Virus record (IMG/VR): IMGVR_UViG_3300022745_000017
Span: 62,001-126,000 of that record
Direction: 5' to 3' (one strand)
DNA length: 64,000 nt
Shown here: positions 1-64,000 of the stretch, one piece after another
Layout of the letters: every line of letters starts with the position of its first letter
How positions within the stretch are numbered: the stretch's first letter is position 1
Notes under the pieces: generated by a model
What the model saw: only the letters and a program-made list of their open reading frames with translations
The model's database searches: none
What the model was told of the DNA's origin: nothing
Position numbers and translations under genes: made by a program

Positions 1-1215
1 GATCGCTTCTTGTTGCTCTTTCTCGCACGTCGCACGCACTTCACCATCCACCAAGATCGCTTCCACGAAGTGCGCGTATTGACGCATTGCCGTGGCTTTG
101 GCTTGATCGAAGAGGTAATCGTTGCGGGTTTGTGTGTCCGCGATCAGCGCTTCCGTGTAAGCCTTTTCCAGCTCACTGACCCAGCGGTAGCCGCTGTCGG
201 CGTAGTCCTGGATGGTGCAGATGCGCAGTTGCAGACCAATGCCTGTGTCCTGACCCAAGCTGATGATGCGGGGTTGGCCACGCAGGAACTCCTTTTGGTA
301 AGACTTCAAGTCTTCTACCGTGACGGAGTTGTAAGTGCGGCGAGCCAGTTGAGCACACTGACGCTTGGTGAGCGCTGTCAGATCGATCTGGTGCATGCGC
401 TGCGGGAACATCTTACCTGTCGAGACGTGTGTGCATTTGTCGGGATCGACTGTACAGGCTCGACTGTATTTCACGCCATTGGGCCAAGTCGCTGCGGCAA
501 TGGCAGTCACCAAGGCATCATGATCAAGCAGCTTGATGTGGCTCATCAGTGTTTCCACCGGGACATTCAAGGTAGACTCCTTGATATGTCGCATGATGAA
601 TCGCATCACTTCTGCACTGAAGTAAGAGCGCACATTGGAGAAGATCGCCCCAAAGGTTTGGCGACCCAGCGTAGCGCGCTCTTCGACGATCAGGCGATGC
701 AGCTCCAGCAGCTCACCTTCAGTGGCTGGCAAGATCGAGACACAAAAGCCCGAATGAGGCAGGGGTGTCCACTTGGGCGTGCCCAGGCCCAGGCGCTTGG
801 TGACGATGTCAGCCAGTTGTACTGAGCCAGTCCCACCTGAGGTGTTGACACTGCGCATCTGGATGAGGTCGCCTTCGTACTCGATCTCTTGCCGCCAGTC
901 GCTGTTTTTGTCTTCAGCCGATTTGACGAATCGGTCGGCGTGGGTGGTGGTGTAGGAGCCGTTGTTAACAGCACTGATCCATTCCCGCCCATCCTGCGTC
1001 CGCCCGAGCTTTTCGAGCAAAGCGGTGTTGCCCAGGAGCACACGGTAGCGCGTTTCAGAGGTCGTGGGAATAAAAAGCGTTTCAAAGCCCTTGACACCCT
1101 TGACATCATCGGAAAACAGTGGCGTCTTCGTGCTCCAGGTGATGTTCTTTCCTTCGGCGATGGGCGGTGTATCGTCGCCAGTGGGCACAGTGTTGGTATC
1201 GGTTTGATTGTTCAT
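1..1215 (-). CDS. Conserved phiKZ-like core protein (gp77-like by synteny), partial, runs off the window start; absent from the supplied ORF track
   Basis: Hand translation: ATG at 1215, open to position 1 (MNNQTDTN...PKWTPLPHSGFCVSI...ATWPNGVKYSRACTVDPDKCTH...MRQYAHFVE). The 10..825 + ORF is its antisense shadow. Confidence 0.85.
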   Translation of the reverse strand, partial: MNNQTDTNTVPTGDDTPPIAEGKNITWSTKTPLFSDDVKGVKGFETLFIPTTSETRYRVLLGNTALLEKLGRTQDGREWISAVNNGSYTTTHADRFVKSAEDKNSDWRQEIEYEGDLIQMRSVNTSGGTGSVQLADIVTKRLGLGTPKWTPLPHSGFCVSILPATEGELLELHRLIVEERATLGRQTFGAIFSNVRSYFSAEVMRFIMRHIKESTLNVPVETLMSHIKLLDHDALVTAIAAATWPNGVKYSRACTVDPDKCTHVSTGKMFPQRMHQIDLTALTKRQCAQLARRTYNSVTVEDLKSYQKEFLRGQPRIISLGQDTGIGLQLRICTIQDYADSGYRWVSELEKAYTEALIADTQTRNDYLFDQAKATAMRQYAHFVEAILVDGEVRATCEKEQQEAI

Positions 1216-1231
1216 GATGACGTTCTCCTGA

Positions 1232-1738
1232 TCAGAGTTGGCTCAAAAGAGTGGGTTGTTGTTTGGCGCGTTTGGTGGCTGCCACAGTTTTCTCAACGAT
1301 CAGCAGTTGCCGCGTCAGATCCACAGTCAACGGATGCATGACTGAGTTATAAAACATTTGCAGGTCGGCGTATTCTTGGCCTAATGCAAGGGCCTCCATG
1401 TTCTCGTCGGCATTGACAGCTGCTCCCTTGCGGTCAGTGTGTTTGTCACGCAAGGCGTACAGCCTGTCTCGGTATGTTTCATACTGAGCGTCCAGCGCTT
1501 CGACGACTTCACGCAGAGCTTGTGCGTTGGTGATGAGGGGAAGCACTTCCTGATCTTTGATGAAATCACACGCAAGCATCAGGGATTCGGTCACACGCGA
1601 GAAGCACTCCATCTGGATGTCTTTGAGGCCATTGACCTCATCCCAGATTTTCACACGGGTGTAGACTTGTTCTTTGGGAGGGCGTTCTTCCTTGGATTGG
1701 AGGACGCGCTGATGGACTTTGGACATACGAGAAGACAT
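1232..1738 (-). CDS. Hypothetical helical protein (gp78-like position)
   Basis: ORF track 1232..1792; start moved to MSSRMSKV, which follows an AT-rich intergenic region. Confidence 0.75.
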   Translation of the reverse strand: MSSRMSKVHQRVLQSKEERPPKEQVYTRVKIWDEVNGLKDIQMECFSRVTESLMLACDFIKDQEVLPLITNAQALREVVEALDAQYETYRDRLYALRDKHTDRKGAAVNADENMEALALGQEYADLQMFYNSVMHPLTVDLTRQLLIVEKTVAATKRAKQQPTLLSQL

Positions 1739-1857
1739 GGTGTGTAAACTCCAAGTTAAAATAAAGAGGTAAAACGCGCAATCCGCGTACACCTAGACCA
1801 AAAGATTGGTGCTTGGTTAATTTTTTATAGTACATCCACTGCGAAGGAACTCTCCAA

Positions 1858-2715
1858 ATGTTAGACCGCGAAGAGCTTTTCACTTACCTCTCACACGCCA
1901 CAGATGACACGGACATGGTGCTGACGCGTGCGTCTTTCGATGTGTTTGACAAGTATAACTTACCCGACTACATGGACATGTACGACATGATGGTTGGGGA
2001 GAGTGAGGACAAGTCCAACGAAGATTTCATCGTAGGCTTTCGAGCATTGACGGTCTCTACTCTCAAAGGCCTTTTGCGCATACAGGGCATCACCGTCAGT
2101 GATGAGGCACTATGGAACCAGGTCATCGATCTGTGTAACGCTGTGTTTGATCTGCCTTACTTTGAAGACAAAGAGAGCATCCTGGCGATCACGACGCTCT
2201 CGCTCAATGCCAATGAGACACTCGCCGAGATGCTCAAGGTATCGGCTTCTCTTTCTATCGAAGAAACACTGACAGTGTTAGAGACGGTAGAAGACAGTGT
2301 GATCGAGCGGCTCATCGAATTGCTTAACGGCGATGGGACTGTGCAAGAAGAGATGTCAGAAGAGCGGATCAAGGTGATCGATCAGTGTGTGAAGGTCTAT
2401 AGTCAGTACAAAAACTACTTAGATCAAAAGCCTTGCTATGCGGACATTTATACTGTCAACCCAGATGCAATTGGGCATCCTTTTGATATCTATCTCAAGC
2501 TCTATCTCCAACATGTCGTGGCCAAGATGAATCCGGTTGACACAGGCGTGGTGGCTAGTGATCTGGTGGCGCTGGCTTGTTTGAGTTTAGAAGGCTATAG
2601 CAACCCCATGCAAGTCGCTAAGGACGCTGTTGAGCAAATCACACCTGACATCAATTTGACCACACAGCTGAGTGTGCGCATTGGCGAGATCTGCGGGGAG
2701 GCTTTCCGTGACTAA
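1858..2715 (+). CDS. Conserved phiKZ-like protein, probably virion-associated (gp79-like position)
   Basis: 285-aa acidic ORF, AAGGA upstream, directly before the RNAP subunit gene. Confidence 0.75.
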   Translation: MLDREELFTYLSHATDDTDMVLTRASFDVFDKYNLPDYMDMYDMMVGESEDKSNEDFIVGFRALTVSTLKGLLRIQGITVSDEALWNQVIDLCNAVFDLPYFEDKESILAITTLSLNANETLAEMLKVSASLSIEETLTVLETVEDSVIERLIELLNGDGTVQEEMSEERIKVIDQCVKVYSQYKNYLDQKPCYADIYTVNPDAIGHPFDIYLKLYLQHVVAKMNPVDTGVVASDLVALACLSLEGYSNPMQVAKDAVEQITPDINLTTQLSVRIGEICGEAFRD

Positions 2716-4015
2716 GCAAGACTTCTATAAGCAAGCCCTAAAGAGTGGCTTGTACATGAATCTGCCATGGCTCATCTCCTGCTTTGCAGTCACGTCAGAA
2801 GAGCCAGAATCCTGGAAGGGCAACCCTTATCCTTACCGCGTTGTGAGGATGCCAACCGGAATGTTCTTTGTACACCCAACGACAGGTGTGCTAGAGCAGA
2901 TTGAGGGAGGTGATCCAACCAAACCACTGATCGATTTGTACGAAGAGCTCCCTGTGAGTCCCGAGGAGTGCATCATCGTCAAACAACCGATCGTGACAGA
3001 TTACGCTTGCTTGTTGTTGAACTACTTGACTCTGGTTTACCCCTTTGGCAATAAGTTAGAATTCATCAACGTGTACTTCGATATCCCTTACATCGAAGAC
3101 TTGATTGCGGGTCGTCTCAAGACAACACCTGATAAAGAGTCTGACCGACTAGAAACTGAGTTTTATGTCGATGAGTTCTTGAAGTTAGGCGAAGCTTGTG
3201 ACTTCATGCGGGGCTTAACGCAGGTGTGCTGCTGGGCTGGCACGGAGAAGTCGCTCTCCACTCACCCCGATGTGCCTAAGCGAAAGGCCGAGCTGTTCAA
3301 ACAATTTGAAGGTCGCTTAGACGATCCGATCGTCATCGCTTTCATCTCAGCTGAGCTCATCAAGCTCGACAAAGAGCACACCAAGGGCGACCCATGTGAG
3401 GACTTCTATCTCAGCAAGAAGTCACGAGAAGTCAACCGCGCTAAACTCTTCTTGATGGGTGGCGCTGAGTCCGGGTTGTCTGACGATGTGACTCGCGTTG
3501 CACTCATCAAGAACAGTCTGATTGAAGGTGTGGATATCAAGGATGTCCCCGTCAAGATCAACTCACTGCGGGCGGCTTCCTTTAACCGTGGTGCGCAAAC
3601 GGTGCTTGGTGGTGTGTCGGTTAAAGAGCTGCTGCGCGCACTGGCTAACTTGCGTGTCAAACAAGGTGACTGCAAAACTGTCGTGGGGTTGGAGTTCTTT
3701 GCTGATGCAAATAACGCTTTCCGTTTGGTCAATCGGTATCTGATCGACGGTAGTGAGACGGTGTTTGTCGAGAACCAGCAACAAGCTGAGTCCTACATCG
3801 GCAAGAAGCTGATGGTGCGTTCTCCGCAGTATTGCTCGTTTGGTGTGACTGACTTCTGTAGTGTCTGTGTGGGTAGTCTCTTGGCTGCTAACCCAATGGC
3901 TCTACCGATTGCTGGTTCTGACATGGGCTCTACGTTCTTGTCGATCTATCTGGCGATGGCTCACGGCAAGTCTACGGTGACAGAGTCTTTTAATTTAAAA
4001 GATATCTTGCACTGA
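2708..4015 (+). CDS. Split beta'-like RNA polymerase subunit (phiKZ gp80-like, virion RNAP)
   Basis: Bridge-helix-like SLRAASFNRGAQTVLGG, then DCKT..GL and the Zn site VRSPQYC...FCSVCVG as in RpoC. GTG start at 2708 with GGAG 7 nt upstream. Confidence 0.9.
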   Translation: MTKQDFYKQALKSGLYMNLPWLISCFAVTSEEPESWKGNPYPYRVVRMPTGMFFVHPTTGVLEQIEGGDPTKPLIDLYEELPVSPEECIIVKQPIVTDYACLLLNYLTLVYPFGNKLEFINVYFDIPYIEDLIAGRLKTTPDKESDRLETEFYVDEFLKLGEACDFMRGLTQVCCWAGTEKSLSTHPDVPKRKAELFKQFEGRLDDPIVIAFISAELIKLDKEHTKGDPCEDFYLSKKSREVNRAKLFLMGGAESGLSDDVTRVALIKNSLIEGVDIKDVPVKINSLRAASFNRGAQTVLGGVSVKELLRALANLRVKQGDCKTVVGLEFFADANNAFRLVNRYLIDGSETVFVENQQQAESYIGKKLMVRSPQYCSFGVTDFCSVCVGSLLAANPMALPIAGSDMGSTFLSIYLAMAHGKSTVTESFNLKDILH

Positions 4016-4047
4016 TATTCTATAGACGTTTTACAAGGAGAACGATC

Positions 4048-5031
4048 ATGCCTGAATCCTCTGACGACATCGAACAAATGTCCACCGAAGAGCTTGAAAA
4101 AGCTACAGCACCGGAAGAAACACTGACTCCAAGGGTAGAATTCCCTGTGGTTGGTGAACCAGAGCAAATCAAGCTCCCACAGTCTGTGGTCGACACGATC
4201 AAGTGGTTCTGTGAGAGGCCGCTAGTTGAGCTTGGTTCACAAACCGGTCAGCCAGTGGTTGTACCCGGAACCGTTGACGAGCCGCCTTTCTCGCCCCGTG
4301 GAAACATTGCGCCTGTACTGACTTCGGATGACCCGCAGTTTACCACCGCCGATAAGCCGGCTGAAGACCAAATCGCCTATGCGCGTGGCCTGACTCCGCA
4401 CGTCGTACAGATCGATGAATCCCCTTTTCAACCCTACCCATCTGAAGGAACTACCGTGAACCAACCTGAACAACTCACCCAGCCCGAAGAAGTCGAAGCC
4501 GCCCTGGCCCAAGAAGCCGTGCAAGCCGCTGTAGAAGTCGCTGCCAAAGTCTTCGAGAACAATGAGTTTCCAGCAGCTGTCAACGAGTACCTCGACAGCT
4601 TGCAAGGCAGCGACAAGTTCGAAGTGATCCATCTCTTTGAGCGCTTGCGCGAATACGTCAAGGGCATGGATCTCAAGAACGTCCAAAACGCTCAAACTGG
4701 CGCAGCCCATCAGCACACGCTGTTCAGCGCCATCATGCAGTTGTTTGAGCGTGTCGATTCGCAAGACTTCCGCACCGCCTTCACCTACGTGCGCCAAGTG
4801 TTTGCTCATCACCAAAAGACCATCTTCAGCTCCGACGCTGCGATGCGCTTTGTGGCCAACATGGATCTGGAAGCCAGTGAAAAAGACAGCTTCACGCGCC
4901 TGCTGATGCTGCTGATGCGCACCACCGGCAGCGACTACGCCTTGGCCGTAAAGAGCCTGAACCTGGGCCGCTGTATCGCTGGCCTGAGCGAAGAAGCACA
5001 GATGCGCGTGATCTCGTACTTCAAGAACTGA
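4048..5031 (+). CDS. Hypothetical protein with Pro/Glu-rich N-terminus and helical C-terminal domain (gp81-like position)
   Basis: 327-aa ORF, AGGAG RBS, C-ending codon bias. Confidence 0.8.
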   Translation: MPESSDDIEQMSTEELEKATAPEETLTPRVEFPVVGEPEQIKLPQSVVDTIKWFCERPLVELGSQTGQPVVVPGTVDEPPFSPRGNIAPVLTSDDPQFTTADKPAEDQIAYARGLTPHVVQIDESPFQPYPSEGTTVNQPEQLTQPEEVEAALAQEAVQAAVEVAAKVFENNEFPAAVNEYLDSLQGSDKFEVIHLFERLREYVKGMDLKNVQNAQTGAAHQHTLFSAIMQLFERVDSQDFRTAFTYVRQVFAHHQKTIFSSDAAMRFVANMDLEASEKDSFTRLLMLLMRTTGSDYALAVKSLNLGRCIAGLSEEAQMRVISYFKN

Positions 5032-5054
5032 TCCAGCCGATCTGGTAGTGTACT

Positions 5055-5096
5055 GTACAGGCAGAGGCGCTAGCGCCTCTGCCTGTACTTATGCCC
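5055..5096 (+). terminator. 34-bp perfect palindrome followed by TTATGCCC
   Basis: gtacaggcagaggcgc-ta-gcgcctctgcctgtac at 5055-5088. Confidence 0.7.
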
Positions 5097-5109
5097 ATTA
5101 TATTTCAAA

Positions 5110-5119
5110 CACATATCAC
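5110..5119 (+). promoter_or_regulatory. Putative early (virion-RNAP) promoter CACATATCAC
   Basis: The same 10-mer occurs at 10070, 46635 and 47988, with CACATATTAC at 34141. It resembles the phiKZ early consensus TATATTAC and always precedes accessory genes. Confidence 0.7.
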
Positions 5120-5170
5120 TCTTGTGAGCACATGGGTAACTGTGCTTACTTACTGTAGTAAAGGAAGAAA

Positions 5171-5731
5171 ATGCGAAATCTAAATTGCACTATTGATGTC
5201 TCATATTTTAGTGATGTTAGTGGTCCCGCGCCCTGGCTGTTACCTCATCTGGACTGCGGCATGGGATCTATTCTGCGACTACCTCTTACCGAAGTTATGT
5301 TTCCAAAGATGAGAAGTGCTGCGATTGACTTTCAGCAGAGTCTCATCAAAGGCAATGCGCTAGACGCCGTGGGGAAAATTCTCTTATGCCTAAATGAATG
5401 GGATGAGATTGAAATCTCTGCTTACGCAACGGTTGGATATAGTTGGTTAGCTAGTTGCTATGCTAAAACACAGAGTGTGGCTGACAAGTTTCTAGTGAGT
5501 GGGCAGTATATTCGCAAGGAGCTATCTGATTATTACAACCATATTTACGCTGTGTGGCGCGATAAACAAACCAATGATGAAACAATAGAGAGTCTGTACA
5601 ACCGTGTTGGGAAGGCGCTTCGAAATATGTTGTTCATGGTCTATACCCTGACCAACAACAATGAAGCGCTGGCGACTACGCTTATGGGGGAGTATGTAGA
5701 TACCCTAGCTGAGCAATTAGCCAAAGCGTAA
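5171..5731 (+). CDS. Hypothetical protein (AT-rich moron-like insert)
   Basis: 186-aa ORF with its own promoter, AAGGA RBS and downstream hairpin. Confidence 0.7.
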   Translation: MRNLNCTIDVSYFSDVSGPAPWLLPHLDCGMGSILRLPLTEVMFPKMRSAAIDFQQSLIKGNALDAVGKILLCLNEWDEIEISAYATVGYSWLASCYAKTQSVADKFLVSGQYIRKELSDYYNHIYAVWRDKQTNDETIESLYNRVGKALRNMLFMVYTLTNNNEALATTLMGEYVDTLAEQLAKA

Positions 5732-5743
5732 TTACTCACGGTG

Positions 5744-5776
5744 CTGATACCTCGGCTAACTTAGCCGAGGTATCAG
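5744..5776 (+). terminator. 16-bp inverted repeat
   Basis: ctgatacctcggctaa-c-ttagccgaggtatcag just after the stop codon. Confidence 0.65.
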
Positions 5777-5794
5777 TGACTTATTTGATCCTAT

Positions 5795-5871
5795 TTTTCT
5801 TCAGTCACATATATCGGTAGTGAGTTGGTAATGATGCTACGCTGACTCATATCCTTTAATGCATCAAGGAG
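5795..5871 (+). ncRNA. Conserved promoter plus pseudoknotted 5' leader, copy 1
   Basis: P1 5821-5828/5842-5849; loop TGATGC 5832-5837 complementary to GCATCA 5861-5866; GGAG 5868-5871. Homologous to 12967-13037 and 59450-59526. Confidence 0.65.
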
Positions 5872-5878
5872 TTCTATC

Positions 5879-6322
5879 ATGGCTACAAAGTTTTCCCTGA
5901 GTGCAGCAGACTTCTGCTTGTCTGAAGAGCAAATCGCTGCTGTCAATCTGACCGTGGAAATGGGAAGCGAGGCTTCGGCCCGCTTCCATCAGAAGTACGC
6001 TGCTTTGCGAGTGGTGCTCTTGCCGGCATTTGTGCCGGCGCGTTTGAAGGCCCTGCGTGATGTCGGTGTCCAAGCCGTCCCCGTGGAAGCAGGCACAATT
6101 GAAGTGCACCTTCCACTCATCGCATGGCTGAAGGCCAGTCCTAGCTGGGATGTGCCGGCAGTGCCAGCCCCATCGAGCCGGGGTTACACTCGGTCTACGA
6201 CCACTTCACTCGGTGAAGTGGTTACAGTCATTGTGGTCGCTGCGGTGTGTTACGCCGCCATCTTCTACATCGCGCGCGGCATCGTCCGCGCGCTCGACGG
6301 TGAGCATGACCGAGCAGCCTGA
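5879..6322 (+). CDS. Hypothetical protein with C-terminal transmembrane helix
   Basis: 147 aa; hydrophobic VVTVIVVAAVCYAAIFYIA; GGAG RBS. Confidence 0.75.
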   Translation: MATKFSLSAADFCLSEEQIAAVNLTVEMGSEASARFHQKYAALRVVLLPAFVPARLKALRDVGVQAVPVEAGTIEVHLPLIAWLKASPSWDVPAVPAPSSRGYTRSTTTSLGEVVTVIVVAAVCYAAIFYIARGIVRALDGEHDRAA

Positions 6323-6323
6323 G

Positions 6324-6385
6324 CTCACAGCTACAGGGATTGCCCCTGTAGCTGTGAGGAAAACCCTAGCGGGTTTTCTTTTTTT
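6324..6385. terminator. Tandem hairpins between convergent genes
   Basis: ctcacagctacaggg/ccctgtagctgtgag, then gaaaaccc-tagc-gggttttc plus a T-run. Confidence 0.7.
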
Positions 6386-6392
6386 CTTCTTC

Positions 6393-8078
6393 TTACATTG
6401 TTGCAATCATTTTGTCATAGGCTTGTACGATTTGCTCAAGGGTCGGGGCTCCGCAGATCAGTGTCACAATCTCAACAGCGTTAGTGCGTCCAGCAGACAG
6501 ATTGATGGTCTGCATGCGCTGCAAATCCTCAGAGATGCCTTCGATACGAATAGGCTCCTTAGAAGTCGTTTGCTTACACATGTTAAACACACACTGCCCA
6601 TTAGGGTAGCTGCCTGAGACATCTAAGTCAAACACAAAGATACGGATGTTAGTCCGCAAGTTTTGGTTTTCTAAGACGCACTTGAGCCCGTTGTCTGCCA
6701 CCATGTGAGACGGTAGCATAACGATCCAACCATCGATGCCAAGTGTCTCATCGTCAAACTCATCAGCCATCTCTTTAGAGGTCGTGGCCATGACGTGGCC
6801 GCGCTTTAAGACAAAGTGGTGTAGAGCGTCAATGGTGCGCTTAGGCTGAGATGGGAACTTCTCAAAGTCCGTACAACCTGCAAACAGTGGGAGCTGAATA
6901 GCCATGTCTTTGGTGACATCGTCGAGCTCCTCCATAATGACTACGTCACCTTGGTTATAGATGATGTACTCAAGTGGGTGGTACTTTTGCATGAATTGGT
7001 GTTTAGCCAACCCTTGGTATTTCTTAGCTGGTTCGAACTCAAGTTTGCTGGCCTTGGTGTTCTTTCTCACCAAGGCATCTAGGCCATAGCTAGGCTCCTC
7101 AGGTGAGCCTTGACGGCACTGATAGTAGCCGCACATCTGGTCGATGATGTAAAACGACGCAGGTGCGATCACTGTGTTCCAGCGATGCACGGGCTTGAAG
7201 TTCATGCGCTTGTTAGCGTTGGTAATGCGGTTAGCTTTACCTTCGATGAACTCGTAGTAGCGATAGCTAGCTGGAATGCTTGGGTCACTAAAGAGGTCTT
7301 CTAGCTTGACGTTAGCGCGAGCACATGCTTCTTGAATACGCCTGATGTCAAAGACCATGTTCCAGATACCTAGGAAGTCTGGTTTGATCTCGTGCGCTTT
7401 ACCAATAGACTTTTGAACGACTTCAATTTCTGTGTCGCAGAAGACGTAGTGCAGCGTAAGGTTGCGCCGCTTGATCAAGTCGCCTAAGTGCTCAGCAGCT
7501 AGGGCGCGTAATCTCTCTTCGACATTGGTGTAGCCTGCTACAAACCGCTTTTGTACATACGTGTAGACATTTGTCTTATGGCTGATAGAAGCCATCAAGA
7601 TGTGATTCTTGGTGTCGTAGTGCACGACATCAGTCTCGGTGTCGTACCCCGCAAAAGTATAAGCCGTGTTAAGGCCGTACTTGTCTAGGTAAGACTGTTT
7701 GAGCAAAGATGTCGAGCTGATGTCTGCGCCGTAGATGTAGGGAGACTTCTGTAAGTCACGCTGTGAGCCTCTAAACCACGGCATCTCCATAGAGGTAGCC
7801 ATCGAGCGCACCAGCCTGGTTTGAGTAGACTCGTAGCGATTGAGTCTCTCAATTTCCTCCCACTCTTTCTTATCCTCGTGATTGCGAAAGCCTTTCTTGG
7901 TAATGTAGTATGGGCGTTTATAGTTTAGAATCTTGCGCAGGTAAGGCACAATGGTGCCATCGTCTAGGTGGATCTGTTCTTTGACGACATGAACATCGTC
8001 GTCTGTTTCCTTATTTTTTACACAAATAGCAAAGCGGCACTCAATGCCGCGAATACGAGATGGGTCGATTTTTGACAT
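6393..8078 (-). CDS. N-terminal subunit of a split family-B DNA polymerase (3'-5' exonuclease plus palm motif A; phiKZ gp82-like)
   Basis: ExoI GYDTETD, ExoII WNMVFD, ExoIII YNQGD, then motif A-like DLDVSGSYP. The ORF ends before motifs B and C. Confidence 0.85.
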   Translation of the reverse strand: MSKIDPSRIRGIECRFAICVKNKETDDDVHVVKEQIHLDDGTIVPYLRKILNYKRPYYITKKGFRNHEDKKEWEEIERLNRYESTQTRLVRSMATSMEMPWFRGSQRDLQKSPYIYGADISSTSLLKQSYLDKYGLNTAYTFAGYDTETDVVHYDTKNHILMASISHKTNVYTYVQKRFVAGYTNVEERLRALAAEHLGDLIKRRNLTLHYVFCDTEIEVVQKSIGKAHEIKPDFLGIWNMVFDIRRIQEACARANVKLEDLFSDPSIPASYRYYEFIEGKANRITNANKRMNFKPVHRWNTVIAPASFYIIDQMCGYYQCRQGSPEEPSYGLDALVRKNTKASKLEFEPAKKYQGLAKHQFMQKYHPLEYIIYNQGDVVIMEELDDVTKDMAIQLPLFAGCTDFEKFPSQPKRTIDALHHFVLKRGHVMATTSKEMADEFDDETLGIDGWIVMLPSHMVADNGLKCVLENQNLRTNIRIFVFDLDVSGSYPNGQCVFNMCKQTTSKEPIRIEGISEDLQRMQTINLSAGRTNAVEIVTLICGAPTLEQIVQAYDKMIATM

Positions 8079-8202
8079 GTTTTTAACTTAGAATAGGGTG
8101 GGGATTGGTGATCTATTAGATGTATCCGTTGTTTTAAGTTTTGCACTCAAGCTGGACTTAAAGCATTTTTCATGTTCAGATTTATTTTTCTTTGGTGTCA
8201 AC

Positions 8203-9510
8203 ATGCGCTTAAATTTAGCATCTGAGGGCTATACCTCAGCGATGGAAAGCATTGAGTTTCAGTCGTACACAGTTTTCAATGAGCTGTGCGCAGCGGTGAA
8301 GGCTTGTCGTGAAAAAGGTCGCAATGGGCAAAAGATCAAGGAATACTACGAAAGTGGTGCGCCCCGGTTGATTGCCGAGGTTATCGAGAAAAGCTTTGGC
8401 TTTAAGAAGATCAACTTGTTCGATGGCGCTCCCACCGCGTTCCTCCCTCTCATCAACCGCAACCACATTTTCCTGAGCCCCTTCGCTAAGGAAGCTAGTG
8501 TCGATCCCGACATTGACTTCGATGCAAGCTCAGATATGTCGCGGCTTTTGAACCGTGACAAAAAGGAGATGGCTTACGGCAGTGTTGACATTCGCACAGC
8601 CAAACTCACGGGGGCGTTCCTGGAAATTCCTTGCGTGATGCTGCTGCCTCTCGATGAATTGCTCGGCAAGAAAACGCCGTCAGCTCTGACCGATGAGGAA
8701 TTCACCAGCATCATCTTGCATGAAGTTGGGCACTTGTTTACGACGTTCGAATATGTCGATCGCACGATCAAGACCAACCAAATCTTGCACGCCATGATCG
8801 CGGCTCAAAACAGCAAAGTGCCACCCGATCAACGCAAGGTCGTCTTCACCAAGTTTGGCCAAAAGATCAATATGTCTGAGAAAGACATTGAAGATGCTTT
8901 GGTGATCAAGGACAAGACGGCTCTTGGTGTGGTGGTGGTGAACGCATCGATTGATCACTCTAAGAGTGAGCTCGGTGAGAGTGTTTACGACACCACGAGT
9001 TGTGAAGCGCTGGCCGATCAATTTGCTATGCGCATGGGATGCCGCTCCTACCTGGCTTCTGGCTTGGACAAGATCTTGTCGTACTACGGCATGCGCAGCG
9101 CTGGCTCGGTTGGTCGGTTCTTCGCTAACGCTGTTGCATTCGTTAGCTTGATCTGTGCGACGGTTGTGACTTACGGGATTTTGCTCATCATCTTGATCGC
9201 TTGCACGACGCGTGAAGATGACTATGATCGCCCGCGCTCACGCTTTACACGCATGAAGCTCCAGCTCGTCGAAGCACTCAAGCAAGACGATCTGGATAGT
9301 GAGATGAAGACGGAGTTGACCAAAGAGATTGAAAACGTAGAAGGTATCTTGAAGCTCTACGATGACAACGACGGACTCATTGAAAAGATGGCTCTGTTCT
9401 TTAAGTCCTCTTTGCGCAAAGAAAAGAAAATGGAGTTGTTCCAAAAGGACTTGGAACTCTTGGCTGGCAACGACTTGTTCATCAAGTCTGCTAAACTCTC
9501 CACCATGTAA
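8203..9510 (+). CDS. Head/virion protein with zincin motif (phiKZ gp84-like position)
   Basis: IILHEVGH, downstream EALADQFA, hydrophobic segment near the C-terminus, N-terminal ASE/AME candidate prohead-protease sites. Start moved to MRLNL. Confidence 0.75.
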   Translation: MRLNLASEGYTSAMESIEFQSYTVFNELCAAVKACREKGRNGQKIKEYYESGAPRLIAEVIEKSFGFKKINLFDGAPTAFLPLINRNHIFLSPFAKEASVDPDIDFDASSDMSRLLNRDKKEMAYGSVDIRTAKLTGAFLEIPCVMLLPLDELLGKKTPSALTDEEFTSIILHEVGHLFTTFEYVDRTIKTNQILHAMIAAQNSKVPPDQRKVVFTKFGQKINMSEKDIEDALVIKDKTALGVVVVNASIDHSKSELGESVYDTTSCEALADQFAMRMGCRSYLASGLDKILSYYGMRSAGSVGRFFANAVAFVSLICATVVTYGILLIILIACTTREDDYDRPRSRFTRMKLQLVEALKQDDLDSEMKTELTKEIENVEGILKLYDDNDGLIEKMALFFKSSLRKEKKMELFQKDLELLAGNDLFIKSAKLSTM

Positions 9511-9532
9511 CTGTTTTTAAAGGAAGATCAAA

Positions 9533-10012
9533 ATGATCAACACGCGCTTTATGAACCTTGAGGAATATATCCGCAGCAAGGTCACCAACCCAGGCAACTT
9601 CCGCAACACAGTAGGCATCTGCGCTGGCATCGCTGTGTCACGCCTGGCTCCTTTGCCGACCAGTGAGATGGACAACATCGAGCAACATTGGCAAGACAGT
9701 GTCGCTTATGAGGCTCGGCGGGTGCTGGGATTGTTCAATGAGCAAATGGCCATTGACATTGACCTGGCTGTTGACACGGCTCGGCAGTTCTACATGGTGC
9801 GCTACACAGCTGCTTACTGCAACATCTGCTTGACACCCTTTGGTGCGCAAGGGGACAAACAGCCGTCTTTCTTGGAGTCTTACCAAGGGGCTTCCCAGTT
9901 TGTGAGCCAAGAGCTACAAGCCAAGCTCAACGCTTACCCTCTGGCTTACGCCAGTATTTGCAACCGCATTGCCATGGTGATGCGTGAAGAGTTCTTCATC
10001 AACAAAGCCTGA
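9533..10012 (+). CDS. Small virion protein (gp85-like position)
   Basis: 159 aa, AAGGA RBS, synteny. Confidence 0.7.
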   Translation: MINTRFMNLEEYIRSKVTNPGNFRNTVGICAGIAVSRLAPLPTSEMDNIEQHWQDSVAYEARRVLGLFNEQMAIDIDLAVDTARQFYMVRYTAAYCNICLTPFGAQGDKQPSFLESYQGASQFVSQELQAKLNAYPLAYASICNRIAMVMREEFFINKA

Positions 10013-10016
10013 TCGC

Positions 10017-10054
10017 TACTCCTCACTACCGTTTCAGGTAGTGAGGAGTATGCC
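10017..10054 (+). terminator. 14-bp hairpin plus TATGCC
   Basis: tactcctcactacc-gtttca-ggtagtgaggagta, then tgcc. Confidence 0.7.
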
Positions 10055-10069
10055 TCAATTTTTTACAAA

Positions 10070-10079
10070 CACATATCAC
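10070..10079 (+). promoter_or_regulatory. Putative early promoter CACATATCAC
   Basis: Exact copy of the repeated motif, ahead of the accessory island. Confidence 0.7.
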
Positions 10080-10108
10080 AACAATACAATGTCTTAAGAA
10101 AGGACACT

Positions 10109-10468
10109 ATGTTAACAGGCATCAATGAGCGATTGATAGTCGTCAAGACTTGTATCTTGACCGATGCGGTTGAGCCAGCGACTATAGACGCTGCCATGGC
10201 ATTTTTAAGTTTAATGGCAATAAGTCAGCCTAGGAGCATTGGGTTCTACAACACTGGTATGTTGGTTGAGTTTATCGTGTCTCGTAAAGATTACCCAACA
10301 GAGACCAGTGCCAAGATCACCTACCCTAAGTGCGTGGTAGGTTTGCCAGACGGACGCCTGTCAATGATGTTTTTAGTGCCCTTCCATTCAAAAACTACCT
10401 TCGACTACGCCAAAAGTAAGTCGGAGTTTATCGGCGACCAACCCTCTAACTTTGGAGAAAAACGATGA
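10109..10468 (+). CDS. Hypothetical protein
   Basis: 119 aa, AGAAAGGA RBS. Confidence 0.65.
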   Translation: MLTGINERLIVVKTCILTDAVEPATIDAAMAFLSLMAISQPRSIGFYNTGMLVEFIVSRKDYPTETSAKITYPKCVVGLPDGRLSMMFLVPFHSKTTFDYAKSKSEFIGDQPSNFGEKR

Positions 10469-11040
10469 GTTTCTTGGAAAAACTACGGGCCACTGAGCCA
10501 GCGGATATTAAGGCGTACACCTACTCAAGTCTCGATGTCCGCTTCACGACACAGGAAGCTAACTACATCGAAGCCATGAGTGCCGCATGTGCCAATCGTC
10601 ACGCAAAATACGATGCACAGCTAAGGGCTTGGGTGACGCCGGAGTTTATCGTAGAGACACCTGCAAGTGTGCTTAAATCTAGCCCAGAGTGGCCTGAGAA
10701 GGTCAGGTTGGAACCAACCGAGATCAGGGTTCTCGAACCAGATACGCTGATCCAGGGCTATGGCACAGCACTTAATGACTACTTACGTGTGCTATGGTCG
10801 TTGCTGACAGATGATATTCTCGCGCATCTGTCAGGTGCATCTGGTCGTATTAACGTGATGATAGCTTACTGTTTTGTATCGGTGAGCAAGATTGAATTCT
10901 GCTTGATATTGTCCGTTGACCGGGTGCGTTACGCTATTACAATCCGGTCAACGGATGAGCTCTACTGCCACACTGTGCGTAGCAATGTTGAAGTAGGTAA
11001 TTTTTACAGTCACCACAAACCCGTTCCCAATAAGGAATAA
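10465..11040 (+). CDS. Hypothetical protein
   Basis: 191 aa, ATGA overlap with the upstream ORF, GGAG RBS. Confidence 0.7.
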   Translation: MSFLEKLRATEPADIKAYTYSSLDVRFTTQEANYIEAMSAACANRHAKYDAQLRAWVTPEFIVETPASVLKSSPEWPEKVRLEPTEIRVLEPDTLIQGYGTALNDYLRVLWSLLTDDILAHLSGASGRINVMIAYCFVSVSKIEFCLILSVDRVRYAITIRSTDELYCHTVRSNVEVGNFYSHHKPVPNKE

Positions 11041-11050
11041 GGAGTCTACC

Positions 11051-12016
11051 ATGTTCGATATTCGCCACTATCAAGCCTTGCCAGACCATCACCCTCTGTG
11101 TGATTGGTGTGTGCGTGTTTACACCACCTACGCCGCATGTACTGAGGTCGCTGTAGTGCGTAAGAACGACTACAACGGGCTCAACAGTAACGGAGTTCCT
11201 ATCTCGCCTTACCGTGGGGATCAGCACGATCGCAAGATCGTATTGTTGAGTGGTGACTATAGATCCCCGCCTTCTGTCGTAAAGTTCATGGTGAACGCCG
11301 CTAAGGATTTGGCTAACCATCTGAACTTCGCTCGCCGGCAAAAGTACCGCAACAATCCTGAAGCAATGCAAATGCTCGGTGATGATGCGGAAAAGCCCAC
11401 TGTCATTCGACCGCCCAGGGGCGAGTTCCTGGAGTTCCACGCCAACTGGATGTGGGGGCACGATAACAAAATGTTCAAGTTTGTCACGCCGCTGCTTTAT
11501 ATCTGCGCGAACGGCCCCCTGCCCAAAGTACAGCTGTACTTGGCAAGCGACACCATCCAGGAAATCAAGTACATGCGGCGTGTTGGGTCTCTTAATAAAG
11601 ACCCTGAGCTGATCTCGAAGTTTTCGGACTACGTCGACGGTTTCTTGGCGGGGATGGATCGCACTGCGGCATATGCCTTGGCGAGTGACTTGATCTCTAT
11701 ACTGCCTCAAGAGACCCCAGACACCGCACTCTCTTTCAACCTGGCCTCTCTGATCCAATCGAATGGTGAAGAGATGAGCAAGGTCGTCTGGGAGCGCCTG
11801 CACCTGATTCGCACAGGGATCTATACCGTCATGGTGACGGAAGATAATGATGGTCAAGCGATCATGCAAACCATCAGTGCCTCTATGCACTTGTTGCTGC
11901 TGATCGCCATGATTCGTTTCATCTTGCTGACGATCAAGGTCTGCCCGGCAGCTGAGCTTGAGGCTCTGACACCACGCCTCACCGAACAAGTCAAAATCCT
12001 GGCCAACTGTCAGTAA
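11051..12016 (+). CDS. Hypothetical protein
   Basis: 321 aa, AAGGAG RBS. Confidence 0.75.
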   Translation: MFDIRHYQALPDHHPLCDWCVRVYTTYAACTEVAVVRKNDYNGLNSNGVPISPYRGDQHDRKIVLLSGDYRSPPSVVKFMVNAAKDLANHLNFARRQKYRNNPEAMQMLGDDAEKPTVIRPPRGEFLEFHANWMWGHDNKMFKFVTPLLYICANGPLPKVQLYLASDTIQEIKYMRRVGSLNKDPELISKFSDYVDGFLAGMDRTAAYALASDLISILPQETPDTALSFNLASLIQSNGEEMSKVVWERLHLIRTGIYTVMVTEDNDGQAIMQTISASMHLLLLIAMIRFILLTIKVCPAAELEALTPRLTEQVKILANCQ

Positions 12017-12020
12017 CCCC

Positions 12021-12044
12021 AGAGGCACCTCTAGAGGTGCCTCT
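12021..12044. repeat. 24-bp perfect palindrome
   Basis: agaggcacctctagaggtgcctct, intergenic. Confidence 0.7.
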
Positions 12045-12060
12045 AACTAAGGAATTCAAA

Positions 12061-12603
12061 ATGGCAAAAGCAGTCAAAAAAGAACCCGTTAAAATCCGCG
12101 AAGCCCTGCTCTTCTTTCGCCGCTACACAGATCAGTCAATCCTGCTCACAACCCACTATGAAGGCAGTCTGCTAGTCTTGGGTCTGCCTAAGGTAAGCTT
12201 ACCTGGCGACAACGATAAGATCGCAAATACAGATGCCTTTATTGCCAAAGAAGTCAGAAAACAGGCCGCTTTGCCGCTGGCCGTACCCATCCGAAAGTTG
12301 TACATGAATACAACTGCCTATGGTCCTAAGGATGATTGGTTTAAGCGAAACACCAAGGATTTTAAACTCAACCCGTTCCAGACGGTGGCATACACACCTG
12401 AGCTGCATTGCTACATAGAGTCTTCTCAGTCTACTTACCCGGCTTTGCCGGGCGGCACATGTTACGCCGAGATGCCAAAAGGTGATATACGACAAGCACT
12501 CGAAGAGTGGCGTGTCATCACAGGGGCAGATATGATCTGCCCCCACACCATCGCTGCGTTTGGAATCATACGCGCCGTCGACTCGTACAATAAGCCAGCG
12601 TGA
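12061..12603 (+). CDS. Degenerate Nudix-fold protein, paralog of 13044..13469
   Basis: Aligns by eye: KEPVKIREALL/KELVRVRAFL, VLGLPKVSL/IMCLPGGGV, FIAKEVRKQAALPLAVPI/ALHREVQEEVSLRLKSPV. Nudix-box acids are lost. Confidence 0.6.
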   Translation: MAKAVKKEPVKIREALLFFRRYTDQSILLTTHYEGSLLVLGLPKVSLPGDNDKIANTDAFIAKEVRKQAALPLAVPIRKLYMNTTAYGPKDDWFKRNTKDFKLNPFQTVAYTPELHCYIESSQSTYPALPGGTCYAEMPKGDIRQALEEWRVITGADMICPHTIAAFGIIRAVDSYNKPA

Positions 12604-12613
12604 GGATAGGGAC

Positions 12614-12961
12614 ATGATCACCCGTTTTACGATCTTCATACACACCCCCGAGTCAAAGACACTTGTGGAACAGCTCCCTGATGGTATTTCTCTGAGTTAT
12701 CCAGAAGTGCTGATGGACAGCCAGGCTGACTTAGAGACGTTCTTGATCAAAGACTTAGGTATCCCGAAGGCTGCCGAAATTGCTTGGTTCAATGATGCTT
12801 TTTGTATGGTTCACATTCGTGTCGACCCGTCGGTAAACCAGATGCTGGCTTTGCGCAAGTATTGGCCTGACATCGCTGGCTTACCGTGGGATGATGCTAG
12901 GACACGCCGGTTTGTACATCGCCCAATTGACCTCACTAAGAAGAATAGTTCGAACCTATAA
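12614..12961 (+). CDS. Hypothetical protein
   Basis: Start moved to MITRFT after the GAGGA/AGGG RBS. Confidence 0.65.
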   Translation: MITRFTIFIHTPESKTLVEQLPDGISLSYPEVLMDSQADLETFLIKDLGIPKAAEIAWFNDAFCMVHIRVDPSVNQMLALRKYWPDIAGLPWDDARTRRFVHRPIDLTKKNSSNL

Positions 12962-12966
12962 AAACA

Positions 12967-13037
12967 CAGTCACATATGCCGTTAGTGACTTGAGTAATGA
13001 TGCTAGCTTGAGTCACTCACTAATGTGCATCACGGAG
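12967..13037 (+). ncRNA. Conserved promoter plus pseudoknotted leader, copy 2
   Basis: P1 12984-12994/13007-13017; TGATGC 12998-13003 with GCATCA 13027-13032; GGAG 13034-13037. Confidence 0.6.
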
Positions 13038-13043
13038 ATAGAT

Positions 13044-13469
13044 ATGGCTAAGAAAGAGTTGGTTCGTGTGCGAGCTTTCCTTCAAAACGAAGAGGGTAAG
13101 TATCTCGTACTGTACCGCAAGTACAGTGAAAAGAAGGTGATCATGTGCCTGCCGGGTGGTGGCGTGGAAGAGGGTGAAGATCCCCTGCAAGCGTTGCACC
13201 GCGAGGTGCAAGAAGAAGTATCGTTACGGCTGAAAAGCCCGGTACACATCGGTGATCATTGTGTGCCAGGCGCGTATGAAGGGTATGAGAATACCCGATT
13301 TAGCTTCTATAGCGCGGGATGGGATGGGGAAGTCTTCATGCCACCCCAAGAGGTGGCTAAGCACGCCGGCTACGAATGGCTCACTAAATCTGAGATCGAG
13401 TGGGGTGGGGCGCTTAAGGTGGGGCGCTGTACCGAATATGGGCACGGCATTCTGTCGATGTTGGCTTAA
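13044..13469 (+). CDS. Nudix hydrolase
   Basis: Nudix box LPGGGVEEGEDPLQALHREVQEEVSL; start MAKKELV after GGAG. Confidence 0.9.
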   Translation: MAKKELVRVRAFLQNEEGKYLVLYRKYSEKKVIMCLPGGGVEEGEDPLQALHREVQEEVSLRLKSPVHIGDHCVPGAYEGYENTRFSFYSAGWDGEVFMPPQEVAKHAGYEWLTKSEIEWGGALKVGRCTEYGHGILSMLA

Positions 13470-13515
13470 GACATAGGCAGTACAGCGAGTGGCGTAAGCC
13501 ACTCGCTGTACTGCC
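13470..13515. terminator. 18-bp hairpin with GTAA loop between convergent genes; TATGTC follows on the minus strand
   Basis: ggcagtacagcgagtggc-gtaa-gccactcgctgtactgcc; T-run on the plus side. Confidence 0.75.
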
Positions 13516-13527
13516 CGTACTTCTTTT

Positions 13528-16443
13528 TTATTTCTTCGACACGATCTTGAAACTAATGTCGATGGCATTCTCGACAGTCAGTCTGCCATCAGTAGATGCG
13601 GCTAAGCGCTTCTTCAGAGACAATCGGTCTGAGTCGCTCACTAGCGTAACGACACTATAAGTATCGTCGATCAGTTTGCTAATCTCCACATCGTGCAACA
13701 GATCACCTAAGACATCTCGGATATCTGCAATGATGGCACTCACACTCACAATGCTCTTATCAAGACCACGCTTGATTGCTTTGATGGTCGCTTCTCGCAG
13801 CGTTGAGCAAAGCACGGTGTTGTTGTAAGTCTTTTCCGTGACATAGAGTTTGACGGTAAATGACTGAGCTGCGCTCACACTTCGCTGGGTAGAACCGTCC
13901 ACCAGCACATTGACTTGACCTTGGTCGACCTTCGGGTGGAAGTAAATAGCTGTGCGGTCAAGCACGCGCTTGTTCATCTCCACCAGGGTGTCTGTGATCC
14001 AATCCACCATCGTGCTGATAGCTGTCTTCAGGTAGTTTGTGGCTGATGCGTCAGTTGCGAAGTAGTAAGCTCCGTCGATCAGTGTAACCCCGATATGGCG
14101 AACCAAGGCAGCTCGGTAATTGGGGTCAGGGATCGGTACACCATTAGCGTCCAAAATCACATCACCCTCTCGGTAAGCGTAAATCGGCTGACCTGAGCCA
14201 TCTAACTGAGCGTCGCCTGCGCTATGGAGCTTTTGATTCCATGTCAACACGCCATCAACTACAGTAAATGGCAAGCCTGTGGTCGGGTCTAGCTGATACA
14301 CATCTTGCTCATATGTCAGCACGATGTCAGCCGTTCTGCGCAGGTAGTTCTGCACAGATACACTGCTGCGGTGCTGAGCCCACAAATTCTTGAGTGCAGT
14401 ACCAAACTTGAGCTGTATAGTTTCGTGTGTGAGGCCGTGAAACCCTTGTGTCAATTGATCGTCGGGTAACAATGCATCAAAGCTACTGGGCAAAGGTGTG
14501 TCGACAGATTTGTGACTATACACCAAGTCAAACGACTGTAGCAAATCACAGTAAGCGGTGGATGCACTACCGCCTTGTGTCACATCGGTCAAGAACAGTC
14601 TATCGTTGGCATCGATGAAGAAGTCTGTACTCAGAATGAACCGGTACTTGCGCTCATCGCTGCTGGAGATGCGCGCTATCAGACTGCCTTCAATATGGTA
14701 GCGAACACCGTCTGCTGGAGAAACAAATGACAACCACACACTCAGGTTGGCGTCATCTTCTGCTTTGAAGAAATCATTGGAAGACGTGTAGACATCTAAG
14801 GTGTAGAACTGCTGGAATCGCTTAAGGATGTAGTTACCTGCCGTAGCGACACTCAAGATGGATTCATCTTGATAATCTACAAAACTCTTGGTCACCGCCA
14901 GAGGGGCTTCCAGGTAGTAAGGCCTGACAGACAAAACATCTGTTTGCGCATCGATCACGTAGTGAAACGGTGAGAATGCATAAGCGTTTGTTTTGAAGTG
15001 CTCTGCTAGTTGCGCAGGAGTTAGTGCTAGCAAGGCATTGACTTCTTGTGCATCGAGCATGGTGTAAACACCATTGTCGTAGCGATAAAGTGTCTTAGGC
15101 GAGAGTGTCACTGCTTTGTCGCTGTGGTCAGTGACGCCGTAGCCGAGCATCGCTTGCTTGAGCGTCATCTCACACATCGCTAGCGACGAGGAGGCAGCGC
15201 CTAACAGCGGGTTGTCTGTTGGTGCCGGTAGGCCAGCCGTAGCCAGGTAAACTCGGCTCGTCACAGTGTCAACATCCTTGACCAAGGTGAAGCCTTGTTC
15301 TTCAAGTGCTGTGCTGAGCTGAGCGTCTGTGATGGGGATGTCTTGCACACCTAGTGAGCGATCAATTACACGCTGGCGAATAGTCTCAAAGCTATCGGGG
15401 TCACTACCACCCGTGACAACGTCAGTGGAGTAAACCATAGCGTTATCGATATTACCAAACGCTGCGGTATAAACGGTCGAATCCGAAGGGTCGATGGCTT
15501 TCCACTCATACTGCCAATCGCTCGGGCTGTACGCTGACAAAGCCATGTTGACAGCGCCCAAGGTCTCGTACACCACGATGCGGATACGCCCCGATGCTAA
15601 GCCGCTGGCAATGTAGTTGACAGGAATTATCACAGTGACTTTCTTATCACTGTACTGAACGATCGCTGTCAATACCAAGGGGTCATACAGGTAGGTCGAA
15701 GAGGTAGTTTGAATCTCTTTCCAAACACCTGAGACCTCCTGCCACACTCGCACAGCGTAGGGCTTGTCAGAGATGGTGATATCTGTCTTGAGTCCAGATG
15801 TCCACGACAAGTCTACCAAACGAGTTGTTGTTTTGAACTGATCGGTAGGGATCTTGAGCTGGAAATACTCTTGTCTATCTGTGGCAGTAAATGCCAGTGT
15901 CTCGATCTCATTGGTACTCAAAGACTTCAATGGGGAAACAACGTCGAGATCCCACTTTACGACAATCGCACCACTAGCAGTTTCCTGGATGACAATCGGG
16001 TATTGCATCGAAAACGTGGTCGAGCCTACCTTGAAGCATGAGTCCCGTGGAATCACTAACTTACGAGAAGCTGTGTTGGGGATGTCTACAAAGTTAGCCA
16101 AAAGATCGCTTTTGCGCAAAATCAAGTAAACCCAAGTGGAAGCCGGCTTGGCCCACAGGCCAATCTGGTCTTGGGTTGACATGTGCGGATAGAGCTCTTC
16201 CATGGTGGTGGCTAAGCGAGGATGTGTCTTGCGCAAGGTGGCTTGCAACTCATCGCACACAGCAGCTGTGCCAGCGGTGAAGGCTTCTAGCAAAAACACC
16301 ACAGGGTTGCTGGGATCGACGATATCGATCTCACCGGCGTTAGCCTTGTCCAGTGCTTTGAACATGACTTCGCGCATACTCAGTGGGTTATACTTGTAAT
16401 TGGCCAAGTCACCGACATAATCGCTAAATTTAGATGCAGCCAT
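13528..16443 (-). CDS. Baseplate wedge protein (T4 gp6/baseplate-J-like; phiKZ gp87-like)
   Basis: 971 aa from MAASKF; baseplate-J-like TGGSDPDSFETIRQRV; size and position match recalled gp87. Confidence 0.75.
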   Translation of the reverse strand: MAASKFSDYVGDLANYKYNPLSMREVMFKALDKANAGEIDIVDPSNPVVFLLEAFTAGTAAVCDELQATLRKTHPRLATTMEELYPHMSTQDQIGLWAKPASTWVYLILRKSDLLANFVDIPNTASRKLVIPRDSCFKVGSTTFSMQYPIVIQETASGAIVVKWDLDVVSPLKSLSTNEIETLAFTATDRQEYFQLKIPTDQFKTTTRLVDLSWTSGLKTDITISDKPYAVRVWQEVSGVWKEIQTTSSTYLYDPLVLTAIVQYSDKKVTVIIPVNYIASGLASGRIRIVVYETLGAVNMALSAYSPSDWQYEWKAIDPSDSTVYTAAFGNIDNAMVYSTDVVTGGSDPDSFETIRQRVIDRSLGVQDIPITDAQLSTALEEQGFTLVKDVDTVTSRVYLATAGLPAPTDNPLLGAASSSLAMCEMTLKQAMLGYGVTDHSDKAVTLSPKTLYRYDNGVYTMLDAQEVNALLALTPAQLAEHFKTNAYAFSPFHYVIDAQTDVLSVRPYYLEAPLAVTKSFVDYQDESILSVATAGNYILKRFQQFYTLDVYTSSNDFFKAEDDANLSVWLSFVSPADGVRYHIEGSLIARISSSDERKYRFILSTDFFIDANDRLFLTDVTQGGSASTAYCDLLQSFDLVYSHKSVDTPLPSSFDALLPDDQLTQGFHGLTHETIQLKFGTALKNLWAQHRSSVSVQNYLRRTADIVLTYEQDVYQLDPTTGLPFTVVDGVLTWNQKLHSAGDAQLDGSGQPIYAYREGDVILDANGVPIPDPNYRAALVRHIGVTLIDGAYYFATDASATNYLKTAISTMVDWITDTLVEMNKRVLDRTAIYFHPKVDQGQVNVLVDGSTQRSVSAAQSFTVKLYVTEKTYNNTVLCSTLREATIKAIKRGLDKSIVSVSAIIADIRDVLGDLLHDVEISKLIDDTYSVVTLVSDSDRLSLKKRLAASTDGRLTVENAIDISFKIVSKK

Positions 16444-16444
16444 T

Positions 16445-17521
16445 TTAGTAGTTCCTGTAATCGGGTGGAGAAGTGTTGCCGGTATAGAGCGCTTTATATT
16501 GGCGCTCAAATGCGCGCATTACGTTGTCATACGTGTTCTTATACACGTACCACTCTAAGTCCCAGCTACTCGGATCAATCCGTGGGTAGCCCTGGAAGTT
16601 AAAGAAGTCCAGTACAGAGATATCGATCTTCTGCATGTTGGACTTTCTCGTTGCGTCCTTCATTGACTCGCAGAAGATACCAACTAAGTCATTGAAATCT
16701 TCAACGATGATCGGATCATTGTAGCGCGCCCCAGAGTTGCGAAATGTCACCTCGATGGTATCGTAGGCTTGGTTGTAAACCTTATCTGCTTCGAAGTTAA
16801 AGCTCGACCCAATATTGATAGCAATGGGAACAGACACACCTGTGCAAGCTAGCTTGACCACACGCCTTTTTGTTCGGTCCAATACTAAGCGGTAAATGCG
16901 CGTTTGGTAATCGATCTCATCGAGTGCGATCATGTCCATATAGGGCACCATGATGCCCTTGTAGACATTACTGATGTAGAGTAGCCACGAATAGATCATC
17001 GCGGTGATTGGATCACCAGCCACACTGCGAAAAGTGGCCGTCATGTCGTATGACCAGAAAATATCGATGATTGAGTCAACGATAGAGAACTGCTCATTGT
17101 AGACGCCCTTGGCTGATGTAAAGGTGTCTAAGGAAGCGTCAGGCCATCCAGAGAGACTTTGTATCTGATTGCTCAGCAGTGGGATGAACGCGTTGTCATG
17201 GTCAATGAGACTGCACTCGAAACTACGGTCAACGTAGTTAAGCCGAGGGTCTAACATGCAGCGGATATAGCGCTGATAATGTGCTTGCTCCAGGGTGAGC
17301 ATGGGTATGAGCCGGCGGTCGGCGCGCACATTTTGTGTCGTTAAGTTCAACGCTGGGCGCGTCATGAAAGTCAAACCAAACACCTCCTTATTGGAAGGTG
17401 TCATGTTGGCTACTTGCCGGTGGTTAATCCCGTACAAGGTGTTTGCAATCGAGCGATTGGTACTCCCAATCGGTGAATTGCGGAACACTTCGTCGAGTGT
17501 TAGGTTGATTTTTGTGGTCAT
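16445..17521 (-). CDS. Tail-tube-like/baseplate virion protein (gp88-like)
   Basis: 358 aa, beta-rich, co-oriented with the wedge gene; assignment by synteny. Confidence 0.6.
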   Translation of the reverse strand: MTTKINLTLDEVFRNSPIGSTNRSIANTLYGINHRQVANMTPSNKEVFGLTFMTRPALNLTTQNVRADRRLIPMLTLEQAHYQRYIRCMLDPRLNYVDRSFECSLIDHDNAFIPLLSNQIQSLSGWPDASLDTFTSAKGVYNEQFSIVDSIIDIFWSYDMTATFRSVAGDPITAMIYSWLLYISNVYKGIMVPYMDMIALDEIDYQTRIYRLVLDRTKRRVVKLACTGVSVPIAINIGSSFNFEADKVYNQAYDTIEVTFRNSGARYNDPIIVEDFNDLVGIFCESMKDATRKSNMQKIDISVLDFFNFQGYPRIDPSSWDLEWYVYKNTYDNVMRAFERQYKALYTGNTSPPDYRNY

Positions 17522-17576
17522 GATACCGTGCAATAAGGGGTTAAAATGTTAAATGAATCATATATGACACTGATTT

Positions 17577-17619
17577 CACATCTAGCCTATGAGTGTTCAA
17601 ATCTCATAGGCTAGATGTG
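17577..17619. promoter_or_regulatory. 17-bp inverted repeat in a divergent intergenic region
   Basis: cacatctagcctatgag/ctcataggctagatgtg, preceded by promoter-like CATATATGAC. Confidence 0.55.
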
Positions 17620-17677
17620 CAGGGTAAACTTCTTTTTCGCATATCTGTTTTTATTTCTTTACCAGGAGCTTTTCACT

Positions 17678-18844
17678 ATGGACCCCCTCACCATTGGCAC
17701 CTCTACGATGGGTGCTATCCATGTCTTTGACCAAGTCGCCAACGGGCTGCGCAACATCAAGAGTACTGTCTCAACCTACGGCAAGATCGCTCAAGGTGGT
17801 GGTTCTCTGACCAGTGTGAGTGCGGCTACGCGAGTTGAGCCGTTCATGCTGATTGACGCCAGCTTGTCCAACCTGGAATGGCTTGATGTCATCAGCCACT
17901 CGATGCTGGCCAACTTCTCTGCGTTTTGGATGCTGGCTGTGGATGCCATCACCACTGTTTCAGATGTCACAGTGGGTGAAAAGCTAGCGCCTCTTAACCC
18001 TAACCGTGGGTTTGGGATGGAGCGTATCAGTGACGGGGGTAACAAGCGCGTGGCTTGTGCGCCTGAGTTCATGATGAAAGAGCAGTACCGTTACGGCTTG
18101 CCCCAACTAGGTGTGTCGCGCAGCCTAGAAGCCAACGGCGGTGATAAGCCTGAGCCGAGTAACAAGACCGGAACGTCCATCAAGCAAGCGATGGATGCTA
18201 TCAACACCCGCACTGACTTATCGGTGGGTAAGGTCATCGAGGTGACGATCTCTGAAAACAATCAGAAGGCCATGGTGAAGGTAGCCATTCGGCTGCTGAC
18301 TTCGCTGGTTCCCACAGGATTGCTTAAAGACATCACCACATCGGCCAATGTCTTTGACATGGACATCAAAGAGCGTTGGTACTCGACGTGGGCCGGGCGG
18401 CTGAGCTGGAATGAGTTTTTCTTTTTCGGCGACATCCTGAAAAAGCGCAAGCGCATCGCACTCAAAGACAAGAGCGGTGTTTTCCAGGCGATCTTGCAGC
18501 GTGGTAGCAGCAATCTGGTAGCTGGTCTGATCAGTCGTGTGCCTAGCTTGGCCACCATGAGCAACATCTTGGTGATCAACTCCACGACGCTCGATGAGAT
18601 CGAACCTCAGTTGGGTGGATCGATCCACAACCTGAGCATTCGCAATCAGTTGTTTGACTCTACCAACCTGATGATCATCTGTGTCGTGCACACCGACATG
18701 GATCGCTGCGAGATCTACTACCGCGAAATCAGCTCGTCGACGACTGTGAGCTTGAAAGACATGAAGGGCGCTAACAAGTCAGGTGGTGACAACATCGGTG
18801 ACTTGTTCCGAGCTTTCGTGCAAGGCAACGCACCGGCGTTCTGA
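17678..18844 (+). CDS. Abundant head/inner-body protein (gp89-like)
   Basis: 388 aa from MDPLTIG after AGGAG; GME and SLE candidate cleavage sites. Confidence 0.7.
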   Translation: MDPLTIGTSTMGAIHVFDQVANGLRNIKSTVSTYGKIAQGGGSLTSVSAATRVEPFMLIDASLSNLEWLDVISHSMLANFSAFWMLAVDAITTVSDVTVGEKLAPLNPNRGFGMERISDGGNKRVACAPEFMMKEQYRYGLPQLGVSRSLEANGGDKPEPSNKTGTSIKQAMDAINTRTDLSVGKVIEVTISENNQKAMVKVAIRLLTSLVPTGLLKDITTSANVFDMDIKERWYSTWAGRLSWNEFFFFGDILKKRKRIALKDKSGVFQAILQRGSSNLVAGLISRVPSLATMSNILVINSTTLDEIEPQLGGSIHNLSIRNQLFDSTNLMIICVVHTDMDRCEIYYREISSSTTVSLKDMKGANKSGGDNIGDLFRAFVQGNAPAF

Positions 18845-18912
18845 GCGTACTTCAAAAAACCAACAAGCAGGGCTTTTTAGTCCTGCTCCATCACTTACCG
18901 AGAAAGCACATC

Positions 18913-19806
18913 ATGAGTTTGTCTTCTTTTGTCTCTTCGCTGCCCAAAATCTTCGAGCGAGACACCATCAAAGAGCGGGCTGAGAAAGTCAGTGAAAATC
19001 TGCGCAAGTACAGCATTCCGGCCTATGACTTGGCCGTGAACCTGTACGCCAACCGCGATCCCAAGGCGGATGTCTTGAAGAGCTATCTGCCAGCAATCCG
19101 CCAGGTAGATACAGTGACTGCACGCTCGACCGGCTCCTTCGGTGTCATTCGTTCGCGCTTGATGAACTCCGTCAAACAACTCGAACAGATCATCGACAAG
19201 TCTGCAACACTCTTTAACACCAAGGAAACATCAGCAGGCCTGACCTACAGCAAAGCTACGCTGTTGCGTCTGGTAGAGTGCGCGCAGTTTGCTGAGCGAT
19301 ACAGTCGTGAGTTCCTCAACTTTTGCTACGTGGCTGAGTCCATCAAAGACCTCGACGACGACATCAGCAAGCCCACTGAGCGTGAACAGAAAACCGTGGT
19401 CAACGGGTTCAACGACTTCTTGATCTGTCTGAATGCCATGGGCATGGACTACAAGGTCTTGGATGACTACTTGACCAAGTTGCCTGACGCTGTGGTGACG
19501 CGTGTGAGCGAAGACACTTATAGTGCCACCATGGGGGCTTACAAGCTCGACCCGCTCAATGTGCGCAACATCTCGATCAAGTGGAGTCCCTTCTGGTGGG
19601 TGCGCTCTGCTGTCGCCGATTGGGACATCGCTAGTACGCGCAAGGCCCAAGCTGAGCTGGAGCTGTTGCAAGTGCGCGCCGCTTATCTGGAGCGGCTCAA
19701 TGAGCGTGTCAATGACCCAGCCCTAGCCGCAGAAATCGACAGCCTGCAAACACGCTGCTCGAACCTGCGCCTGAAGCTCGACAACGAGGAGCGTCAAAAT
19801 GCTTGA
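18913..19806 (+). CDS. Virion protein (gp90-like)
   Basis: 297 aa, helical with C-terminal coiled coil, synteny. Confidence 0.7.
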   Translation: MSLSSFVSSLPKIFERDTIKERAEKVSENLRKYSIPAYDLAVNLYANRDPKADVLKSYLPAIRQVDTVTARSTGSFGVIRSRLMNSVKQLEQIIDKSATLFNTKETSAGLTYSKATLLRLVECAQFAERYSREFLNFCYVAESIKDLDDDISKPTEREQKTVVNGFNDFLICLNAMGMDYKVLDDYLTKLPDAVVTRVSEDTYSATMGAYKLDPLNVRNISIKWSPFWWVRSAVADWDIASTRKAQAELELLQVRAAYLERLNERVNDPALAAEIDSLQTRCSNLRLKLDNEERQNA

Positions 19807-20431
19807 AAACACCGGTGCTTTGAAAATCTACCCCAGTGGTTTCATGGGGAGTGCGACGCAGCCTCAGACTTCTCCTGTCGATCTGATCGCTCTGTCGCGC
19901 CAGTTGGCACAGAGCGGTATGGCCAAAAAGCAAAGTCAGTACACGGCAAACCTGAATGTCGTAGACTTGGACTTGGGCAGCGTCAGCCATACCGAAGAGT
20001 CTCGCAGCTTTGAGTATTGCGAGAAAGTACTCAAGGTGGCGCTGGTGGCTTTTGGCACGAATGCTGTTTTGCCGTGGATTGAAGCTCAGACCCAATCCAC
20101 GGAATACGGAGACAATCACCGCAAGTTCATCGATGAAACTCTGACCTTTGTGTTCACTGGCACGGGGCGGCGCTTGTCCACGCACAGTTGGAAATCCATC
20201 TTGCGCGTGGGTGATAATGTGCTGACCAATCGCAATACGTCCAAGACTGTGGATCACTTCCTAAAAGGGTTGAACAATCCAGGGATGTTGAATGCGGGCT
20301 CACTGCCAGTGATCGGCCCTAAGAACCAGCCTGGTTTGACCTTCAAGGAACTCATCGCCATGTGGGTGACGCAGCCTGGTGGCATTCGTGACTTGCAAGC
20401 CAGTTTGTCAGTCTTGTTCGGTGATCGCTAA
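19799..20431 (+). CDS. Virion-associated protein (gp91-like position)
   Basis: 210 aa overlapping the upstream stop, GAGGAG RBS. Confidence 0.7.
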   Translation: MLENTGALKIYPSGFMGSATQPQTSPVDLIALSRQLAQSGMAKKQSQYTANLNVVDLDLGSVSHTEESRSFEYCEKVLKVALVAFGTNAVLPWIEAQTQSTEYGDNHRKFIDETLTFVFTGTGRRLSTHSWKSILRVGDNVLTNRNTSKTVDHFLKGLNNPGMLNAGSLPVIGPKNQPGLTFKELIAMWVTQPGGIRDLQASLSVLFGDR

Positions 20432-20450
20432 ACCATGAAAGGGTAACACC

Positions 20451-21935
20451 GTGGACGAGATGGAAGACCAAAGCAATGCGAGGCTGCTAACAGGTGTCGA
20501 TTTAGCGATCGAAGAACTCAGTGAGTCTGCAAGCGGTTTGCGCGAGGTGGGTGACTACCTTCAGCAAACCACGCAAACTGATGCTGATCTACAAGCCGTG
20601 GTGGAGCATCTGCGCAGCACCAAACAGCTATCAGCCGAGGCTGCAAACTGGGCTAACTTCGGGATTGAGAGCTTGCGAGAAAAGCTCAACCTCTTGGAGC
20701 GCCCCATGGTGTTTAGCACGGAAGGTATCAAGAACAAACAAGTCTTTGATACTGGCGTGGCTATTGAGGGTTTGAGCGAAACGCTGAGCGTGGCTCAGGC
20801 GGCTGTTTCTAACAGCTTGGCTGTGACCATGATTCGCATCACTGATTACTTAGACAAGTACAAACGTGCTTTGGCTAAGTTGCGGGAGTTGCAAACCAGT
20901 GTCGAAACCAAAGTAGCAGCAGTCAATCCCTCTGGTACACCAGTGGCAGCTTACATCAAACCAGAGCACTGGTGTGAGATGCTAATGTACACTGACTCAG
21001 GCTTCATCAAGGGGCTCAAAGGTGTGCCTGAAGCTGTGTCAGATTTGCTGAAAGAGCACGCTGACACTGTGATTGCAGCCAATACCAAGTACCGCAAGTG
21101 GGTAGCTGACAACGGCAAGAAGATGATGGAGGGTGATTACAAAGTCATCGATACATTAGGCTTCGATCCGAGTGACTTTGTCGTTGGCGGTGGGAAGGTC
21201 TACACGCAATCCGTTGGATCGAAAGTACCCACCGGTGAGAATGTCTTCTTTCAAGGTCGGGAACTGCCTGGCGGTATGTCACTGTACACAGAAGCTTACC
21301 GGGTTAAAGAGACGGGGCTGCATGCTATCTCCGCGATCAAGGCAGTCAACTACTTCCTTGACATCAAAAACCCGGCGGCTTTCTACCGAGCGCGTGTTGA
21401 GTTGACAGAGCAGATCGCATTGACATTCCTAGTGTGGACATGTCAGACGGTCATAGCCAACGCGATTGACAAAGTGTGGTCTGGTACAGACAGAAAAGTC
21501 CCTCTGTTTGCACCTATCGCTTACGTCGGCGCGAAGGTGATCGGCTATCACTGGGGTAAGGCCACACCACCGGGCAAGACCATCAAAATCACTGACAAGA
21601 TGCTCTTTCACACACTCACGCCGACTGAGATTCGATCCTCTTTGGCTGGTGTGCGAAAAGGCATCGATGAAGTGGAGAACTGGCGAGGCGTTGTTCTCAA
21701 TAGAAACTGGGGTGATCGGGCTAACGGGTTTGACAAGTATGTCGAACTCTTAGGCTTTGATTCTGTTGACGCTTACCGTGGTCGCAGTGTTGAGCAGCTC
21801 AAAGAGATCGTGTTAGGTTTGATCAACCTGACGAAGATGGGCCAGTGTGGACTTGATGTGTACGCATTCAAGGTCTATACTGCGATGCTCAAATACGTCG
21901 AGCAGTCTACACGCCGCTACGTCAAAATTGACTGA
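20451..21935 (+). CDS. Internal head (ejection) protein, divergent paralog
   Basis: 494 aa, acidic N-terminal propeptide, STE|GI and AIE|GL sites. Confidence 0.65.
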   Translation: MDEMEDQSNARLLTGVDLAIEELSESASGLREVGDYLQQTTQTDADLQAVVEHLRSTKQLSAEAANWANFGIESLREKLNLLERPMVFSTEGIKNKQVFDTGVAIEGLSETLSVAQAAVSNSLAVTMIRITDYLDKYKRALAKLRELQTSVETKVAAVNPSGTPVAAYIKPEHWCEMLMYTDSGFIKGLKGVPEAVSDLLKEHADTVIAANTKYRKWVADNGKKMMEGDYKVIDTLGFDPSDFVVGGGKVYTQSVGSKVPTGENVFFQGRELPGGMSLYTEAYRVKETGLHAISAIKAVNYFLDIKNPAAFYRARVELTEQIALTFLVWTCQTVIANAIDKVWSGTDRKVPLFAPIAYVGAKVIGYHWGKATPPGKTIKITDKMLFHTLTPTEIRSSLAGVRKGIDEVENWRGVVLNRNWGDRANGFDKYVELLGFDSVDAYRGRSVEQLKEIVLGLINLTKMGQCGLDVYAFKVYTAMLKYVEQSTRRYVKID

Positions 21936-21946
21936 AAACCAAACTT

Positions 21947-21980
21947 AGCAGTGTGAGGTGGCCAAACCCCTCACACTGCT
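21947..21980 (+). terminator. 12-bp intergenic hairpin
   Basis: agcagtgtgagg/cctcacactgct. Confidence 0.55.
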
Positions 21981-22006
21981 TTACCACTGAAAAAGGAAAC
22001 TGAAAA

Positions 22007-23545
22007 ATGGCACGCTACCGCCTCGCAGTAGAAGACGATCAAACCGACAACGCAAACACCAGCACCGATGATGGTGGGTCTGTTGGGGATGATCCTGTTC
22101 AACAAGATGACAAGATTGTCATCCCCGATCTGAAAGATCTCAACGTCAATGAAGTCGCCAAAGCTGAGCATGAGATCAAGAAGGATCTGGAGACTCAGCA
22201 AAAGGATATGACTGAAGCCAGCATTCCTGAAGAGCAGCGCACAGTCGCTCTGAAGGACGCACAGGTGGACACCCAAGGACTGCTTACCTCGCTGGAGAGC
22301 TTGATCAAAACCATGGGCAATGGTCGGGCGGCAGACTACCACCAAGCTCGCCAAGCTGACGTGTATCTCAAGCAAGTCAAGAAGCAAAACGGCTTGCAGA
22401 CGAAGTATTGGTACACAGTGGAGAACTTCGCTGCACAAGCTCGCAAGGCTCGTGAAACTGAGTACATGTGTGAAGGCTTTGTCGATACGCTCAAAGAGAT
22501 CTGGAACGCTTGTATGCGTCTGGTGGACAAAGCGATCGCTTGGTTCAAGGGATTCATCAGCAAGTACTTCTTCACGGTGAAAAACGACATCGAAGTCTCC
22601 AAAGACACGATGGGTGAGATCAAGGCGCTCGACAAGATCAATGGGGAGAAGATCATCCCTACTGATAAGAAGCACTGGATCAATTCACCTGAGCTGTTCA
22701 TGCAGCTCTCAATTGAGAACACCATCCCGAACTTGAAGACGCACTTCGAGAACGTCTATCAGCTCTCCCGGACTTACTCTGCGATTGAGAAGAACTTTGC
22801 ACCGAAGTTCATGGAGATCTTGGAAGAACATCTGGAAGTGTTGTCCAAAGACGGTGGGTCTCTGGCGGGTTTCAAGAGTCGCTTTTTGCCGGATGCCGAG
22901 GCTTACACGCTGACAGATCAACTCCTGCAACTCAAGCAGTCTGGCGGCAATCCTACGTTTAACAGTGAGTTCAACGGCGAGAAGGCGCTGCCTGGTTACG
23001 GCTGGATGGAAACCATCGACATGCCCGGCAACTTTGTGATCGGCTATCACACTGCAACGGTTTCCCAAAACCCTAGCCTGCGCAATCACCTCGATACGAT
23101 CATGGGCCTGGAGTTCTTGCGTGACTGGAAGATCAAGTGTGTGCGCAACACCTTCGCACAGACGCAAGACGGCTGGTTCCCTTATGGCTCAGCGGCTGAG
23201 CTAGAAGAAGTTACGGCGCTGCAAGTCAAAGCGCTGCGTGAGCTGGAGACCTTTGAGAAAAATCCCGACAGCGTAGAGCGGGTGTTTCAAAAGCTCAAGG
23301 CAATCGCTGAGAAAGCTAAGGTACAAGCGGCTGGCGTTGATCCCAAGAAGCTGGATGCAACAGGTGTTGAGAGTCTGAAGTACGTCAACACGATGGTGGC
23401 TGCAATCAACACAGTGATCAGCAACTTGAACTATGCCATCGCTGAGATCGGCAAGTACATCCGTGGGGTTTGCTTGGCTTGGAACTACTTCCTGAAGCTG
23501 GTCAAGCAAGAATACATCAAGGCAGGTGCTGCTAGCCGGAATTAA
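22007..23545 (+). CDS. phiKZ-type internal head protein (gp93-97 family)
   Basis: Acidic propeptide, TVE and MCE sites, then amphipathic LKEIWNACMRLVDKAIAWFKGF. Confidence 0.8.
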   Translation: MARYRLAVEDDQTDNANTSTDDGGSVGDDPVQQDDKIVIPDLKDLNVNEVAKAEHEIKKDLETQQKDMTEASIPEEQRTVALKDAQVDTQGLLTSLESLIKTMGNGRAADYHQARQADVYLKQVKKQNGLQTKYWYTVENFAAQARKARETEYMCEGFVDTLKEIWNACMRLVDKAIAWFKGFISKYFFTVKNDIEVSKDTMGEIKALDKINGEKIIPTDKKHWINSPELFMQLSIENTIPNLKTHFENVYQLSRTYSAIEKNFAPKFMEILEEHLEVLSKDGGSLAGFKSRFLPDAEAYTLTDQLLQLKQSGGNPTFNSEFNGEKALPGYGWMETIDMPGNFVIGYHTATVSQNPSLRNHLDTIMGLEFLRDWKIKCVRNTFAQTQDGWFPYGSAAELEEVTALQVKALRELETFEKNPDSVERVFQKLKAIAEKAKVQAAGVDPKKLDATGVESLKYVNTMVAAINTVISNLNYAIAEIGKYIRGVCLAWNYFLKLVKQEYIKAGAASRN

Positions 23546-23757
23546 AAATTTACCTATAGTGTGTGTATTGTCCCCGCGAGATAAGCAGAGGGCGACGCCT
23601 CGGCTTCATTTGGCTTTATACCGGGTCTCACCACCTGGTTTTAGCTGACTTCCTGCTGCTTTTCTGCGCTGGGCTTGCATCTCCACGAGAAGGCTACTCG
23701 TGGATTTCCAACAGCGCTGCTGAAAATCCAACTTTTCTTTTTCTGAAAGACACTATC
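23546..23757 (+). promoter_or_regulatory. Long structured 5' leader with overlapping hairpins
   Basis: 212-nt gap; hairpins 23682-23704 and 23701-23730 share TGGA; the second is followed by a T-rich tract. Confidence 0.5.
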
Positions 23758-25101
23758 ATGGCTCGAATCAAACTGGTTACCGAAGGCCTGGACGAACCCC
23801 TGGGCGGCGATGGCGCGGTGGAGGATTCCTCACAACTGCCCGAAAACGACATGGCCGAAATGGCCACCGCTCAAGAAGAAATCGACGATCTGGCCGATGG
23901 CGTGAACGAGTCGATCGATTCCGCCCAAGTGCTGACCGATGCCGCTGACGACGTGCAAGCTTCGGTGGACAGCGGCGAAGGCTTGACCGAACCTGCCGCA
24001 CAAGCGCTGGAACGCCTGGCCAACAAGATCTGCGCCGGTGTGGGTGTGTGGAAAGCTCCGCTCAAGATCGCTCGTGAAGGCCACAAGCTGCCGATCACTC
24101 GCGTGCAAGCAACCAAAGAAGCCCTCGACGGTCTGCGTGAGCGCATCAAGAAGATCTGGGAATCGGTCAAGAAGTACTTCTGGAAGGCCGTCGAAGCCGT
24201 CAAGAACTTCTTCAAGGGCCTGTTCAACTCGGCTACCAAGCTGAAGAACCGCGCCGAATCCATCAAGAAGAAGGCTGTGGAGCTCAAGGACAAGAAGTAC
24301 GGTGCTGAAGCCAAGGTCGATGCCGACAGCTTTGGCCAACCCCTGCGCAAAAACAACAAGCTGGCCGAGGTCGCAACCATTTCGCTGTGGGCAAGTGGCT
24401 TTTCCATGGGTGACAAGGGCGCTCTCAAGAAAGCCAGTGTCGAATCCATCGCTGAGTTCTCCACTGCGGTGAAAGACGCCATTGGCAGCGTTGATGTCGA
24501 AGCCGATTTCGACAGCAAGCTCAACAAAGCCTTCTCGCTGTTCAGCACCAAGCTGGCCATGGCCAGCGCCAAGCAAACGAAGTCAGCAGACCACCCCGCG
24601 CCTGCTGGTTGCAACGTCTACGAACAAGAGCTGGCGATGGGCGACATGTCCATTTACGCTATCAATCCGATGGCGTTCACCAAAGCTGCTCTGAAACCAG
24701 TTCTGAACAGCTTGAAGATCACGATCGGCAAGAAGGACGGTTTCAAGGACGATGTGAAGTTCGGTGAAGTGGCCCCGTTGCCGCAAGCGACCATCGAGTC
24801 GTTGGCGGAAAACATCGCCAAAGGATGCGCAGGCATCGAAGGTGAAACCAAGGTCGTTGCTGAAATCGAAAAGATGGGCAAAGATCTGGAAGCAGCCTGC
24901 AACGAAGCGGCCAAGAAGGGAGGGGAGGACAAAGACAAGCAAAAGGTCGTTGCCGAAAACTCGCCTTTGGCCTCCACCGCCGCCAAGGTGGCCCAGAACC
25001 TGCTGGGTCAACTGGCTGCCGGTTTGAAGAGCTGGGAAATCAAGACCGCCAAGGGCGCTCTTGACTACTGCTCGGCTTCGCTGGCCAAGCTGGAAGACTG
25101 A
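23758..25101 (+). CDS. phiKZ-type internal head protein, likely high copy
   Basis: Start MARIKLVTEG; ARE and TKE sites, then RIKKIWESVKKYFWKAVEAVKNFF; very strong C/G-ending codon bias. Confidence 0.8.
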   Translation: MARIKLVTEGLDEPLGGDGAVEDSSQLPENDMAEMATAQEEIDDLADGVNESIDSAQVLTDAADDVQASVDSGEGLTEPAAQALERLANKICAGVGVWKAPLKIAREGHKLPITRVQATKEALDGLRERIKKIWESVKKYFWKAVEAVKNFFKGLFNSATKLKNRAESIKKKAVELKDKKYGAEAKVDADSFGQPLRKNNKLAEVATISLWASGFSMGDKGALKKASVESIAEFSTAVKDAIGSVDVEADFDSKLNKAFSLFSTKLAMASAKQTKSADHPAPAGCNVYEQELAMGDMSIYAINPMAFTKAALKPVLNSLKITIGKKDGFKDDVKFGEVAPLPQATIESLAENIAKGCAGIEGETKVVAEIEKMGKDLEAACNEAAKKGGEDKDKQKVVAENSPLASTAAKVAQNLLGQLAAGLKSWEIKTAKGALDYCSASLAKLED

Positions 25102-25130
25102 TGAGCCTGTAGTAACCCTACAGACCTAAA

Positions 25131-25164
25131 TAGAGGCAGGGGATCAAACCCCTGCCTCTATGCC
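25131..25164 (+). terminator. 12-bp hairpin plus TATGCC
   Basis: tagaggcagggg-atcaaa-cccctgcctcta, then tgcc. Confidence 0.7.
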
Positions 25165-25211
25165 GCATGTTCTTATCTTTTGATTCACCACCTAACTTTG
25201 CGAGAATTATC

Positions 25212-26720
25212 ATGGCCTACAAGCTTGTGCAAGAAACGTCCAATCCTGTTACTGTCACGATGCTGAACATCGTGGAAACGAGCATCTCTTTGAATCGCTC
25301 ATTTGAAGAAGCCGAGGAAATGCTCGATAACATCTGTACTGTCCAAGATCTGAAAGACGATCTCGAACCCATCACCGATGGTAAAGAGATCGCTGCTCTG
25401 GGGGCAGTCATCGAGCACTTTGTCACTAAGTTACATGCTTCTGTTCAAGTACCCACCTATGAGAGCTACATGGGTAATAAGTCTCAACTAGCTTTGAAGT
25501 ACACCAAAGAAGGCGTAGGTAGTGCATTGAAAGCTGGTTGGGATTGGTTGATCGAGCTGATCAAGACCATCGTCGAGAAGATCGGTAACTTCTTCAAGTC
25601 AGTGTGGGCGTGGTTGTTTGGTAAGGATAGTAGCTCTATATCTTCGTCTTCAACTGAGGTCAAGAAGGCTGAAGTGGCAGTGCAACAGGTCATCAAAGAA
25701 AATGTCAGTAAGCCATCGGCTGCTAAACCTGCTGAAGTCATCAAAACTGTCGAACAGATCAGCAAAGCCGGTACAGAACCACCGGTAAATGGAAAGCCAA
25801 AGATAGACATCGCCGAATTGCAAAAACGGCTTGAAGAGACAAAGAAGGGAGAGGAAGACGCTGCCAAGGCCGTAGCTGAAGTTGAAGCTGCTCACAAGCA
25901 AAGCTACTTATCTGGCTTCCAGAAGGCTATTAACAACAACAACGAACTTTTTGCTGACTTTTATAGTAGTAACGCTCCGATAGATGAGAATGGTAATCCC
26001 TTATACAAAAAAATAGGGGTATCACAGCTTTCGGAGATGTATAAGAGTATTGAAGAGCTTATGGATAAAACTAAATTATTTGGTCACAATTACCTAGTAG
26101 AGTTAGGCAAAAACACGACCACCGCTCTAATCGAGTCCGATTTATTTAAGGCGTTTAAATCTGACGTTAATCAAGACGTAACTACTAAAGACGAGTACGA
26201 AAAACTCATCGATCAAATAGCCTCTAAGTTTTTTATGGAGTTAGACATATTCGTAGGTTTCAAAGTAAACAAAAAGATGAAGTCACGGCCACTAGAAAAT
26301 GGTTCGAAAATTCCATCTGTAGAGAGCACTTATGTCGAGCCAAAAATACCTTACGTCGCTGTACTCGACCACGATAGCTTTAGTGCGGATAACTACTCAC
26401 ACGTAGAGACCCAGCGAGAAAAGCTTCGCTCTAAAATCGGCGTGTCTTTAAAAGATTTAAATGGTGTTAGTGATAAAATGCAAGCAGATGCTGATGCAAT
26501 TCTCACTAAGTTTAAAGATGAGCTGCCAAATAGACGATACAAGCAGGTCATCGAATTCTCCACCTATGTGGTTCAGGGGGCAATCCGAAACATCCTTAAA
26601 GTAATGCAAAATATTTTACAGGCGTTCCACAACCTGATGGACTTCGATAAGCGAATCACTGGCCATGGGGTCGCGCTGCGTAACTTACATATTAGTTTAG
26701 AAGAAGCTAAGAAGAGCTAA
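25212..26720 (+). CDS. phiKZ-type internal head protein with AT-rich C-terminal domain
   Basis: TYE and TKE sites, GWDWLIELIKTIVEKIGNFF; compositional shift after ~25900. Confidence 0.75.
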   Translation: MAYKLVQETSNPVTVTMLNIVETSISLNRSFEEAEEMLDNICTVQDLKDDLEPITDGKEIAALGAVIEHFVTKLHASVQVPTYESYMGNKSQLALKYTKEGVGSALKAGWDWLIELIKTIVEKIGNFFKSVWAWLFGKDSSSISSSSTEVKKAEVAVQQVIKENVSKPSAAKPAEVIKTVEQISKAGTEPPVNGKPKIDIAELQKRLEETKKGEEDAAKAVAEVEAAHKQSYLSGFQKAINNNNELFADFYSSNAPIDENGNPLYKKIGVSQLSEMYKSIEELMDKTKLFGHNYLVELGKNTTTALIESDLFKAFKSDVNQDVTTKDEYEKLIDQIASKFFMELDIFVGFKVNKKMKSRPLENGSKIPSVESTYVEPKIPYVAVLDHDSFSADNYSHVETQREKLRSKIGVSLKDLNGVSDKMQADADAILTKFKDELPNRRYKQVIEFSTYVVQGAIRNILKVMQNILQAFHNLMDFDKRITGHGVALRNLHISLEEAKKS

Positions 26721-26741
26721 TCATTTACAAGGACAAGTGAC

Positions 26742-28046
26742 ATGCCAACACTCATTGAACTAGCCGGAAGCGACTTCGATTCGCCTAACGGTAAAGCCAG
26801 CCTCTACACCGAACCTGAAAATATCGGTGAAGTCCCTATCAACCTGGTAGACCCAGAAGCACAGAGCATCTTCGACTCAGAATCTGAGCGGGTTGAGGAA
26901 GTGGTCGATGCAACTGGGGCTCTAATCGATGCTTCTGGCGACATCCAGAAAATGAACCCAGCTGACACTGGTGCATCAGCTTACAACGCCTTGCGAGCTG
27001 TGACAGAAAAGCTGATGCGCACCATCGATCCGCAGAAAGCTTACTTCCCTGTCATGGAGCAGTATGCAGGACTGGCCAATAAGCGACAAGTCTTACAGCG
27101 GTCGTTTGAAGCCATGTCGGATCTGATCATCGCCGGTGTTCGCCACATCGTTGAGTGGATCAAGAAGGTGGGTATCTGGGTGCGTAACCTTTTCCAAAAG
27201 GCTCGCACCTCTTCCGAGGGCATCGCCACGCGTGCTAAGCGCATTCAAGACGATGCCAAGGATGCCATCATCAAGAAGCTCCCCAAAGACGCTGCGGTGA
27301 CTTCAGATACCCTGCTGCGCTACTTCTCCGCTGACGGCACAGCCATCAAGAGCGATCACATCGCTGTGGAGTATAAGCGCTACACCTCAGAGATCGGCGG
27401 TACGTTTGGTGTGGATCTCGTCAAGCGTGCTGGTGACCAGGTCTTGGCTGTGATCCCAGAAGTCACCAAAGACACGGACAAAGCAGCAGTCCTTGGCAAG
27501 ATCGATCCCATCATCACAGATCTGCGCAATCAGTTGCTCAAGCACTTCAAAGAAGGTTTTGGTGACCAAAAGAGCGACGCCAACAATCACATCATCAGCT
27601 ACAAGCTGCCGTTTAACAATGAGTCGCTTGTTTGCACGATACAGATTGAAGACGGCAAACAAACCAGCATGAAAATGCTGGGGCAAGATGTCAAGACCAA
27701 AGGCCAAGTCAAAGACAAGAGTCTGGATGTGCTCTCTGCCAATGAGGTCGGTATGCTCGCTAAGCTAGTCGAGGAGCAAGCTACCTACGGCATCTATAAG
27801 CAGCATGACACCATCGTCGGTGAAGTCAACAAGATCGAGAATGCGATCAACAAGGCCACTAACGACTTGGTCAAGATGATCGAGGCTAAGCCGCAAGAAG
27901 CCAAGAAAGACATGTACAGCTTGGAGTTCTTGCGCTCGATCTTCACAGCCATGGCCAAGTATGTGGACTTGTTCTACAACTACGACGTGCGGGCTGCTGG
28001 GCGTATCCTAGACTACTGTGAAGCCAGTTTGTTGAAGTACGAATGA
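26742..28046 (+). CDS. phiKZ-type internal head protein
   Basis: VME and SFE sites, GVRHIVEWIKKVGIWVRNLF; C-terminal ILDYCEASL matches ALDYCSASL of the 23758 gene. Confidence 0.8.
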   Translation: MPTLIELAGSDFDSPNGKASLYTEPENIGEVPINLVDPEAQSIFDSESERVEEVVDATGALIDASGDIQKMNPADTGASAYNALRAVTEKLMRTIDPQKAYFPVMEQYAGLANKRQVLQRSFEAMSDLIIAGVRHIVEWIKKVGIWVRNLFQKARTSSEGIATRAKRIQDDAKDAIIKKLPKDAAVTSDTLLRYFSADGTAIKSDHIAVEYKRYTSEIGGTFGVDLVKRAGDQVLAVIPEVTKDTDKAAVLGKIDPIITDLRNQLLKHFKEGFGDQKSDANNHIISYKLPFNNESLVCTIQIEDGKQTSMKMLGQDVKTKGQVKDKSLDVLSANEVGMLAKLVEEQATYGIYKQHDTIVGEVNKIENAINKATNDLVKMIEAKPQEAKKDMYSLEFLRSIFTAMAKYVDLFYNYDVRAAGRILDYCEASLLKYE

Positions 28047-28050
28047 GCTG

Positions 28051-28088
28051 AGTAGGTAGGGATGGGGTAATTCCCATCCCTACCTACT
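28051..28088 (+). terminator. 16-bp hairpin
   Basis: agtaggtagggatggg-gtaatt-cccatccctacctact. Confidence 0.65.
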
Positions 28089-28132
28089 GTTAGTAATTCA
28101 TCATGTGTTTAAGCCACTGCCTCGGTGCCATC

Positions 28133-29743
28133 ATGCCATCTGCTGTACTCCCTATTTCCAACATTCAAGACTCTATTGATCGCCCTGTCACTTTTGATGT
28201 GGTCAGGCAAGTCATGGATGTGACCCATATCTCTAGCAAGACTCCAATTCGTTTTCTAGGCGATGAAGCCAAGGCCGCTCAAATGGGTAGTCTCATTACC
28301 AAAGACTACATGAAAGAAAACATTTGGCCCAGTGATGAGTTTGTAACGATCGAGATTGAAGCTGAGCTCGATAAAGACTACGCTGGTCGTATCAGTGGGC
28401 TCTACGTGAATAGTGCGCTCACGTTCTGTGACGATCAAATTGGACTCGTTGTCAAACCGATCTACGCTATGGAGAGTATCACGATCAACTTCAAATACTC
28501 TGCCAAAGACAGGGCTAGTGCCAAGGCTTGGCATCAGCGCATGGCTTCGATGGTAGGCAATCAAGCGCTGGTGCGCTACCACGATATCACCTACCATTAC
28601 GAGTTTCCTGAACAAATCCTCCAACTCGTTCACCACTGCTGGGAGTTGAGGGAAAACCAAGGTGGCTGGGGCGATACGTTTGAAGATTACGTGAAAGCTC
28701 ACTTGTCTCGCTCTGCTACATGTATTACAGATAGCTCGGGCAAGAACGCAACCATGGTGATTGCTGAACGCCAGACACGGGTACAAGGCTGGTTTGAGTT
28801 TGATGTGTTTCCAGATAAGCCTTCTAAGGCTGGAGATACAGAAGTATTTGACACGTCATTTACTTACAAGTTCATGTTTGAAAAGCCCATCGATTACCAG
28901 GTCTTTTATCCGAACGTCGTACACAACCAACTCGTCAACCCCGAGTACCGGTACACGCCGATTCGCGCTCCAGAAGTCAGGCATAAAGCCAGCGGATTTG
29001 AAACGCAAGCACTCATGTACTTTGAAAACGATCAACGTGCAAAGTCCATGCAAATATCTCCAAGTGTGACGATCCCGTGGTTTGATGAGTTTAGTCCTAT
29101 CTACGTGCTACCGTCGAGTGTCAAGGTATTTTCAATGTTAGTTGGGATTACACCCACTGACCTGCGCAGCTTGGTCAACATCAAAACAGACATTGTAGAC
29201 TGGGAGCTACGTCCAGAGGTACTGGATTATCTCTTGGGGGCTGAGCGCAATCACGTTTGCTCACCGTTTCAATCTATCTTCAATCTGAGTCTGTATGAAG
29301 GCAATGACTTCAAACCAGGCCAAGCTCTGGAGTTACTGCCCAATGGACAAATCAGGAGCTTAACTGATTTGAATATTCGCAAGACTTATCACATTCGCTT
29401 GAGCCTCATCACTAACTTACAACTGGTCGCTACAGCTGCCTTTAGTCGCATCAAGAGTCAACCCGTCGTTCGTGATCAATTGATAGCAGCCATTAGTCAC
29501 GCGCTTGCGAACTGCTCCGGTGATGCCGATATCGTTAAGAGTAAGCTCGACTACAGGGATTTGATTCGCTTAGGTGTTGATCCTACTACTGCTTACAGCT
29601 TGGTAACAGGTGGGAAAACCCGCACCGAAGGGCGATGGAGAGATGTCTCTGATGAAGCTATCGATCCGGTGTTTGCTGCGACTTACTGCAACTGGTTGCC
29701 ATCCTTGACTGCAACCCTCATGACCCAAATTCATAAAGGATAA
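28133..29743 (+). CDS. Virion structural protein (gp98-like position)
   Basis: 536 aa from MPSAVLP; synteny only. Confidence 0.7.
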   Translation: MPSAVLPISNIQDSIDRPVTFDVVRQVMDVTHISSKTPIRFLGDEAKAAQMGSLITKDYMKENIWPSDEFVTIEIEAELDKDYAGRISGLYVNSALTFCDDQIGLVVKPIYAMESITINFKYSAKDRASAKAWHQRMASMVGNQALVRYHDITYHYEFPEQILQLVHHCWELRENQGGWGDTFEDYVKAHLSRSATCITDSSGKNATMVIAERQTRVQGWFEFDVFPDKPSKAGDTEVFDTSFTYKFMFEKPIDYQVFYPNVVHNQLVNPEYRYTPIRAPEVRHKASGFETQALMYFENDQRAKSMQISPSVTIPWFDEFSPIYVLPSSVKVFSMLVGITPTDLRSLVNIKTDIVDWELRPEVLDYLLGAERNHVCSPFQSIFNLSLYEGNDFKPGQALELLPNGQIRSLTDLNIRKTYHIRLSLITNLQLVATAAFSRIKSQPVVRDQLIAAISHALANCSGDADIVKSKLDYRDLIRLGVDPTTAYSLVTGGKTRTEGRWRDVSDEAIDPVFAATYCNWLPSLTATLMTQIHKG

Positions 29744-29748
29744 TCATC

Positions 29749-31137
29749 ATGCCATTACTCGACGGAAGAACACCTCCTACCTCCTTGCTGACGCCCAGTA
29801 GTGCTTCTCAGGTGGCGTTAGATGTCAACCCAATCGCTGTCGAATCTTCTCTAGCTAAATCGACTTATGTCGACACTCGCTGGATCAGCCGGTCTGACTT
29901 AGGGAGTTTCTCCGAGGGCGCTACATGGGTCGTTGACAAGTACTTCTCCCAAGTACTCAATACCGACTCTCAGCTCTCAGGTCAACAGCTCGGGCGTGAC
30001 GCGGCTTATCAGTCGTATCGCTGTATCGAGAAACTGCCGTTTAAGGTGACATCCGCACTATCGGAGAGTCAAGACGAGCAAACCAAAGCCATGCAAGTCG
30101 GTGGCACCTCAGTCATCCCGCAAGGTGTCGTTCCTAATGAGGGGGACATGTTTGTCTCCGATATCGGTGAAGGCCGGCTGGGTGTATTCAAAGTCACCTC
30201 GACGGTGCGTAAGTCACACTTTAAATCCAGTGTGTATGAAGTCAACTATGTCTTGATCACTGACAATGCTGTCAACCTGGAAGACTTGCTGCAAAAGACA
30301 ATCGCCACATTTGTCTACCAAGCTGATTTGCAAAAGTACGGACTTGATCCACTGATCTTGCCTAGTACAGCTGCCAACAAGGAGAAGGTGGAAAAGCTGT
30401 TTCCAGTGATCATGGCCAGCTATCTGCGTCAGTTCTTGAGTGAAGAGCGGCGCTGCTTTCTCGTACCAGGACAGCCTTACCAGACTTACGAGATTTTCCT
30501 CACGCACTACTTCCTGCAAACCTTTAACCAGATGGATCACCGCGCTATCAGTGAGATCATCTACCTAAGGCCAGGTCACCGACAGGAGTACGACACGCCC
30601 TCTGTTTGGGATGCTATCCTTAAGCGCGATGCGGTCATTTTAGGTGAGTGCTTTACCAAAATATCTGCTATCGCTGTAGACTATTTCAGTAAAGACCCTC
30701 TACAGTCTTCGATTCGCTACTGTGGTGTAGGCAGATGTGTATACCCTCAAGACGCTGCTTCACGCACTGACACCGTGCTAGAGCACTGGGATGGCCAAAC
30801 ACTGAGCATGCTCATGACACACCCAGAGTTGGTGACAGGTGAAGTCAATGACGTGATCCCTCCAGCTAACCTACAAGTTCTTGCTGGGTCAAGTCGCGTG
30901 CCTCTTAACCGAGCTTGTTTGGAAGACTACTACGTCTTGTCCAGTGAGTTCTACAGCGGTGAGCCTACGACAGCGTTTGAGCAAATGGTCAAAGACTATA
31001 TTGACAACGAGCCTGTAGACATCGCACAGATTTTAGACGCTGGGCAGTCGTTTAAGAAGTGGGGGATTTTCGAGCGGTTTTACTACGGCCCTATCATCCT
31101 AACACTGATGAAGTCAGCTATTTACGGAGCACTGTAA
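29749..31137 (+). CDS. Virion structural protein (gp99-like, possibly neck)
   Basis: 462 aa, beta-rich N-terminus with PNEGDMF; AAGGA RBS. Confidence 0.7.
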   Translation: MPLLDGRTPPTSLLTPSSASQVALDVNPIAVESSLAKSTYVDTRWISRSDLGSFSEGATWVVDKYFSQVLNTDSQLSGQQLGRDAAYQSYRCIEKLPFKVTSALSESQDEQTKAMQVGGTSVIPQGVVPNEGDMFVSDIGEGRLGVFKVTSTVRKSHFKSSVYEVNYVLITDNAVNLEDLLQKTIATFVYQADLQKYGLDPLILPSTAANKEKVEKLFPVIMASYLRQFLSEERRCFLVPGQPYQTYEIFLTHYFLQTFNQMDHRAISEIIYLRPGHRQEYDTPSVWDAILKRDAVILGECFTKISAIAVDYFSKDPLQSSIRYCGVGRCVYPQDAASRTDTVLEHWDGQTLSMLMTHPELVTGEVNDVIPPANLQVLAGSSRVPLNRACLEDYYVLSSEFYSGEPTTAFEQMVKDYIDNEPVDIAQILDAGQSFKKWGIFERFYYGPIILTLMKSAIYGAL

Positions 31138-31733
31138 TGAAGCCAATGCGAGCAGATGATGACCCAATCGAGTATTGGGGCCGTAAAGTTTTTCATGCAA
31201 TCTTCCGGGTGAAGCTGCATCAGCGAGACATGTACAGCCGCGAAGAGATCTCTACCATGGGGCTGCCTACTCGCGGGGACCGGGAACTCGATGAAGATAC
31301 CATGGCAGCTCTCGTACATGTGCAAATCACCATCAATGAAATGCTCATGCGCTTTAACGAGGGTCAGCGGGTCTACATTGTCAACCCTGCGGATACGGAG
31401 TTGATTTACAAGATCTGCATCAACTACATCAGTGCGTGGCTCGATCATGAGCGAACGGAGCTAAACCGCAGGCCTGTGCCTGCGGAAGACCTGATGAGCT
31501 TAGACAGGTTTGCGGCTTCGCTATACCCTCACGCCAAGCCCTACATGGAAGTCAAGACGGGTAGTAACTTGGCAGACCGACTGCGTGGGCAGAGCATCGA
31601 AGCGTACCGAGTAGGACCTAAGAAGAAGCTAGCACGCCGCGAGCTCCCCGACGATCACACCAGTCAAGCTGAAGAGTTGGCTAAGACCTTAATGCGCGCA
31701 GGAACGATTGGAAGGTTTGATCATGGAGTTTAA
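31137..31733 (+). CDS. Conserved hypothetical protein (gp100-like position)
   Basis: TAATG coupling to the upstream stop; 198 aa. Confidence 0.7.
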   Translation: MKPMRADDDPIEYWGRKVFHAIFRVKLHQRDMYSREEISTMGLPTRGDRELDEDTMAALVHVQITINEMLMRFNEGQRVYIVNPADTELIYKICINYISAWLDHERTELNRRPVPAEDLMSLDRFAASLYPHAKPYMEVKTGSNLADRLRGQSIEAYRVGPKKKLARRELPDDHTSQAEELAKTLMRAGTIGRFDHGV

Positions 31734-33069
31734 CGAAACGACGCTTTACTTGGATGCCATGCGTGTGATCTCTAACACCGCTACGGCACCCAACGTCAAG
31801 GTAGACTACATTCTTGTCACACCGATTGAAGAGATTGAGCCGCTCTACCAAACGAATAAAATCGTCAGACGTGACTATGTCGATGGCTACGCCGATGAAA
31901 CCAGTGTAACGCTGGCGTTTGGGGCAGGTACTTACGCTAAACGCATTTTAGCCAATCGCACCAACCTGAGAATGCGTGTGAAGAAAGTGTTTACCAAAAC
32001 ACTAACTCGCACCACGGATGATACTGCCGATACACAGGCCATGGAGTTTACAGCCATTCTAGCAGATGAGGGACAAAACCCTACCGTAGGGCAGGGCCGA
32101 GAATCTGACGACGAAGACGCTTTGAACAACACACAAATCGTTGAGGTTATGTTTCAGTTGATCGACCCTGCGATTGAGCGGCTGAAAGCTACCTATGTCG
32201 GAGGCGTGCCTAGGCAAAGCACACCTGAGCAAATCCTACAGATGTACGTGGTCAAAACAGTGGAGTCTCTAAAGGCCGATGATAAGATTCTCATTGACAG
32301 GGTGCAAACCGATACACCCAACAACAAGTCTAAAATCGAGCAGCTCACCATCCCGCAGAAACTACCAGTCTACGAGATCCCTCGGTTTTTACAGTCTCGC
32401 TGCGGCGTCTATAGTGCTGGGCTTGGTACATTCATTCAAAACCAAGTCTGGTACACCTATCCACTTTTTGATACCACCAGGTTCAATGAGCGGGCACAGA
32501 GACTAACCGTATTGGTCTTGCCTAAGAACAAGTTCTCCAGTATCGAGGTCACGTATGAAATCCCTTCTGAGAATAGTCTGACAATTGTCACCACCAGTGA
32601 AACAGCATTCAGAGATGATGCTGGTACACAGGCACTCAATCACGGTAACGGAGTGCGGTTTGCTGACTTAGAAGCTCAAGATGACTTGATTGTCACTAAG
32701 GGCAATAAGACAACGATTGACAAGTCTAAAGTCAGTAATGCGTTCGTAGCGACAAAGCGGGAGAATGGCGTTAACTACGCTCCGGCTGCGGCAGTCAGTG
32801 CGACAGCTAATCCTTACCAGATTTACTCCCAGCTCTCGGCTCGCACAGGTGCTTTGTTTAAGTTCATTTGGGAAAACTCCCAAGGTGATCTGCTTTTACC
32901 TGGCATGGCTGCAAAGGTGATTTACTTTGATGAGAAAGACATTCAGACGCTAGATGGTGTGGTGGTAGGTGTAACTCACGTTAGCACAAACCTAGGGGGT
33001 GTGAATAGCAGTGGTACATCTGTCAATAGTTTTGTGAACTTGTTTGTTAGGCCCTCTGAGGCGGCATAG
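31723..33069 (+). CDS. Virion protein, probable baseplate hub (gp101-like)
   Basis: 448 aa from MEFNETT, beta-rich; last gene of the core block; assignment by synteny. Confidence 0.6.
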   Translation: MEFNETTLYLDAMRVISNTATAPNVKVDYILVTPIEEIEPLYQTNKIVRRDYVDGYADETSVTLAFGAGTYAKRILANRTNLRMRVKKVFTKTLTRTTDDTADTQAMEFTAILADEGQNPTVGQGRESDDEDALNNTQIVEVMFQLIDPAIERLKATYVGGVPRQSTPEQILQMYVVKTVESLKADDKILIDRVQTDTPNNKSKIEQLTIPQKLPVYEIPRFLQSRCGVYSAGLGTFIQNQVWYTYPLFDTTRFNERAQRLTVLVLPKNKFSSIEVTYEIPSENSLTIVTTSETAFRDDAGTQALNHGNGVRFADLEAQDDLIVTKGNKTTIDKSKVSNAFVATKRENGVNYAPAAAVSATANPYQIYSQLSARTGALFKFIWENSQGDLLLPGMAAKVIYFDEKDIQTLDGVVVGVTHVSTNLGGVNSSGTSVNSFVNLFVRPSEAA

Positions 33070-33109
33070 CTCTCACTGGTACATGGCGTAAGCCATGTAC
33101 CAGTGAGAG
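33061..33109. terminator. 18-bp hairpin with GTAA loop; CTATGCCGC follows on the minus strand
   Basis: ctctcactggtacatggc-gtaa-gccatgtaccagtgagag between convergent genes. Confidence 0.75.
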
Positions 33110-33130
33110 TGCGTTGTGCCTGCTATTCGG

Positions 33131-34057
33131 TCACAGGGCTGTATTGAACCCGAACTTCAGCAGTATGGACTCTACAGCAATAGCTGCTTGAAACATTTGT
33201 TGCTTCTCCACATCAAGATCACGATCAGGTAGAGGTGATAGCTGATCGATGCGTCCACGCACTTCAATCAGAGTTTTGGTGAGAAACACATTCAGCTCTC
33301 TCAGGAGCATGACTTTTTCTCGTCCCTTTACTGCCTGAGTGATAACGTCTTGGGCTTGCTCGGGGGAGGTGGCTTCGGCCACGACGACAGTGCGCTCTTT
33401 GTTTTGACGCGGGCAGTCGTGGCAGCCTTGCTCTGGCTGAATCCGCTGGATTTGGATCGTCTTGGTGTCGGGGTCTTGTGAAACTGTAGCGGTAAAGCCA
33501 GCTGAAATGACTTTCGGACCACGATCCGCGTTGGTCTCAGAATTGACGAGGAAGTCCATCGGATGCGGTTGTCCTTCTCCACGCTCAACCAGACTCTCGA
33601 CATAGTAACCAGTGCGGCGCTCACCATTGCCGTAATTACTGGCGGCGTTGTGTTCACCTTGTGCCTCCATGATGGAATCCATCAACAACCGTGCTCGTGC
33701 CCAGATCGACTTGTTTTGCAGAGAGTCAGGACAAATCCCTAAGATGTTCAGAATCTCACTAGCTCGGTCAGCTAGCGTATTGAGTTTTTCTGGGCTGAGC
33801 ACCTGTCGGACTTCGGTAGCTGGCATCTCCACCATCTTGGCCTTTTGCTTGTCGAAATCGCTCAGTCGTTGGCCCAAAACCGAGCTGAGCTTTTGCATGG
33901 CTTCCAGTTGAGCTTTCATCAGTAGCAGCTGGGTGGCTGAAACCACATTGTTTTTGTTTTCCAAGAACGATGTCAGGCGAGCGATGTTCTTGTCGATGTA
34001 GTCTTTTTCATCTTGAACGCGTTTGGTGACATCTTGCAAAGAAGAAACTGAGCTCAT
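33131..34057 (-). CDS. Protein with N-terminal crAss001_48-like helical domain
   Basis: KRVQDEKDYIDKNIARLTSFL...LMKAQLEAMQKLSSVLGQRLSDF matches the remembered family pattern; AAGGA RBS. Confidence 0.65.
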   Translation of the reverse strand: MSSVSSLQDVTKRVQDEKDYIDKNIARLTSFLENKNNVVSATQLLLMKAQLEAMQKLSSVLGQRLSDFDKQKAKMVEMPATEVRQVLSPEKLNTLADRASEILNILGICPDSLQNKSIWARARLLMDSIMEAQGEHNAASNYGNGERRTGYYVESLVERGEGQPHPMDFLVNSETNADRGPKVISAGFTATVSQDPDTKTIQIQRIQPEQGCHDCPRQNKERTVVVAEATSPEQAQDVITQAVKGREKVMLLRELNVFLTKTLIEVRGRIDQLSPLPDRDLDVEKQQMFQAAIAVESILLKFGFNTAL

Positions 34058-34140
34058 GATAACTTCCTTTAAGGTAAGTGTGGTGGTAGACAAACTATAC
34101 TCAAGGTAGTTACTTTTTGATGAATCTAAAAATCTGTGTC

Positions 34141-34150
34141 CACATATTAC
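34141..34150 (+). promoter_or_regulatory. Putative early promoter CACATATTAC
   Basis: Closest to phiKZ TATATTAC; 40 nt before the dTMP kinase start. Confidence 0.7.
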
Positions 34151-34189
34151 CTAACTGGTACAGTGGGTACTTTTATGAGGTAAATTCAA

Positions 34190-34939
34190 ATGGATGATCT
34201 GAAACAAGTCAACTCGTTGCGTGCTCCCTTTGTCGTCGTCGAAGGGCCTGATGGATGTGGCAAGTCCACAATCGTTAAGCAGCTCAAAGAGATGCTCTCA
34301 GAGATGTCTCTCGTGCGCGTGGATGGTACGTTACAGGCGTGTGATGTTTATACCACCCGGCAACCAGAAGGCGTCTACCGAGAGATTTTGCTCAAATCGT
34401 TTGCGCCGGACAGCACGGAGTCACCTGTGGATCAAGCGATGCTAGCGATCCTGTCTCGTCGCAAGAGCTACTTCGGTGATATTTTGCCTCGATTGGGGAA
34501 CAAACAAGTCGTTATCAGCGACCGCTGGGACATCTCGACGTTTGCGACCCAAGGGATCTACGGTGATCACGCACTTGATGTGGCCAAACTGGAAGCTGTC
34601 AGTGGTAAGCTGGTTCCTGATTACTACATCCATGTACGCGCGAAGTTTGAGACTTGCATGGAGCGTACACGCGGGCGTAGCGATAACAACGAATTCGAAG
34701 TGCATCACACCGATGAAGCCAAACTCAGAAAGCTCCACGAGGCTTATGACACACTGAGTACAGGCTACTACCAGTTTGCAGTGGACTGGATGCCCACGTA
34801 TATGTTTGGTAATGAAAACACAAGGCATCTGCTCGTGCGAAATGATCCATTGGTGGAGGGCAGGCCGCTAGATCGTGACTTGAAAACCATTGCTCGCTTG
34901 ATTTATAACAAGTGGCGCAATGCTGTTCAGGGTGGTTAA
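34190..34939 (+). CDS. tmk: Thymidylate (dTMP) kinase
   Basis: VVVEGPDGCGKST P-loop, TRQP, ISDRW, PDYYIHV. Confidence 0.9.
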   Translation: MDDLKQVNSLRAPFVVVEGPDGCGKSTIVKQLKEMLSEMSLVRVDGTLQACDVYTTRQPEGVYREILLKSFAPDSTESPVDQAMLAILSRRKSYFGDILPRLGNKQVVISDRWDISTFATQGIYGDHALDVAKLEAVSGKLVPDYYIHVRAKFETCMERTRGRSDNNEFEVHHTDEAKLRKLHEAYDTLSTGYYQFAVDWMPTYMFGNENTRHLLVRNDPLVEGRPLDRDLKTIARLIYNKWRNAVQGG

Positions 34940-35024
34940 TCCACTCACTCGGCAAACATTCTGGATGTAGGGGATAAACCCATCCAGAATACCTTTTAAA
35001 CGCGTTTATAGGACGATACAGACC

Positions 35025-35606
35025 ATGTCTGAAGAAATCAATACCAGCACCTCTAAAGGCTTGAAAATCCTCGTATGTGGACATAATACAAGTCTGGTAG
35101 CTGAAATGGCCAAGTCCCTGGCTACGACCTTAGGCAGCTTTGATCTTGCGTGTCGGTGTGCAACTCCTTACTCTGAGCCCAGGGTCGTGCCCACTGCATG
35201 GACAGATGGCACAGGCATGGATGCTTTCATACGAGCTGTCTTGAATCTGCGCCTTGACATTGGTTGCACATCTACTGACCGTGACAGTGGCAAGACAATC
35301 TTTTACATTCAGGTGCTCGACAACTACCTTGAGACTTACCGTGATCTGAAGTTGCCTGATTACCGCTGTATGCAAAAGGCCGATATGCTTCAGTTTTTGT
35401 CGCGTGCAGGGGTCGATATACCTGGCTTTGACTGGATATTTCACTATGGCAATCCTGGCAGTGATAACGCTTTTGAGGACTACATTGCTGAGACCGGCAC
35501 CAAAGTGTTTTGCTACGACCCAGAGGCTGAGAGCTTTAACAAAGCTAAAAGTCGTTTCATCACCCAACTTTTGAATGAGTTATCCCATGAATCAAAATCA
35601 AACTAA
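35025..35606 (+). CDS. Hypothetical protein, possibly degenerate NMP-kinase fold
   Basis: KILVCG-helix, SEP, IQVLDNYLETY and IPGFDWIFHY occur in TMPK order; no GKT. Confidence 0.6.
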   Translation: MSEEINTSTSKGLKILVCGHNTSLVAEMAKSLATTLGSFDLACRCATPYSEPRVVPTAWTDGTGMDAFIRAVLNLRLDIGCTSTDRDSGKTIFYIQVLDNYLETYRDLKLPDYRCMQKADMLQFLSRAGVDIPGFDWIFHYGNPGSDNAFEDYIAETGTKVFCYDPEAESFNKAKSRFITQLLNELSHESKSN

Positions 35607-35709
35607 AGTCGTGGCCCATCAAAAGAAAGCTCCATAAATCCCCTATCCCCTGCTGCTACCATCAAACAGCGGTAGTGGCAAGGGAGTTCTTTTCTCAAGA
35701 AAGCAAATC

Positions 35710-36414
35710 ATGAAAAAGACCATTCTCTTTATCGAAAGTCCCAGCCAAGCACTCGCCATTCAGACAGCCATGACGCTGCGTGATGAGATCATTAGTGACC
35801 CCGAGGCGAGAGGTATCCCTAAACTCAGCCTTGATTCTTATGACTTTATGGAGGAAGACGCGACACCCGTCTTACAAAAAGGGCCTAGCAAAGAGCTGGT
35901 TATGTTTCTCAACATGCTCGCCAATATCACAGTAAGGCTAGAAATGTTGTCCAATGAATCGCATCGGCGTACCGATTTGTTCGTCTGCATTAACTACTTG
36001 TCACGGTGCTGGTTTCAACTACTGATGTGCGATGAGGATCGTCACGACTCCTTGATTGATCTGATGCAAACTATGCTACCAGTCGCTGATCATGTTCTCA
36101 TCATTGGCCAGCACCTGTCAAAAGACGAAAACATGCTGAAGTCCCGTGGGACTTTGTTCAATGATCTCTACATCCGAACAACAAAGCGTGCCTCTAGCAG
36201 TATTGTCCGTAATAGTGATGCGGCGCAGGAGTTTTGTGCACCTGAGCTAACAATTGGTCACTGTGGTCAGCCCTTCACTAAGGCACCTTTCATGGTCGCT
36301 AATACGGTACATGTCAAAGACGATCCATATGGCGGCTACTCACCTACCGAAGATGCGATGAAGCCCTATGCTGAGGTCGTCAGGGCAATCGTTCGCAACC
36401 GTAAAATCGCCTAA
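35710..36414 (+). CDS. Hypothetical protein, possibly degenerate TMPK fold
   Basis: ILFIES, ELVMFL, LFVCINY...WFQ and LPVADHVLI occur in TMPK order; no P-loop Gly or Lys. Confidence 0.6.
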   Translation: MKKTILFIESPSQALAIQTAMTLRDEIISDPEARGIPKLSLDSYDFMEEDATPVLQKGPSKELVMFLNMLANITVRLEMLSNESHRRTDLFVCINYLSRCWFQLLMCDEDRHDSLIDLMQTMLPVADHVLIIGQHLSKDENMLKSRGTLFNDLYIRTTKRASSSIVRNSDAAQEFCAPELTIGHCGQPFTKAPFMVANTVHVKDDPYGGYSPTEDAMKPYAEVVRAIVRNRKIA

Positions 36415-36430
36415 CTAAGGAGGACGTGTC

Positions 36431-37345
36431 ATGGAAACCCCCACCACATTCAACTTCTCATTTACATCTGATCGTGTCAGTGTTAAAGAGAAGTTGACAC
36501 CTGTTAGCCAAGGCCTAAATCCGCATGAAGTGTGTAATAAAGTTTTGGACGATGTCTACGATATCCATAAAGCTTACGGGATATTCCAATCCTTGGCTCA
36601 AATGGATATCGTTCGAGTCCTTAAAATGCACTTGACCAAAAATCAAGTCAGGCACACCCAAGTCCCTTACTTATTCATCTCCCACTTTAAAACCGATTCT
36701 TTAATCACTATCAACCTAGGATTGCAAGACTATATGGACATCGTCGGCGTACACCTCAAACATAACTCCAAGCCAGCAATGGTCTTTGGAGAGATTCTTT
36801 TTAACTCCAAGCTCGCCAGAGCCAATCAGCAACTCCCCAAAGAAGACAGGCACTACCTATGTATGACTAAAGATCGTAGTGTCGGGGCCTATATCCATTA
36901 CGATGCTGCCAATGTAGAAAACATAGTGTCGTACTACGACATCACGGGTATCCTAGCTCCCGATCAAGGACTTCTCGACACCGATCATAGTTTGATCCCG
37001 GCACTTATCGACAATGCCATTTTGTCAAACTTCTTTCACAAACCCATCAACCCAGCTAACGACATTGAAGCCAGCGCTTTCGATACCGTGTTTCAAACCA
37101 CGCCTGAAACCATCTGCCAGATCATTGCGCGCAGCGTGTTTGCTAACAAGGACAATAAACCCGTGTGCGACTTCGTCATGGATACCTTCGTGCTAGTCCA
37201 CGCGCGTATAGAAAAAGCCACCATTGGTGAGCGACGGTTTGAAGAGAGCAATGCTTGTAGTGCGGGGCTCACGAAATCAGTGGTCAACCGTATCTTCGGT
37301 CTGGACAACTGCGCAAACATCCATCAGCGCCACTTCGTTGCCTAA
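36431..37345 (+). CDS. Hypothetical protein
   Basis: 304 aa, AAGGAGG RBS. Confidence 0.75.
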   Translation: METPTTFNFSFTSDRVSVKEKLTPVSQGLNPHEVCNKVLDDVYDIHKAYGIFQSLAQMDIVRVLKMHLTKNQVRHTQVPYLFISHFKTDSLITINLGLQDYMDIVGVHLKHNSKPAMVFGEILFNSKLARANQQLPKEDRHYLCMTKDRSVGAYIHYDAANVENIVSYYDITGILAPDQGLLDTDHSLIPALIDNAILSNFFHKPINPANDIEASAFDTVFQTTPETICQIIARSVFANKDNKPVCDFVMDTFVLVHARIEKATIGERRFEESNACSAGLTKSVVNRIFGLDNCANIHQRHFVA

Positions 37346-37369
37346 CCCCTTAAGAAAGCAGACACTACC

Positions 37370-38191
37370 ATGGCCAACACCATCACTCTCCAACACGACT
37401 GGGCTAAGCTCACCATCGACAACTATGAAAACACACCCCTACACACCACCAAGTGTTTTCTGACTGCGCTAGAGTACTTCAACGCTCTTGATCGCTACCA
37501 TATCTTTGGACGCATCTTGCGTGCTACTCATCACTTCTACGAACACGCCACTGCGCTACCTGGCACCGCCGTTAGTGACTATGGTAATCGACTCGGTGCC
37601 TTGGTCTTAGACTTCCAACACTTCGATTATAATCGCTTGACAAGTGATTACGTGGAGATGATCAAGCAAATACCAGCCATCGCATGCCAACCTCTGAAAC
37701 TAATAGATGATCCTAGTATCCTAACTGAGAGTGATACTCACCGGTTTTACTTCTCATCGTGTAAGACGACAGCCCTGTACGTCTTCTATGACGAGAGTAT
37801 GCAAATCTCTCGTGCTATGCTATTACAATGGCCTAATACTCCCATTGTGCAAACCCTTGAAGATCGGACACAGAACCCTATCATCCACCCCATCACCACT
37901 CAAAAAGAAATCAACGAGGCACTAGCTCTGGATTGGAGTCCTTTAGCTTATGAGATGGATAATCGCTACGCCGTCTCCTTGCTTTATCAGGCAATCTACC
38001 GCACCAGTGCTCACACCACGGATACAGCAGTGTGTGCAGCCTATCTCGATACCATCCTAGCGAGTGTATTCACCCGCATGGACATCACTCTGGCTGGTAT
38101 CAATCACCAGATGAAACTACCTCCTAAGTTCTCTTCTATTGTCCCTGATCCAGGTGGTTTTGGTGTACAACTGATCAGAACGAAGGTGTAA
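37370..38191 (+). CDS. Hypothetical protein
   Basis: 273 aa, AGAAAG upstream. Confidence 0.75.
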   Translation: MANTITLQHDWAKLTIDNYENTPLHTTKCFLTALEYFNALDRYHIFGRILRATHHFYEHATALPGTAVSDYGNRLGALVLDFQHFDYNRLTSDYVEMIKQIPAIACQPLKLIDDPSILTESDTHRFYFSSCKTTALYVFYDESMQISRAMLLQWPNTPIVQTLEDRTQNPIIHPITTQKEINEALALDWSPLAYEMDNRYAVSLLYQAIYRTSAHTTDTAVCAAYLDTILASVFTRMDITLAGINHQMKLPPKFSSIVPDPGGFGVQLIRTKV

Positions 38192-38520
38192 GGGTCGTGT
38201 GAATGGCTGTGTGTACCTACTACTATCCAACTGGGGTAGGGTAGGTACACTCCTTACCACTTACTTATTTCTTTGTCTATCAAAGAGTGACTTCCAGTAG
38301 AGACTAAGAAGTGAGGAGGGGATGGAGATCCCCTCCTATAAATAAGAGTTTATCCACACACATAACCCCTACCCCACCTACCAACCACTCCTACAAATGA
38401 GAAGAGAGTTAACAAGACATAACAATGCACGTATCCATATCTTTTTAAACATATATCATGCTGTAGTACACAAACAGGTGTACTACCTATCCATCCCTTA
38501 CTCAAAAGGAAAAGACTATC

Positions 38521-38667
38521 ATGGTCAGTATCTTCAACCCTTATGTCTTTATGAATGTCATGCTCACTCCCTGGCTGTGGCCAGCACTGAGTGTGATGGT
38601 CGCCGTAGAGGCAGCAGAGCGACTGAGCGATGAGCTCTCTGGCAAACCCAAGATGCCTATTCTTTAA
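38521..38667 (+). CDS. 48-aa small protein (not in the ORF track)
   Basis: MVSIFNPYVFMNVMLTPWLWPALSVMVAVEAAERLSDELSGKPKMPIL; AAAGGA RBS, promoter-like ACATATATCAT at 38449, hairpin after the stop. Confidence 0.6.
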   Translation: MVSIFNPYVFMNVMLTPWLWPALSVMVAVEAAERLSDELSGKPKMPIL

Positions 38668-38675
38668 TCAACTCC

Positions 38676-38718
38676 CTCTCTACCCTGACGCGTTATTGTC
38701 AGGGTAGAGAGCTATGCC
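38676..38718 (+). terminator. 14-bp hairpin plus CTATGCC
   Basis: ctctctaccctgac/gtcagggtagagag. Confidence 0.7.
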
Positions 38719-38745
38719 CTTTTTCACCTCTATAGGAAAACCACC

Positions 38746-39234
38746 ATGAACCGTACCGCTAACATTCGCCTGACTCAAGAAGACGGGATCACTGTTGTGA
38801 TGAAAACTCCTGTGGTGCATTACCCTAACGATCCCAACCGAGCCCCTATCATGCCACAGCTCATACCCATCCCTGATGCCGGCTTGACGGAAGAAGAGAA
38901 CATCATTCTCTTGATTGTCAGTGGGTATGACGCCCTCTTGACGACATTGTTGTCTTCTACACTCGTGACAGCTGTGGAAGTACCACTGCCCTCTATTGGG
39001 GAAAAGCTCAATGCTTTGCGTGATCACCAAGACACCATCGTGGATATTTTTCAACAGAGTTCAGAACTGAGTCAACCAGCTGAGCGCTTTGAAGCTGTGG
39101 TGGCTAACATGACCAAGTTTTTCGAAGGTTACCCCGGCTACGATCAGGCTGATCCTGGCCCAGCATGTCAGTACCTCGCCGACACGCTCCGGGGGTATGA
39201 ACACGAGTGCTTCCGCAAGATCATCTTCTGCTAA
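38746..39234 (+). CDS. Hypothetical protein
   Basis: 162 aa, AGGA RBS. Confidence 0.7.
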   Translation: MNRTANIRLTQEDGITVVMKTPVVHYPNDPNRAPIMPQLIPIPDAGLTEEENIILLIVSGYDALLTTLLSSTLVTAVEVPLPSIGEKLNALRDHQDTIVDIFQQSSELSQPAERFEAVVANMTKFFEGYPGYDQADPGPACQYLADTLRGYEHECFRKIIFC

Positions 39235-39308
39235 TCGACAACCACTGACAACCCTAGCACATGCGTAAGACTTTAACCTACGCATGTGCCATCTATAGGA
39301 GATCTCAA

Positions 39309-40136
39309 ATGACTTTATCTGCCACCGTGACTGCTAAATCCGGCATCATCTTCTCCAGCGAAGATATCCGCCCCGACGGCATTGACTCTATCACGCGAGT
39401 GAGTCAAGTCATCTCCATGGCTGACAAGATCGGTTATAAGGAGCTGGCCGAACACATTTACCAAGCCGTGATTGATCGACAAGACAAAGTGCTGAGCGTT
39501 CCTCAGGACATCTCCATAAGAGATCTGGATATCACCATCGATGCGCTTCAGTTGTGCGTGGAGGTGATTCGAAAGCCTCTGGACAGCGATCCTTTTGCTA
39601 ATGCTGAGCGCGTAGCTGGTAAAGGTCAAAATCTGCTGAACCTCCTGCGCGACCCCACGTATGCTGGGTGTAGCTTCTTTACCTACTCTCTGAGAGACAA
39701 GAATAAAATCGACTTCTCTGTCATTATCGTTGATCTGGAAGGAGTGCCGCTAGACAATGACCCCAAGAGCCTCTATAAGAGCGGGTTTTCAGTGGGGTTG
39801 TACAAGGATGTTTATAGAGATCTGCGTGAAGATGTGTTTTCTGGGATTGAAGACATCTCTTACCGAGACTTGGAGGAAGCCCTCACCGATTCGAATATGC
39901 TGGCTAGCAAACTTTGTATTGGCCGTGACGAATGGTTGTACGGCGAATTCCTGGACAGACCGGCAACCATCTTTGTTCTCAGACCTCACCTGAAGTGTCG
40001 CATCGCGTATCAGATACTGCGTAACGTGGCTCTCGGCGGTCGCGTTGGCGCTACGGAGAAACTGCTCGAAGTTCTGCAAGAAAAGCGCAAGGATAAGCCG
40101 CAAGACATTCTGCACTACCTCACGGTAGCAAACTAA
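39309..40136 (+). CDS. Hypothetical protein
   Basis: Start moved to MTLSATV after AGGAG; upstream hairpin 39257-39289. Confidence 0.7.
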   Translation: MTLSATVTAKSGIIFSSEDIRPDGIDSITRVSQVISMADKIGYKELAEHIYQAVIDRQDKVLSVPQDISIRDLDITIDALQLCVEVIRKPLDSDPFANAERVAGKGQNLLNLLRDPTYAGCSFFTYSLRDKNKIDFSVIIVDLEGVPLDNDPKSLYKSGFSVGLYKDVYRDLREDVFSGIEDISYRDLEEALTDSNMLASKLCIGRDEWLYGEFLDRPATIFVLRPHLKCRIAYQILRNVALGGRVGATEKLLEVLQEKRKDKPQDILHYLTVAN

Positions 40137-40180
40137 ACCACAACAGAGGGCTTAGGCCCTCCATTACCGAAAGGCGTACC

Positions 40181-40684
40181 ATGTTTTCAGCAATCATTGC
40201 ACTCTACGATAAGCTAGATAAACAGATCGATTTATCTACACAGTTACATGAACAAACAACCAGGTTAAGCAATCTGTTTGCGCAATACACTAAACACGCT
40301 CCTTTTACCGGTTTGGGTATAAGCGATCCCAGACATCTGTGGTGGGTCGAGAGTATTCTTTGGAATATCTCTTTGATGAATGGGTTTGCTCAGCGCGTAT
40401 TGGGCTTGGTAAGGAGTGAAGATCCGCGAAAGACTTTACGAGAGCTAACAGAGACATTTCATAAGAGCTGGATCAACACCAACAGCGTGTGTCCGGATCA
40501 GCTTCAATCGCAAGTGCTGGCGCAAGCCTATGGGATTACAAAAGAGATTGACCGGCTGCTCTTGCTGCGCCCGACATTCTCACGGTTTGAAATCACCGTA
40601 GGAAAACTGATTATGATTGTAACGCTAGATTACCGAGCTGTCATGAAAAACATGTACGCTTTTCGCACCACCCAACAACTGTGA
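40181..40684 (+). CDS. Hypothetical protein
   Basis: 167 aa, GAAAGG RBS. Confidence 0.65.
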   Translation: MFSAIIALYDKLDKQIDLSTQLHEQTTRLSNLFAQYTKHAPFTGLGISDPRHLWWVESILWNISLMNGFAQRVLGLVRSEDPRKTLRELTETFHKSWINTNSVCPDQLQSQVLAQAYGITKEIDRLLLLRPTFSRFEITVGKLIMIVTLDYRAVMKNMYAFRTTQQL

Positions 40685-40691
40685 GGCTATT

Positions 40692-41957
40692 ATGCACACC
40701 ATCAGAGAAATCCCCTTCGTCATTGACGACCATGACCGCTCTACAGTGATCGAAGCCACCTTGGTGATCACTACTACGGGCACTTCTTTTTCTATGGAAA
40801 CGACCTACATCGATGACAAGAGTCGTGAAGTCGTCAAAGAAGTGTTGGCTAAGCGGACTGGAGTCTTTACCAGACTCGTCGCTATCAGGGACGAGTCTGG
40901 TAGCATCCAAGCATTCGCTGACGATCTGTCCTTCGAGCGACTGAGCAAAAAATCCGCCGATGCTATCTGGGGCTCTCGCAGTGTCGAAATGCCTGAAATC
41001 TTGCAGTACCTCTTTGAAATCTCTTTACAAGGCGCAGAACGCTTGACTGGGTTTGACTTGCAGGAGTGCTATGACTTTATTGCCAAGATCATCTTTTACC
41101 ATACCAACGGCAGCATCCGTCCGAATCTGTACGTTGGTGAAGTCGGCCATCCGGAAGAGATGCGCGCCTTTAGCGTCCACAGAAAGCAGTTGCCTATCAG
41201 TCACCAACAGCTTGAGCAAGCTTTACGCAATATCCCTTGGGCCCCCATGATTGAGTCTGGTTCTTTTACTCCGGATATCGAGCCAGACTACTTTAACATA
41301 TGGACGGCTACTGATTCACAAAAACCCCTACCACCGGCTCTGACTATCCATCCCAAACCACCGATGGCGTGCATTAAACCATCGTTTACTGAAAGCTTAC
41401 TGACTAAATCATCGGGACTATATTACCGTGGACGTGATTACCACCGCCGTAAACAGTTGGCAGAAAATACCTACGATTTCCTTTGGGAAGATTTGCGCAA
41501 GCCTTTACCTGACTCTAAACTGGACTTCAAGCTTGTTGCGAATAAGCAGCGAAAACCAGTCGGTGATCTAGGTACTTCTTTCCACATGAAGGACGTAGGT
41601 GACGCTTTTGCCTTAACACTGTTTCCTAAAGCTCAAGGCAGTGTTGGTGGCTACAAATACGGTACACCCTGCCCCTATGTACCATATCACGATGATTTGC
41701 CACTGTGGGCGGAGTATCCCGAAGAGCTCACTGCGACGATCCCGATGGAGCGCCGTAGCGCGCAGTCAGGAATGCCATTTACCCTCAATCACTTAGCCCA
41801 AAAAATCGCCGGAGCCTATGGCTATGACGCAGACGCAAGACAAAGCCCATCGTTTCAATTTATTCCATCAGATCACGGAGAACCGCTGTTGAAGTTTTTC
41901 AAATTTTGGCCGGACTATATCGAAGCAACAGGCCCCTCTAAAGGAGATAAAGCATGA
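40692..41957 (+). CDS. Hypothetical protein
   Basis: 421 aa, GAGG RBS. Confidence 0.75.
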   Translation: MHTIREIPFVIDDHDRSTVIEATLVITTTGTSFSMETTYIDDKSREVVKEVLAKRTGVFTRLVAIRDESGSIQAFADDLSFERLSKKSADAIWGSRSVEMPEILQYLFEISLQGAERLTGFDLQECYDFIAKIIFYHTNGSIRPNLYVGEVGHPEEMRAFSVHRKQLPISHQQLEQALRNIPWAPMIESGSFTPDIEPDYFNIWTATDSQKPLPPALTIHPKPPMACIKPSFTESLLTKSSGLYYRGRDYHRRKQLAENTYDFLWEDLRKPLPDSKLDFKLVANKQRKPVGDLGTSFHMKDVGDAFALTLFPKAQGSVGGYKYGTPCPYVPYHDDLPLWAEYPEELTATIPMERRSAQSGMPFTLNHLAQKIAGAYGYDADARQSPSFQFIPSDHGEPLLKFFKFWPDYIEATGPSKGDKA

Positions 41958-42706
41958 TCCACACTTTCCGCTCCCTCATTCCTTTTCACCTGTCTTTCAA
42001 AGAAACAGATAGTGTTGAATACGAACACAACCGCGATCAAAAGATCGCATACATTGCACATGCACTCGATGACATCTTCACTGATGTCGTCAAGGCCCCA
42101 CCTGCCAAAGTGCAGTACGTCACCCCTGTGTTTGAAACCGTTCTTGCGGTAAAAGAAGGCGGTGACCAAGGTGTTGTGTGCACCGGCATTCAAACGACTG
42201 CGCCACGTCTGCTATCCAAGACAAATTGGGGTAGCTTGGTGCTGAGCTCCATCGAAGTGTATCCACCCATGGGTGCGAGGCACGGTGTACGCAATTACGC
42301 ACGCACGCCTTGGAAGGACATGCATGCACCTTTGTGCGAGCTCATGACTGAGAGCCCTGCGCTGATGAGTGCCATTGATGCGATCCAGCCTCGCTATAAC
42401 ACCAAAGAGATCTTGCTCCACGCTCCGCAAGGACTTTATGGTCGTATGAGCTTGATCAACAATGGTTTTCCGTCAGAAGACCTCACGATTGTTATCAACC
42501 TGCACTTTCTCCAACGCTACATGAATAGTGAAAGTGTCAGTGTAGCAGGGTTGCAAAACCTGGTGACTACCAACGGTATCGATAACTTGCGGAAATACTT
42601 CGATGATCGCAACGTGTATGGGATCTATAGCGACCCCGACGGTGGCGTCTTGTTGCCAAGCGGCCTGCACCACACCGATCCCGATAAGTGGTTCTTGCGC
42701 CGGTAA
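41954..42706 (+). CDS. Hypothetical protein
   Basis: 250 aa, ATGA overlap, AAGGAG RBS. Confidence 0.75.
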   Translation: MIHTFRSLIPFHLSFKETDSVEYEHNRDQKIAYIAHALDDIFTDVVKAPPAKVQYVTPVFETVLAVKEGGDQGVVCTGIQTTAPRLLSKTNWGSLVLSSIEVYPPMGARHGVRNYARTPWKDMHAPLCELMTESPALMSAIDAIQPRYNTKEILLHAPQGLYGRMSLINNGFPSEDLTIVINLHFLQRYMNSESVSVAGLQNLVTTNGIDNLRKYFDDRNVYGIYSDPDGGVLLPSGLHHTDPDKWFLRR

Positions 42707-42710
42707 ATAG

Positions 42711-42757
42711 CCGACATAGTCCTGTACTGCTGTGCCTAGGCACAGCAGTACAGGACT
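42711..42757. terminator. 40-bp perfect palindrome between convergent genes; TATGTC follows on the minus strand
   Basis: agtcctgtactgctgtgcc-ta-ggcacagcagtacaggact at 42718-42757. Confidence 0.75.
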
Positions 42758-43497
42758 TACGCCAGGGCTTGTATTCTCTGGACATAGGTGCAGACACTGT
42801 GTTGGTCTCTGCGCCAAGGATTAGTGTCGATTGCCATCTCTAGCAGTAGTATAGCCTTGGCTGTACGTGACAGTGTTATCGGTTGGGCACTGCCGTCCAG
42901 ACAGTATGTAGGGGTTTTACGAGGATGATGGTAGCTACCCAAGTAAGGGATAAGGTCTCCCTTGTTCTGATAGCGATGGTACTTATCTCCTAAGATGCTT
43001 TCAACGTGCTGGGCATGTATCTTGTCACCAAACGCCGGTTGTCCAAACGTCGTCACTCTCGTGACCTGAAAGGCCAAAGGATGTGAGGGGTGAGAGTGTG
43101 CACACATCGCAAAGAATAAAGCCAGTGCGCCACCTGTTGAATGGCCTGTCACGTACAGTGGTAGGTCCCGGTTTCCTTGACGCAGCGTTAAGCAAATCGC
43201 GGTGTAGATTTGCATGAGTGCTGTATAGACAGGATCACAGACTTGACAGCTCGGCAAAGAGGTGCCGTACTTGACGAAGTGATCGTTAAGGCTAAAGTCA
43301 CAGATATCACTGTACTCATCTTTGTAAGCCCCAAAGGCTACGACATTTTCTTTGCCGTTTGTGGCGACGAGGCAGTCAGATTGTGAGGATTCAATCACAC
43401 TGGCTTGCCAGCCTTTTTGCTTAGCACGGCTCAGCATTCCGGTTTCATCGTAGCGGGTAAGGGCAGCGAATTCAACGAGGTCTTTATCGGTCAACAT
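42757..43497 (-). CDS. Class-3 lipase (alpha/beta hydrolase)
   Basis: YVTGHSTGGALA nucleophile elbow, TTFGQPAFGD, NKGDLIP (Asp), DQHSV (His). Confidence 0.85.
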   Translation of the reverse strand: MLTDKDLVEFAALTRYDETGMLSRAKQKGWQASVIESSQSDCLVATNGKENVVAFGAYKDEYSDICDFSLNDHFVKYGTSLPSCQVCDPVYTALMQIYTAICLTLRQGNRDLPLYVTGHSTGGALALFFAMCAHSHPSHPLAFQVTRVTTFGQPAFGDKIHAQHVESILGDKYHRYQNKGDLIPYLGSYHHPRKTPTYCLDGSAQPITLSRTAKAILLLEMAIDTNPWRRDQHSVCTYVQRIQALA

Positions 43498-43608
43498 TTT
43501 AAACTCCAGCTATTGAGAGGAAGGGAAACGATATGTGTTTTTAATCAAGGAACCAGTAAATTGAGTGGTGAGCTAAAAACGTATTTGTAAAAAGGAAAAA
43601 AGACAATC

Positions 43609-44091
43609 ATGTCAGCATTTAAATGTACTACCAATGCTTTTAGTCCTATGACGATCGCACTCAATGAAGCCAAAGGGCCGATTGATTTAGTGCGCTTACA
43701 CAGTCTTCACCGACTACATCGTCGCCACGATGTGAGTGAAGTCACAGTGATTAAAGATCCGCACGGCAAAATTCTTAACCTGCGGAGCATCGAAAACCAA
43801 CTGCAAGGCTTACGGGTTTGGGTACAGATCATACGTGTGCGCCGAGACATCGGCCTGCGCACCAGGATAGCACTTCAGGTAAATGGTAGTGCTGGTGGAA
43901 GTTATTACGACCACGAATTAAGAAGACACGTCAAACCGCCCATGGATTTAAACAGTTCAGTGTATTTGCTGCACTACGGTGGTATCGGGGCAGTAAGTCC
44001 TAAATTCAAAACTCTCGATGAGCTCAGACAATACGCGCTAGATAAGAGAGTACCTGGCATATCTGAGTATTTAACTGATAAAGGATGGTAA
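43609..44091 (+). CDS. Hypothetical protein
   Basis: 160 aa, AAAGGA RBS. Confidence 0.65.
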   Translation: MSAFKCTTNAFSPMTIALNEAKGPIDLVRLHSLHRLHRRHDVSEVTVIKDPHGKILNLRSIENQLQGLRVWVQIIRVRRDIGLRTRIALQVNGSAGGSYYDHELRRHVKPPMDLNSSVYLLHYGGIGAVSPKFKTLDELRQYALDKRVPGISEYLTDKGW

Positions 44092-44093
44092 TC

Positions 44094-44303
44094 ATGGCCG
44101 CACTACTGCACGACGTTTGTTACTTTACCGGTGATATCACCGGCATTGACTCCGATTTACAGGTTATCAATAGCGACGAAGTTAAATTGATCTTGTTAGG
44201 CAGGAGTGGCCTAGGGTTTCAGGGTTGTTTTAAGGAGTCCGTGGCCCACCCAATACTCTTTGAATCCGAACGATTTATTGAACGAAGAGCTGTACCCGAT
44301 TGA
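44094..44303 (+). CDS. Possible small hypothetical protein
   Basis: 69 aa after AAGGA; overlaps the next ORF by 44 nt. Confidence 0.35.
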   Translation: MAALLHDVCYFTGDITGIDSDLQVINSDEVKLILLGRSGLGFQGCFKESVAHPILFESERFIERRAVPD

Positions 44304-44592
44304 AAAGCCGAATGGAGATAACGCCCCATCGACTTATGTGGAGATAGGTGGTTATGCGCGACACCGCCACATCTACCTAGGTCCCATTCCGCTGTTCCGA
44401 GTGACAGATGAGTATCCTGCGCAGAGCTGTGTTAGCGCACAAGCTGAGGAAATTGATCACCTGCGCGAAGCTCTGCGCATCACTCGTGAGCAAATCAAAG
44501 GTGGCATTAAAGTAGATCCAGAAATGGTCTGGAGTCTGATAAGGGCCATTCTCATCCTCAACAACTTTGAAGGAATTCATTATGGGTGTTGA
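44260..44592 (+). CDS. Hypothetical protein
   Basis: 110-aa ORF with a non-ATG start as given in the track. Confidence 0.5.
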   Translation: MNPNDLLNEELYPIEKPNGDNAPSTYVEIGGYARHRHIYLGPIPLFRVTDEYPAQSCVSAQAEEIDHLREALRITREQIKGGIKVDPEMVWSLIRAILILNNFEGIHYGC

Positions 44593-45031
44593 TATTCACT
44601 CCATCGGCTACAGAGTAGATGGCACCAAGGTCGATGCGATGACATCTTTGGTGTTGTTGCGCGGGCCTTTCTATGAATGCTGGCGGCGCACCTTTGCTTT
44701 TCTAGGCAATGAGGTTCAAAACAGAGATGACATTGTGAACTGCGGGTTCTTTCATGAAGGCCTACCTAAAGAAATGCCTCTGGAGCACCGAGAGGGTTTC
44801 CTAGAGCGAGCGGGTCAGGGTGTTGGATATGTATTGGCAAGTGATTTGTTGGCATTCGATTACGACAAGCCACTAGCCCACATCCCGAGCGATGACTCCA
44901 GTGAAGGCCCTCCGCTCCCACCCATGACCTACCGAGAATACTTGACTCCGGACTTGTTTTTCGACAGCTTACAAAAGCTGAAAGATAGTGGGATAACTCA
45001 CATCGTCATTGGTTACGACAACAACCGCTAG
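44582..45031 (+). CDS. Hypothetical phage protein; paralog fragment at 49479
   Basis: MGVDIH...LLAFDYD...TYREYL...FFDSLQKLK..G; AAGGA RBS. Confidence 0.7.
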   Translation: MGVDIHSIGYRVDGTKVDAMTSLVLLRGPFYECWRRTFAFLGNEVQNRDDIVNCGFFHEGLPKEMPLEHREGFLERAGQGVGYVLASDLLAFDYDKPLAHIPSDDSSEGPPLPPMTYREYLTPDLFFDSLQKLKDSGITHIVIGYDNNR

Positions 45032-45042
45032 GAGTTAATAAA

Positions 45043-46632
45043 ATGGAATCTCTTTTATTGCCAACAGAGGTCACCTTTTCCTCACTCAGAGGACTGTCGA
45101 CTAACAAAGATCGACAGATTACAGATGGGGTTCTGCGAGTGATTCTCGCAGGCGACTACGCTGGGGCACTGATTTCAAGCGGAGTGAAGTATTACTCTTT
45201 TAACCCCAACAAACTCATTGATGAGTCTAGTGAGCGAGACTTTCCAATAAAGCCACAGCCCTTTAACCTCAGTGATCCGAGACTCTTTATTAAAGATGGC
45301 TGGATCTGGTTGAAGTGGTTGGAACCCCAGTGTTATCACGAGATCAAACTCTGTCAAAGTGAAGGAGTCATTAGCGATCCAACTACTACGTCACACGGCA
45401 GACCATTGATAGGGTATCTGGCTGAGGGCTTGCGACTATCCAGACAACAACTCCAAAAGGACAAACATTCTGAGGAGTGGTTCCATCAGCTACAAGTGCT
45501 CATCGGGTACATCCTGGCAGTAAACAGCTTTAATCAAATGCACTTTTCGGGCTACAAAGAAAAGCCCAATCTGGAGTTCTCTATGTCTGAACAAAAACAC
45601 TTCCATTTCCCCAAGATCCCCGACTTCTACAAAGCTCAGCGTGATATGCGCAAGTATTGTGAGTACAAGAAGATCCCTCTGCCCGTTCAGCGGTTTCGTG
45701 GCACCCCTAAGCTGCATGGAACCAATGCGGGGGTGTTGATGAGCTTGCGAACCAAAGAGATCTATGCGGTCTCTCGTGAGCAAATCCTCAGTGACCAACT
45801 CCCCTTGGGTGGCTTTTACGCTCACTTCAAGGAAAACGAAAACTTCTATCGCATCTATCTCGAAGCCATGGTGGATAGTTTGCCACACAGTGAGAATGCG
45901 ACACATGTCGGTGTGTGGGGTGAGTGGGTTGGTGCTGGTGTTCAAGCGCTGTTTAACAAGGCCGCCATCTCCAAGATCCCCAAGACACACATTCTCTTGC
46001 GCGGTGCGTTCATCACTGACCGAGGTGAAAAGGAATCACTGAAAGAGTGGTTCCACCGCATCAACCACGATTTCTGGATCAACGCGGTGGACGACTTGCT
46101 GCCGTGTGCAAGGCACATCTTCGAGTTCCCTTGCCTGGAAGTCGAGGTGGACTTCACAAAGCCCGATGCGATCCAAAACGAACTGGTAGTCTATACCCAG
46201 GCTTACGAGAAAGAGTGTCCTGTGGCAGCTACCTACGGGATCAACGGCGTGGGTGAAGGCATCGTTTGGCACAATGTGCCTGATGGTGGGGATTGGCCTG
46301 ACATCACTTTCAAGGTCAAGGGCCAAGAGCACAGCAAGTCGCATGTACGACCCCTGGATGCGAAGAACCAAGATAAGGTGGAAGCCATCAATCGGTTCGT
46401 AACCGAAGCTGCTTCACCGATGCGCATGTCTGAGATCGCGCAGAAGATGAAAGACAATGGCTACGAGCTGATTTACGAATACCGAAATGTCTTCGTGGGT
46501 CGTGTGTGTAAAGACATCCACGATGAAGAGGCGTGGAAGCTGGAAAACACGGACATTGGTTGGGGCAACTGTACACCGGGGATTGTGCGTATCGCGCACA
46601 ACTGGTGGGCTGAGCTAACCAAGATGGCTTAA
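45043..46632 (+). CDS. Rnl2-family RNA ligase with a 180-aa N-terminal extension
   Basis: Motif I PKLHGTN, motif III WGEW, motif IV GEGIV, motif V FKVKG; internal GGAG-ATG at 45583. Confidence 0.85.
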   Translation: MESLLLPTEVTFSSLRGLSTNKDRQITDGVLRVILAGDYAGALISSGVKYYSFNPNKLIDESSERDFPIKPQPFNLSDPRLFIKDGWIWLKWLEPQCYHEIKLCQSEGVISDPTTTSHGRPLIGYLAEGLRLSRQQLQKDKHSEEWFHQLQVLIGYILAVNSFNQMHFSGYKEKPNLEFSMSEQKHFHFPKIPDFYKAQRDMRKYCEYKKIPLPVQRFRGTPKLHGTNAGVLMSLRTKEIYAVSREQILSDQLPLGGFYAHFKENENFYRIYLEAMVDSLPHSENATHVGVWGEWVGAGVQALFNKAAISKIPKTHILLRGAFITDRGEKESLKEWFHRINHDFWINAVDDLLPCARHIFEFPCLEVEVDFTKPDAIQNELVVYTQAYEKECPVAATYGINGVGEGIVWHNVPDGGDWPDITFKVKGQEHSKSHVRPLDAKNQDKVEAINRFVTEAASPMRMSEIAQKMKDNGYELIYEYRNVFVGRVCKDIHDEEAWKLENTDIGWGNCTPGIVRIAHNWWAELTKMA

Positions 46633-46634
46633 AG

Positions 46635-46675
46635 CACATATCACCACAGTGGTGAGGAGAAACCCTCACCACTGT
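46635..46675 (+). promoter_or_regulatory. Early promoter CACATATCAC plus 5' hairpin
   Basis: Motif 46635-46644; acagtggtgagg/cctcaccactgt. Confidence 0.65.
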
Positions 46676-46701
46676 TTCAAACTACATTGAGGTACATGAA
46701 A

Positions 46702-47505
46702 ATGACTGAAGAACACTTATATCAACAACGTGTTGATTACGAAGCACGGCGTCACGAAATGATAAGAAAACTAAAACGGTATCGGTTAGTTGCCGAAAAA
46801 ATGCCCCGGCAACTACTAGAGAAAGACTTCGTTAAAGAAGACGCTGCCTTTTGCCGAATTGCTGACTACTGTCAGAGAACAGCTGATAGTTTTGGCTTTA
46901 CTGAAAATAAGCACGCCAGAGAAGAGGTGTTGGCTTACCTCAATCGTTTCTATCTGCGCAAGATAAAGGCGCGGGCTTGTCCAGAAATAGCCAAACACAA
47001 TCGGCGCTTGCTCGATAACATCTTGGCAAAGCAGTCCGGTATGTCTATTTTTGCCAAATGTGACGATGAAGAAGAGCTGGTGATACGCAACATCATTGGT
47101 GAGTCGATTGACTGGCATTTGCGACCTAAGCATTGGTTCGACTATGGTGGTGGTCATATTTACTACAAATTGGGTTGGCTAGACTACCTGAGACTACATC
47201 CGTTAGAGCAGTACGAAGATAGCCAACGGATAGAATATGAAATGGAGGGGGGTACGACAAAAACTGTCAAAGAACTCAAAGGCTTAGATCCAAGTACGGC
47301 ACACCGCTGGTTCAAGTATTGCTTGGCCAAGTTAGAAGAGTACACCAAAGGAACCAGCCAAGAACAAAAGGTTTGGTTCCGTAAAGAAAATGTGCTCACC
47401 AAGTTCGAAGCTCTAGAGTATGTGTATTTCGTACTCGATCTGAAAACCATTCGGATCGTAGTGCAACTAGACTGCTTTGCAGCCGAGGTACTAGACTCGG
47501 TGTAA
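46702..47505 (+). CDS. Hypothetical protein
   Basis: Start chosen at GAGG spacing; basic, helical. Confidence 0.7.
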   Translation: MTEEHLYQQRVDYEARRHEMIRKLKRYRLVAEKMPRQLLEKDFVKEDAAFCRIADYCQRTADSFGFTENKHAREEVLAYLNRFYLRKIKARACPEIAKHNRRLLDNILAKQSGMSIFAKCDDEEELVIRNIIGESIDWHLRPKHWFDYGGGHIYYKLGWLDYLRLHPLEQYEDSQRIEYEMEGGTTKTVKELKGLDPSTAHRWFKYCLAKLEEYTKGTSQEQKVWFRKENVLTKFEALEYVYFVLDLKTIRIVVQLDCFAAEVLDSV

Positions 47506-47561
47506 TGTAGTTTAAGTAGCTTTTATCAACCTCCAACCAACACTCACTAGGAGTCTTTACC

Positions 47562-47969
47562 ATGAAAACCTTCTCCCTGGAAAACAGACCCAGCAACACC
47601 ACTACCTTTCGCAAGAAAGCTCTGGCGCATGCCGTGTTCATCACCGAGCCCTTTATTGCCCAGACGCAAGAAGGACCCATCGAGTACAGCCCGGCGACAT
47701 GTGAAAACTGGGAGGGTGGCTACTGGTTGGTTTACCCGGATGACGGCAGCAAGCCTTACGGCTGGAGCCCCAAGTTCTGCCGGGAAAACATGGTCGCTGT
47801 CACTATTGGTGATGTGAAACCATCGCTGCTTGATCGCATCAAGTGTGCACTTGGCTGGCACAAGTGGAGCTGGAAGCTGTTCGCCGAAGACGACGTTGAT
47901 CGCAAGCATGCGCGACTGGACTGCCCGCCTGATACCCGGTGCAGCTCTTGCAAGCAGCGTCACGGCTAA
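47562..47969 (+). CDS. Small protein resembling PGDYG-like phage domains, with a C-terminal Cys cluster
   Basis: FRKKA.AHAV...TQEG...GYWLVYPDDG..YGWSP.F; C-terminal C...C..C; AGGAG RBS. Confidence 0.6.
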   Translation: MKTFSLENRPSNTTTFRKKALAHAVFITEPFIAQTQEGPIEYSPATCENWEGGYWLVYPDDGSKPYGWSPKFCRENMVAVTIGDVKPSLLDRIKCALGWHKWSWKLFAEDDVDRKHARLDCPPDTRCSSCKQRHG

Positions 47970-47987
47970 CACCCAAAAAGTTTAAGC

Positions 47988-48036
47988 CACATATCACTCA
48001 CTTGGTGCGGTCGCGCAGACATGCACCAAGTGAGTG
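47988..48036 (+). promoter_or_regulatory. Early promoter CACATATCAC plus 14-bp hairpin
   Basis: Motif 47988-47997; cactcacttggtgc/gcaccaagtgagtg. Confidence 0.65.
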
Positions 48037-48077
48037 TTTAGCTCATTTATTTTCTACCCCTGTAAGAAGGATTAACA

Positions 48078-49385
48078 ATGTTCGAATTGATCAAAGAATA
48101 CCCCACCCTCTCTGCTGCGATTGGTATGGCCAGTGTCACCGTCATCGGGATGGGTCGGCAGTTTCTAACCATGGCGGTCAGTAAGTTGTCGGGCTTGTAT
48201 AAACACGAGTTTAGCATCGACAGCGACAATGTGCTGTTTTCAAGCCTGCTTCAATATATCAAGGAAAATGTGCGCGGCGTTCGCAGCTTTAAGGTGACTA
48301 ACTTTTTCGCTGGAGATATGGTAGCCCACGGCAACTGGATTACAAATGATTTTGAATATCGTGAATTGGTCGTTAACTTAATACCTGAGAATATAGCCGG
48401 TATTTTGCGATTAGGCGGTGTTTTATACATCATTCGTGTTAGTGCTACTGAGTCTCGGATTGCCGGCACAGGAACAAATTCTTTAACCACGCAGAAAACA
48501 CGTATTACAATTACCGCTTTCACCAGTGACCTGGAAAAAGCTAAACTCATATTTGAACAGGTAAATAATCGTAATCGGGCGCGTGAATCAAAAGCATTGA
48601 AATACTGTAACTCAAAAGGTGCAATTTATATCCTAAGGGATCAAAACGTGAGAGAGCGCAAGAATCTCCGCCACTTTGAAAATTTAGCAGTAAAGGCATG
48701 CATCACGGAGGAGCTCATCGCTGACATTCGCAAGTTCATGGATGCACAAGATACCTATCATCGCACTGGCTGTACATGGAAGCGTATTTATCTGCTGCAC
48801 GGTCCTAGCGGCACTGGCAAGACTTCTTTGGCGATGGCAGCAGCAAACCATTTCAGAAGTGATATTTACTATATCCAGATGGGCTTGATCAGAAGTGGTA
48901 GCTTCAGTGAAACACTCAACCAGTGTGGGAAATTTAAGTTCATCCTGATTGATGACATCACTTCATCTGGGCTTGACTTGTCTGACAGCGAAGAGTCGGT
49001 TAAAGCGAGCGAAAGCTTACTGCTAAGACAACCAACCTTGGCTGAGATCTTGACAGGTCTGGACGGCCCCGATAGCCCTGAAGCACAAATCATCTTCATC
49101 ACCACTAACCACATCAATCGCTTGTCGGATAACTTTGTTCGCACAGGTCGCATCGACAAAGCGTTCTTGATTGGCAATGCTGGTCAAGAAGAGCAACGCA
49201 AGATCGCTGCGATGTACTACGATACGGTAGTTCCAGGGGTAGATGCATATATCAAGCCTTCTCGCGTGGTAGAGATCGTTCGAAGCGCAGAGAGTGCTGA
49301 GCAGGCTCAAGCTGCACTGGAGGTGGAGGTCGTCAATAACCCAGGGATCGGGTACGAGCAAGAATACACGGTCAAGCTGGACTAA
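48078..49385 (+). CDS. BCS1-like membrane-anchored AAA+ ATPase, copy 1
   Basis: N-terminal hydrophobic helix, HGPSGTGKTS, ILIDD, ITTNH, RTGRID. Confidence 0.85.
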   Translation: MFELIKEYPTLSAAIGMASVTVIGMGRQFLTMAVSKLSGLYKHEFSIDSDNVLFSSLLQYIKENVRGVRSFKVTNFFAGDMVAHGNWITNDFEYRELVVNLIPENIAGILRLGGVLYIIRVSATESRIAGTGTNSLTTQKTRITITAFTSDLEKAKLIFEQVNNRNRARESKALKYCNSKGAIYILRDQNVRERKNLRHFENLAVKACITEELIADIRKFMDAQDTYHRTGCTWKRIYLLHGPSGTGKTSLAMAAANHFRSDIYYIQMGLIRSGSFSETLNQCGKFKFILIDDITSSGLDLSDSEESVKASESLLLRQPTLAEILTGLDGPDSPEAQIIFITTNHINRLSDNFVRTGRIDKAFLIGNAGQEEQRKIAAMYYDTVVPGVDAYIKPSRVVEIVRSAESAEQAQAALEVEVVNNPGIGYEQEYTVKLD

Positions 49386-49478
49386 TCGGAAAAACAACTG
49401 GGGATTGCTCAATCCCCAGCTTAACTTTTAAAGGAGTGCATATGAGTACCTACAAGTATAGTGTCTTGCAAAGGCGAG

Positions 49479-49619
49479 ATGAGAGGTGGTGTTTTGGAGT
49501 TCGATGCTGTCGTTGGGCGAAAAGAAACCTTACGGCAGTATTTGGATGAGCGCTACTTTGAGCGACTCGAAGCTCTCAAAGCGCTCGGTGTAGAGCGCAT
49601 TATCTACGGATTTGACTGA
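49479..49619 (+). pseudogene. Truncated or minimal paralog of 44582..45031
   Basis: Hand translation: MRGGVLEFDAVVGRKETLRQYLDERYFERLEALKALGVERIIYGFD. A good AGGAG-ATG at 49442 is in another frame. Confidence 0.5.
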
Positions 49620-50137
49620 TGAAAAACAAACTCATTGCTCGGCGTAAATCGATCGCTAACAAGATCATTTTCAACAACGGGTACTTGGATTGCAATACGC
49701 TCTTAAACCCGGACTACACGATCCCCAAAATCATCGCCCGTTTTTCAACAAACGCTGCGACACTGTTTGGTTTTGCCAGGCGATATATCTCGGTCTATGA
49801 CCAAGACGAGAGGATGTCCAAAGGCTGGCTTAGTGGCAGTTTCATGTCTTACTTTGCACAGGCTTATCTCCTCCAACGGTTTGCTAAAGCGCTTGACCAT
49901 AACCCAGGCGACAATATCGCTGAACAGTTACGAGAGCTGTTTTATGATTACGCCTGGGAGGGATCATGTAAAATCGACTTAGCTTCGCTTAAGAAGGTCA
50001 TATTGTTGCACAAAAAGTTAACCCGTCTTCACAGCAAACGTAAAATACATCTGTCGAAAGCGGTCTTATATGACAACGAGATAATCATCAGCGTAAAAGG
50101 ATATAGTTGTACTGTAGAAATAATCAGGCCCATATAA
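49619..50137 (+). CDS. Hypothetical basic protein
   Basis: 172 aa, TGATG coupling. Confidence 0.6.
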   Translation: MKNKLIARRKSIANKIIFNNGYLDCNTLLNPDYTIPKIIARFSTNAATLFGFARRYISVYDQDERMSKGWLSGSFMSYFAQAYLLQRFAKALDHNPGDNIAEQLRELFYDYAWEGSCKIDLASLKKVILLHKKLTRLHSKRKIHLSKAVLYDNEIIISVKGYSCTVEIIRPI

Positions 50138-50186
50138 CTAACCCGGACTCTCTTGTCCTTTCACAACCTTTCATGATTGGAATGCC

Positions 50187-50855
50187 ATGAAATCACTCTT
50201 CGAAATGCACACCGACATCCTGGCCCACCATATCCAGCACGACCCAGCTCAAGCGGCTAAGGTCAAGCTGCTGGATGCCATCGGCAAATGCCTGGGGAAT
50301 ATTTACAAAAGGCCCGTGGCTACCACGATCTGTACTGACCTCAAGAGCGCCGCTAACTCACTCTTCGACGAGATCGAAGACGCTCCTGACGGCATTTACA
50401 GCAACATCGCTGTACAGCAAGGCGTTGGTGAAGCTAGCGACTTGTTTGAGCGCAGCGCTGTTGTCATCTATACGGCTGAGCCCCATTTGGTGGGTAATGT
50501 AGGCGATGCCTATTTGCCCAGCACCGGCATCTGGAAGCACAAGCTCTTGCAGTTTGGTGCTGCTTGGGTTGAGCGCTTGCAGCAGCTTGGCTTCAGTATC
50601 GATGATGCTGTGGTTTTGTCGCCCCAGGACTACGGGATCAATGAAAGCTGTATATTGTTTCACAAGGACGATGTGTGGCTTGAGTTGCGTGTGAGTTACT
50701 GGCGCAAGCTCGACCCGGCAGAAATGTCTGATTGGCCACATGGAGCTTACGAGCAAAGCCCGAAGTATCGTCTGGCACCGGCTGGCCGCACGAACTTGGT
50801 AGACAATCAGTCGTGCTTCGTGCGGGTTCGTGCTAAGGACACTGCTGGCGAGTAA
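50187..50855 (+). CDS. Hypothetical protein
   Basis: 222 aa, followed by hairpin 50865-50891 and a T-run. Confidence 0.75.
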   Translation: MKSLFEMHTDILAHHIQHDPAQAAKVKLLDAIGKCLGNIYKRPVATTICTDLKSAANSLFDEIEDAPDGIYSNIAVQQGVGEASDLFERSAVVIYTAEPHLVGNVGDAYLPSTGIWKHKLLQFGAAWVERLQQLGFSIDDAVVLSPQDYGINESCILFHKDDVWLELRVSYWRKLDPAEMSDWPHGAYEQSPKYRLAPAGRTNLVDNQSCFVRVRAKDTAGE

Positions 50856-50915
50856 GTCTTTTCAGGGTGGTGCTATAATCTAGCACCACCCCACTCATTT
50901 TCTTTTTGAGGACAC

Positions 50916-51482
50916 ATGGAAAACCCAACAAACGTGCAAAACAGCCTTGAATACCTGCAAACACTGCGTGATGCAGGCGTTGATAAGACTGATATTTTAG
51001 GACGACTTACTGAGCAAGAAATGCTTTTGCTCAGTAAGCTATTGCTTACACCGGTTGACAAGTCATTCGTGCTTTGGCAAAACATCGATGTGTCACGTTT
51101 TTATCCAAACAGTGCGCCAGAAACTGACGCACTGCCTGTTGCAAAATTGTCGTTTGACTTGGCGGCACTTGTAGATGGTTACAAGGGTGAGGTTATTGTC
51201 AGCAGTCGTGACGAGTCCATCAGCGACATTCGTCAGCAGGCGATGTTCGCTCATCACTACAACCATGCCGACTACTACAGCATCACAAATTGGCCTAAAA
51301 ACCAATACAGCGATGATTTAAAGAAAGGACTTGGGCCATGCTCTGGGTTTCTGGATAAGATATCAGACACTATCTTGGATGAGTACTATTTTGCAACAAA
51401 GCAAGTCGAGGAGGCTATCCTCTTAGTGATCTTATGCACTACTATCGCCATTGACATTTGCTTCAAACCAGTGAAAGGTTAA
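50916..51482 (+). CDS. Hypothetical protein
   Basis: 188 aa, GAGGA RBS. Confidence 0.7.
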   Translation: MENPTNVQNSLEYLQTLRDAGVDKTDILGRLTEQEMLLLSKLLLTPVDKSFVLWQNIDVSRFYPNSAPETDALPVAKLSFDLAALVDGYKGEVIVSSRDESISDIRQQAMFAHHYNHADYYSITNWPKNQYSDDLKKGLGPCSGFLDKISDTILDEYYFATKQVEEAILLVILCTTIAIDICFKPVKG

Positions 51483-51487
51483 ACATC

Positions 51488-52171
51488 ATGAAACAGTATA
51501 TCCTGCCATCGTTTAATAACCTGGCCACCTTCTGCGAATTATATTTCAAAGATAACCCTGAAGCGTTCGGTAAGTTCCGGCAGATGTGTGGAAGAATCGA
51601 CTCCATGGTAAATGGAGCTCCGGCCCAACTACTCTACAACAACCGGATGGTAGTAGGGTTAGAGTTGGCTTCCGCTGCGCCGTTCTTTTGTGAGCCGCGT
51701 GAAGGCTACCGGATGATGCTGCGCATCGAGGAGCTCAAAATCCTCATGGGCGGTTCGCCATATTCGGATGGCTCTGAGACGATAGATGTGCTCACTACCG
51801 CTCCATCGGTGGTCATTGAGCATTTCTTTAAAGATGCTTTCGATCACTTGTTAGGTATGAACATCTATAGCCACAACACCGACCATACCGGCTTTCACTA
51901 CATCAACGCCCCAGTTGGCAAAGGTGCGTACTTAGCTGTCACAAAGAAGTATCTTCCAGACTTCTTTGTGAGATTGAGAATGGGTCTATGGCGCAAAATT
52001 CACCACCATGACAAATTGACAATGGGTGAGTTGCTGGATAGCGACTTTGTTGAAAATCTAACAGCAGCGTTTGGGGTGCATCAAAAATCTACAGTACTTA
52101 TGCCGCTGACAGATAAACAAGTCGGTGAGTTTGCTGAGCAAGCTCGTAAAGAAAAACAACCCAAGTCATGA
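51488..52171 (+). CDS. Hypothetical protein
   Basis: Start moved to MKQYIL after AAAGG. Confidence 0.7.
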   Translation: MKQYILPSFNNLATFCELYFKDNPEAFGKFRQMCGRIDSMVNGAPAQLLYNNRMVVGLELASAAPFFCEPREGYRMMLRIEELKILMGGSPYSDGSETIDVLTTAPSVVIEHFFKDAFDHLLGMNIYSHNTDHTGFHYINAPVGKGAYLAVTKKYLPDFFVRLRMGLWRKIHHHDKLTMGELLDSDFVENLTAAFGVHQKSTVLMPLTDKQVGEFAEQARKEKQPKS

Positions 52172-52181
52172 AAGGTTAGTC

Positions 52182-52586
52182 ATGGATAAGCAAATCATCG
52201 AGATGATGGACCGGGAACTCACCCTGCTCCAAGATGCCTTGAAATACGGGCTGGATAGCGTTGCCTTTTGTACATGTCCTACTAATACACCGCTATTCTT
52301 GCAGCTATATGCCAAAGTCTCCACACAGCGAAATTCGTGTCAATTCGAACTACCTGCTTCAAGCATCGAAACTCTGTTCTTTACAGCGTGTGAAGAATCA
52401 GAGCCCACCATCTTGAGGCTGTTTAGTCCGAGATCAGAAATAACTGACGAGGGCCAGCGCAGACATCTGGCGCGCCTGTCATTTGTTTTGGTCAATGCGA
52501 TGTCCTTCAACCAGTGTAAGGACATCGCCCGGTATGTTGGGCGAGAAGATGAGTTCGTGCACAGCTGGATGTACTGGGCTGGTTAA
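52182..52586 (+). CDS. Hypothetical protein
   Basis: Start moved to MDKQII after GAAAGG. Confidence 0.65.
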   Translation: MDKQIIEMMDRELTLLQDALKYGLDSVAFCTCPTNTPLFLQLYAKVSTQRNSCQFELPASSIETLFFTACEESEPTILRLFSPRSEITDEGQRRHLARLSFVLVNAMSFNQCKDIARYVGREDEFVHSWMYWAG

Positions 52587-52592
52587 GGAATA

Positions 52593-52640
52593 GTAGTAGC
52601 AGGGAGAGGTCTTGACCTCTCCCTGCTACTACGCTTATTT
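52593..52640 (+). terminator. 19-bp hairpin with CTTG loop region
   Basis: gtagtagcagggagaggtc-tt-gacctctccctgctactac, then gcttatttt. Confidence 0.7.
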
Positions 52641-52659
52641 TTGTTAAGAAGGATTAGAA

Positions 52660-53880
52660 ATGATAGAATCGTTAAGCAGTCTGCCTACTGTGTCTTTGTT
52701 AGCTGGTGGGCTTGTCATGTCCCTTGCGACACTTGGCCGGTCTTATATCAACAAAGCGTTTATAAGCATATCTGAACGGTTTCTTCAGCGCTTTACTATC
52801 TGTCTAGGTGAAGATGGGCACAGCCAGCTTGTCTGGTATATCTCTACCCATCCTAGTATTGTCAATGCTTACAACACAAAAATCATTCGAACGGTTAAAG
52901 GGTCTTATCCGACCTGGAACCGGGATGGTGATGACAATAGTCGTTTTCATCAACATGTACAGCCTATTCCAGCTAAGGTATCAGGCTACATGCGTGTGCT
53001 CTCGACTCTTGTGTTCATCAAGTCCGATATTCAAAAAGATCGCTCGGACTCGATGGGGGATATTAGCATTACGGTGTTTACACTCGATGAGCAACGTGCT
53101 AAGAGTGTGATAGAGCATATGCTTAATAGAGGAGCTGCTCACCGCATCCATACTAATCGACAAAACAGTGAGTCTAGGATTAAAGTACCGGGCACAAATT
53201 CCAACTGGACAACATTTCCGAATACGCGTGACTTGAGTAAGTTGTATTTGAAGAAAGGTCTTAAAGAAGAGATCATTCGAGATTTGACGGAGTTCATGAA
53301 CTCTCCTGATCTGTACTACAAACGCGGTACGCCGTGGCGTAGAAACTACATGTTCCACGGCCCAAGCGGAACGGGTAAAACTTCTTTGGTATTGGCGCTT
53401 GCCAACCACTTTAAGACAGATGTCAGCATAGTTCAGTTGTCTACCGTTGTACGCGGAAAGTTAGCGTATACCTTGACGAGCATTGGTACATTCTCCTTCG
53501 TACTCATAGAAGACGCCGACCGTGATCAGCTCCGCCCAACAAAAACCGGTATGCTTGAAGAAGTGTTAGGGCCTAGCTTGAGTGAGTTGTTTCAAGCGTT
53601 TGACGGGCCAGCGAGCACAGAGGCGCAGATCATCTTTATCAATACGAACAACCCTGACGCGTTTGATAAAGACCTCTTGCGCCCAGGTCGCATTGACCGT
53701 GAGTTCTACATCGGACTGATGGAGCAAGAGCAACAAGTGAGCCTGAGCGAGCTCTACTACGACACACCTGTAACTGGAGTGGTAACGCCTATCAAACCCG
53801 CAGCGGTGCAACAAGTCTACCAGATGTGTAAAACACCACAGCAAGCGCAAGCAAGACTCGAAGAGTTAGCTAACATGTAA
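52660..53880 (+). CDS. BCS1-like membrane-anchored AAA+ ATPase, copy 2
   Basis: N-terminal hydrophobic helix, HGPSGTGKTS, VLIEDAD, INTNN, RPGRID. Confidence 0.85.
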   Translation: MIESLSSLPTVSLLAGGLVMSLATLGRSYINKAFISISERFLQRFTICLGEDGHSQLVWYISTHPSIVNAYNTKIIRTVKGSYPTWNRDGDDNSRFHQHVQPIPAKVSGYMRVLSTLVFIKSDIQKDRSDSMGDISITVFTLDEQRAKSVIEHMLNRGAAHRIHTNRQNSESRIKVPGTNSNWTTFPNTRDLSKLYLKKGLKEEIIRDLTEFMNSPDLYYKRGTPWRRNYMFHGPSGTGKTSLVLALANHFKTDVSIVQLSTVVRGKLAYTLTSIGTFSFVLIEDADRDQLRPTKTGMLEEVLGPSLSELFQAFDGPASTEAQIIFINTNNPDAFDKDLLRPGRIDREFYIGLMEQEQQVSLSELYYDTPVTGVVTPIKPAAVQQVYQMCKTPQQAQARLEELANM

Positions 53881-53887
53881 GCATTAT

Positions 53888-53923
53888 TTTCACACCACAG
53901 CGCTAAATTGCTGTGGTGTGAAA
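53888..53923 (+). terminator. 15-bp hairpin
   Basis: tttcacaccacagcg/tgctgtggtgtgaaa followed by a T-rich tract. Confidence 0.6.
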
Positions 53924-53954
53924 CCTTTTCGTTCTTTTTATTTGGAGTAAGACT

Positions 53955-54623
53955 ATGCTTGAAATCTGTAAGCCCTCTTTTAAAAGTCTCTCAGGTGCTA
54001 TCGCCCATGAGCTTTGTCGCAATAACGTGTCTCCAGACTTGGCTAAATTGACCGATGTCTGTAAGAGCCTAGACAGTACTAACACATTCGGACACTACTG
54101 CAACTACACAACCATTTATTCAGAGGGTAAGAGGTATGTCGATCGATTCTTTGTTGATGGGGCTAATCGAACAGCTCACACTGAAGATGGTTACTATGTC
54201 GAGTACTGGGTAAAACTGGTGCTCGATAAGAGATGTCATTTCTTGACAAAAGGTGATACGTTGGGTGAGCGCTGTATTTCGCCCTTGTTTTCAAAAACCA
54301 TTGAGGGCACACGTCTGGAATCGGCCCTGAGTAAACTCGGTTTTGTATGTCCAGACACCGGGGGATTTCGAGGCAAGATTACTAACAAAGGAGCTACTCT
54401 AGAGTTTATCTCCGAAATAAGCAATAGGTTTCCGGTCGTAATGATTGATGCTTGGTTGCGCAAGCACTTTGATGCTGACTCACAGCTAAGCTGGGCTGAC
54501 ATTGAGCTAGGTAAGAAAGCCGGTTTCACCGATATGAGTGACTGGTTGCGTAAAGACCCGAGCCGTGTCGTAGACATCGATGTGCCTGTATTACCTGAGA
54601 CAAGCGTCTTGCTAGAGAGATGA
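53955..54623 (+). CDS. Hypothetical protein
   Basis: 222 aa, GGAG RBS. Confidence 0.7.
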   Translation: MLEICKPSFKSLSGAIAHELCRNNVSPDLAKLTDVCKSLDSTNTFGHYCNYTTIYSEGKRYVDRFFVDGANRTAHTEDGYYVEYWVKLVLDKRCHFLTKGDTLGERCISPLFSKTIEGTRLESALSKLGFVCPDTGGFRGKITNKGATLEFISEISNRFPVVMIDAWLRKHFDADSQLSWADIELGKKAGFTDMSDWLRKDPSRVVDIDVPVLPETSVLLER

Positions 54624-54716
54624 CCCCTCAAACAAGATAATATCAACCCCATATTACAGCTGAGCATATGGATCTAAGCCAGTGCTCTGTTGTAACTCCT
54701 TTAAAAGGAAATCGTT

Positions 54717-55163
54717 GTGAAAATCACTCCCACCCCCATGCATGAAGTCAATTTGAAGTTCTTTATCGAAATGCTTGGCTTGACAGATACTGAGGCCAAA
54801 ATGCTCACCGAGGCGGCTACACCTGGTCGCCATTGGGCTACTGCTCCGGGCTATGGTTCAAGTATTTATCTGTGCACAGACAAAGAAAACAGACTCACCT
54901 ATGGTGATTGGGCTGTGGTGTGTAATACATACCCTCTGTTTGTGCGTTACTTTTACGGTGAGCAAAATACAGCAGCTGAGAAAGAAGATGAGTCTGATCA
55001 AGCGCTCACTATAGTCAAGCGATTACTACCTAGTCTTTTCCCCAAAGACACCATTGTGACTAGCAGCCATCTCCCTGGTGACAATATCTATAAGTTTTCA
55101 ATGGAGTCTATGCATCTGAACTTTGATGTGTTTGTTTGCAAAAACCCCGACGCACTTAACTGA
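54717..55163 (+). CDS. Hypothetical protein, paralog of 55188
   Basis: Shared PGRxW, TDKxNxLxYGxW, RLLP..PK, FDVFV.K. Confidence 0.75.
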   Translation: MKITPTPMHEVNLKFFIEMLGLTDTEAKMLTEAATPGRHWATAPGYGSSIYLCTDKENRLTYGDWAVVCNTYPLFVRYFYGEQNTAAEKEDESDQALTIVKRLLPSLFPKDTIVTSSHLPGDNIYKFSMESMHLNFDVFVCKNPDALN

Positions 55164-55187
55164 TTACCGAGCGTAGTCCAAAAGGAG

Positions 55188-55688
55188 TTGATGATGAGAT
55201 TCCCAAATACAGACACTGTACATGAATGTGACATGGCTCTTCTTGAGAAGTTACGCGTGATTGGCCCAGACACACAGGTGTACAAAGATACCGCTAGACC
55301 AGGCAGGTGGTGGGGTACAAGCGCACTGATGAATCGCATGCACCTCATGACTGATAAAGGCAATTGTCTTGAATATGGTAGTTGGAGCGTAGCCTGTATT
55401 TCTCACTACGGTTGGGTTGAGTATTTGCCAGCCGCTATTACGAGCAAAGCAATCCCCACGCCGGAGTTAAGCTCCGATTATCGGAAAGCTCTAGATATAG
55501 CGAGTCGGTTACTACCGAAGATATTGCCTAAAGGCTGTCAAGTCGTAACTAACACTTATCTCAATTGCGAAGATGAGTTAGTTTACCGATTCTCAAGAAG
55601 AGTTGGTACATCTAGCTTCGACGTGTTTGTTGTTAAGGCTAAATGCATGGGTGAGCCTATTCTCAGTCATTTGACGAAAGGAAACTGA
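55188..55688 (+). CDS. Hypothetical protein, paralog of 54717
   Basis: Same motifs as 54717; AAGGAG RBS. Confidence 0.75.
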   Translation: MMMRFPNTDTVHECDMALLEKLRVIGPDTQVYKDTARPGRWWGTSALMNRMHLMTDKGNCLEYGSWSVACISHYGWVEYLPAAITSKAIPTPELSSDYRKALDIASRLLPKILPKGCQVVTNTYLNCEDELVYRFSRRVGTSSFDVFVVKAKCMGEPILSHLTKGN

Positions 55689-55748
55689 AGTAAAGATATC
55701 AATACCCACCTCACACCCCAGAGATTAACTCTTATCTAGGTAAACATC

Positions 55749-56213
55749 ATGCCACACTTATCCGACATAATTCTCACTGATAACCCGGTAAAATATAGTC
55801 ACAATACAGAACTTACTCAAGAGGAGTACGACATTCTCCTAGGCCTGGTTACTGATGGCCTGGAATGGCGAGATTACAGTTTGCAAAAGAGTAAGGCGCT
55901 CGTACCGTCCGAGTGCCAGGAATTCGTAATTTTGCCAAGAACTTATTTAACTGTTGTCACTCCGTACAAAGTTATTGGCTATGTCTTCCGTGATTCACCA
56001 GAAATACCTGCTGAGCGCACAGAAAAGGTAAAAGCGGCTTTTTCTAAAGCACACCCCAACATCCCGACCCATCAGTTCAAGGTGTATGAGTTTATAAGCT
56101 GTCAACCGCCGCACTTACTCAGCCTGGCCTCAGTTAGCCTGACCATTGTGGTTGGGCTGACCAATGTCAACCTGGTTTTCAAATCCAGGCCCGGTGACCA
56201 GCTGTTCTTTTAA
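55749..56213 (+). CDS. Hypothetical protein
   Basis: 154-aa ORF. Confidence 0.6.
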   Translation: MPHLSDIILTDNPVKYSHNTELTQEEYDILLGLVTDGLEWRDYSLQKSKALVPSECQEFVILPRTYLTVVTPYKVIGYVFRDSPEIPAERTEKVKAAFSKAHPNIPTHQFKVYEFISCQPPHLLSLASVSLTIVVGLTNVNLVFKSRPGDQLFF

Positions 56214-56231
56214 CCCAATAGAATACCCCAA

Positions 56232-56666
56232 ATGAACAAACCCGACCAACCATGGCTCAACGAGCCTAACTACGCCCACTGGGTCAATGAGCAAACAGGC
56301 TTACAATGCATCTTGTCCCGGCATCCTGACGCCCTGTTTTGGGCAGGGTATGTGGGAGTGGATGCAAATAACCCCCTGTACCAGAAGGACTATTGCACAG
56401 TTGAAATTGGTAGTATGTGGGTACATAAAGGGTTGACGAACAGCTCCTTTGGTTTGCCTCACATGTGGGACTGTCAAGACGTGCAAATGCTCGAAGACAA
56501 GGGTCTGTGGTACTTTGGCTTTGACGCTGGTCACCTCTATGATTACCAACCATATAGGGCAGATAGCAGACCACCTATGTCTTGCGAGACCTATCGCGCC
56601 TACGAATACATGCGTGAAAACTGCAATGCCTTGGCTTTGAAAATCTTCGAGGAGTCTAAGAAATGA
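56232..56666 (+). CDS. Widespread uncharacterised phage protein
   Basis: W.NEP...G.QC...R....WAGYV.V...NP.Y...VHKGLT...WYFGFDAGH..D...YR pattern recalled from many phages. Confidence 0.7.
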   Translation: MNKPDQPWLNEPNYAHWVNEQTGLQCILSRHPDALFWAGYVGVDANNPLYQKDYCTVEIGSMWVHKGLTNSSFGLPHMWDCQDVQMLEDKGLWYFGFDAGHLYDYQPYRADSRPPMSCETYRAYEYMRENCNALALKIFEESKK

Positions 56667-57289
56667 AATACGATGGGTTCACGACTCTACCCTGGGCAAG
56701 CATTCCACCGGTGCTAAAAGAGTACCGGTTTGACGAGCACATATGTGTTTTACCAGCGGGTGTTACTGTGTCAGGCAGGGCGTCTCGCAACACGCCTCGC
56801 TTCATGGTCAGCAAATCATCGACAGTGTATGACTACGTCGGTGTAAAAAGCTTAGGTGTTCGAAAAGACCAGACGGTCCGGGAAGTCTACTACACGTTAG
56901 TAGGCCTGTGCCGAAAAAGTCAAACTTACCTGAGCGCAAATCACCTGAAGATTGCACATACAAAATCGAGGGCGTCTAGCATAGCCGCAATGCTGTCAGT
57001 CGACCTGGGCCTGAATATCCCTGACAGTGCTATCTTGGTTTATCTTGGTCGCAAGGCAGGCTGGCTCACGGTGCGCTATGCGCCGCCTGTGCGGTTGTTG
57101 CCGTATCTGAGTCCCTTGCAAAGACTTGCTTATACCTTCAAACTCGGGGCTGATGTCGGCCCACTTGCCCAGGCAGCAGTTGACAAGTTCGTTGCTGTTC
57201 AAAATGCCGCATGCGAAGCGCTGCTCAAGGACTTCAAACGCCGGCAAGCCGATGTAGAGCGTTATCGGTTCTTTGGAATGATTCAGTAA
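56663..57289 (+). CDS. Member 1 of a four-gene paralog array
   Basis: MKYDGFTTLPWASIPP, VLPAG, YLSANHL, PPVRLLPY, LLKDF. Confidence 0.8.
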   Translation: MKYDGFTTLPWASIPPVLKEYRFDEHICVLPAGVTVSGRASRNTPRFMVSKSSTVYDYVGVKSLGVRKDQTVREVYYTLVGLCRKSQTYLSANHLKIAHTKSRASSIAAMLSVDLGLNIPDSAILVYLGRKAGWLTVRYAPPVRLLPYLSPLQRLAYTFKLGADVGPLAQAAVDKFVAVQNAACEALLKDFKRRQADVERYRFFGMIQ

Positions 57290-57308
57290 GTTAGAAAGGG
57301 TATCTGGT

Positions 57309-57899
57309 ATGCATTACGACGAATACACTCACCTGAAGTGGGGCAGTGTCCCACCAGCACTGGAAGTGCGTCAATACGAAGGCAACGATTATGTCATGCC
57401 AGTAGGAATGTTTTTCGTCAATGCCACTTACGCAGCTAACGCGCGTTTGGGCTTGACGCCGTCTAGCATCTTCAATAAAGTGCTAGGCAAGACAAGCATT
57501 GGCTATAAGAAACACGGTAGCATGACACAGCTGTATCGCAGCTGTGCTTGGCAGCTAGATGTGCCTGAAGTTCTCAACCACAACCACCTACTGCAAGCGG
57601 GCTATAAATTCCCCGAAGCAGATTCTGCGGTGTCACGTATCTTTACTGATCTGGGTATTAACCGCATCAAAGAGATGCCCACTCTGATCAAAAAGAACGG
57701 CGAACACTACGACATCATCTACCGTGTGCCGGTGCGACTGTTGCAGTACTGTGATGGTCAGAAGAACTTTTGCAGGCGCTGTGATTGTTCTGATGGTGCC
57801 GTTGGCGTACAAAACGCGCTAGCTCATCTGGAGAAGATTCACAACGACCTGTGCACGCGGTTGATTGAAGACTTTAACGCTAAGCGTGCTAAGAAGTAA
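57309..57899 (+). CDS. Member 2 of the paralog array
   Basis: MHYDEYTHLKWGSVPP, VMPVG, LNHNHL, VPVRLLQY, LIEDF. Confidence 0.8.
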   Translation: MHYDEYTHLKWGSVPPALEVRQYEGNDYVMPVGMFFVNATYAANARLGLTPSSIFNKVLGKTSIGYKKHGSMTQLYRSCAWQLDVPEVLNHNHLLQAGYKFPEADSAVSRIFTDLGINRIKEMPTLIKKNGEHYDIIYRVPVRLLQYCDGQKNFCRRCDCSDGAVGVQNALAHLEKIHNDLCTRLIEDFNAKRAKK

Positions 57900-57943
57900 T
57901 CCATCTGTACTGACTGACTAACTCAGAAAGGTAGTGTAGACAA

Positions 57944-58051
57944 ATGTCTAAAGACGAAACCATCTGTAAAGACGTGATTAAGTGGCCTGTGGGAAGCGAG
58001 ATCTTGCGGGTTCACACCGGTGAAATGGTGGAGTTTCTCAGACACCCTTGA
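57944..58051 (+). CDS. Possible 35-aa ORF or remnant inside the array
   Basis: MSKDETICKDVIKWPVGSEILRVHTGEMVEFLRHP; AGAAAGG upstream. Confidence 0.35.
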   Translation: MSKDETICKDVIKWPVGSEILRVHTGEMVEFLRHP

Positions 58052-58096
58052 GTGCATGTGGTGCGAAATGGAAAAAGCCGGAATCGTCTAATCAAT

Positions 58097-58129
58097 GCTA
58101 GTACGGTGGGACAATCCCACCGTACTAGC
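58097..58129 (+). terminator. 14-bp hairpin
   Basis: gctagtacggtggg-acaat-cccaccgtactagc. Confidence 0.55.
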
Positions 58130-58145
58130 CAACTAGGAAACTGCC

Positions 58146-58769
58146 ATGAAATATGATCTCTTTAGCCTTATGGACTGGACTTCTATTCCTCCCCAAATGA
58201 CTGAATACGTTGCTGGGGATGATGTCTTTGTTTTGCCAACTGGTTTGAGCTTGTACCGTATACACCGTGGCATCTACTGCATCGATGCTACTAATAACGT
58301 AAAGCTAAGAAACATACTCGAAAAGGATCGATTTTACGATAGTCGGTTTGAATCCGTCGCGCAGTTGTACCGGTATGTGGCAAACAAAATCCGGCATAAC
58401 CAAGATTACTTGAGCGCTAACCACTTGCGCATCAAGGGCGGTCCTAAGGTTGCTTTTAATAAGAGCGATGAGATTTTTGCTTCGTTCGGTGTTGTAAAGC
58501 CTGAAGGGATTGGCATTATAGCTTCTCGGTCACATAAAGGGCATGTGGCGCTTCGTTACTATGTACCTGTACGTCTTCGAAAGTATAACGGAGGAGATAT
58601 AGATGTCAAAAAGACCCTGGTGCATGAACCCCAAGCACAAGCTGCACACATGCAAGAAATCCTAGACTTGTTTGCAGAACTTAACAAGACGTTCATCGAA
58701 ATGCTTTTGGCTGACTTCAAACAAAGCCAGGAGCAGCTCAGAAACGATCCCACAGTCATCACCAGATAA
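58146..58769 (+). CDS. Member 3 of the paralog array
   Basis: MKYDLFSLMDWTSIPP, VLPTG, YLSANHL, VPVRLRKY, LLADF. Confidence 0.8.
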   Translation: MKYDLFSLMDWTSIPPQMTEYVAGDDVFVLPTGLSLYRIHRGIYCIDATNNVKLRNILEKDRFYDSRFESVAQLYRYVANKIRHNQDYLSANHLRIKGGPKVAFNKSDEIFASFGVVKPEGIGIIASRSHKGHVALRYYVPVRLRKYNGGDIDVKKTLVHEPQAQAAHMQEILDLFAELNKTFIEMLLADFKQSQEQLRNDPTVITR

Positions 58770-58808
58770 ACACCATAGGGTTAAACCCCATGACGATAGG
58801 AGAGATGC

Positions 58809-59444
58809 ATGAACTATGACCTCTTTACATTGATGCCTTGGCGTTCAATTCCGCCTACTCTCATCAACCGGTTTATCGGTGATGACAGCTATGTCTTGCC
58901 AATGGGTATTAGCTTGAGCGTGAGCTCAGATCGAAAGAGGGCTTACATTCACATCAGTACAGCAAACGCTGCTTATGACACTCTGAAGGTCAAACAAATC
59001 GGTGTGCGACGAGAAGATCTCGCTGATGCATACACCGATATGGCTGCTAAGCTAGCAGTCGATGAAGCCTATCTGCAAGCAAATCAGCTCACACCTAACC
59101 GAGTGTTTGCTAAAACAGATACGTTTACCAAGCAGATGCTTGACAAAGTCGGTGTGCAAGTCAGTGGCTACCGTGTAACGATCTCTGAGCAAAATAACCC
59201 CCGGCTAAAAGCACAGCTCATACGGGTGTCACGCCACATCCCTAAGCGCTTGCAAGCTTATTCAGACGGTAAGGAGTGTCTGATCTGTTACCACTGGCCT
59301 GTGGACTTTACAACCAAAGACTTACGGCGCACACTGAGCTACTTTGAGTGGAAATTCAAGGAGTATGAAGACAAACTGATGAAGGATTTCGAGCTGCTGC
59401 GTGAGCGAGTTCGTGCGAGAAAACAAAGTGGCGCGGTGTTGTAA
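58809..59444 (+). CDS. Member 4 of the paralog array
   Basis: MNYDLFTLMPWRSIPP, VLPMG, YLQANQL, IPKRLQAY, LMKDF. Confidence 0.8.
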   Translation: MNYDLFTLMPWRSIPPTLINRFIGDDSYVLPMGISLSVSSDRKRAYIHISTANAAYDTLKVKQIGVRREDLADAYTDMAAKLAVDEAYLQANQLTPNRVFAKTDTFTKQMLDKVGVQVSGYRVTISEQNNPRLKAQLIRVSRHIPKRLQAYSDGKECLICYHWPVDFTTKDLRRTLSYFEWKFKEYEDKLMKDFELLRERVRARKQSGAVL

Positions 59445-59449
59445 TACAG

Positions 59450-59526
59450 TTTTCTTCAGTCACATATATCGTCAGTGTGTTAGTGATGATGCTAATCTGA
59501 CACACTCCTTTATCTGCATCGTGGAG
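59450..59526 (+). ncRNA. Conserved promoter plus pseudoknotted leader, copy 3
   Basis: P1 59474-59483/59497-59506; TGATGC 59487-59492 with GCATCG 59516-59521; GGAG 59523-59526. Confidence 0.65.
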
Positions 59527-59532
59527 ATTGAA

Positions 59533-59631
59533 ATGAAAAACGTACTGATTACCGCAAGCCTGGTCAACGTGCTGACCAAGTTGACGGGTTGGTGGCTGGA
59601 GCTAGGCTGGGACGGTGAGTGGTGTACGTGA
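59533..59631 (+). CDS. 32-aa Trp-rich peptide
   Basis: MKNVLITASLVNVLTKLTGWWLELGWDGEWCT; GGAG RBS, own promoter/leader and terminator. Confidence 0.6.
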   Translation: MKNVLITASLVNVLTKLTGWWLELGWDGEWCT

Positions 59632-59638
59632 AGCGTTG

Positions 59639-59686
59639 AGTACAGACAGGGGCTAGCTAGCCCCTGTCTGTACTATCTTTTTTTCT
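59639..59686 (+). terminator. 36-bp perfect palindrome plus T-run
   Basis: agtacagacaggggctagctagcccctgtctgtact at 59639-59674. Confidence 0.75.
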
Positions 59687-59752
59687 TGATCAAAATAATA
59701 TCACCCGCATATCATCCCTTTGAGCACTGTCGCTCACAACGGAAAGAAACAA

Positions 59753-61744
59753 ATGTCTGTTACCGAATCTGAAAAGCTCCCATATCAAGAATTCTTGCAA
59801 AAGGCCGTGGGGATTATTGGCACACTCCCTTTGATACCACTCAACGATTTCACCAACGGTGACGAGCATTTCTATATCGATCTGAGTCCCGTGTCCCGCC
59901 TCTGTAATGCTGTTTTGGCCACAGCAGACCGTGTCACGGATGCCATCAAAAATCACGGGGTGAAAAAGATCTATGTCGGGATAGAAAACGTGCCGGTGAA
60001 CGAACCTGTTCGCCACGTCGTACTGGCTGATAATACCGTCGACTTGAACATGAGAGCGCCACTACTGCTCGAAGCTATTGATCACATTTTGAAAAACCGT
60101 CACCAAGGTCTGGTCATCCTGCACAACCCCGGCTTCAACACCACCATTTACCTGATTGAAAAAGCCATGACACCTGATACCCAAGTCGAAGAAAACAGCG
60201 TGCAACCCCTCTCCCATTTTACGATCACGCCGCAGCGATACATCTACATTTCCCCGAAAGCTACGGTGGAAAACTTGACATGCTTTATGGCTGACGCCAT
60301 GAGTCAGCATCTGAAGATAGATGGAAAAGCCTGTGTAGTACTCGGGCACACCACCTTCAGCGACCAAACCCTCGTCAAGCCTGTATACAGCGTAACCGTC
60401 TCCGGTACTTTGAATCAATTGGAGGAAGTTGTTGGGTCTTTGGTTAAGCGAGTCCGAAATGATAAAGACTGCTTTTTGGTCGTCACCAATATGGGCGGCT
60501 CCCCTACCGGCGACACCTTCCTTTTACTAAAGCGAGTCGAAATGCCTGAAAATACCCTGGCTAATACCATGAATCAACCAGCGGCACCCAAACGATTAGT
60601 GCGGCTGTTTGCAAACCCCGAGATAGTCAACAGCGTTATTATCAACGCGGTGCTCGAAGCCTTTACAGACATGCGTAACGGGGGCGTTGACTCGATTACT
60701 GTGGACACTACAGTCAATCCACATGAAGGACAAGAACTTTGCAAGGTGCACACTCTGGACCGCGCAAACCTGAATGGCACTGATATCGAACGCTACGTCA
60801 TGTGGGTGTGGACTCAGCATTTCCACCGTGTGATCTTCAGCATTGATGACGGTAGCGGCCAATATAGCGTTGAGGCCTATCGGTATAACCCGACGTACAC
60901 CACTGGATCGAACGTGGTGGAGCAAGCACCGCCCACCCAGACATATCCTGCCAAGCTGGATTTGGTCGCCGACCAACAGTTGGGGTTCACTGCTTTGGAA
61001 AGCCAGATCAAAGAGGCGTTCCCTGGCATCTATTTGGGTCAAACACAAATTAGCTGTGTGGCCAAGTCCAATGATTGCCCAGCAGGATGGATGGAAGAAA
61101 CCACCCACGCCATCGATACGAAAGAGCTAACCATCGAGCTAATTCTTGGTGAGGCCAAGAAGATTTACATGAAGCAGTTCGACAAACTCACCGTCACGCA
61201 CAGTGGTAGTTGGTGTATGCTGCGGCAATGGAAATATGTCGCAGTAACTACTGCTGCTGAGGAAAAAGCAGAACCGGTGCCGGAACCCGCAGCTGCGACC
61301 GATACACAGCCCACACCGGCGGAGCCTGCGTTCAAACGCCGGCGTGCTGATGTCTTGGTGAAAAAGATGCTCATGTGCACACGGGTGCTGTACAAGGACA
61401 GTGAGTTCATCACCATTCGTGTCTTAAGCGCGGAGCATAAAGAAACCATCACACTCCCGAATGGGTTGGTTGTGCGTCTCGGCAACTGCTTTGATACACG
61501 GGTGATGGCGCTGACGGGTCGTCACAATACCACGGACAAACCTGCTGCTAATTTCGAAACCTTCATCGATGCCAATAAGCTGGAGCCTGTCCAGCTTTAT
61601 TGGGTGCGCAGCATCAACAACAAAGAGCGCTGGCAAGACATCGAAGGCATGAAGTTTTCAACGGAGGACCTCTCGCAGCTTCTACAACAATACAGCAGTT
61701 TGGTGAGCGTTGCTCTCGATGGGCGTGTGTCTTACCTCGCTTGA
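59753..61744 (+). CDS. Large modular hypothetical protein
   Basis: Start MSVTESEK after GGAAAG; about four alpha/beta blocks separated by P/Q/T/E-rich linkers. Confidence 0.75.
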   Translation: MSVTESEKLPYQEFLQKAVGIIGTLPLIPLNDFTNGDEHFYIDLSPVSRLCNAVLATADRVTDAIKNHGVKKIYVGIENVPVNEPVRHVVLADNTVDLNMRAPLLLEAIDHILKNRHQGLVILHNPGFNTTIYLIEKAMTPDTQVEENSVQPLSHFTITPQRYIYISPKATVENLTCFMADAMSQHLKIDGKACVVLGHTTFSDQTLVKPVYSVTVSGTLNQLEEVVGSLVKRVRNDKDCFLVVTNMGGSPTGDTFLLLKRVEMPENTLANTMNQPAAPKRLVRLFANPEIVNSVIINAVLEAFTDMRNGGVDSITVDTTVNPHEGQELCKVHTLDRANLNGTDIERYVMWVWTQHFHRVIFSIDDGSGQYSVEAYRYNPTYTTGSNVVEQAPPTQTYPAKLDLVADQQLGFTALESQIKEAFPGIYLGQTQISCVAKSNDCPAGWMEETTHAIDTKELTIELILGEAKKIYMKQFDKLTVTHSGSWCMLRQWKYVAVTTAAEEKAEPVPEPAAATDTQPTPAEPAFKRRRADVLVKKMLMCTRVLYKDSEFITIRVLSAEHKETITLPNGLVVRLGNCFDTRVMALTGRHNTTDKPAANFETFIDANKLEPVQLYWVRSINNKERWQDIEGMKFSTEDLSQLLQQYSSLVSVALDGRVSYLA

Positions 61745-61791
61745 TCAACCGGGGGCTTAGGCCCCCATTTCTTTACTCTGGAGCGTTTGAA

Positions 61792-62643
61792 ATGGAAAAA
61801 CCAGTCATTGGTACTGAAATCGGCCAATACCTGTTTGGTGTGTATCACAACGGCGATGATGTGCGTGTCAAGCTGTTTGTGCAAATCCCTCCCAATGGGG
61901 CCGATGAAAACAAAGAAGGTGTTTGGCTGGATGAGCATACAGAGCTGCTGTACAAACTCACTCTTAAAGACATCGGTGGTCCTGCTGTTTTCCGCCGTGT
62001 TAATCAAGATGGTGAAGATTACTACACACCGCTCTTGTCCGATTTTGAGCGTGATGATGTCAAGGCTGCCATCATTGCACTAGCCACTTCTGCTCAGGTT
62101 TCTTACTCGCAAAAGTCACTAGCAGAAGCACTGACTGCTTGCTATAGCCACTACGCTGATTACGTCTACATGCTCTCGCAGTCTCGTCAAAGTACACCTG
62201 AAAAACAGGATGATGATGTCTGTTTGCCCATTGATTACCCACGTCTTGTCGACGTGTATGGAATTGGCAAGGAGCTGGTGCTGGTGGACGCCTCTGGCAA
62301 GACAATCCCAGAAAAGACAAGTCAGCGGTTTGTAGGCGTGATTACATCGGCACAGATCTTTACCAGTGTCAAGCAAAATGGTACGCTAATGATGCTAGAC
62401 GCACCATATGTGCGTTTTACGGCATCAAAAAAGGTCGGCCACGAACCGAGCTTTGTCGCACTGGTTCGACTTAACACCACAGCACACCCTGGGGCCGATC
62501 AGGTTTGCTGGGAAGACGCCAATGTCGAGGAAGACTACTGGGCCGATGCTCGCCAGTACCTTTGGCTAATGGGCAATAAAAATCCAGTTCTCAAGAACAT
62601 CAGGACAGAAAATCCCGGTGTTGACTGGAGTGTCTGGCAATGA
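61792..62643 (+). CDS. Hypothetical protein
   Basis: Start moved to MEKPVIG after GGAG. Confidence 0.75.
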   Translation: MEKPVIGTEIGQYLFGVYHNGDDVRVKLFVQIPPNGADENKEGVWLDEHTELLYKLTLKDIGGPAVFRRVNQDGEDYYTPLLSDFERDDVKAAIIALATSAQVSYSQKSLAEALTACYSHYADYVYMLSQSRQSTPEKQDDDVCLPIDYPRLVDVYGIGKELVLVDASGKTIPEKTSQRFVGVITSAQIFTSVKQNGTLMMLDAPYVRFTASKKVGHEPSFVALVRLNTTAHPGADQVCWEDANVEEDYWADARQYLWLMGNKNPVLKNIRTENPGVDWSVWQ

Positions 62644-62948
62644 GCTTTGCACAAACGATCGCTGCGTTCTACATCTCCCAGTACCACCAGATCCAAGCCG
62701 GTGGCTGGGCCGTGGCCATTACCATCATCATGCCTTACGTGCTGAGCGTCAACACCATGTTCAGCATGCACTACGTCGGCAAGCTGCGCACCATTGGCTG
62801 GGCACTCCAGTTGGGTGGACAGTTTGGCTGGCTGCTGTGGATGGTGGTGTCTCAGAACTTCGGGTTCTTGTTGCTCAACGCCTTCATGTGGTATGTGATC
62901 ATCAAGAACCTCTTGGCCTGGCGTAAGAACCCGCCGTCACAAGGCTAA
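62640..62948 (+). CDS. Small 3-4 TM membrane protein, PnuC-half-like pattern
   Basis: GWALQLGGQFGWLLW...FGFLLLNAFMWYVIIKNLLAW; ATGA overlap. Confidence 0.65.
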   Translation: MSFAQTIAAFYISQYHQIQAGGWAVAITIIMPYVLSVNTMFSMHYVGKLRTIGWALQLGGQFGWLLWMVVSQNFGFLLLNAFMWYVIIKNLLAWRKNPPSQG

Positions 62949-62960
62949 ACAACAACCACT

Positions 62961-63007
62961 GCGCTGTACTGCTTGGCTAAATACCAAGCAGTACAGCGCT
63001 CTTTTTT
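62961..63007 (+). terminator. Intrinsic terminator
   Basis: gcgctgtactgcttgg/ccaagcagtacagcgc, then tctttttt. Confidence 0.75.
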
Positions 63008-63020
63008 GAGGATGATAAAC

Positions 63021-63440
63021 ATGTCTGGTTTTAAAGCATTTCTGGAATTGGCTCAGATGGAACAAGAGGAGTTAATCCAGCCAGCTGATGGTAGTGGCGC
63101 TATCGCTGTGACTTATTATGTTGACTTTCATGGCACACGCTACCGTGTAAAATGCGAGTATGTTAATAACGCAGTTGGAGCTACTAACGAGATCTCTTTC
63201 ACGCATAGTGACGAAGGGTTTAACTTACAGGAAGCTCTCACGACCCGCAAGGATGAGTTAATCTTTCAATACCTCATCAGGATGCCTAAGCGCAATACAC
63301 GGATTTATCTGGCCTTCGACGATGCAAACAACGAGGCTAGCTGTATTTGCAAACACCCCCGTTGGTGCATCAAGATCACCACCACTAAAATAACCAAACA
63401 GCTCGCAGAGGTTAACAATGAAAAAGTTCAACCCGAGTGA
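63021..63440 (+). CDS. Hypothetical protein
   Basis: Start moved to MSGFKAF after GAGGA. Confidence 0.65.
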   Translation: MSGFKAFLELAQMEQEELIQPADGSGAIAVTYYVDFHGTRYRVKCEYVNNAVGATNEISFTHSDEGFNLQEALTTRKDELIFQYLIRMPKRNTRIYLAFDDANNEASCICKHPRWCIKITTTKITKQLAEVNNEKVQPE

Positions 63441-63903
63441 GTTAGCACAGGTGCGCCAGCGGGTAGAAGAGTTGATGGCTAAGCCCATTGATGAAAATGT
63501 CGAACCTGAGCTACTGGCTTGTGAGTTGAGTAGCTTATACTGGGCTGGCAGCTTTTACAACGCGCTCATGCGCTCTGTGCACATGGCGTGGCGAGGTAGA
63601 ATCACTGTAGATGAGCGCCCGGTCATCTCTGGCGTTTTTGTGTGCTCAAAGTACCTACACCTCGATGTCTTGATCGCTGAGGGTAGTCTGGTTAGACAAC
63701 TATTCAATGAAACCAATACCGAGCCTGCTACCGACCCTACAAAGGCTATCCGGGCCATACTACCTGACTGCCACATCTTCGGTCAGTACTTTGAAAACAA
63801 CGGCAAGACGTACCGCGCAGTCTACACATTTCGTGTGAGTGGCTTCAAAGAGCCACCTATCTTACTTATCTCAACCACCTCTTGCAAGAAAGAACTGTTA
63901 TGA
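63418..63903 (+). CDS. Hypothetical protein
   Basis: 161 aa, GAGG RBS. Confidence 0.7.
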   Translation: MKKFNPSELAQVRQRVEELMAKPIDENVEPELLACELSSLYWAGSFYNALMRSVHMAWRGRITVDERPVISGVFVCSKYLHLDVLIAEGSLVRQLFNETNTEPATDPTKAIRAILPDCHIFGQYFENNGKTYRAVYTFRVSGFKEPPILLISTTSCKKELL

Positions 63904-64000
63904 GCCAACAAGAATATGTGATCGGTGAACAAGTCGGTCAATGCTTACTAGCGACGGAGCGCGCTGACATCTTTCTTTTTCAGCGACTACCCGATGACAA
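63900..64000 (+). CDS. Partial CDS running off the window end
   Basis: ATGA overlap; MSQQEYVIGEQVGQCLLATERADIFLFQRLPDD. Confidence 0.55.
   Translation, partial: MSQQEYVIGEQVGQCLLATERADIFLFQRLPDD

What the first reader, a model, noticed from the sequence alone, without database searches (positions are those of the whole stretch)
56663..59444. Tandem array of four divergent paralogs of an unrecognised ~200-aa family
Seen: all begin M(K/H/N)YDx(F/Y)xx(L/M)xWxS(I/V)PP and share V(L/M)PxG, (Y/V)LxxN(H/Q)L, (V/P/I)P(V/K)RLxxY and a terminal LxxDF. The segments between are highly variable and basic. Inference: a diversifying early family, as seen in host-phage arms races. Each half reads as beta strands plus a helix, loosely like AP2-type DNA-binding domains but without a nuclease domain, so they may be transcription regulators, nucleic-acid binders or decoys.
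Basis: partly seen in the sequence, partly recalled or inferred. Interest (0 to 1): 0.65.

Follow-up and report, generated by a model that had tools for sequence, protein, structure and literature searches.

The report
Orphan four-gene family in jumbo phage
Four neighbouring genes of an uncultured freshwater nucleus-forming jumbo phage encode old, very divergent copies of a small basic two-domain protein with no recognisable relatives or fold outside three related phages; the family is real and kept by selection, but what it does is still a guess.

Summary
Four + strand ORFs (56663-57289, 57309-57899, 58146-58769, 58809-59444; 196-211 aa) are collinear paralogs with 21-28% identity and pairwise BLASTP E-values of 2e-9 to 3e-19.

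The genome is a 218-kb freshwater phage that encodes chimallin and split multisubunit RNA polymerases.

The family is almost an orphan:
- An exhaustive profile search of 1.8 billion representatives found only two other metagenomic phage lineages. One has a three-copy array in the same neighbourhood. One has a single broken copy elsewhere in its genome.
- Pfam, PHROGs, NCBIfam, PADLOC and PDB sequences gave nothing.

All seven intact members are basic (pI 8.8-9.8). Conserved positions are mostly core residues, with no catalytic constellation.

Divergence is old, about as deep as between the phages. Listed strain-level changes are 26 synonymous to 12 non-synonymous, which indicates purifying selection, not ongoing diversification.

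Early expression is plausible but unproven.

Best guess: non-enzymatic binding proteins, most likely binding nucleic acid, with targets that have diverged between copies.

The parts
56663..57289 (+). Paralog 1 (208 aa, pI 9.8). Its start overlaps the stop of the upstream gene (ATGA), with GAGGAG 8 nt upstream.
   Evidence: AlphaFold model pLDDT 87.2, pTM 0.80.
57309..57899 (+). Paralog 2 (196 aa, pI 8.8)
57944..58051 (+). 35-aa ORF in the 246-nt spacer between paralogs 2 and 3. Coding status is doubtful. Variant strains have an assembly break here.
58098..58128 (+). Perfect 13-bp hairpin with a 5-nt loop and no T tail, 17 nt before paralog 3. Similar intergenic hairpins are common in this genome. 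Its role (processing, stability or pausing) is unknown.
58146..58769 (+). Paralog 3 (207 aa, pI 9.0)
58809..59444 (+). Paralog 4 (211 aa, pI 9.5). Its 3' end is the most variable stretch between strains: 23 differences in 265 nt.
54717..56666 (+). Four co-oriented upstream genes, probably in the same transcript. Two are paralogs of each other (148 and 166 aa). The others are a 154-aa ORF and a 144-aa phrog_2164 protein, whose homolog also precedes the array in the related phage L005.
54637..54670 (+). Weak variant of the genome's promoter-like motif (ATAATATCA..CCCATATTA). It is the only candidate promoter upstream of the array.
   Evidence: matrix score 12.8, against 28-35 for the canonical sites listed in that scan
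53888..53923 (+). Strong intrinsic-terminator-like hairpin plus T run. It ends the preceding AAA-ATPase operon.
59436..59502 (+). Copy of a 12-member repeat (TCACATATA promoter-like core plus a structured leader). It starts the next unit, which holds a 32-aa ORF at 59533-59631.
59639..59674 (+). Strong terminator-like hairpin (16 pairs) plus T run. This is the first terminator after the array.

Best explanation
The array is a lineage-specific multigene family of a nucleus-forming (chimallin-encoding) jumbo phage. Each gene makes a small, basic, two-domain alpha+beta protein that acts by binding, not by catalysis.

The hydrophobic core, the prolines and glycines and the packed N-terminal segment keep one scaffold. 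The surface, and the positions of the lysines and arginines, differ from copy to copy. I infer that the copies long ago divided up different ligands and are each now held by purifying selection.

The favoured ligand class is nucleic acid, meaning phage or host DNA or RNA. Binding would be driven by positive charge that sits mostly in the C-terminal half.

The four genes are probably translated from one polycistronic transcript. It would begin upstream of 54717 and end at the terminator at 59639-59674, within an accessory region.

Shown: the paralogy, the near-orphan distribution, the confident two-domain model, the basic charge, the lack of a conserved catalytic set, the signal of purifying selection, and the gene order with its terminators.

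Inferred: binding as the mode of action, nucleic acid as the ligand, co-transcription, and timing.
For: - Real and old paralogs.
- Only four copies in the genome.
- Relatives exist in only two other metagenomic phages, as a three-copy array (L005) and one broken copy (L009).
- Chimallin (PF25677, 43.5 bits against a cut-off of 27; phrog_4795) and split RNA polymerase subunits are encoded in the same genome.
- Models: pLDDT 87.2, pTM 0.80 for the whole protein; 89.3 and 0.81 for residues 1-96 folded alone.
- pI 8.8-9.8 in all seven intact members. Net charge of the C-half is +2 to +9.
- Conserved columns are mostly aliphatic, aromatic, Pro or Gly. R144 is the only conserved basic residue, and there is no invariant His/Cys/Asp/Glu cluster.
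- Listed strain differences are 26 synonymous against 12 non-synonymous codons.
- No promoter-like motif lies directly before any copy. Terminators stand at 53888-53923 and 59639-59674.
Against: - No fold or sequence match ties the family to any known nucleic-acid binder.
- The basic residues are not conserved in position. That fits non-specific electrostatics, or merely binding to an acidic protein.
- The strain comparison used only the 40 best-supported of 196 differences, read from low-depth contigs.
- There are no expression data. No RNA run holds the stretch.
- The single copy in L009 is broken and lacks the conserved Y-L-x2-N-H-L segment. The family is therefore dispensable in at least one lineage, or that contig is misassembled.
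Confidence: 0.4

Rival explanations
1. The proteins are inhibitors or decoys that bind host proteins, for host takeover or anti-defence. Each paralog would be tuned to a different host target or allele. The basic surface would contact acidic partners, not nucleic acid.
For: - The scaffold is conserved and the surface is variable.
- Copy number varies between lineages: 4, 3 and 1 broken.
- The array lies in the 110-146 kb region that holds every paralog pair found in the genome.
- In L009 the member sits next to a pentapeptide-repeat protein, a class that includes DNA mimics by general knowledge.
Against: - There is no PADLOC or other family match.
- Strain-level changes look purifying, not diversifying.
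- The chaperone matches are within noise, and those chaperones are acidic dimers while these proteins are basic.
- The homodimer test gave no verdict.
Confidence: 0.3
2. The four paralogs assemble into one hetero-oligomeric structure, for example a component associated with the phage nucleus, the virion or the injected contents. Each copy would be kept because it fills its own position.
For: - Lengths are equal and collinearity is strict over a very long divergence.
- The genes are adjacent, with translational coupling at the first one.
- A long C-terminal helix (residues 165-203) carries the conserved L-x2-D-F.
- Jumbo phages of this kind are known for paralogous internal head proteins. One such PHROG hit lies in this window at 22007-23545.
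Against: - Copy number is not fixed: 4, 3 and 1.
- No one-to-one orthology between the two arrays can be resolved.
- There is no PHROG structural hit.
- The array is not in a structural module.
- The self-association prediction scored 0.00, which counts as no verdict, not as evidence.
Confidence: 0.12
3. The proteins are AP2-type sequence-specific DNA-binding modules. They would be free-standing relatives of the AP2 domains attached to phage homing endonucleases.
For: - The N-domain model has consecutive beta strands followed by a helix.
- The proteins are basic.
Against: - There is no Pfam AP2 hit at E<=1.
- No AP2 structure is among the 50 best rows for the N-domain.
- The halves are not repeats of each other.
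Confidence: 0.04
4. The ORFs are decaying duplicates or non-coding and have no function.
For: - One lineage (L009) carries a broken copy.
- There is no expression evidence.
Against: - All seven other copies keep open frames of 196-211 codons despite about 75% sequence divergence.
- Synonymous changes are in excess between strains.
- The models are confident and consistent.
- Every copy has a ribosome-binding site.
Confidence: 0.02

Closest known systems
AP2/ERF DNA-binding domain (for example Plasmodium SIP2, PDB 6sy0; Pfam PF00847)
   Different: No sequence-profile match. No AP2 row for the N-domain. The score is within noise. This family has about 200 aa in two dissimilar domains plus a 39-residue terminal helix.
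Class I type III secretion chaperones (ExsC, SigE, SycE, SycT, CesT, SicP)
   Different: Those chaperones are acidic homodimers of about 130 aa from bacteria (general knowledge). These proteins are basic, come from a phage and carry an extra N-terminal domain. The scores are below the noise ceiling. No dimer was supported (no verdict).
Paralogous internal head / inner body protein families of phiKZ-like phages
   Same: Tandem, very divergent paralogs in a phage of the same kind. This window has such a gene (22007-23545, phrog_2497).
   Different: There is no PHROG match for this family. The proteins are much smaller, and the array lies in an accessory operon, not beside structural genes.
Lineage-specific ORFan gene families in variable regions of large phages (general phenomenon)
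   Same: Tandem duplication, variable copy number between relatives (4, 3 and 1), unknown function, and neighbours that are also small unknown paralogs.
   Different: This one is unusually old and well kept: about 25% identity with full collinearity and a confident two-domain model. It is found in only three lineages among about 15 billion proteins.

Membership tests
AP2/ERF domain (PF00847) | Match to the family profile | tested here: not met
   Pfam hmmscan of all four proteins at E<=1 gave no AP2 hit. The only row was a sub-threshold NTF2-like hit on the terminal helix of paralog 4.
AP2/ERF domain (PF00847) | Three-stranded sheet packed on one helix, superposable on solved AP2 domains | tested here: inconclusive
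   hhalign of the N-half profile against the C-half profile gave probability 0.07% with 6 aligned columns.
Class I type III secretion chaperones | Chaperone fold | tested here: inconclusive
Class I type III secretion chaperones | Small acidic protein | tested here: not met
   pI 8.8-9.8 and 196-211 aa, with an additional N-terminal domain.
Class I type III secretion chaperones | Homodimer | tested here: inconclusive
   Complex prediction with two copies gave ipSAE 0.00 and the verdict 'no answer'.
phiKZ-like internal head / inner body proteins | Profile match to a PHROG of head or internal proteins | tested here: not met
   PHROGs scan at E<=1 gave only chance-level rows, all with E of 0.068 or higher.
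Known anti-defence or defence proteins (PADLOC-DB) | Profile match | tested here: not met
   0 families for 8 members at E<=1.
Nucleus-forming (chimallin-encoding) phiKZ-like jumbo phages (the genome, not the family) | Chimallin gene | tested here: met
   G000 42280-44220 (646 aa) matches PF25677 at 43.5 bits (cut-off 27) and phrog_4795 'nuclear shell protein' at E 1.6e-27.
Nucleus-forming (chimallin-encoding) phiKZ-like jumbo phages (the genome, not the family) | Split multisubunit RNA polymerase genes and conserved phiKZ-type virion proteins | tested here: met
   phrog_2962, phrog_3295 and phrog_3015 are RNA polymerase beta-like pieces. The phrog_3248 protein matches 290 phiKZ-like phage records at 35% identity or less.

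The most novel reading that the evidence does not exclude
The family is a new fold of nucleic-acid-binding specificity factors peculiar to one clade of nucleus-forming phages. The diverged copies would each recognise a different subset of phage transcripts or promoters. One candidate target is the 12 genes that share the conserved pseudoknotted 5' leader, one copy of which abuts the array. In this reading the copies set the timing or translation of accessory genes.
Probability: 0.08. Interest if true: 0.7.

Novelty: new variant of a known kind. Interest (0 to 1): 0.38.

Why it matters
Nucleus-forming jumbo phages must supply their own DNA- and RNA-handling proteins. Most of their accessory genes are uncharacterised. 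This array is a clean, well-delimited example:
- The family is kept for a very long time in several copies.
- The predicted two-domain structure is confident yet matches no known fold or family.
- It occurs in only three freshwater phage lineages.

That makes it a reasonable target for structure determination and binding assays.

As it stands, it is one more orphan phage family with no demonstrated function. The arms-race and AP2 readings that raised its score are not borne out.

Tried and rejected
- **Phage records.** blastn and tblastn against 50,697 phage records found no match.
- **Word-indexed protein search.** With both alignments it returned only the window's own proteins.
- **The search for related loci.** A single-protein scan of viral contigs confirmed nothing.
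- **Degenerate DNA pattern for the N-terminal motif.** There were 0 hits in viral contigs. The one hit in metagenome contigs (L010) lies inside a 633-aa eukaryote-like oxidoreductase ORF. It is a chance match and was dropped.
- **P0009.** This 580-aa helical repeat protein (E 7e-5) matches only the terminal-helix part of the profile in five repeats. I judged it spurious.
- **ESM Atlas.** By features and by shape, nothing was usable.
- **Foldseek.** PDB and BFVD gave nothing at E<=1e-3.
- **Homodimer prediction.** Complex prediction gave 'no answer' at score 0.00. This is neither for nor against binding.
- **Rfam.** Nothing on 53800-59800.
- **Named relative.** Downstream of the AAA ATPase, Ralstonia phage RSL2 has different small hypothetical genes and no profile match.
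- **Selection in the related phage.** Copies of the L005 phage from other samples are 100% identical, so they gave no information on selection.
- **Literature.** Two searches for comparable jumbo-phage paralog arrays found nothing relevant.
Full report
**The observation**

The four ORFs exist exactly as described: 56663-57289 (208 aa), 57309-57899 (196 aa), 58146-58769 (207 aa) and 58809-59444 (211 aa), all on the + strand.
- MAFFT aligns them end to end with few gaps. There are 22 invariant columns and 24-26% identity to the first copy.
- All six pairwise BLASTP comparisons are significant (E 2.4e-9 to 2.5e-19) and cover nearly the whole length.
- All four proteins are basic, pI 8.8-9.8. Four of the five upstream genes and the 674-aa gene downstream are acidic, pI 5.1-6.2.
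- Each gene has a Shine-Dalgarno-like motif. The first starts on the stop codon of the upstream gene.
- A profile search of the whole genome finds these four copies and nothing else. The next best score is E 1.2.

**The genome**

The window is bases 62001-126000 of a 217,973-bp virus record with terminal repeats.
- It encodes split RNA polymerase beta-like subunits, two DNA polymerases, a phiKZ-type virion protein (phrog_3248) and a chimallin. The chimallin matches PF25677 at 43.5 bits against a cut-off of 27, and phrog_4795 'nuclear shell protein'. It is therefore a nucleus-forming jumbo phage.
- It is far from any named phage. The best match of the phrog_3248 protein is 35% identical, in Burkholderia, Ralstonia and Xanthomonas phages.
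- Near-identical DNA occurs in freshwater metagenomes from four studies.

**Distribution of the family**

Pfam, PHROGs, NCBIfam, PADLOC and PDB sequences give nothing meaningful.

The exhaustive HMMER search of 1.84 billion cluster representatives, using the four-sequence profile, found five further rows. Four of them trace to two metagenomic phages.
- L005 is a 5.7-kb contig. It carries three tandem members of 203, 206 and 209 aa. They are preceded by a homolog of the window's 144-aa phrog_2164 gene and followed, after a membrane protein and a small ORF, by a protein resembling the C-terminus of the window's 674-aa protein. The array therefore sits in the same neighbourhood.
- L009 carries a single copy in another context, behind homologs of window genes 8098-10012. 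That copy is split into two frames and lacks the conserved Y-L-x2-N-H-L segment.
- The fifth row is a helical repeat protein that matches only the terminal helix. I take it as spurious.

A degenerate DNA pattern for the N-terminal motif found nothing in viral contigs. It found one chance hit in metagenome contigs.

**Age and selection**

All 28 pairwise identities among the eight members fall between 23 and 34%, whether within or between genomes. The maximum-likelihood tree is an unresolved star.

The genes flanking the L005 array are 33% and 25% identical to their window counterparts. The family is therefore about as diverged as its surroundings. The duplications are at least as old as the split between these phages.

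Contigs of two other freshwater runs (X3, X6) carry a strain about 2% different across the array. Of the best-supported differences listed, 38 fall in the four genes: 26 synonymous and 12 non-synonymous codon changes. Roughly three in four random changes would be non-synonymous, so this indicates purifying selection.

Caveats on this test:
- Only 40 of 196 differences were listed.
- They come from low-depth contigs.
- Paralog 4, especially its 3' end, carries most of the changes.

**Structure**

With the eight-sequence alignment, AlphaFold2 gives a confident model: pLDDT 87.2, pTM 0.80.
- The N-terminal domain (residues 1-96) has four strands, a short helix, a strand and two helices.
- A low-confidence linker spans residues 98-102.
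- The C-terminal domain has helix, two strands, helix, strand and a 39-residue terminal helix.
- Folded alone, the N-domain is equally confident: pLDDT 89.3, pTM 0.81.

No structural search found a match above noise.
- Foldseek against PDB and BFVD finds nothing at E<=1e-3.
- The Atlas search gives no TM above 0.5.
- The two halves are not detectable repeats of each other.

I conclude that no known fold is recognisable. I do not claim the fold is proven new.

**What the conservation says**

Columns conserved in at least six of the seven full-length members are mostly aliphatic, aromatic, proline or glycine.
- The few conserved polar positions are D4, S13, N93, H94 (not invariant), R144 and D190. 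They form no recognisable catalytic set.
- R144 is the only conserved basic residue.
- Net charge sits mainly in the C-half (+2 to +9). The N-half ranges from -3 to +7.

This is the pattern of a conserved scaffold with variable, positively charged surfaces.

**Transcription context**

Terminator-like hairpins with T runs stand at 53888-53923 and 59639-59674.

The genome has one strongly over-represented intergenic word, CACATAT. It occurs at 37 sites, and 28 of them lie in the 6.6% of the genome that is intergenic. It comes in two forms.
- One form is a short promoter-like site. It precedes chimallin, among other genes.
- The other form is a roughly 65-nt repeat with 12 copies.

A review of jumbo-phage transcription states that the motif that can be found bioinformatically in such genomes marks early promoters (PMC7598289). 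That rule is an analogy here, not a test on this phage.

None of the four genes has such a site in front of it. The nearest candidate is a weak variant at 54637-54670, before the 148-aa gene. I therefore infer one transcript from about 54660 to 59674. It would carry four small upstream genes and then the four paralogs. Early timing is possible but not shown.

**Verdict**

The AP2 idea and the picture of ongoing diversification are not supported.

The best-supported mechanism is non-enzymatic binding by diverged copies of one scaffold. Nucleic acid is the favoured ligand (confidence 0.4). Host-protein binding is the main rival (0.3).

The homodimer prediction returned no verdict and is not used as evidence.

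No sequence was altered or joined. The broken L009 copy was used only with X between its two pieces, for the tree.

Noticed in passing
window 59436-59532, 5781-5878 and 12946-13040; nine more copies outside the window (G000 20121, 27243, 126558, 130006, 136907, 138420, 139205, 145744, 156969): A 12-copy element made of a TCACATATA promoter-like core followed by a conserved leader of about 60 nt. The leader hairpin covaries: 9 pairs, up to 4 standard pair types per pair, and 10-12 of 12 sequences paired. The hairpin loop (UGAUGC) is complementary to GCAUCA just before the Shine-Dalgarno motif, and that pairing covaries too (GGUGU/ACACC, AGUGC/GCACU). Together this suggests a pseudoknot next to the ribosome-binding site. 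Rfam gave no hit for the copy that was scanned.
   Followed up: partly
window 59533-59631: A 32-aa ORF sits alone between one copy of that element and a strong terminator. This makes a very short transcription unit right after the array.
   Followed up: no
window 58037-58050: In two variant strains (runs X3 and X6) contigs break here and continue into unlike sequence. This suggests an insertion or replacement between paralogs 2 and 3 in those strains (tables 7 and 8).
   Followed up: no
window 54717-55163 and 55188-55688: These are two further tandem paralogs (148 and 166 aa, 32% identity, E 6e-20) with no family match. They lie directly upstream in the same presumed operon.
   Followed up: partly
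window 48078-49385 and 52660-53880: Two paralogous AAA ATPases with a BCS1-like N-terminal region (phrog_7485, 32% identity) bracket an operon of small unknown genes.
   Followed up: no
G000 110-146 kb (window 48000-64000 and beyond): Every paralog pair detectable at BLASTP 1e-5 lies in this one region. Seven of the twelve leader-element copies also lie there.
   Followed up: no
window 59720-61744: A 674-aa acidic protein with no Pfam or PHROG match. By eye it looks internally repeated. Its C-terminus is 25% identical to a free-standing 163-aa protein of the L005 phage.
   Followed up: no
window 22007-26720: Three adjacent ORFs of nearly equal size (512, 512 and 517 aa). The first hits the PHROG 'internal head protein' family. 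They are probably a phiKZ-type inner-body paralog set, but too diverged for BLASTP at 1e-5.
   Followed up: no
L009 3673-4137: A pentapeptide-repeat protein lies directly after the broken family member in that phage.
   Followed up: no
window 56232-56666: The 144-aa phrog_2164 protein is conserved next to the array in L005 (33% identity). Its only match among named phages is Bacillus phage G gp45, at 29%.
   Followed up: partly
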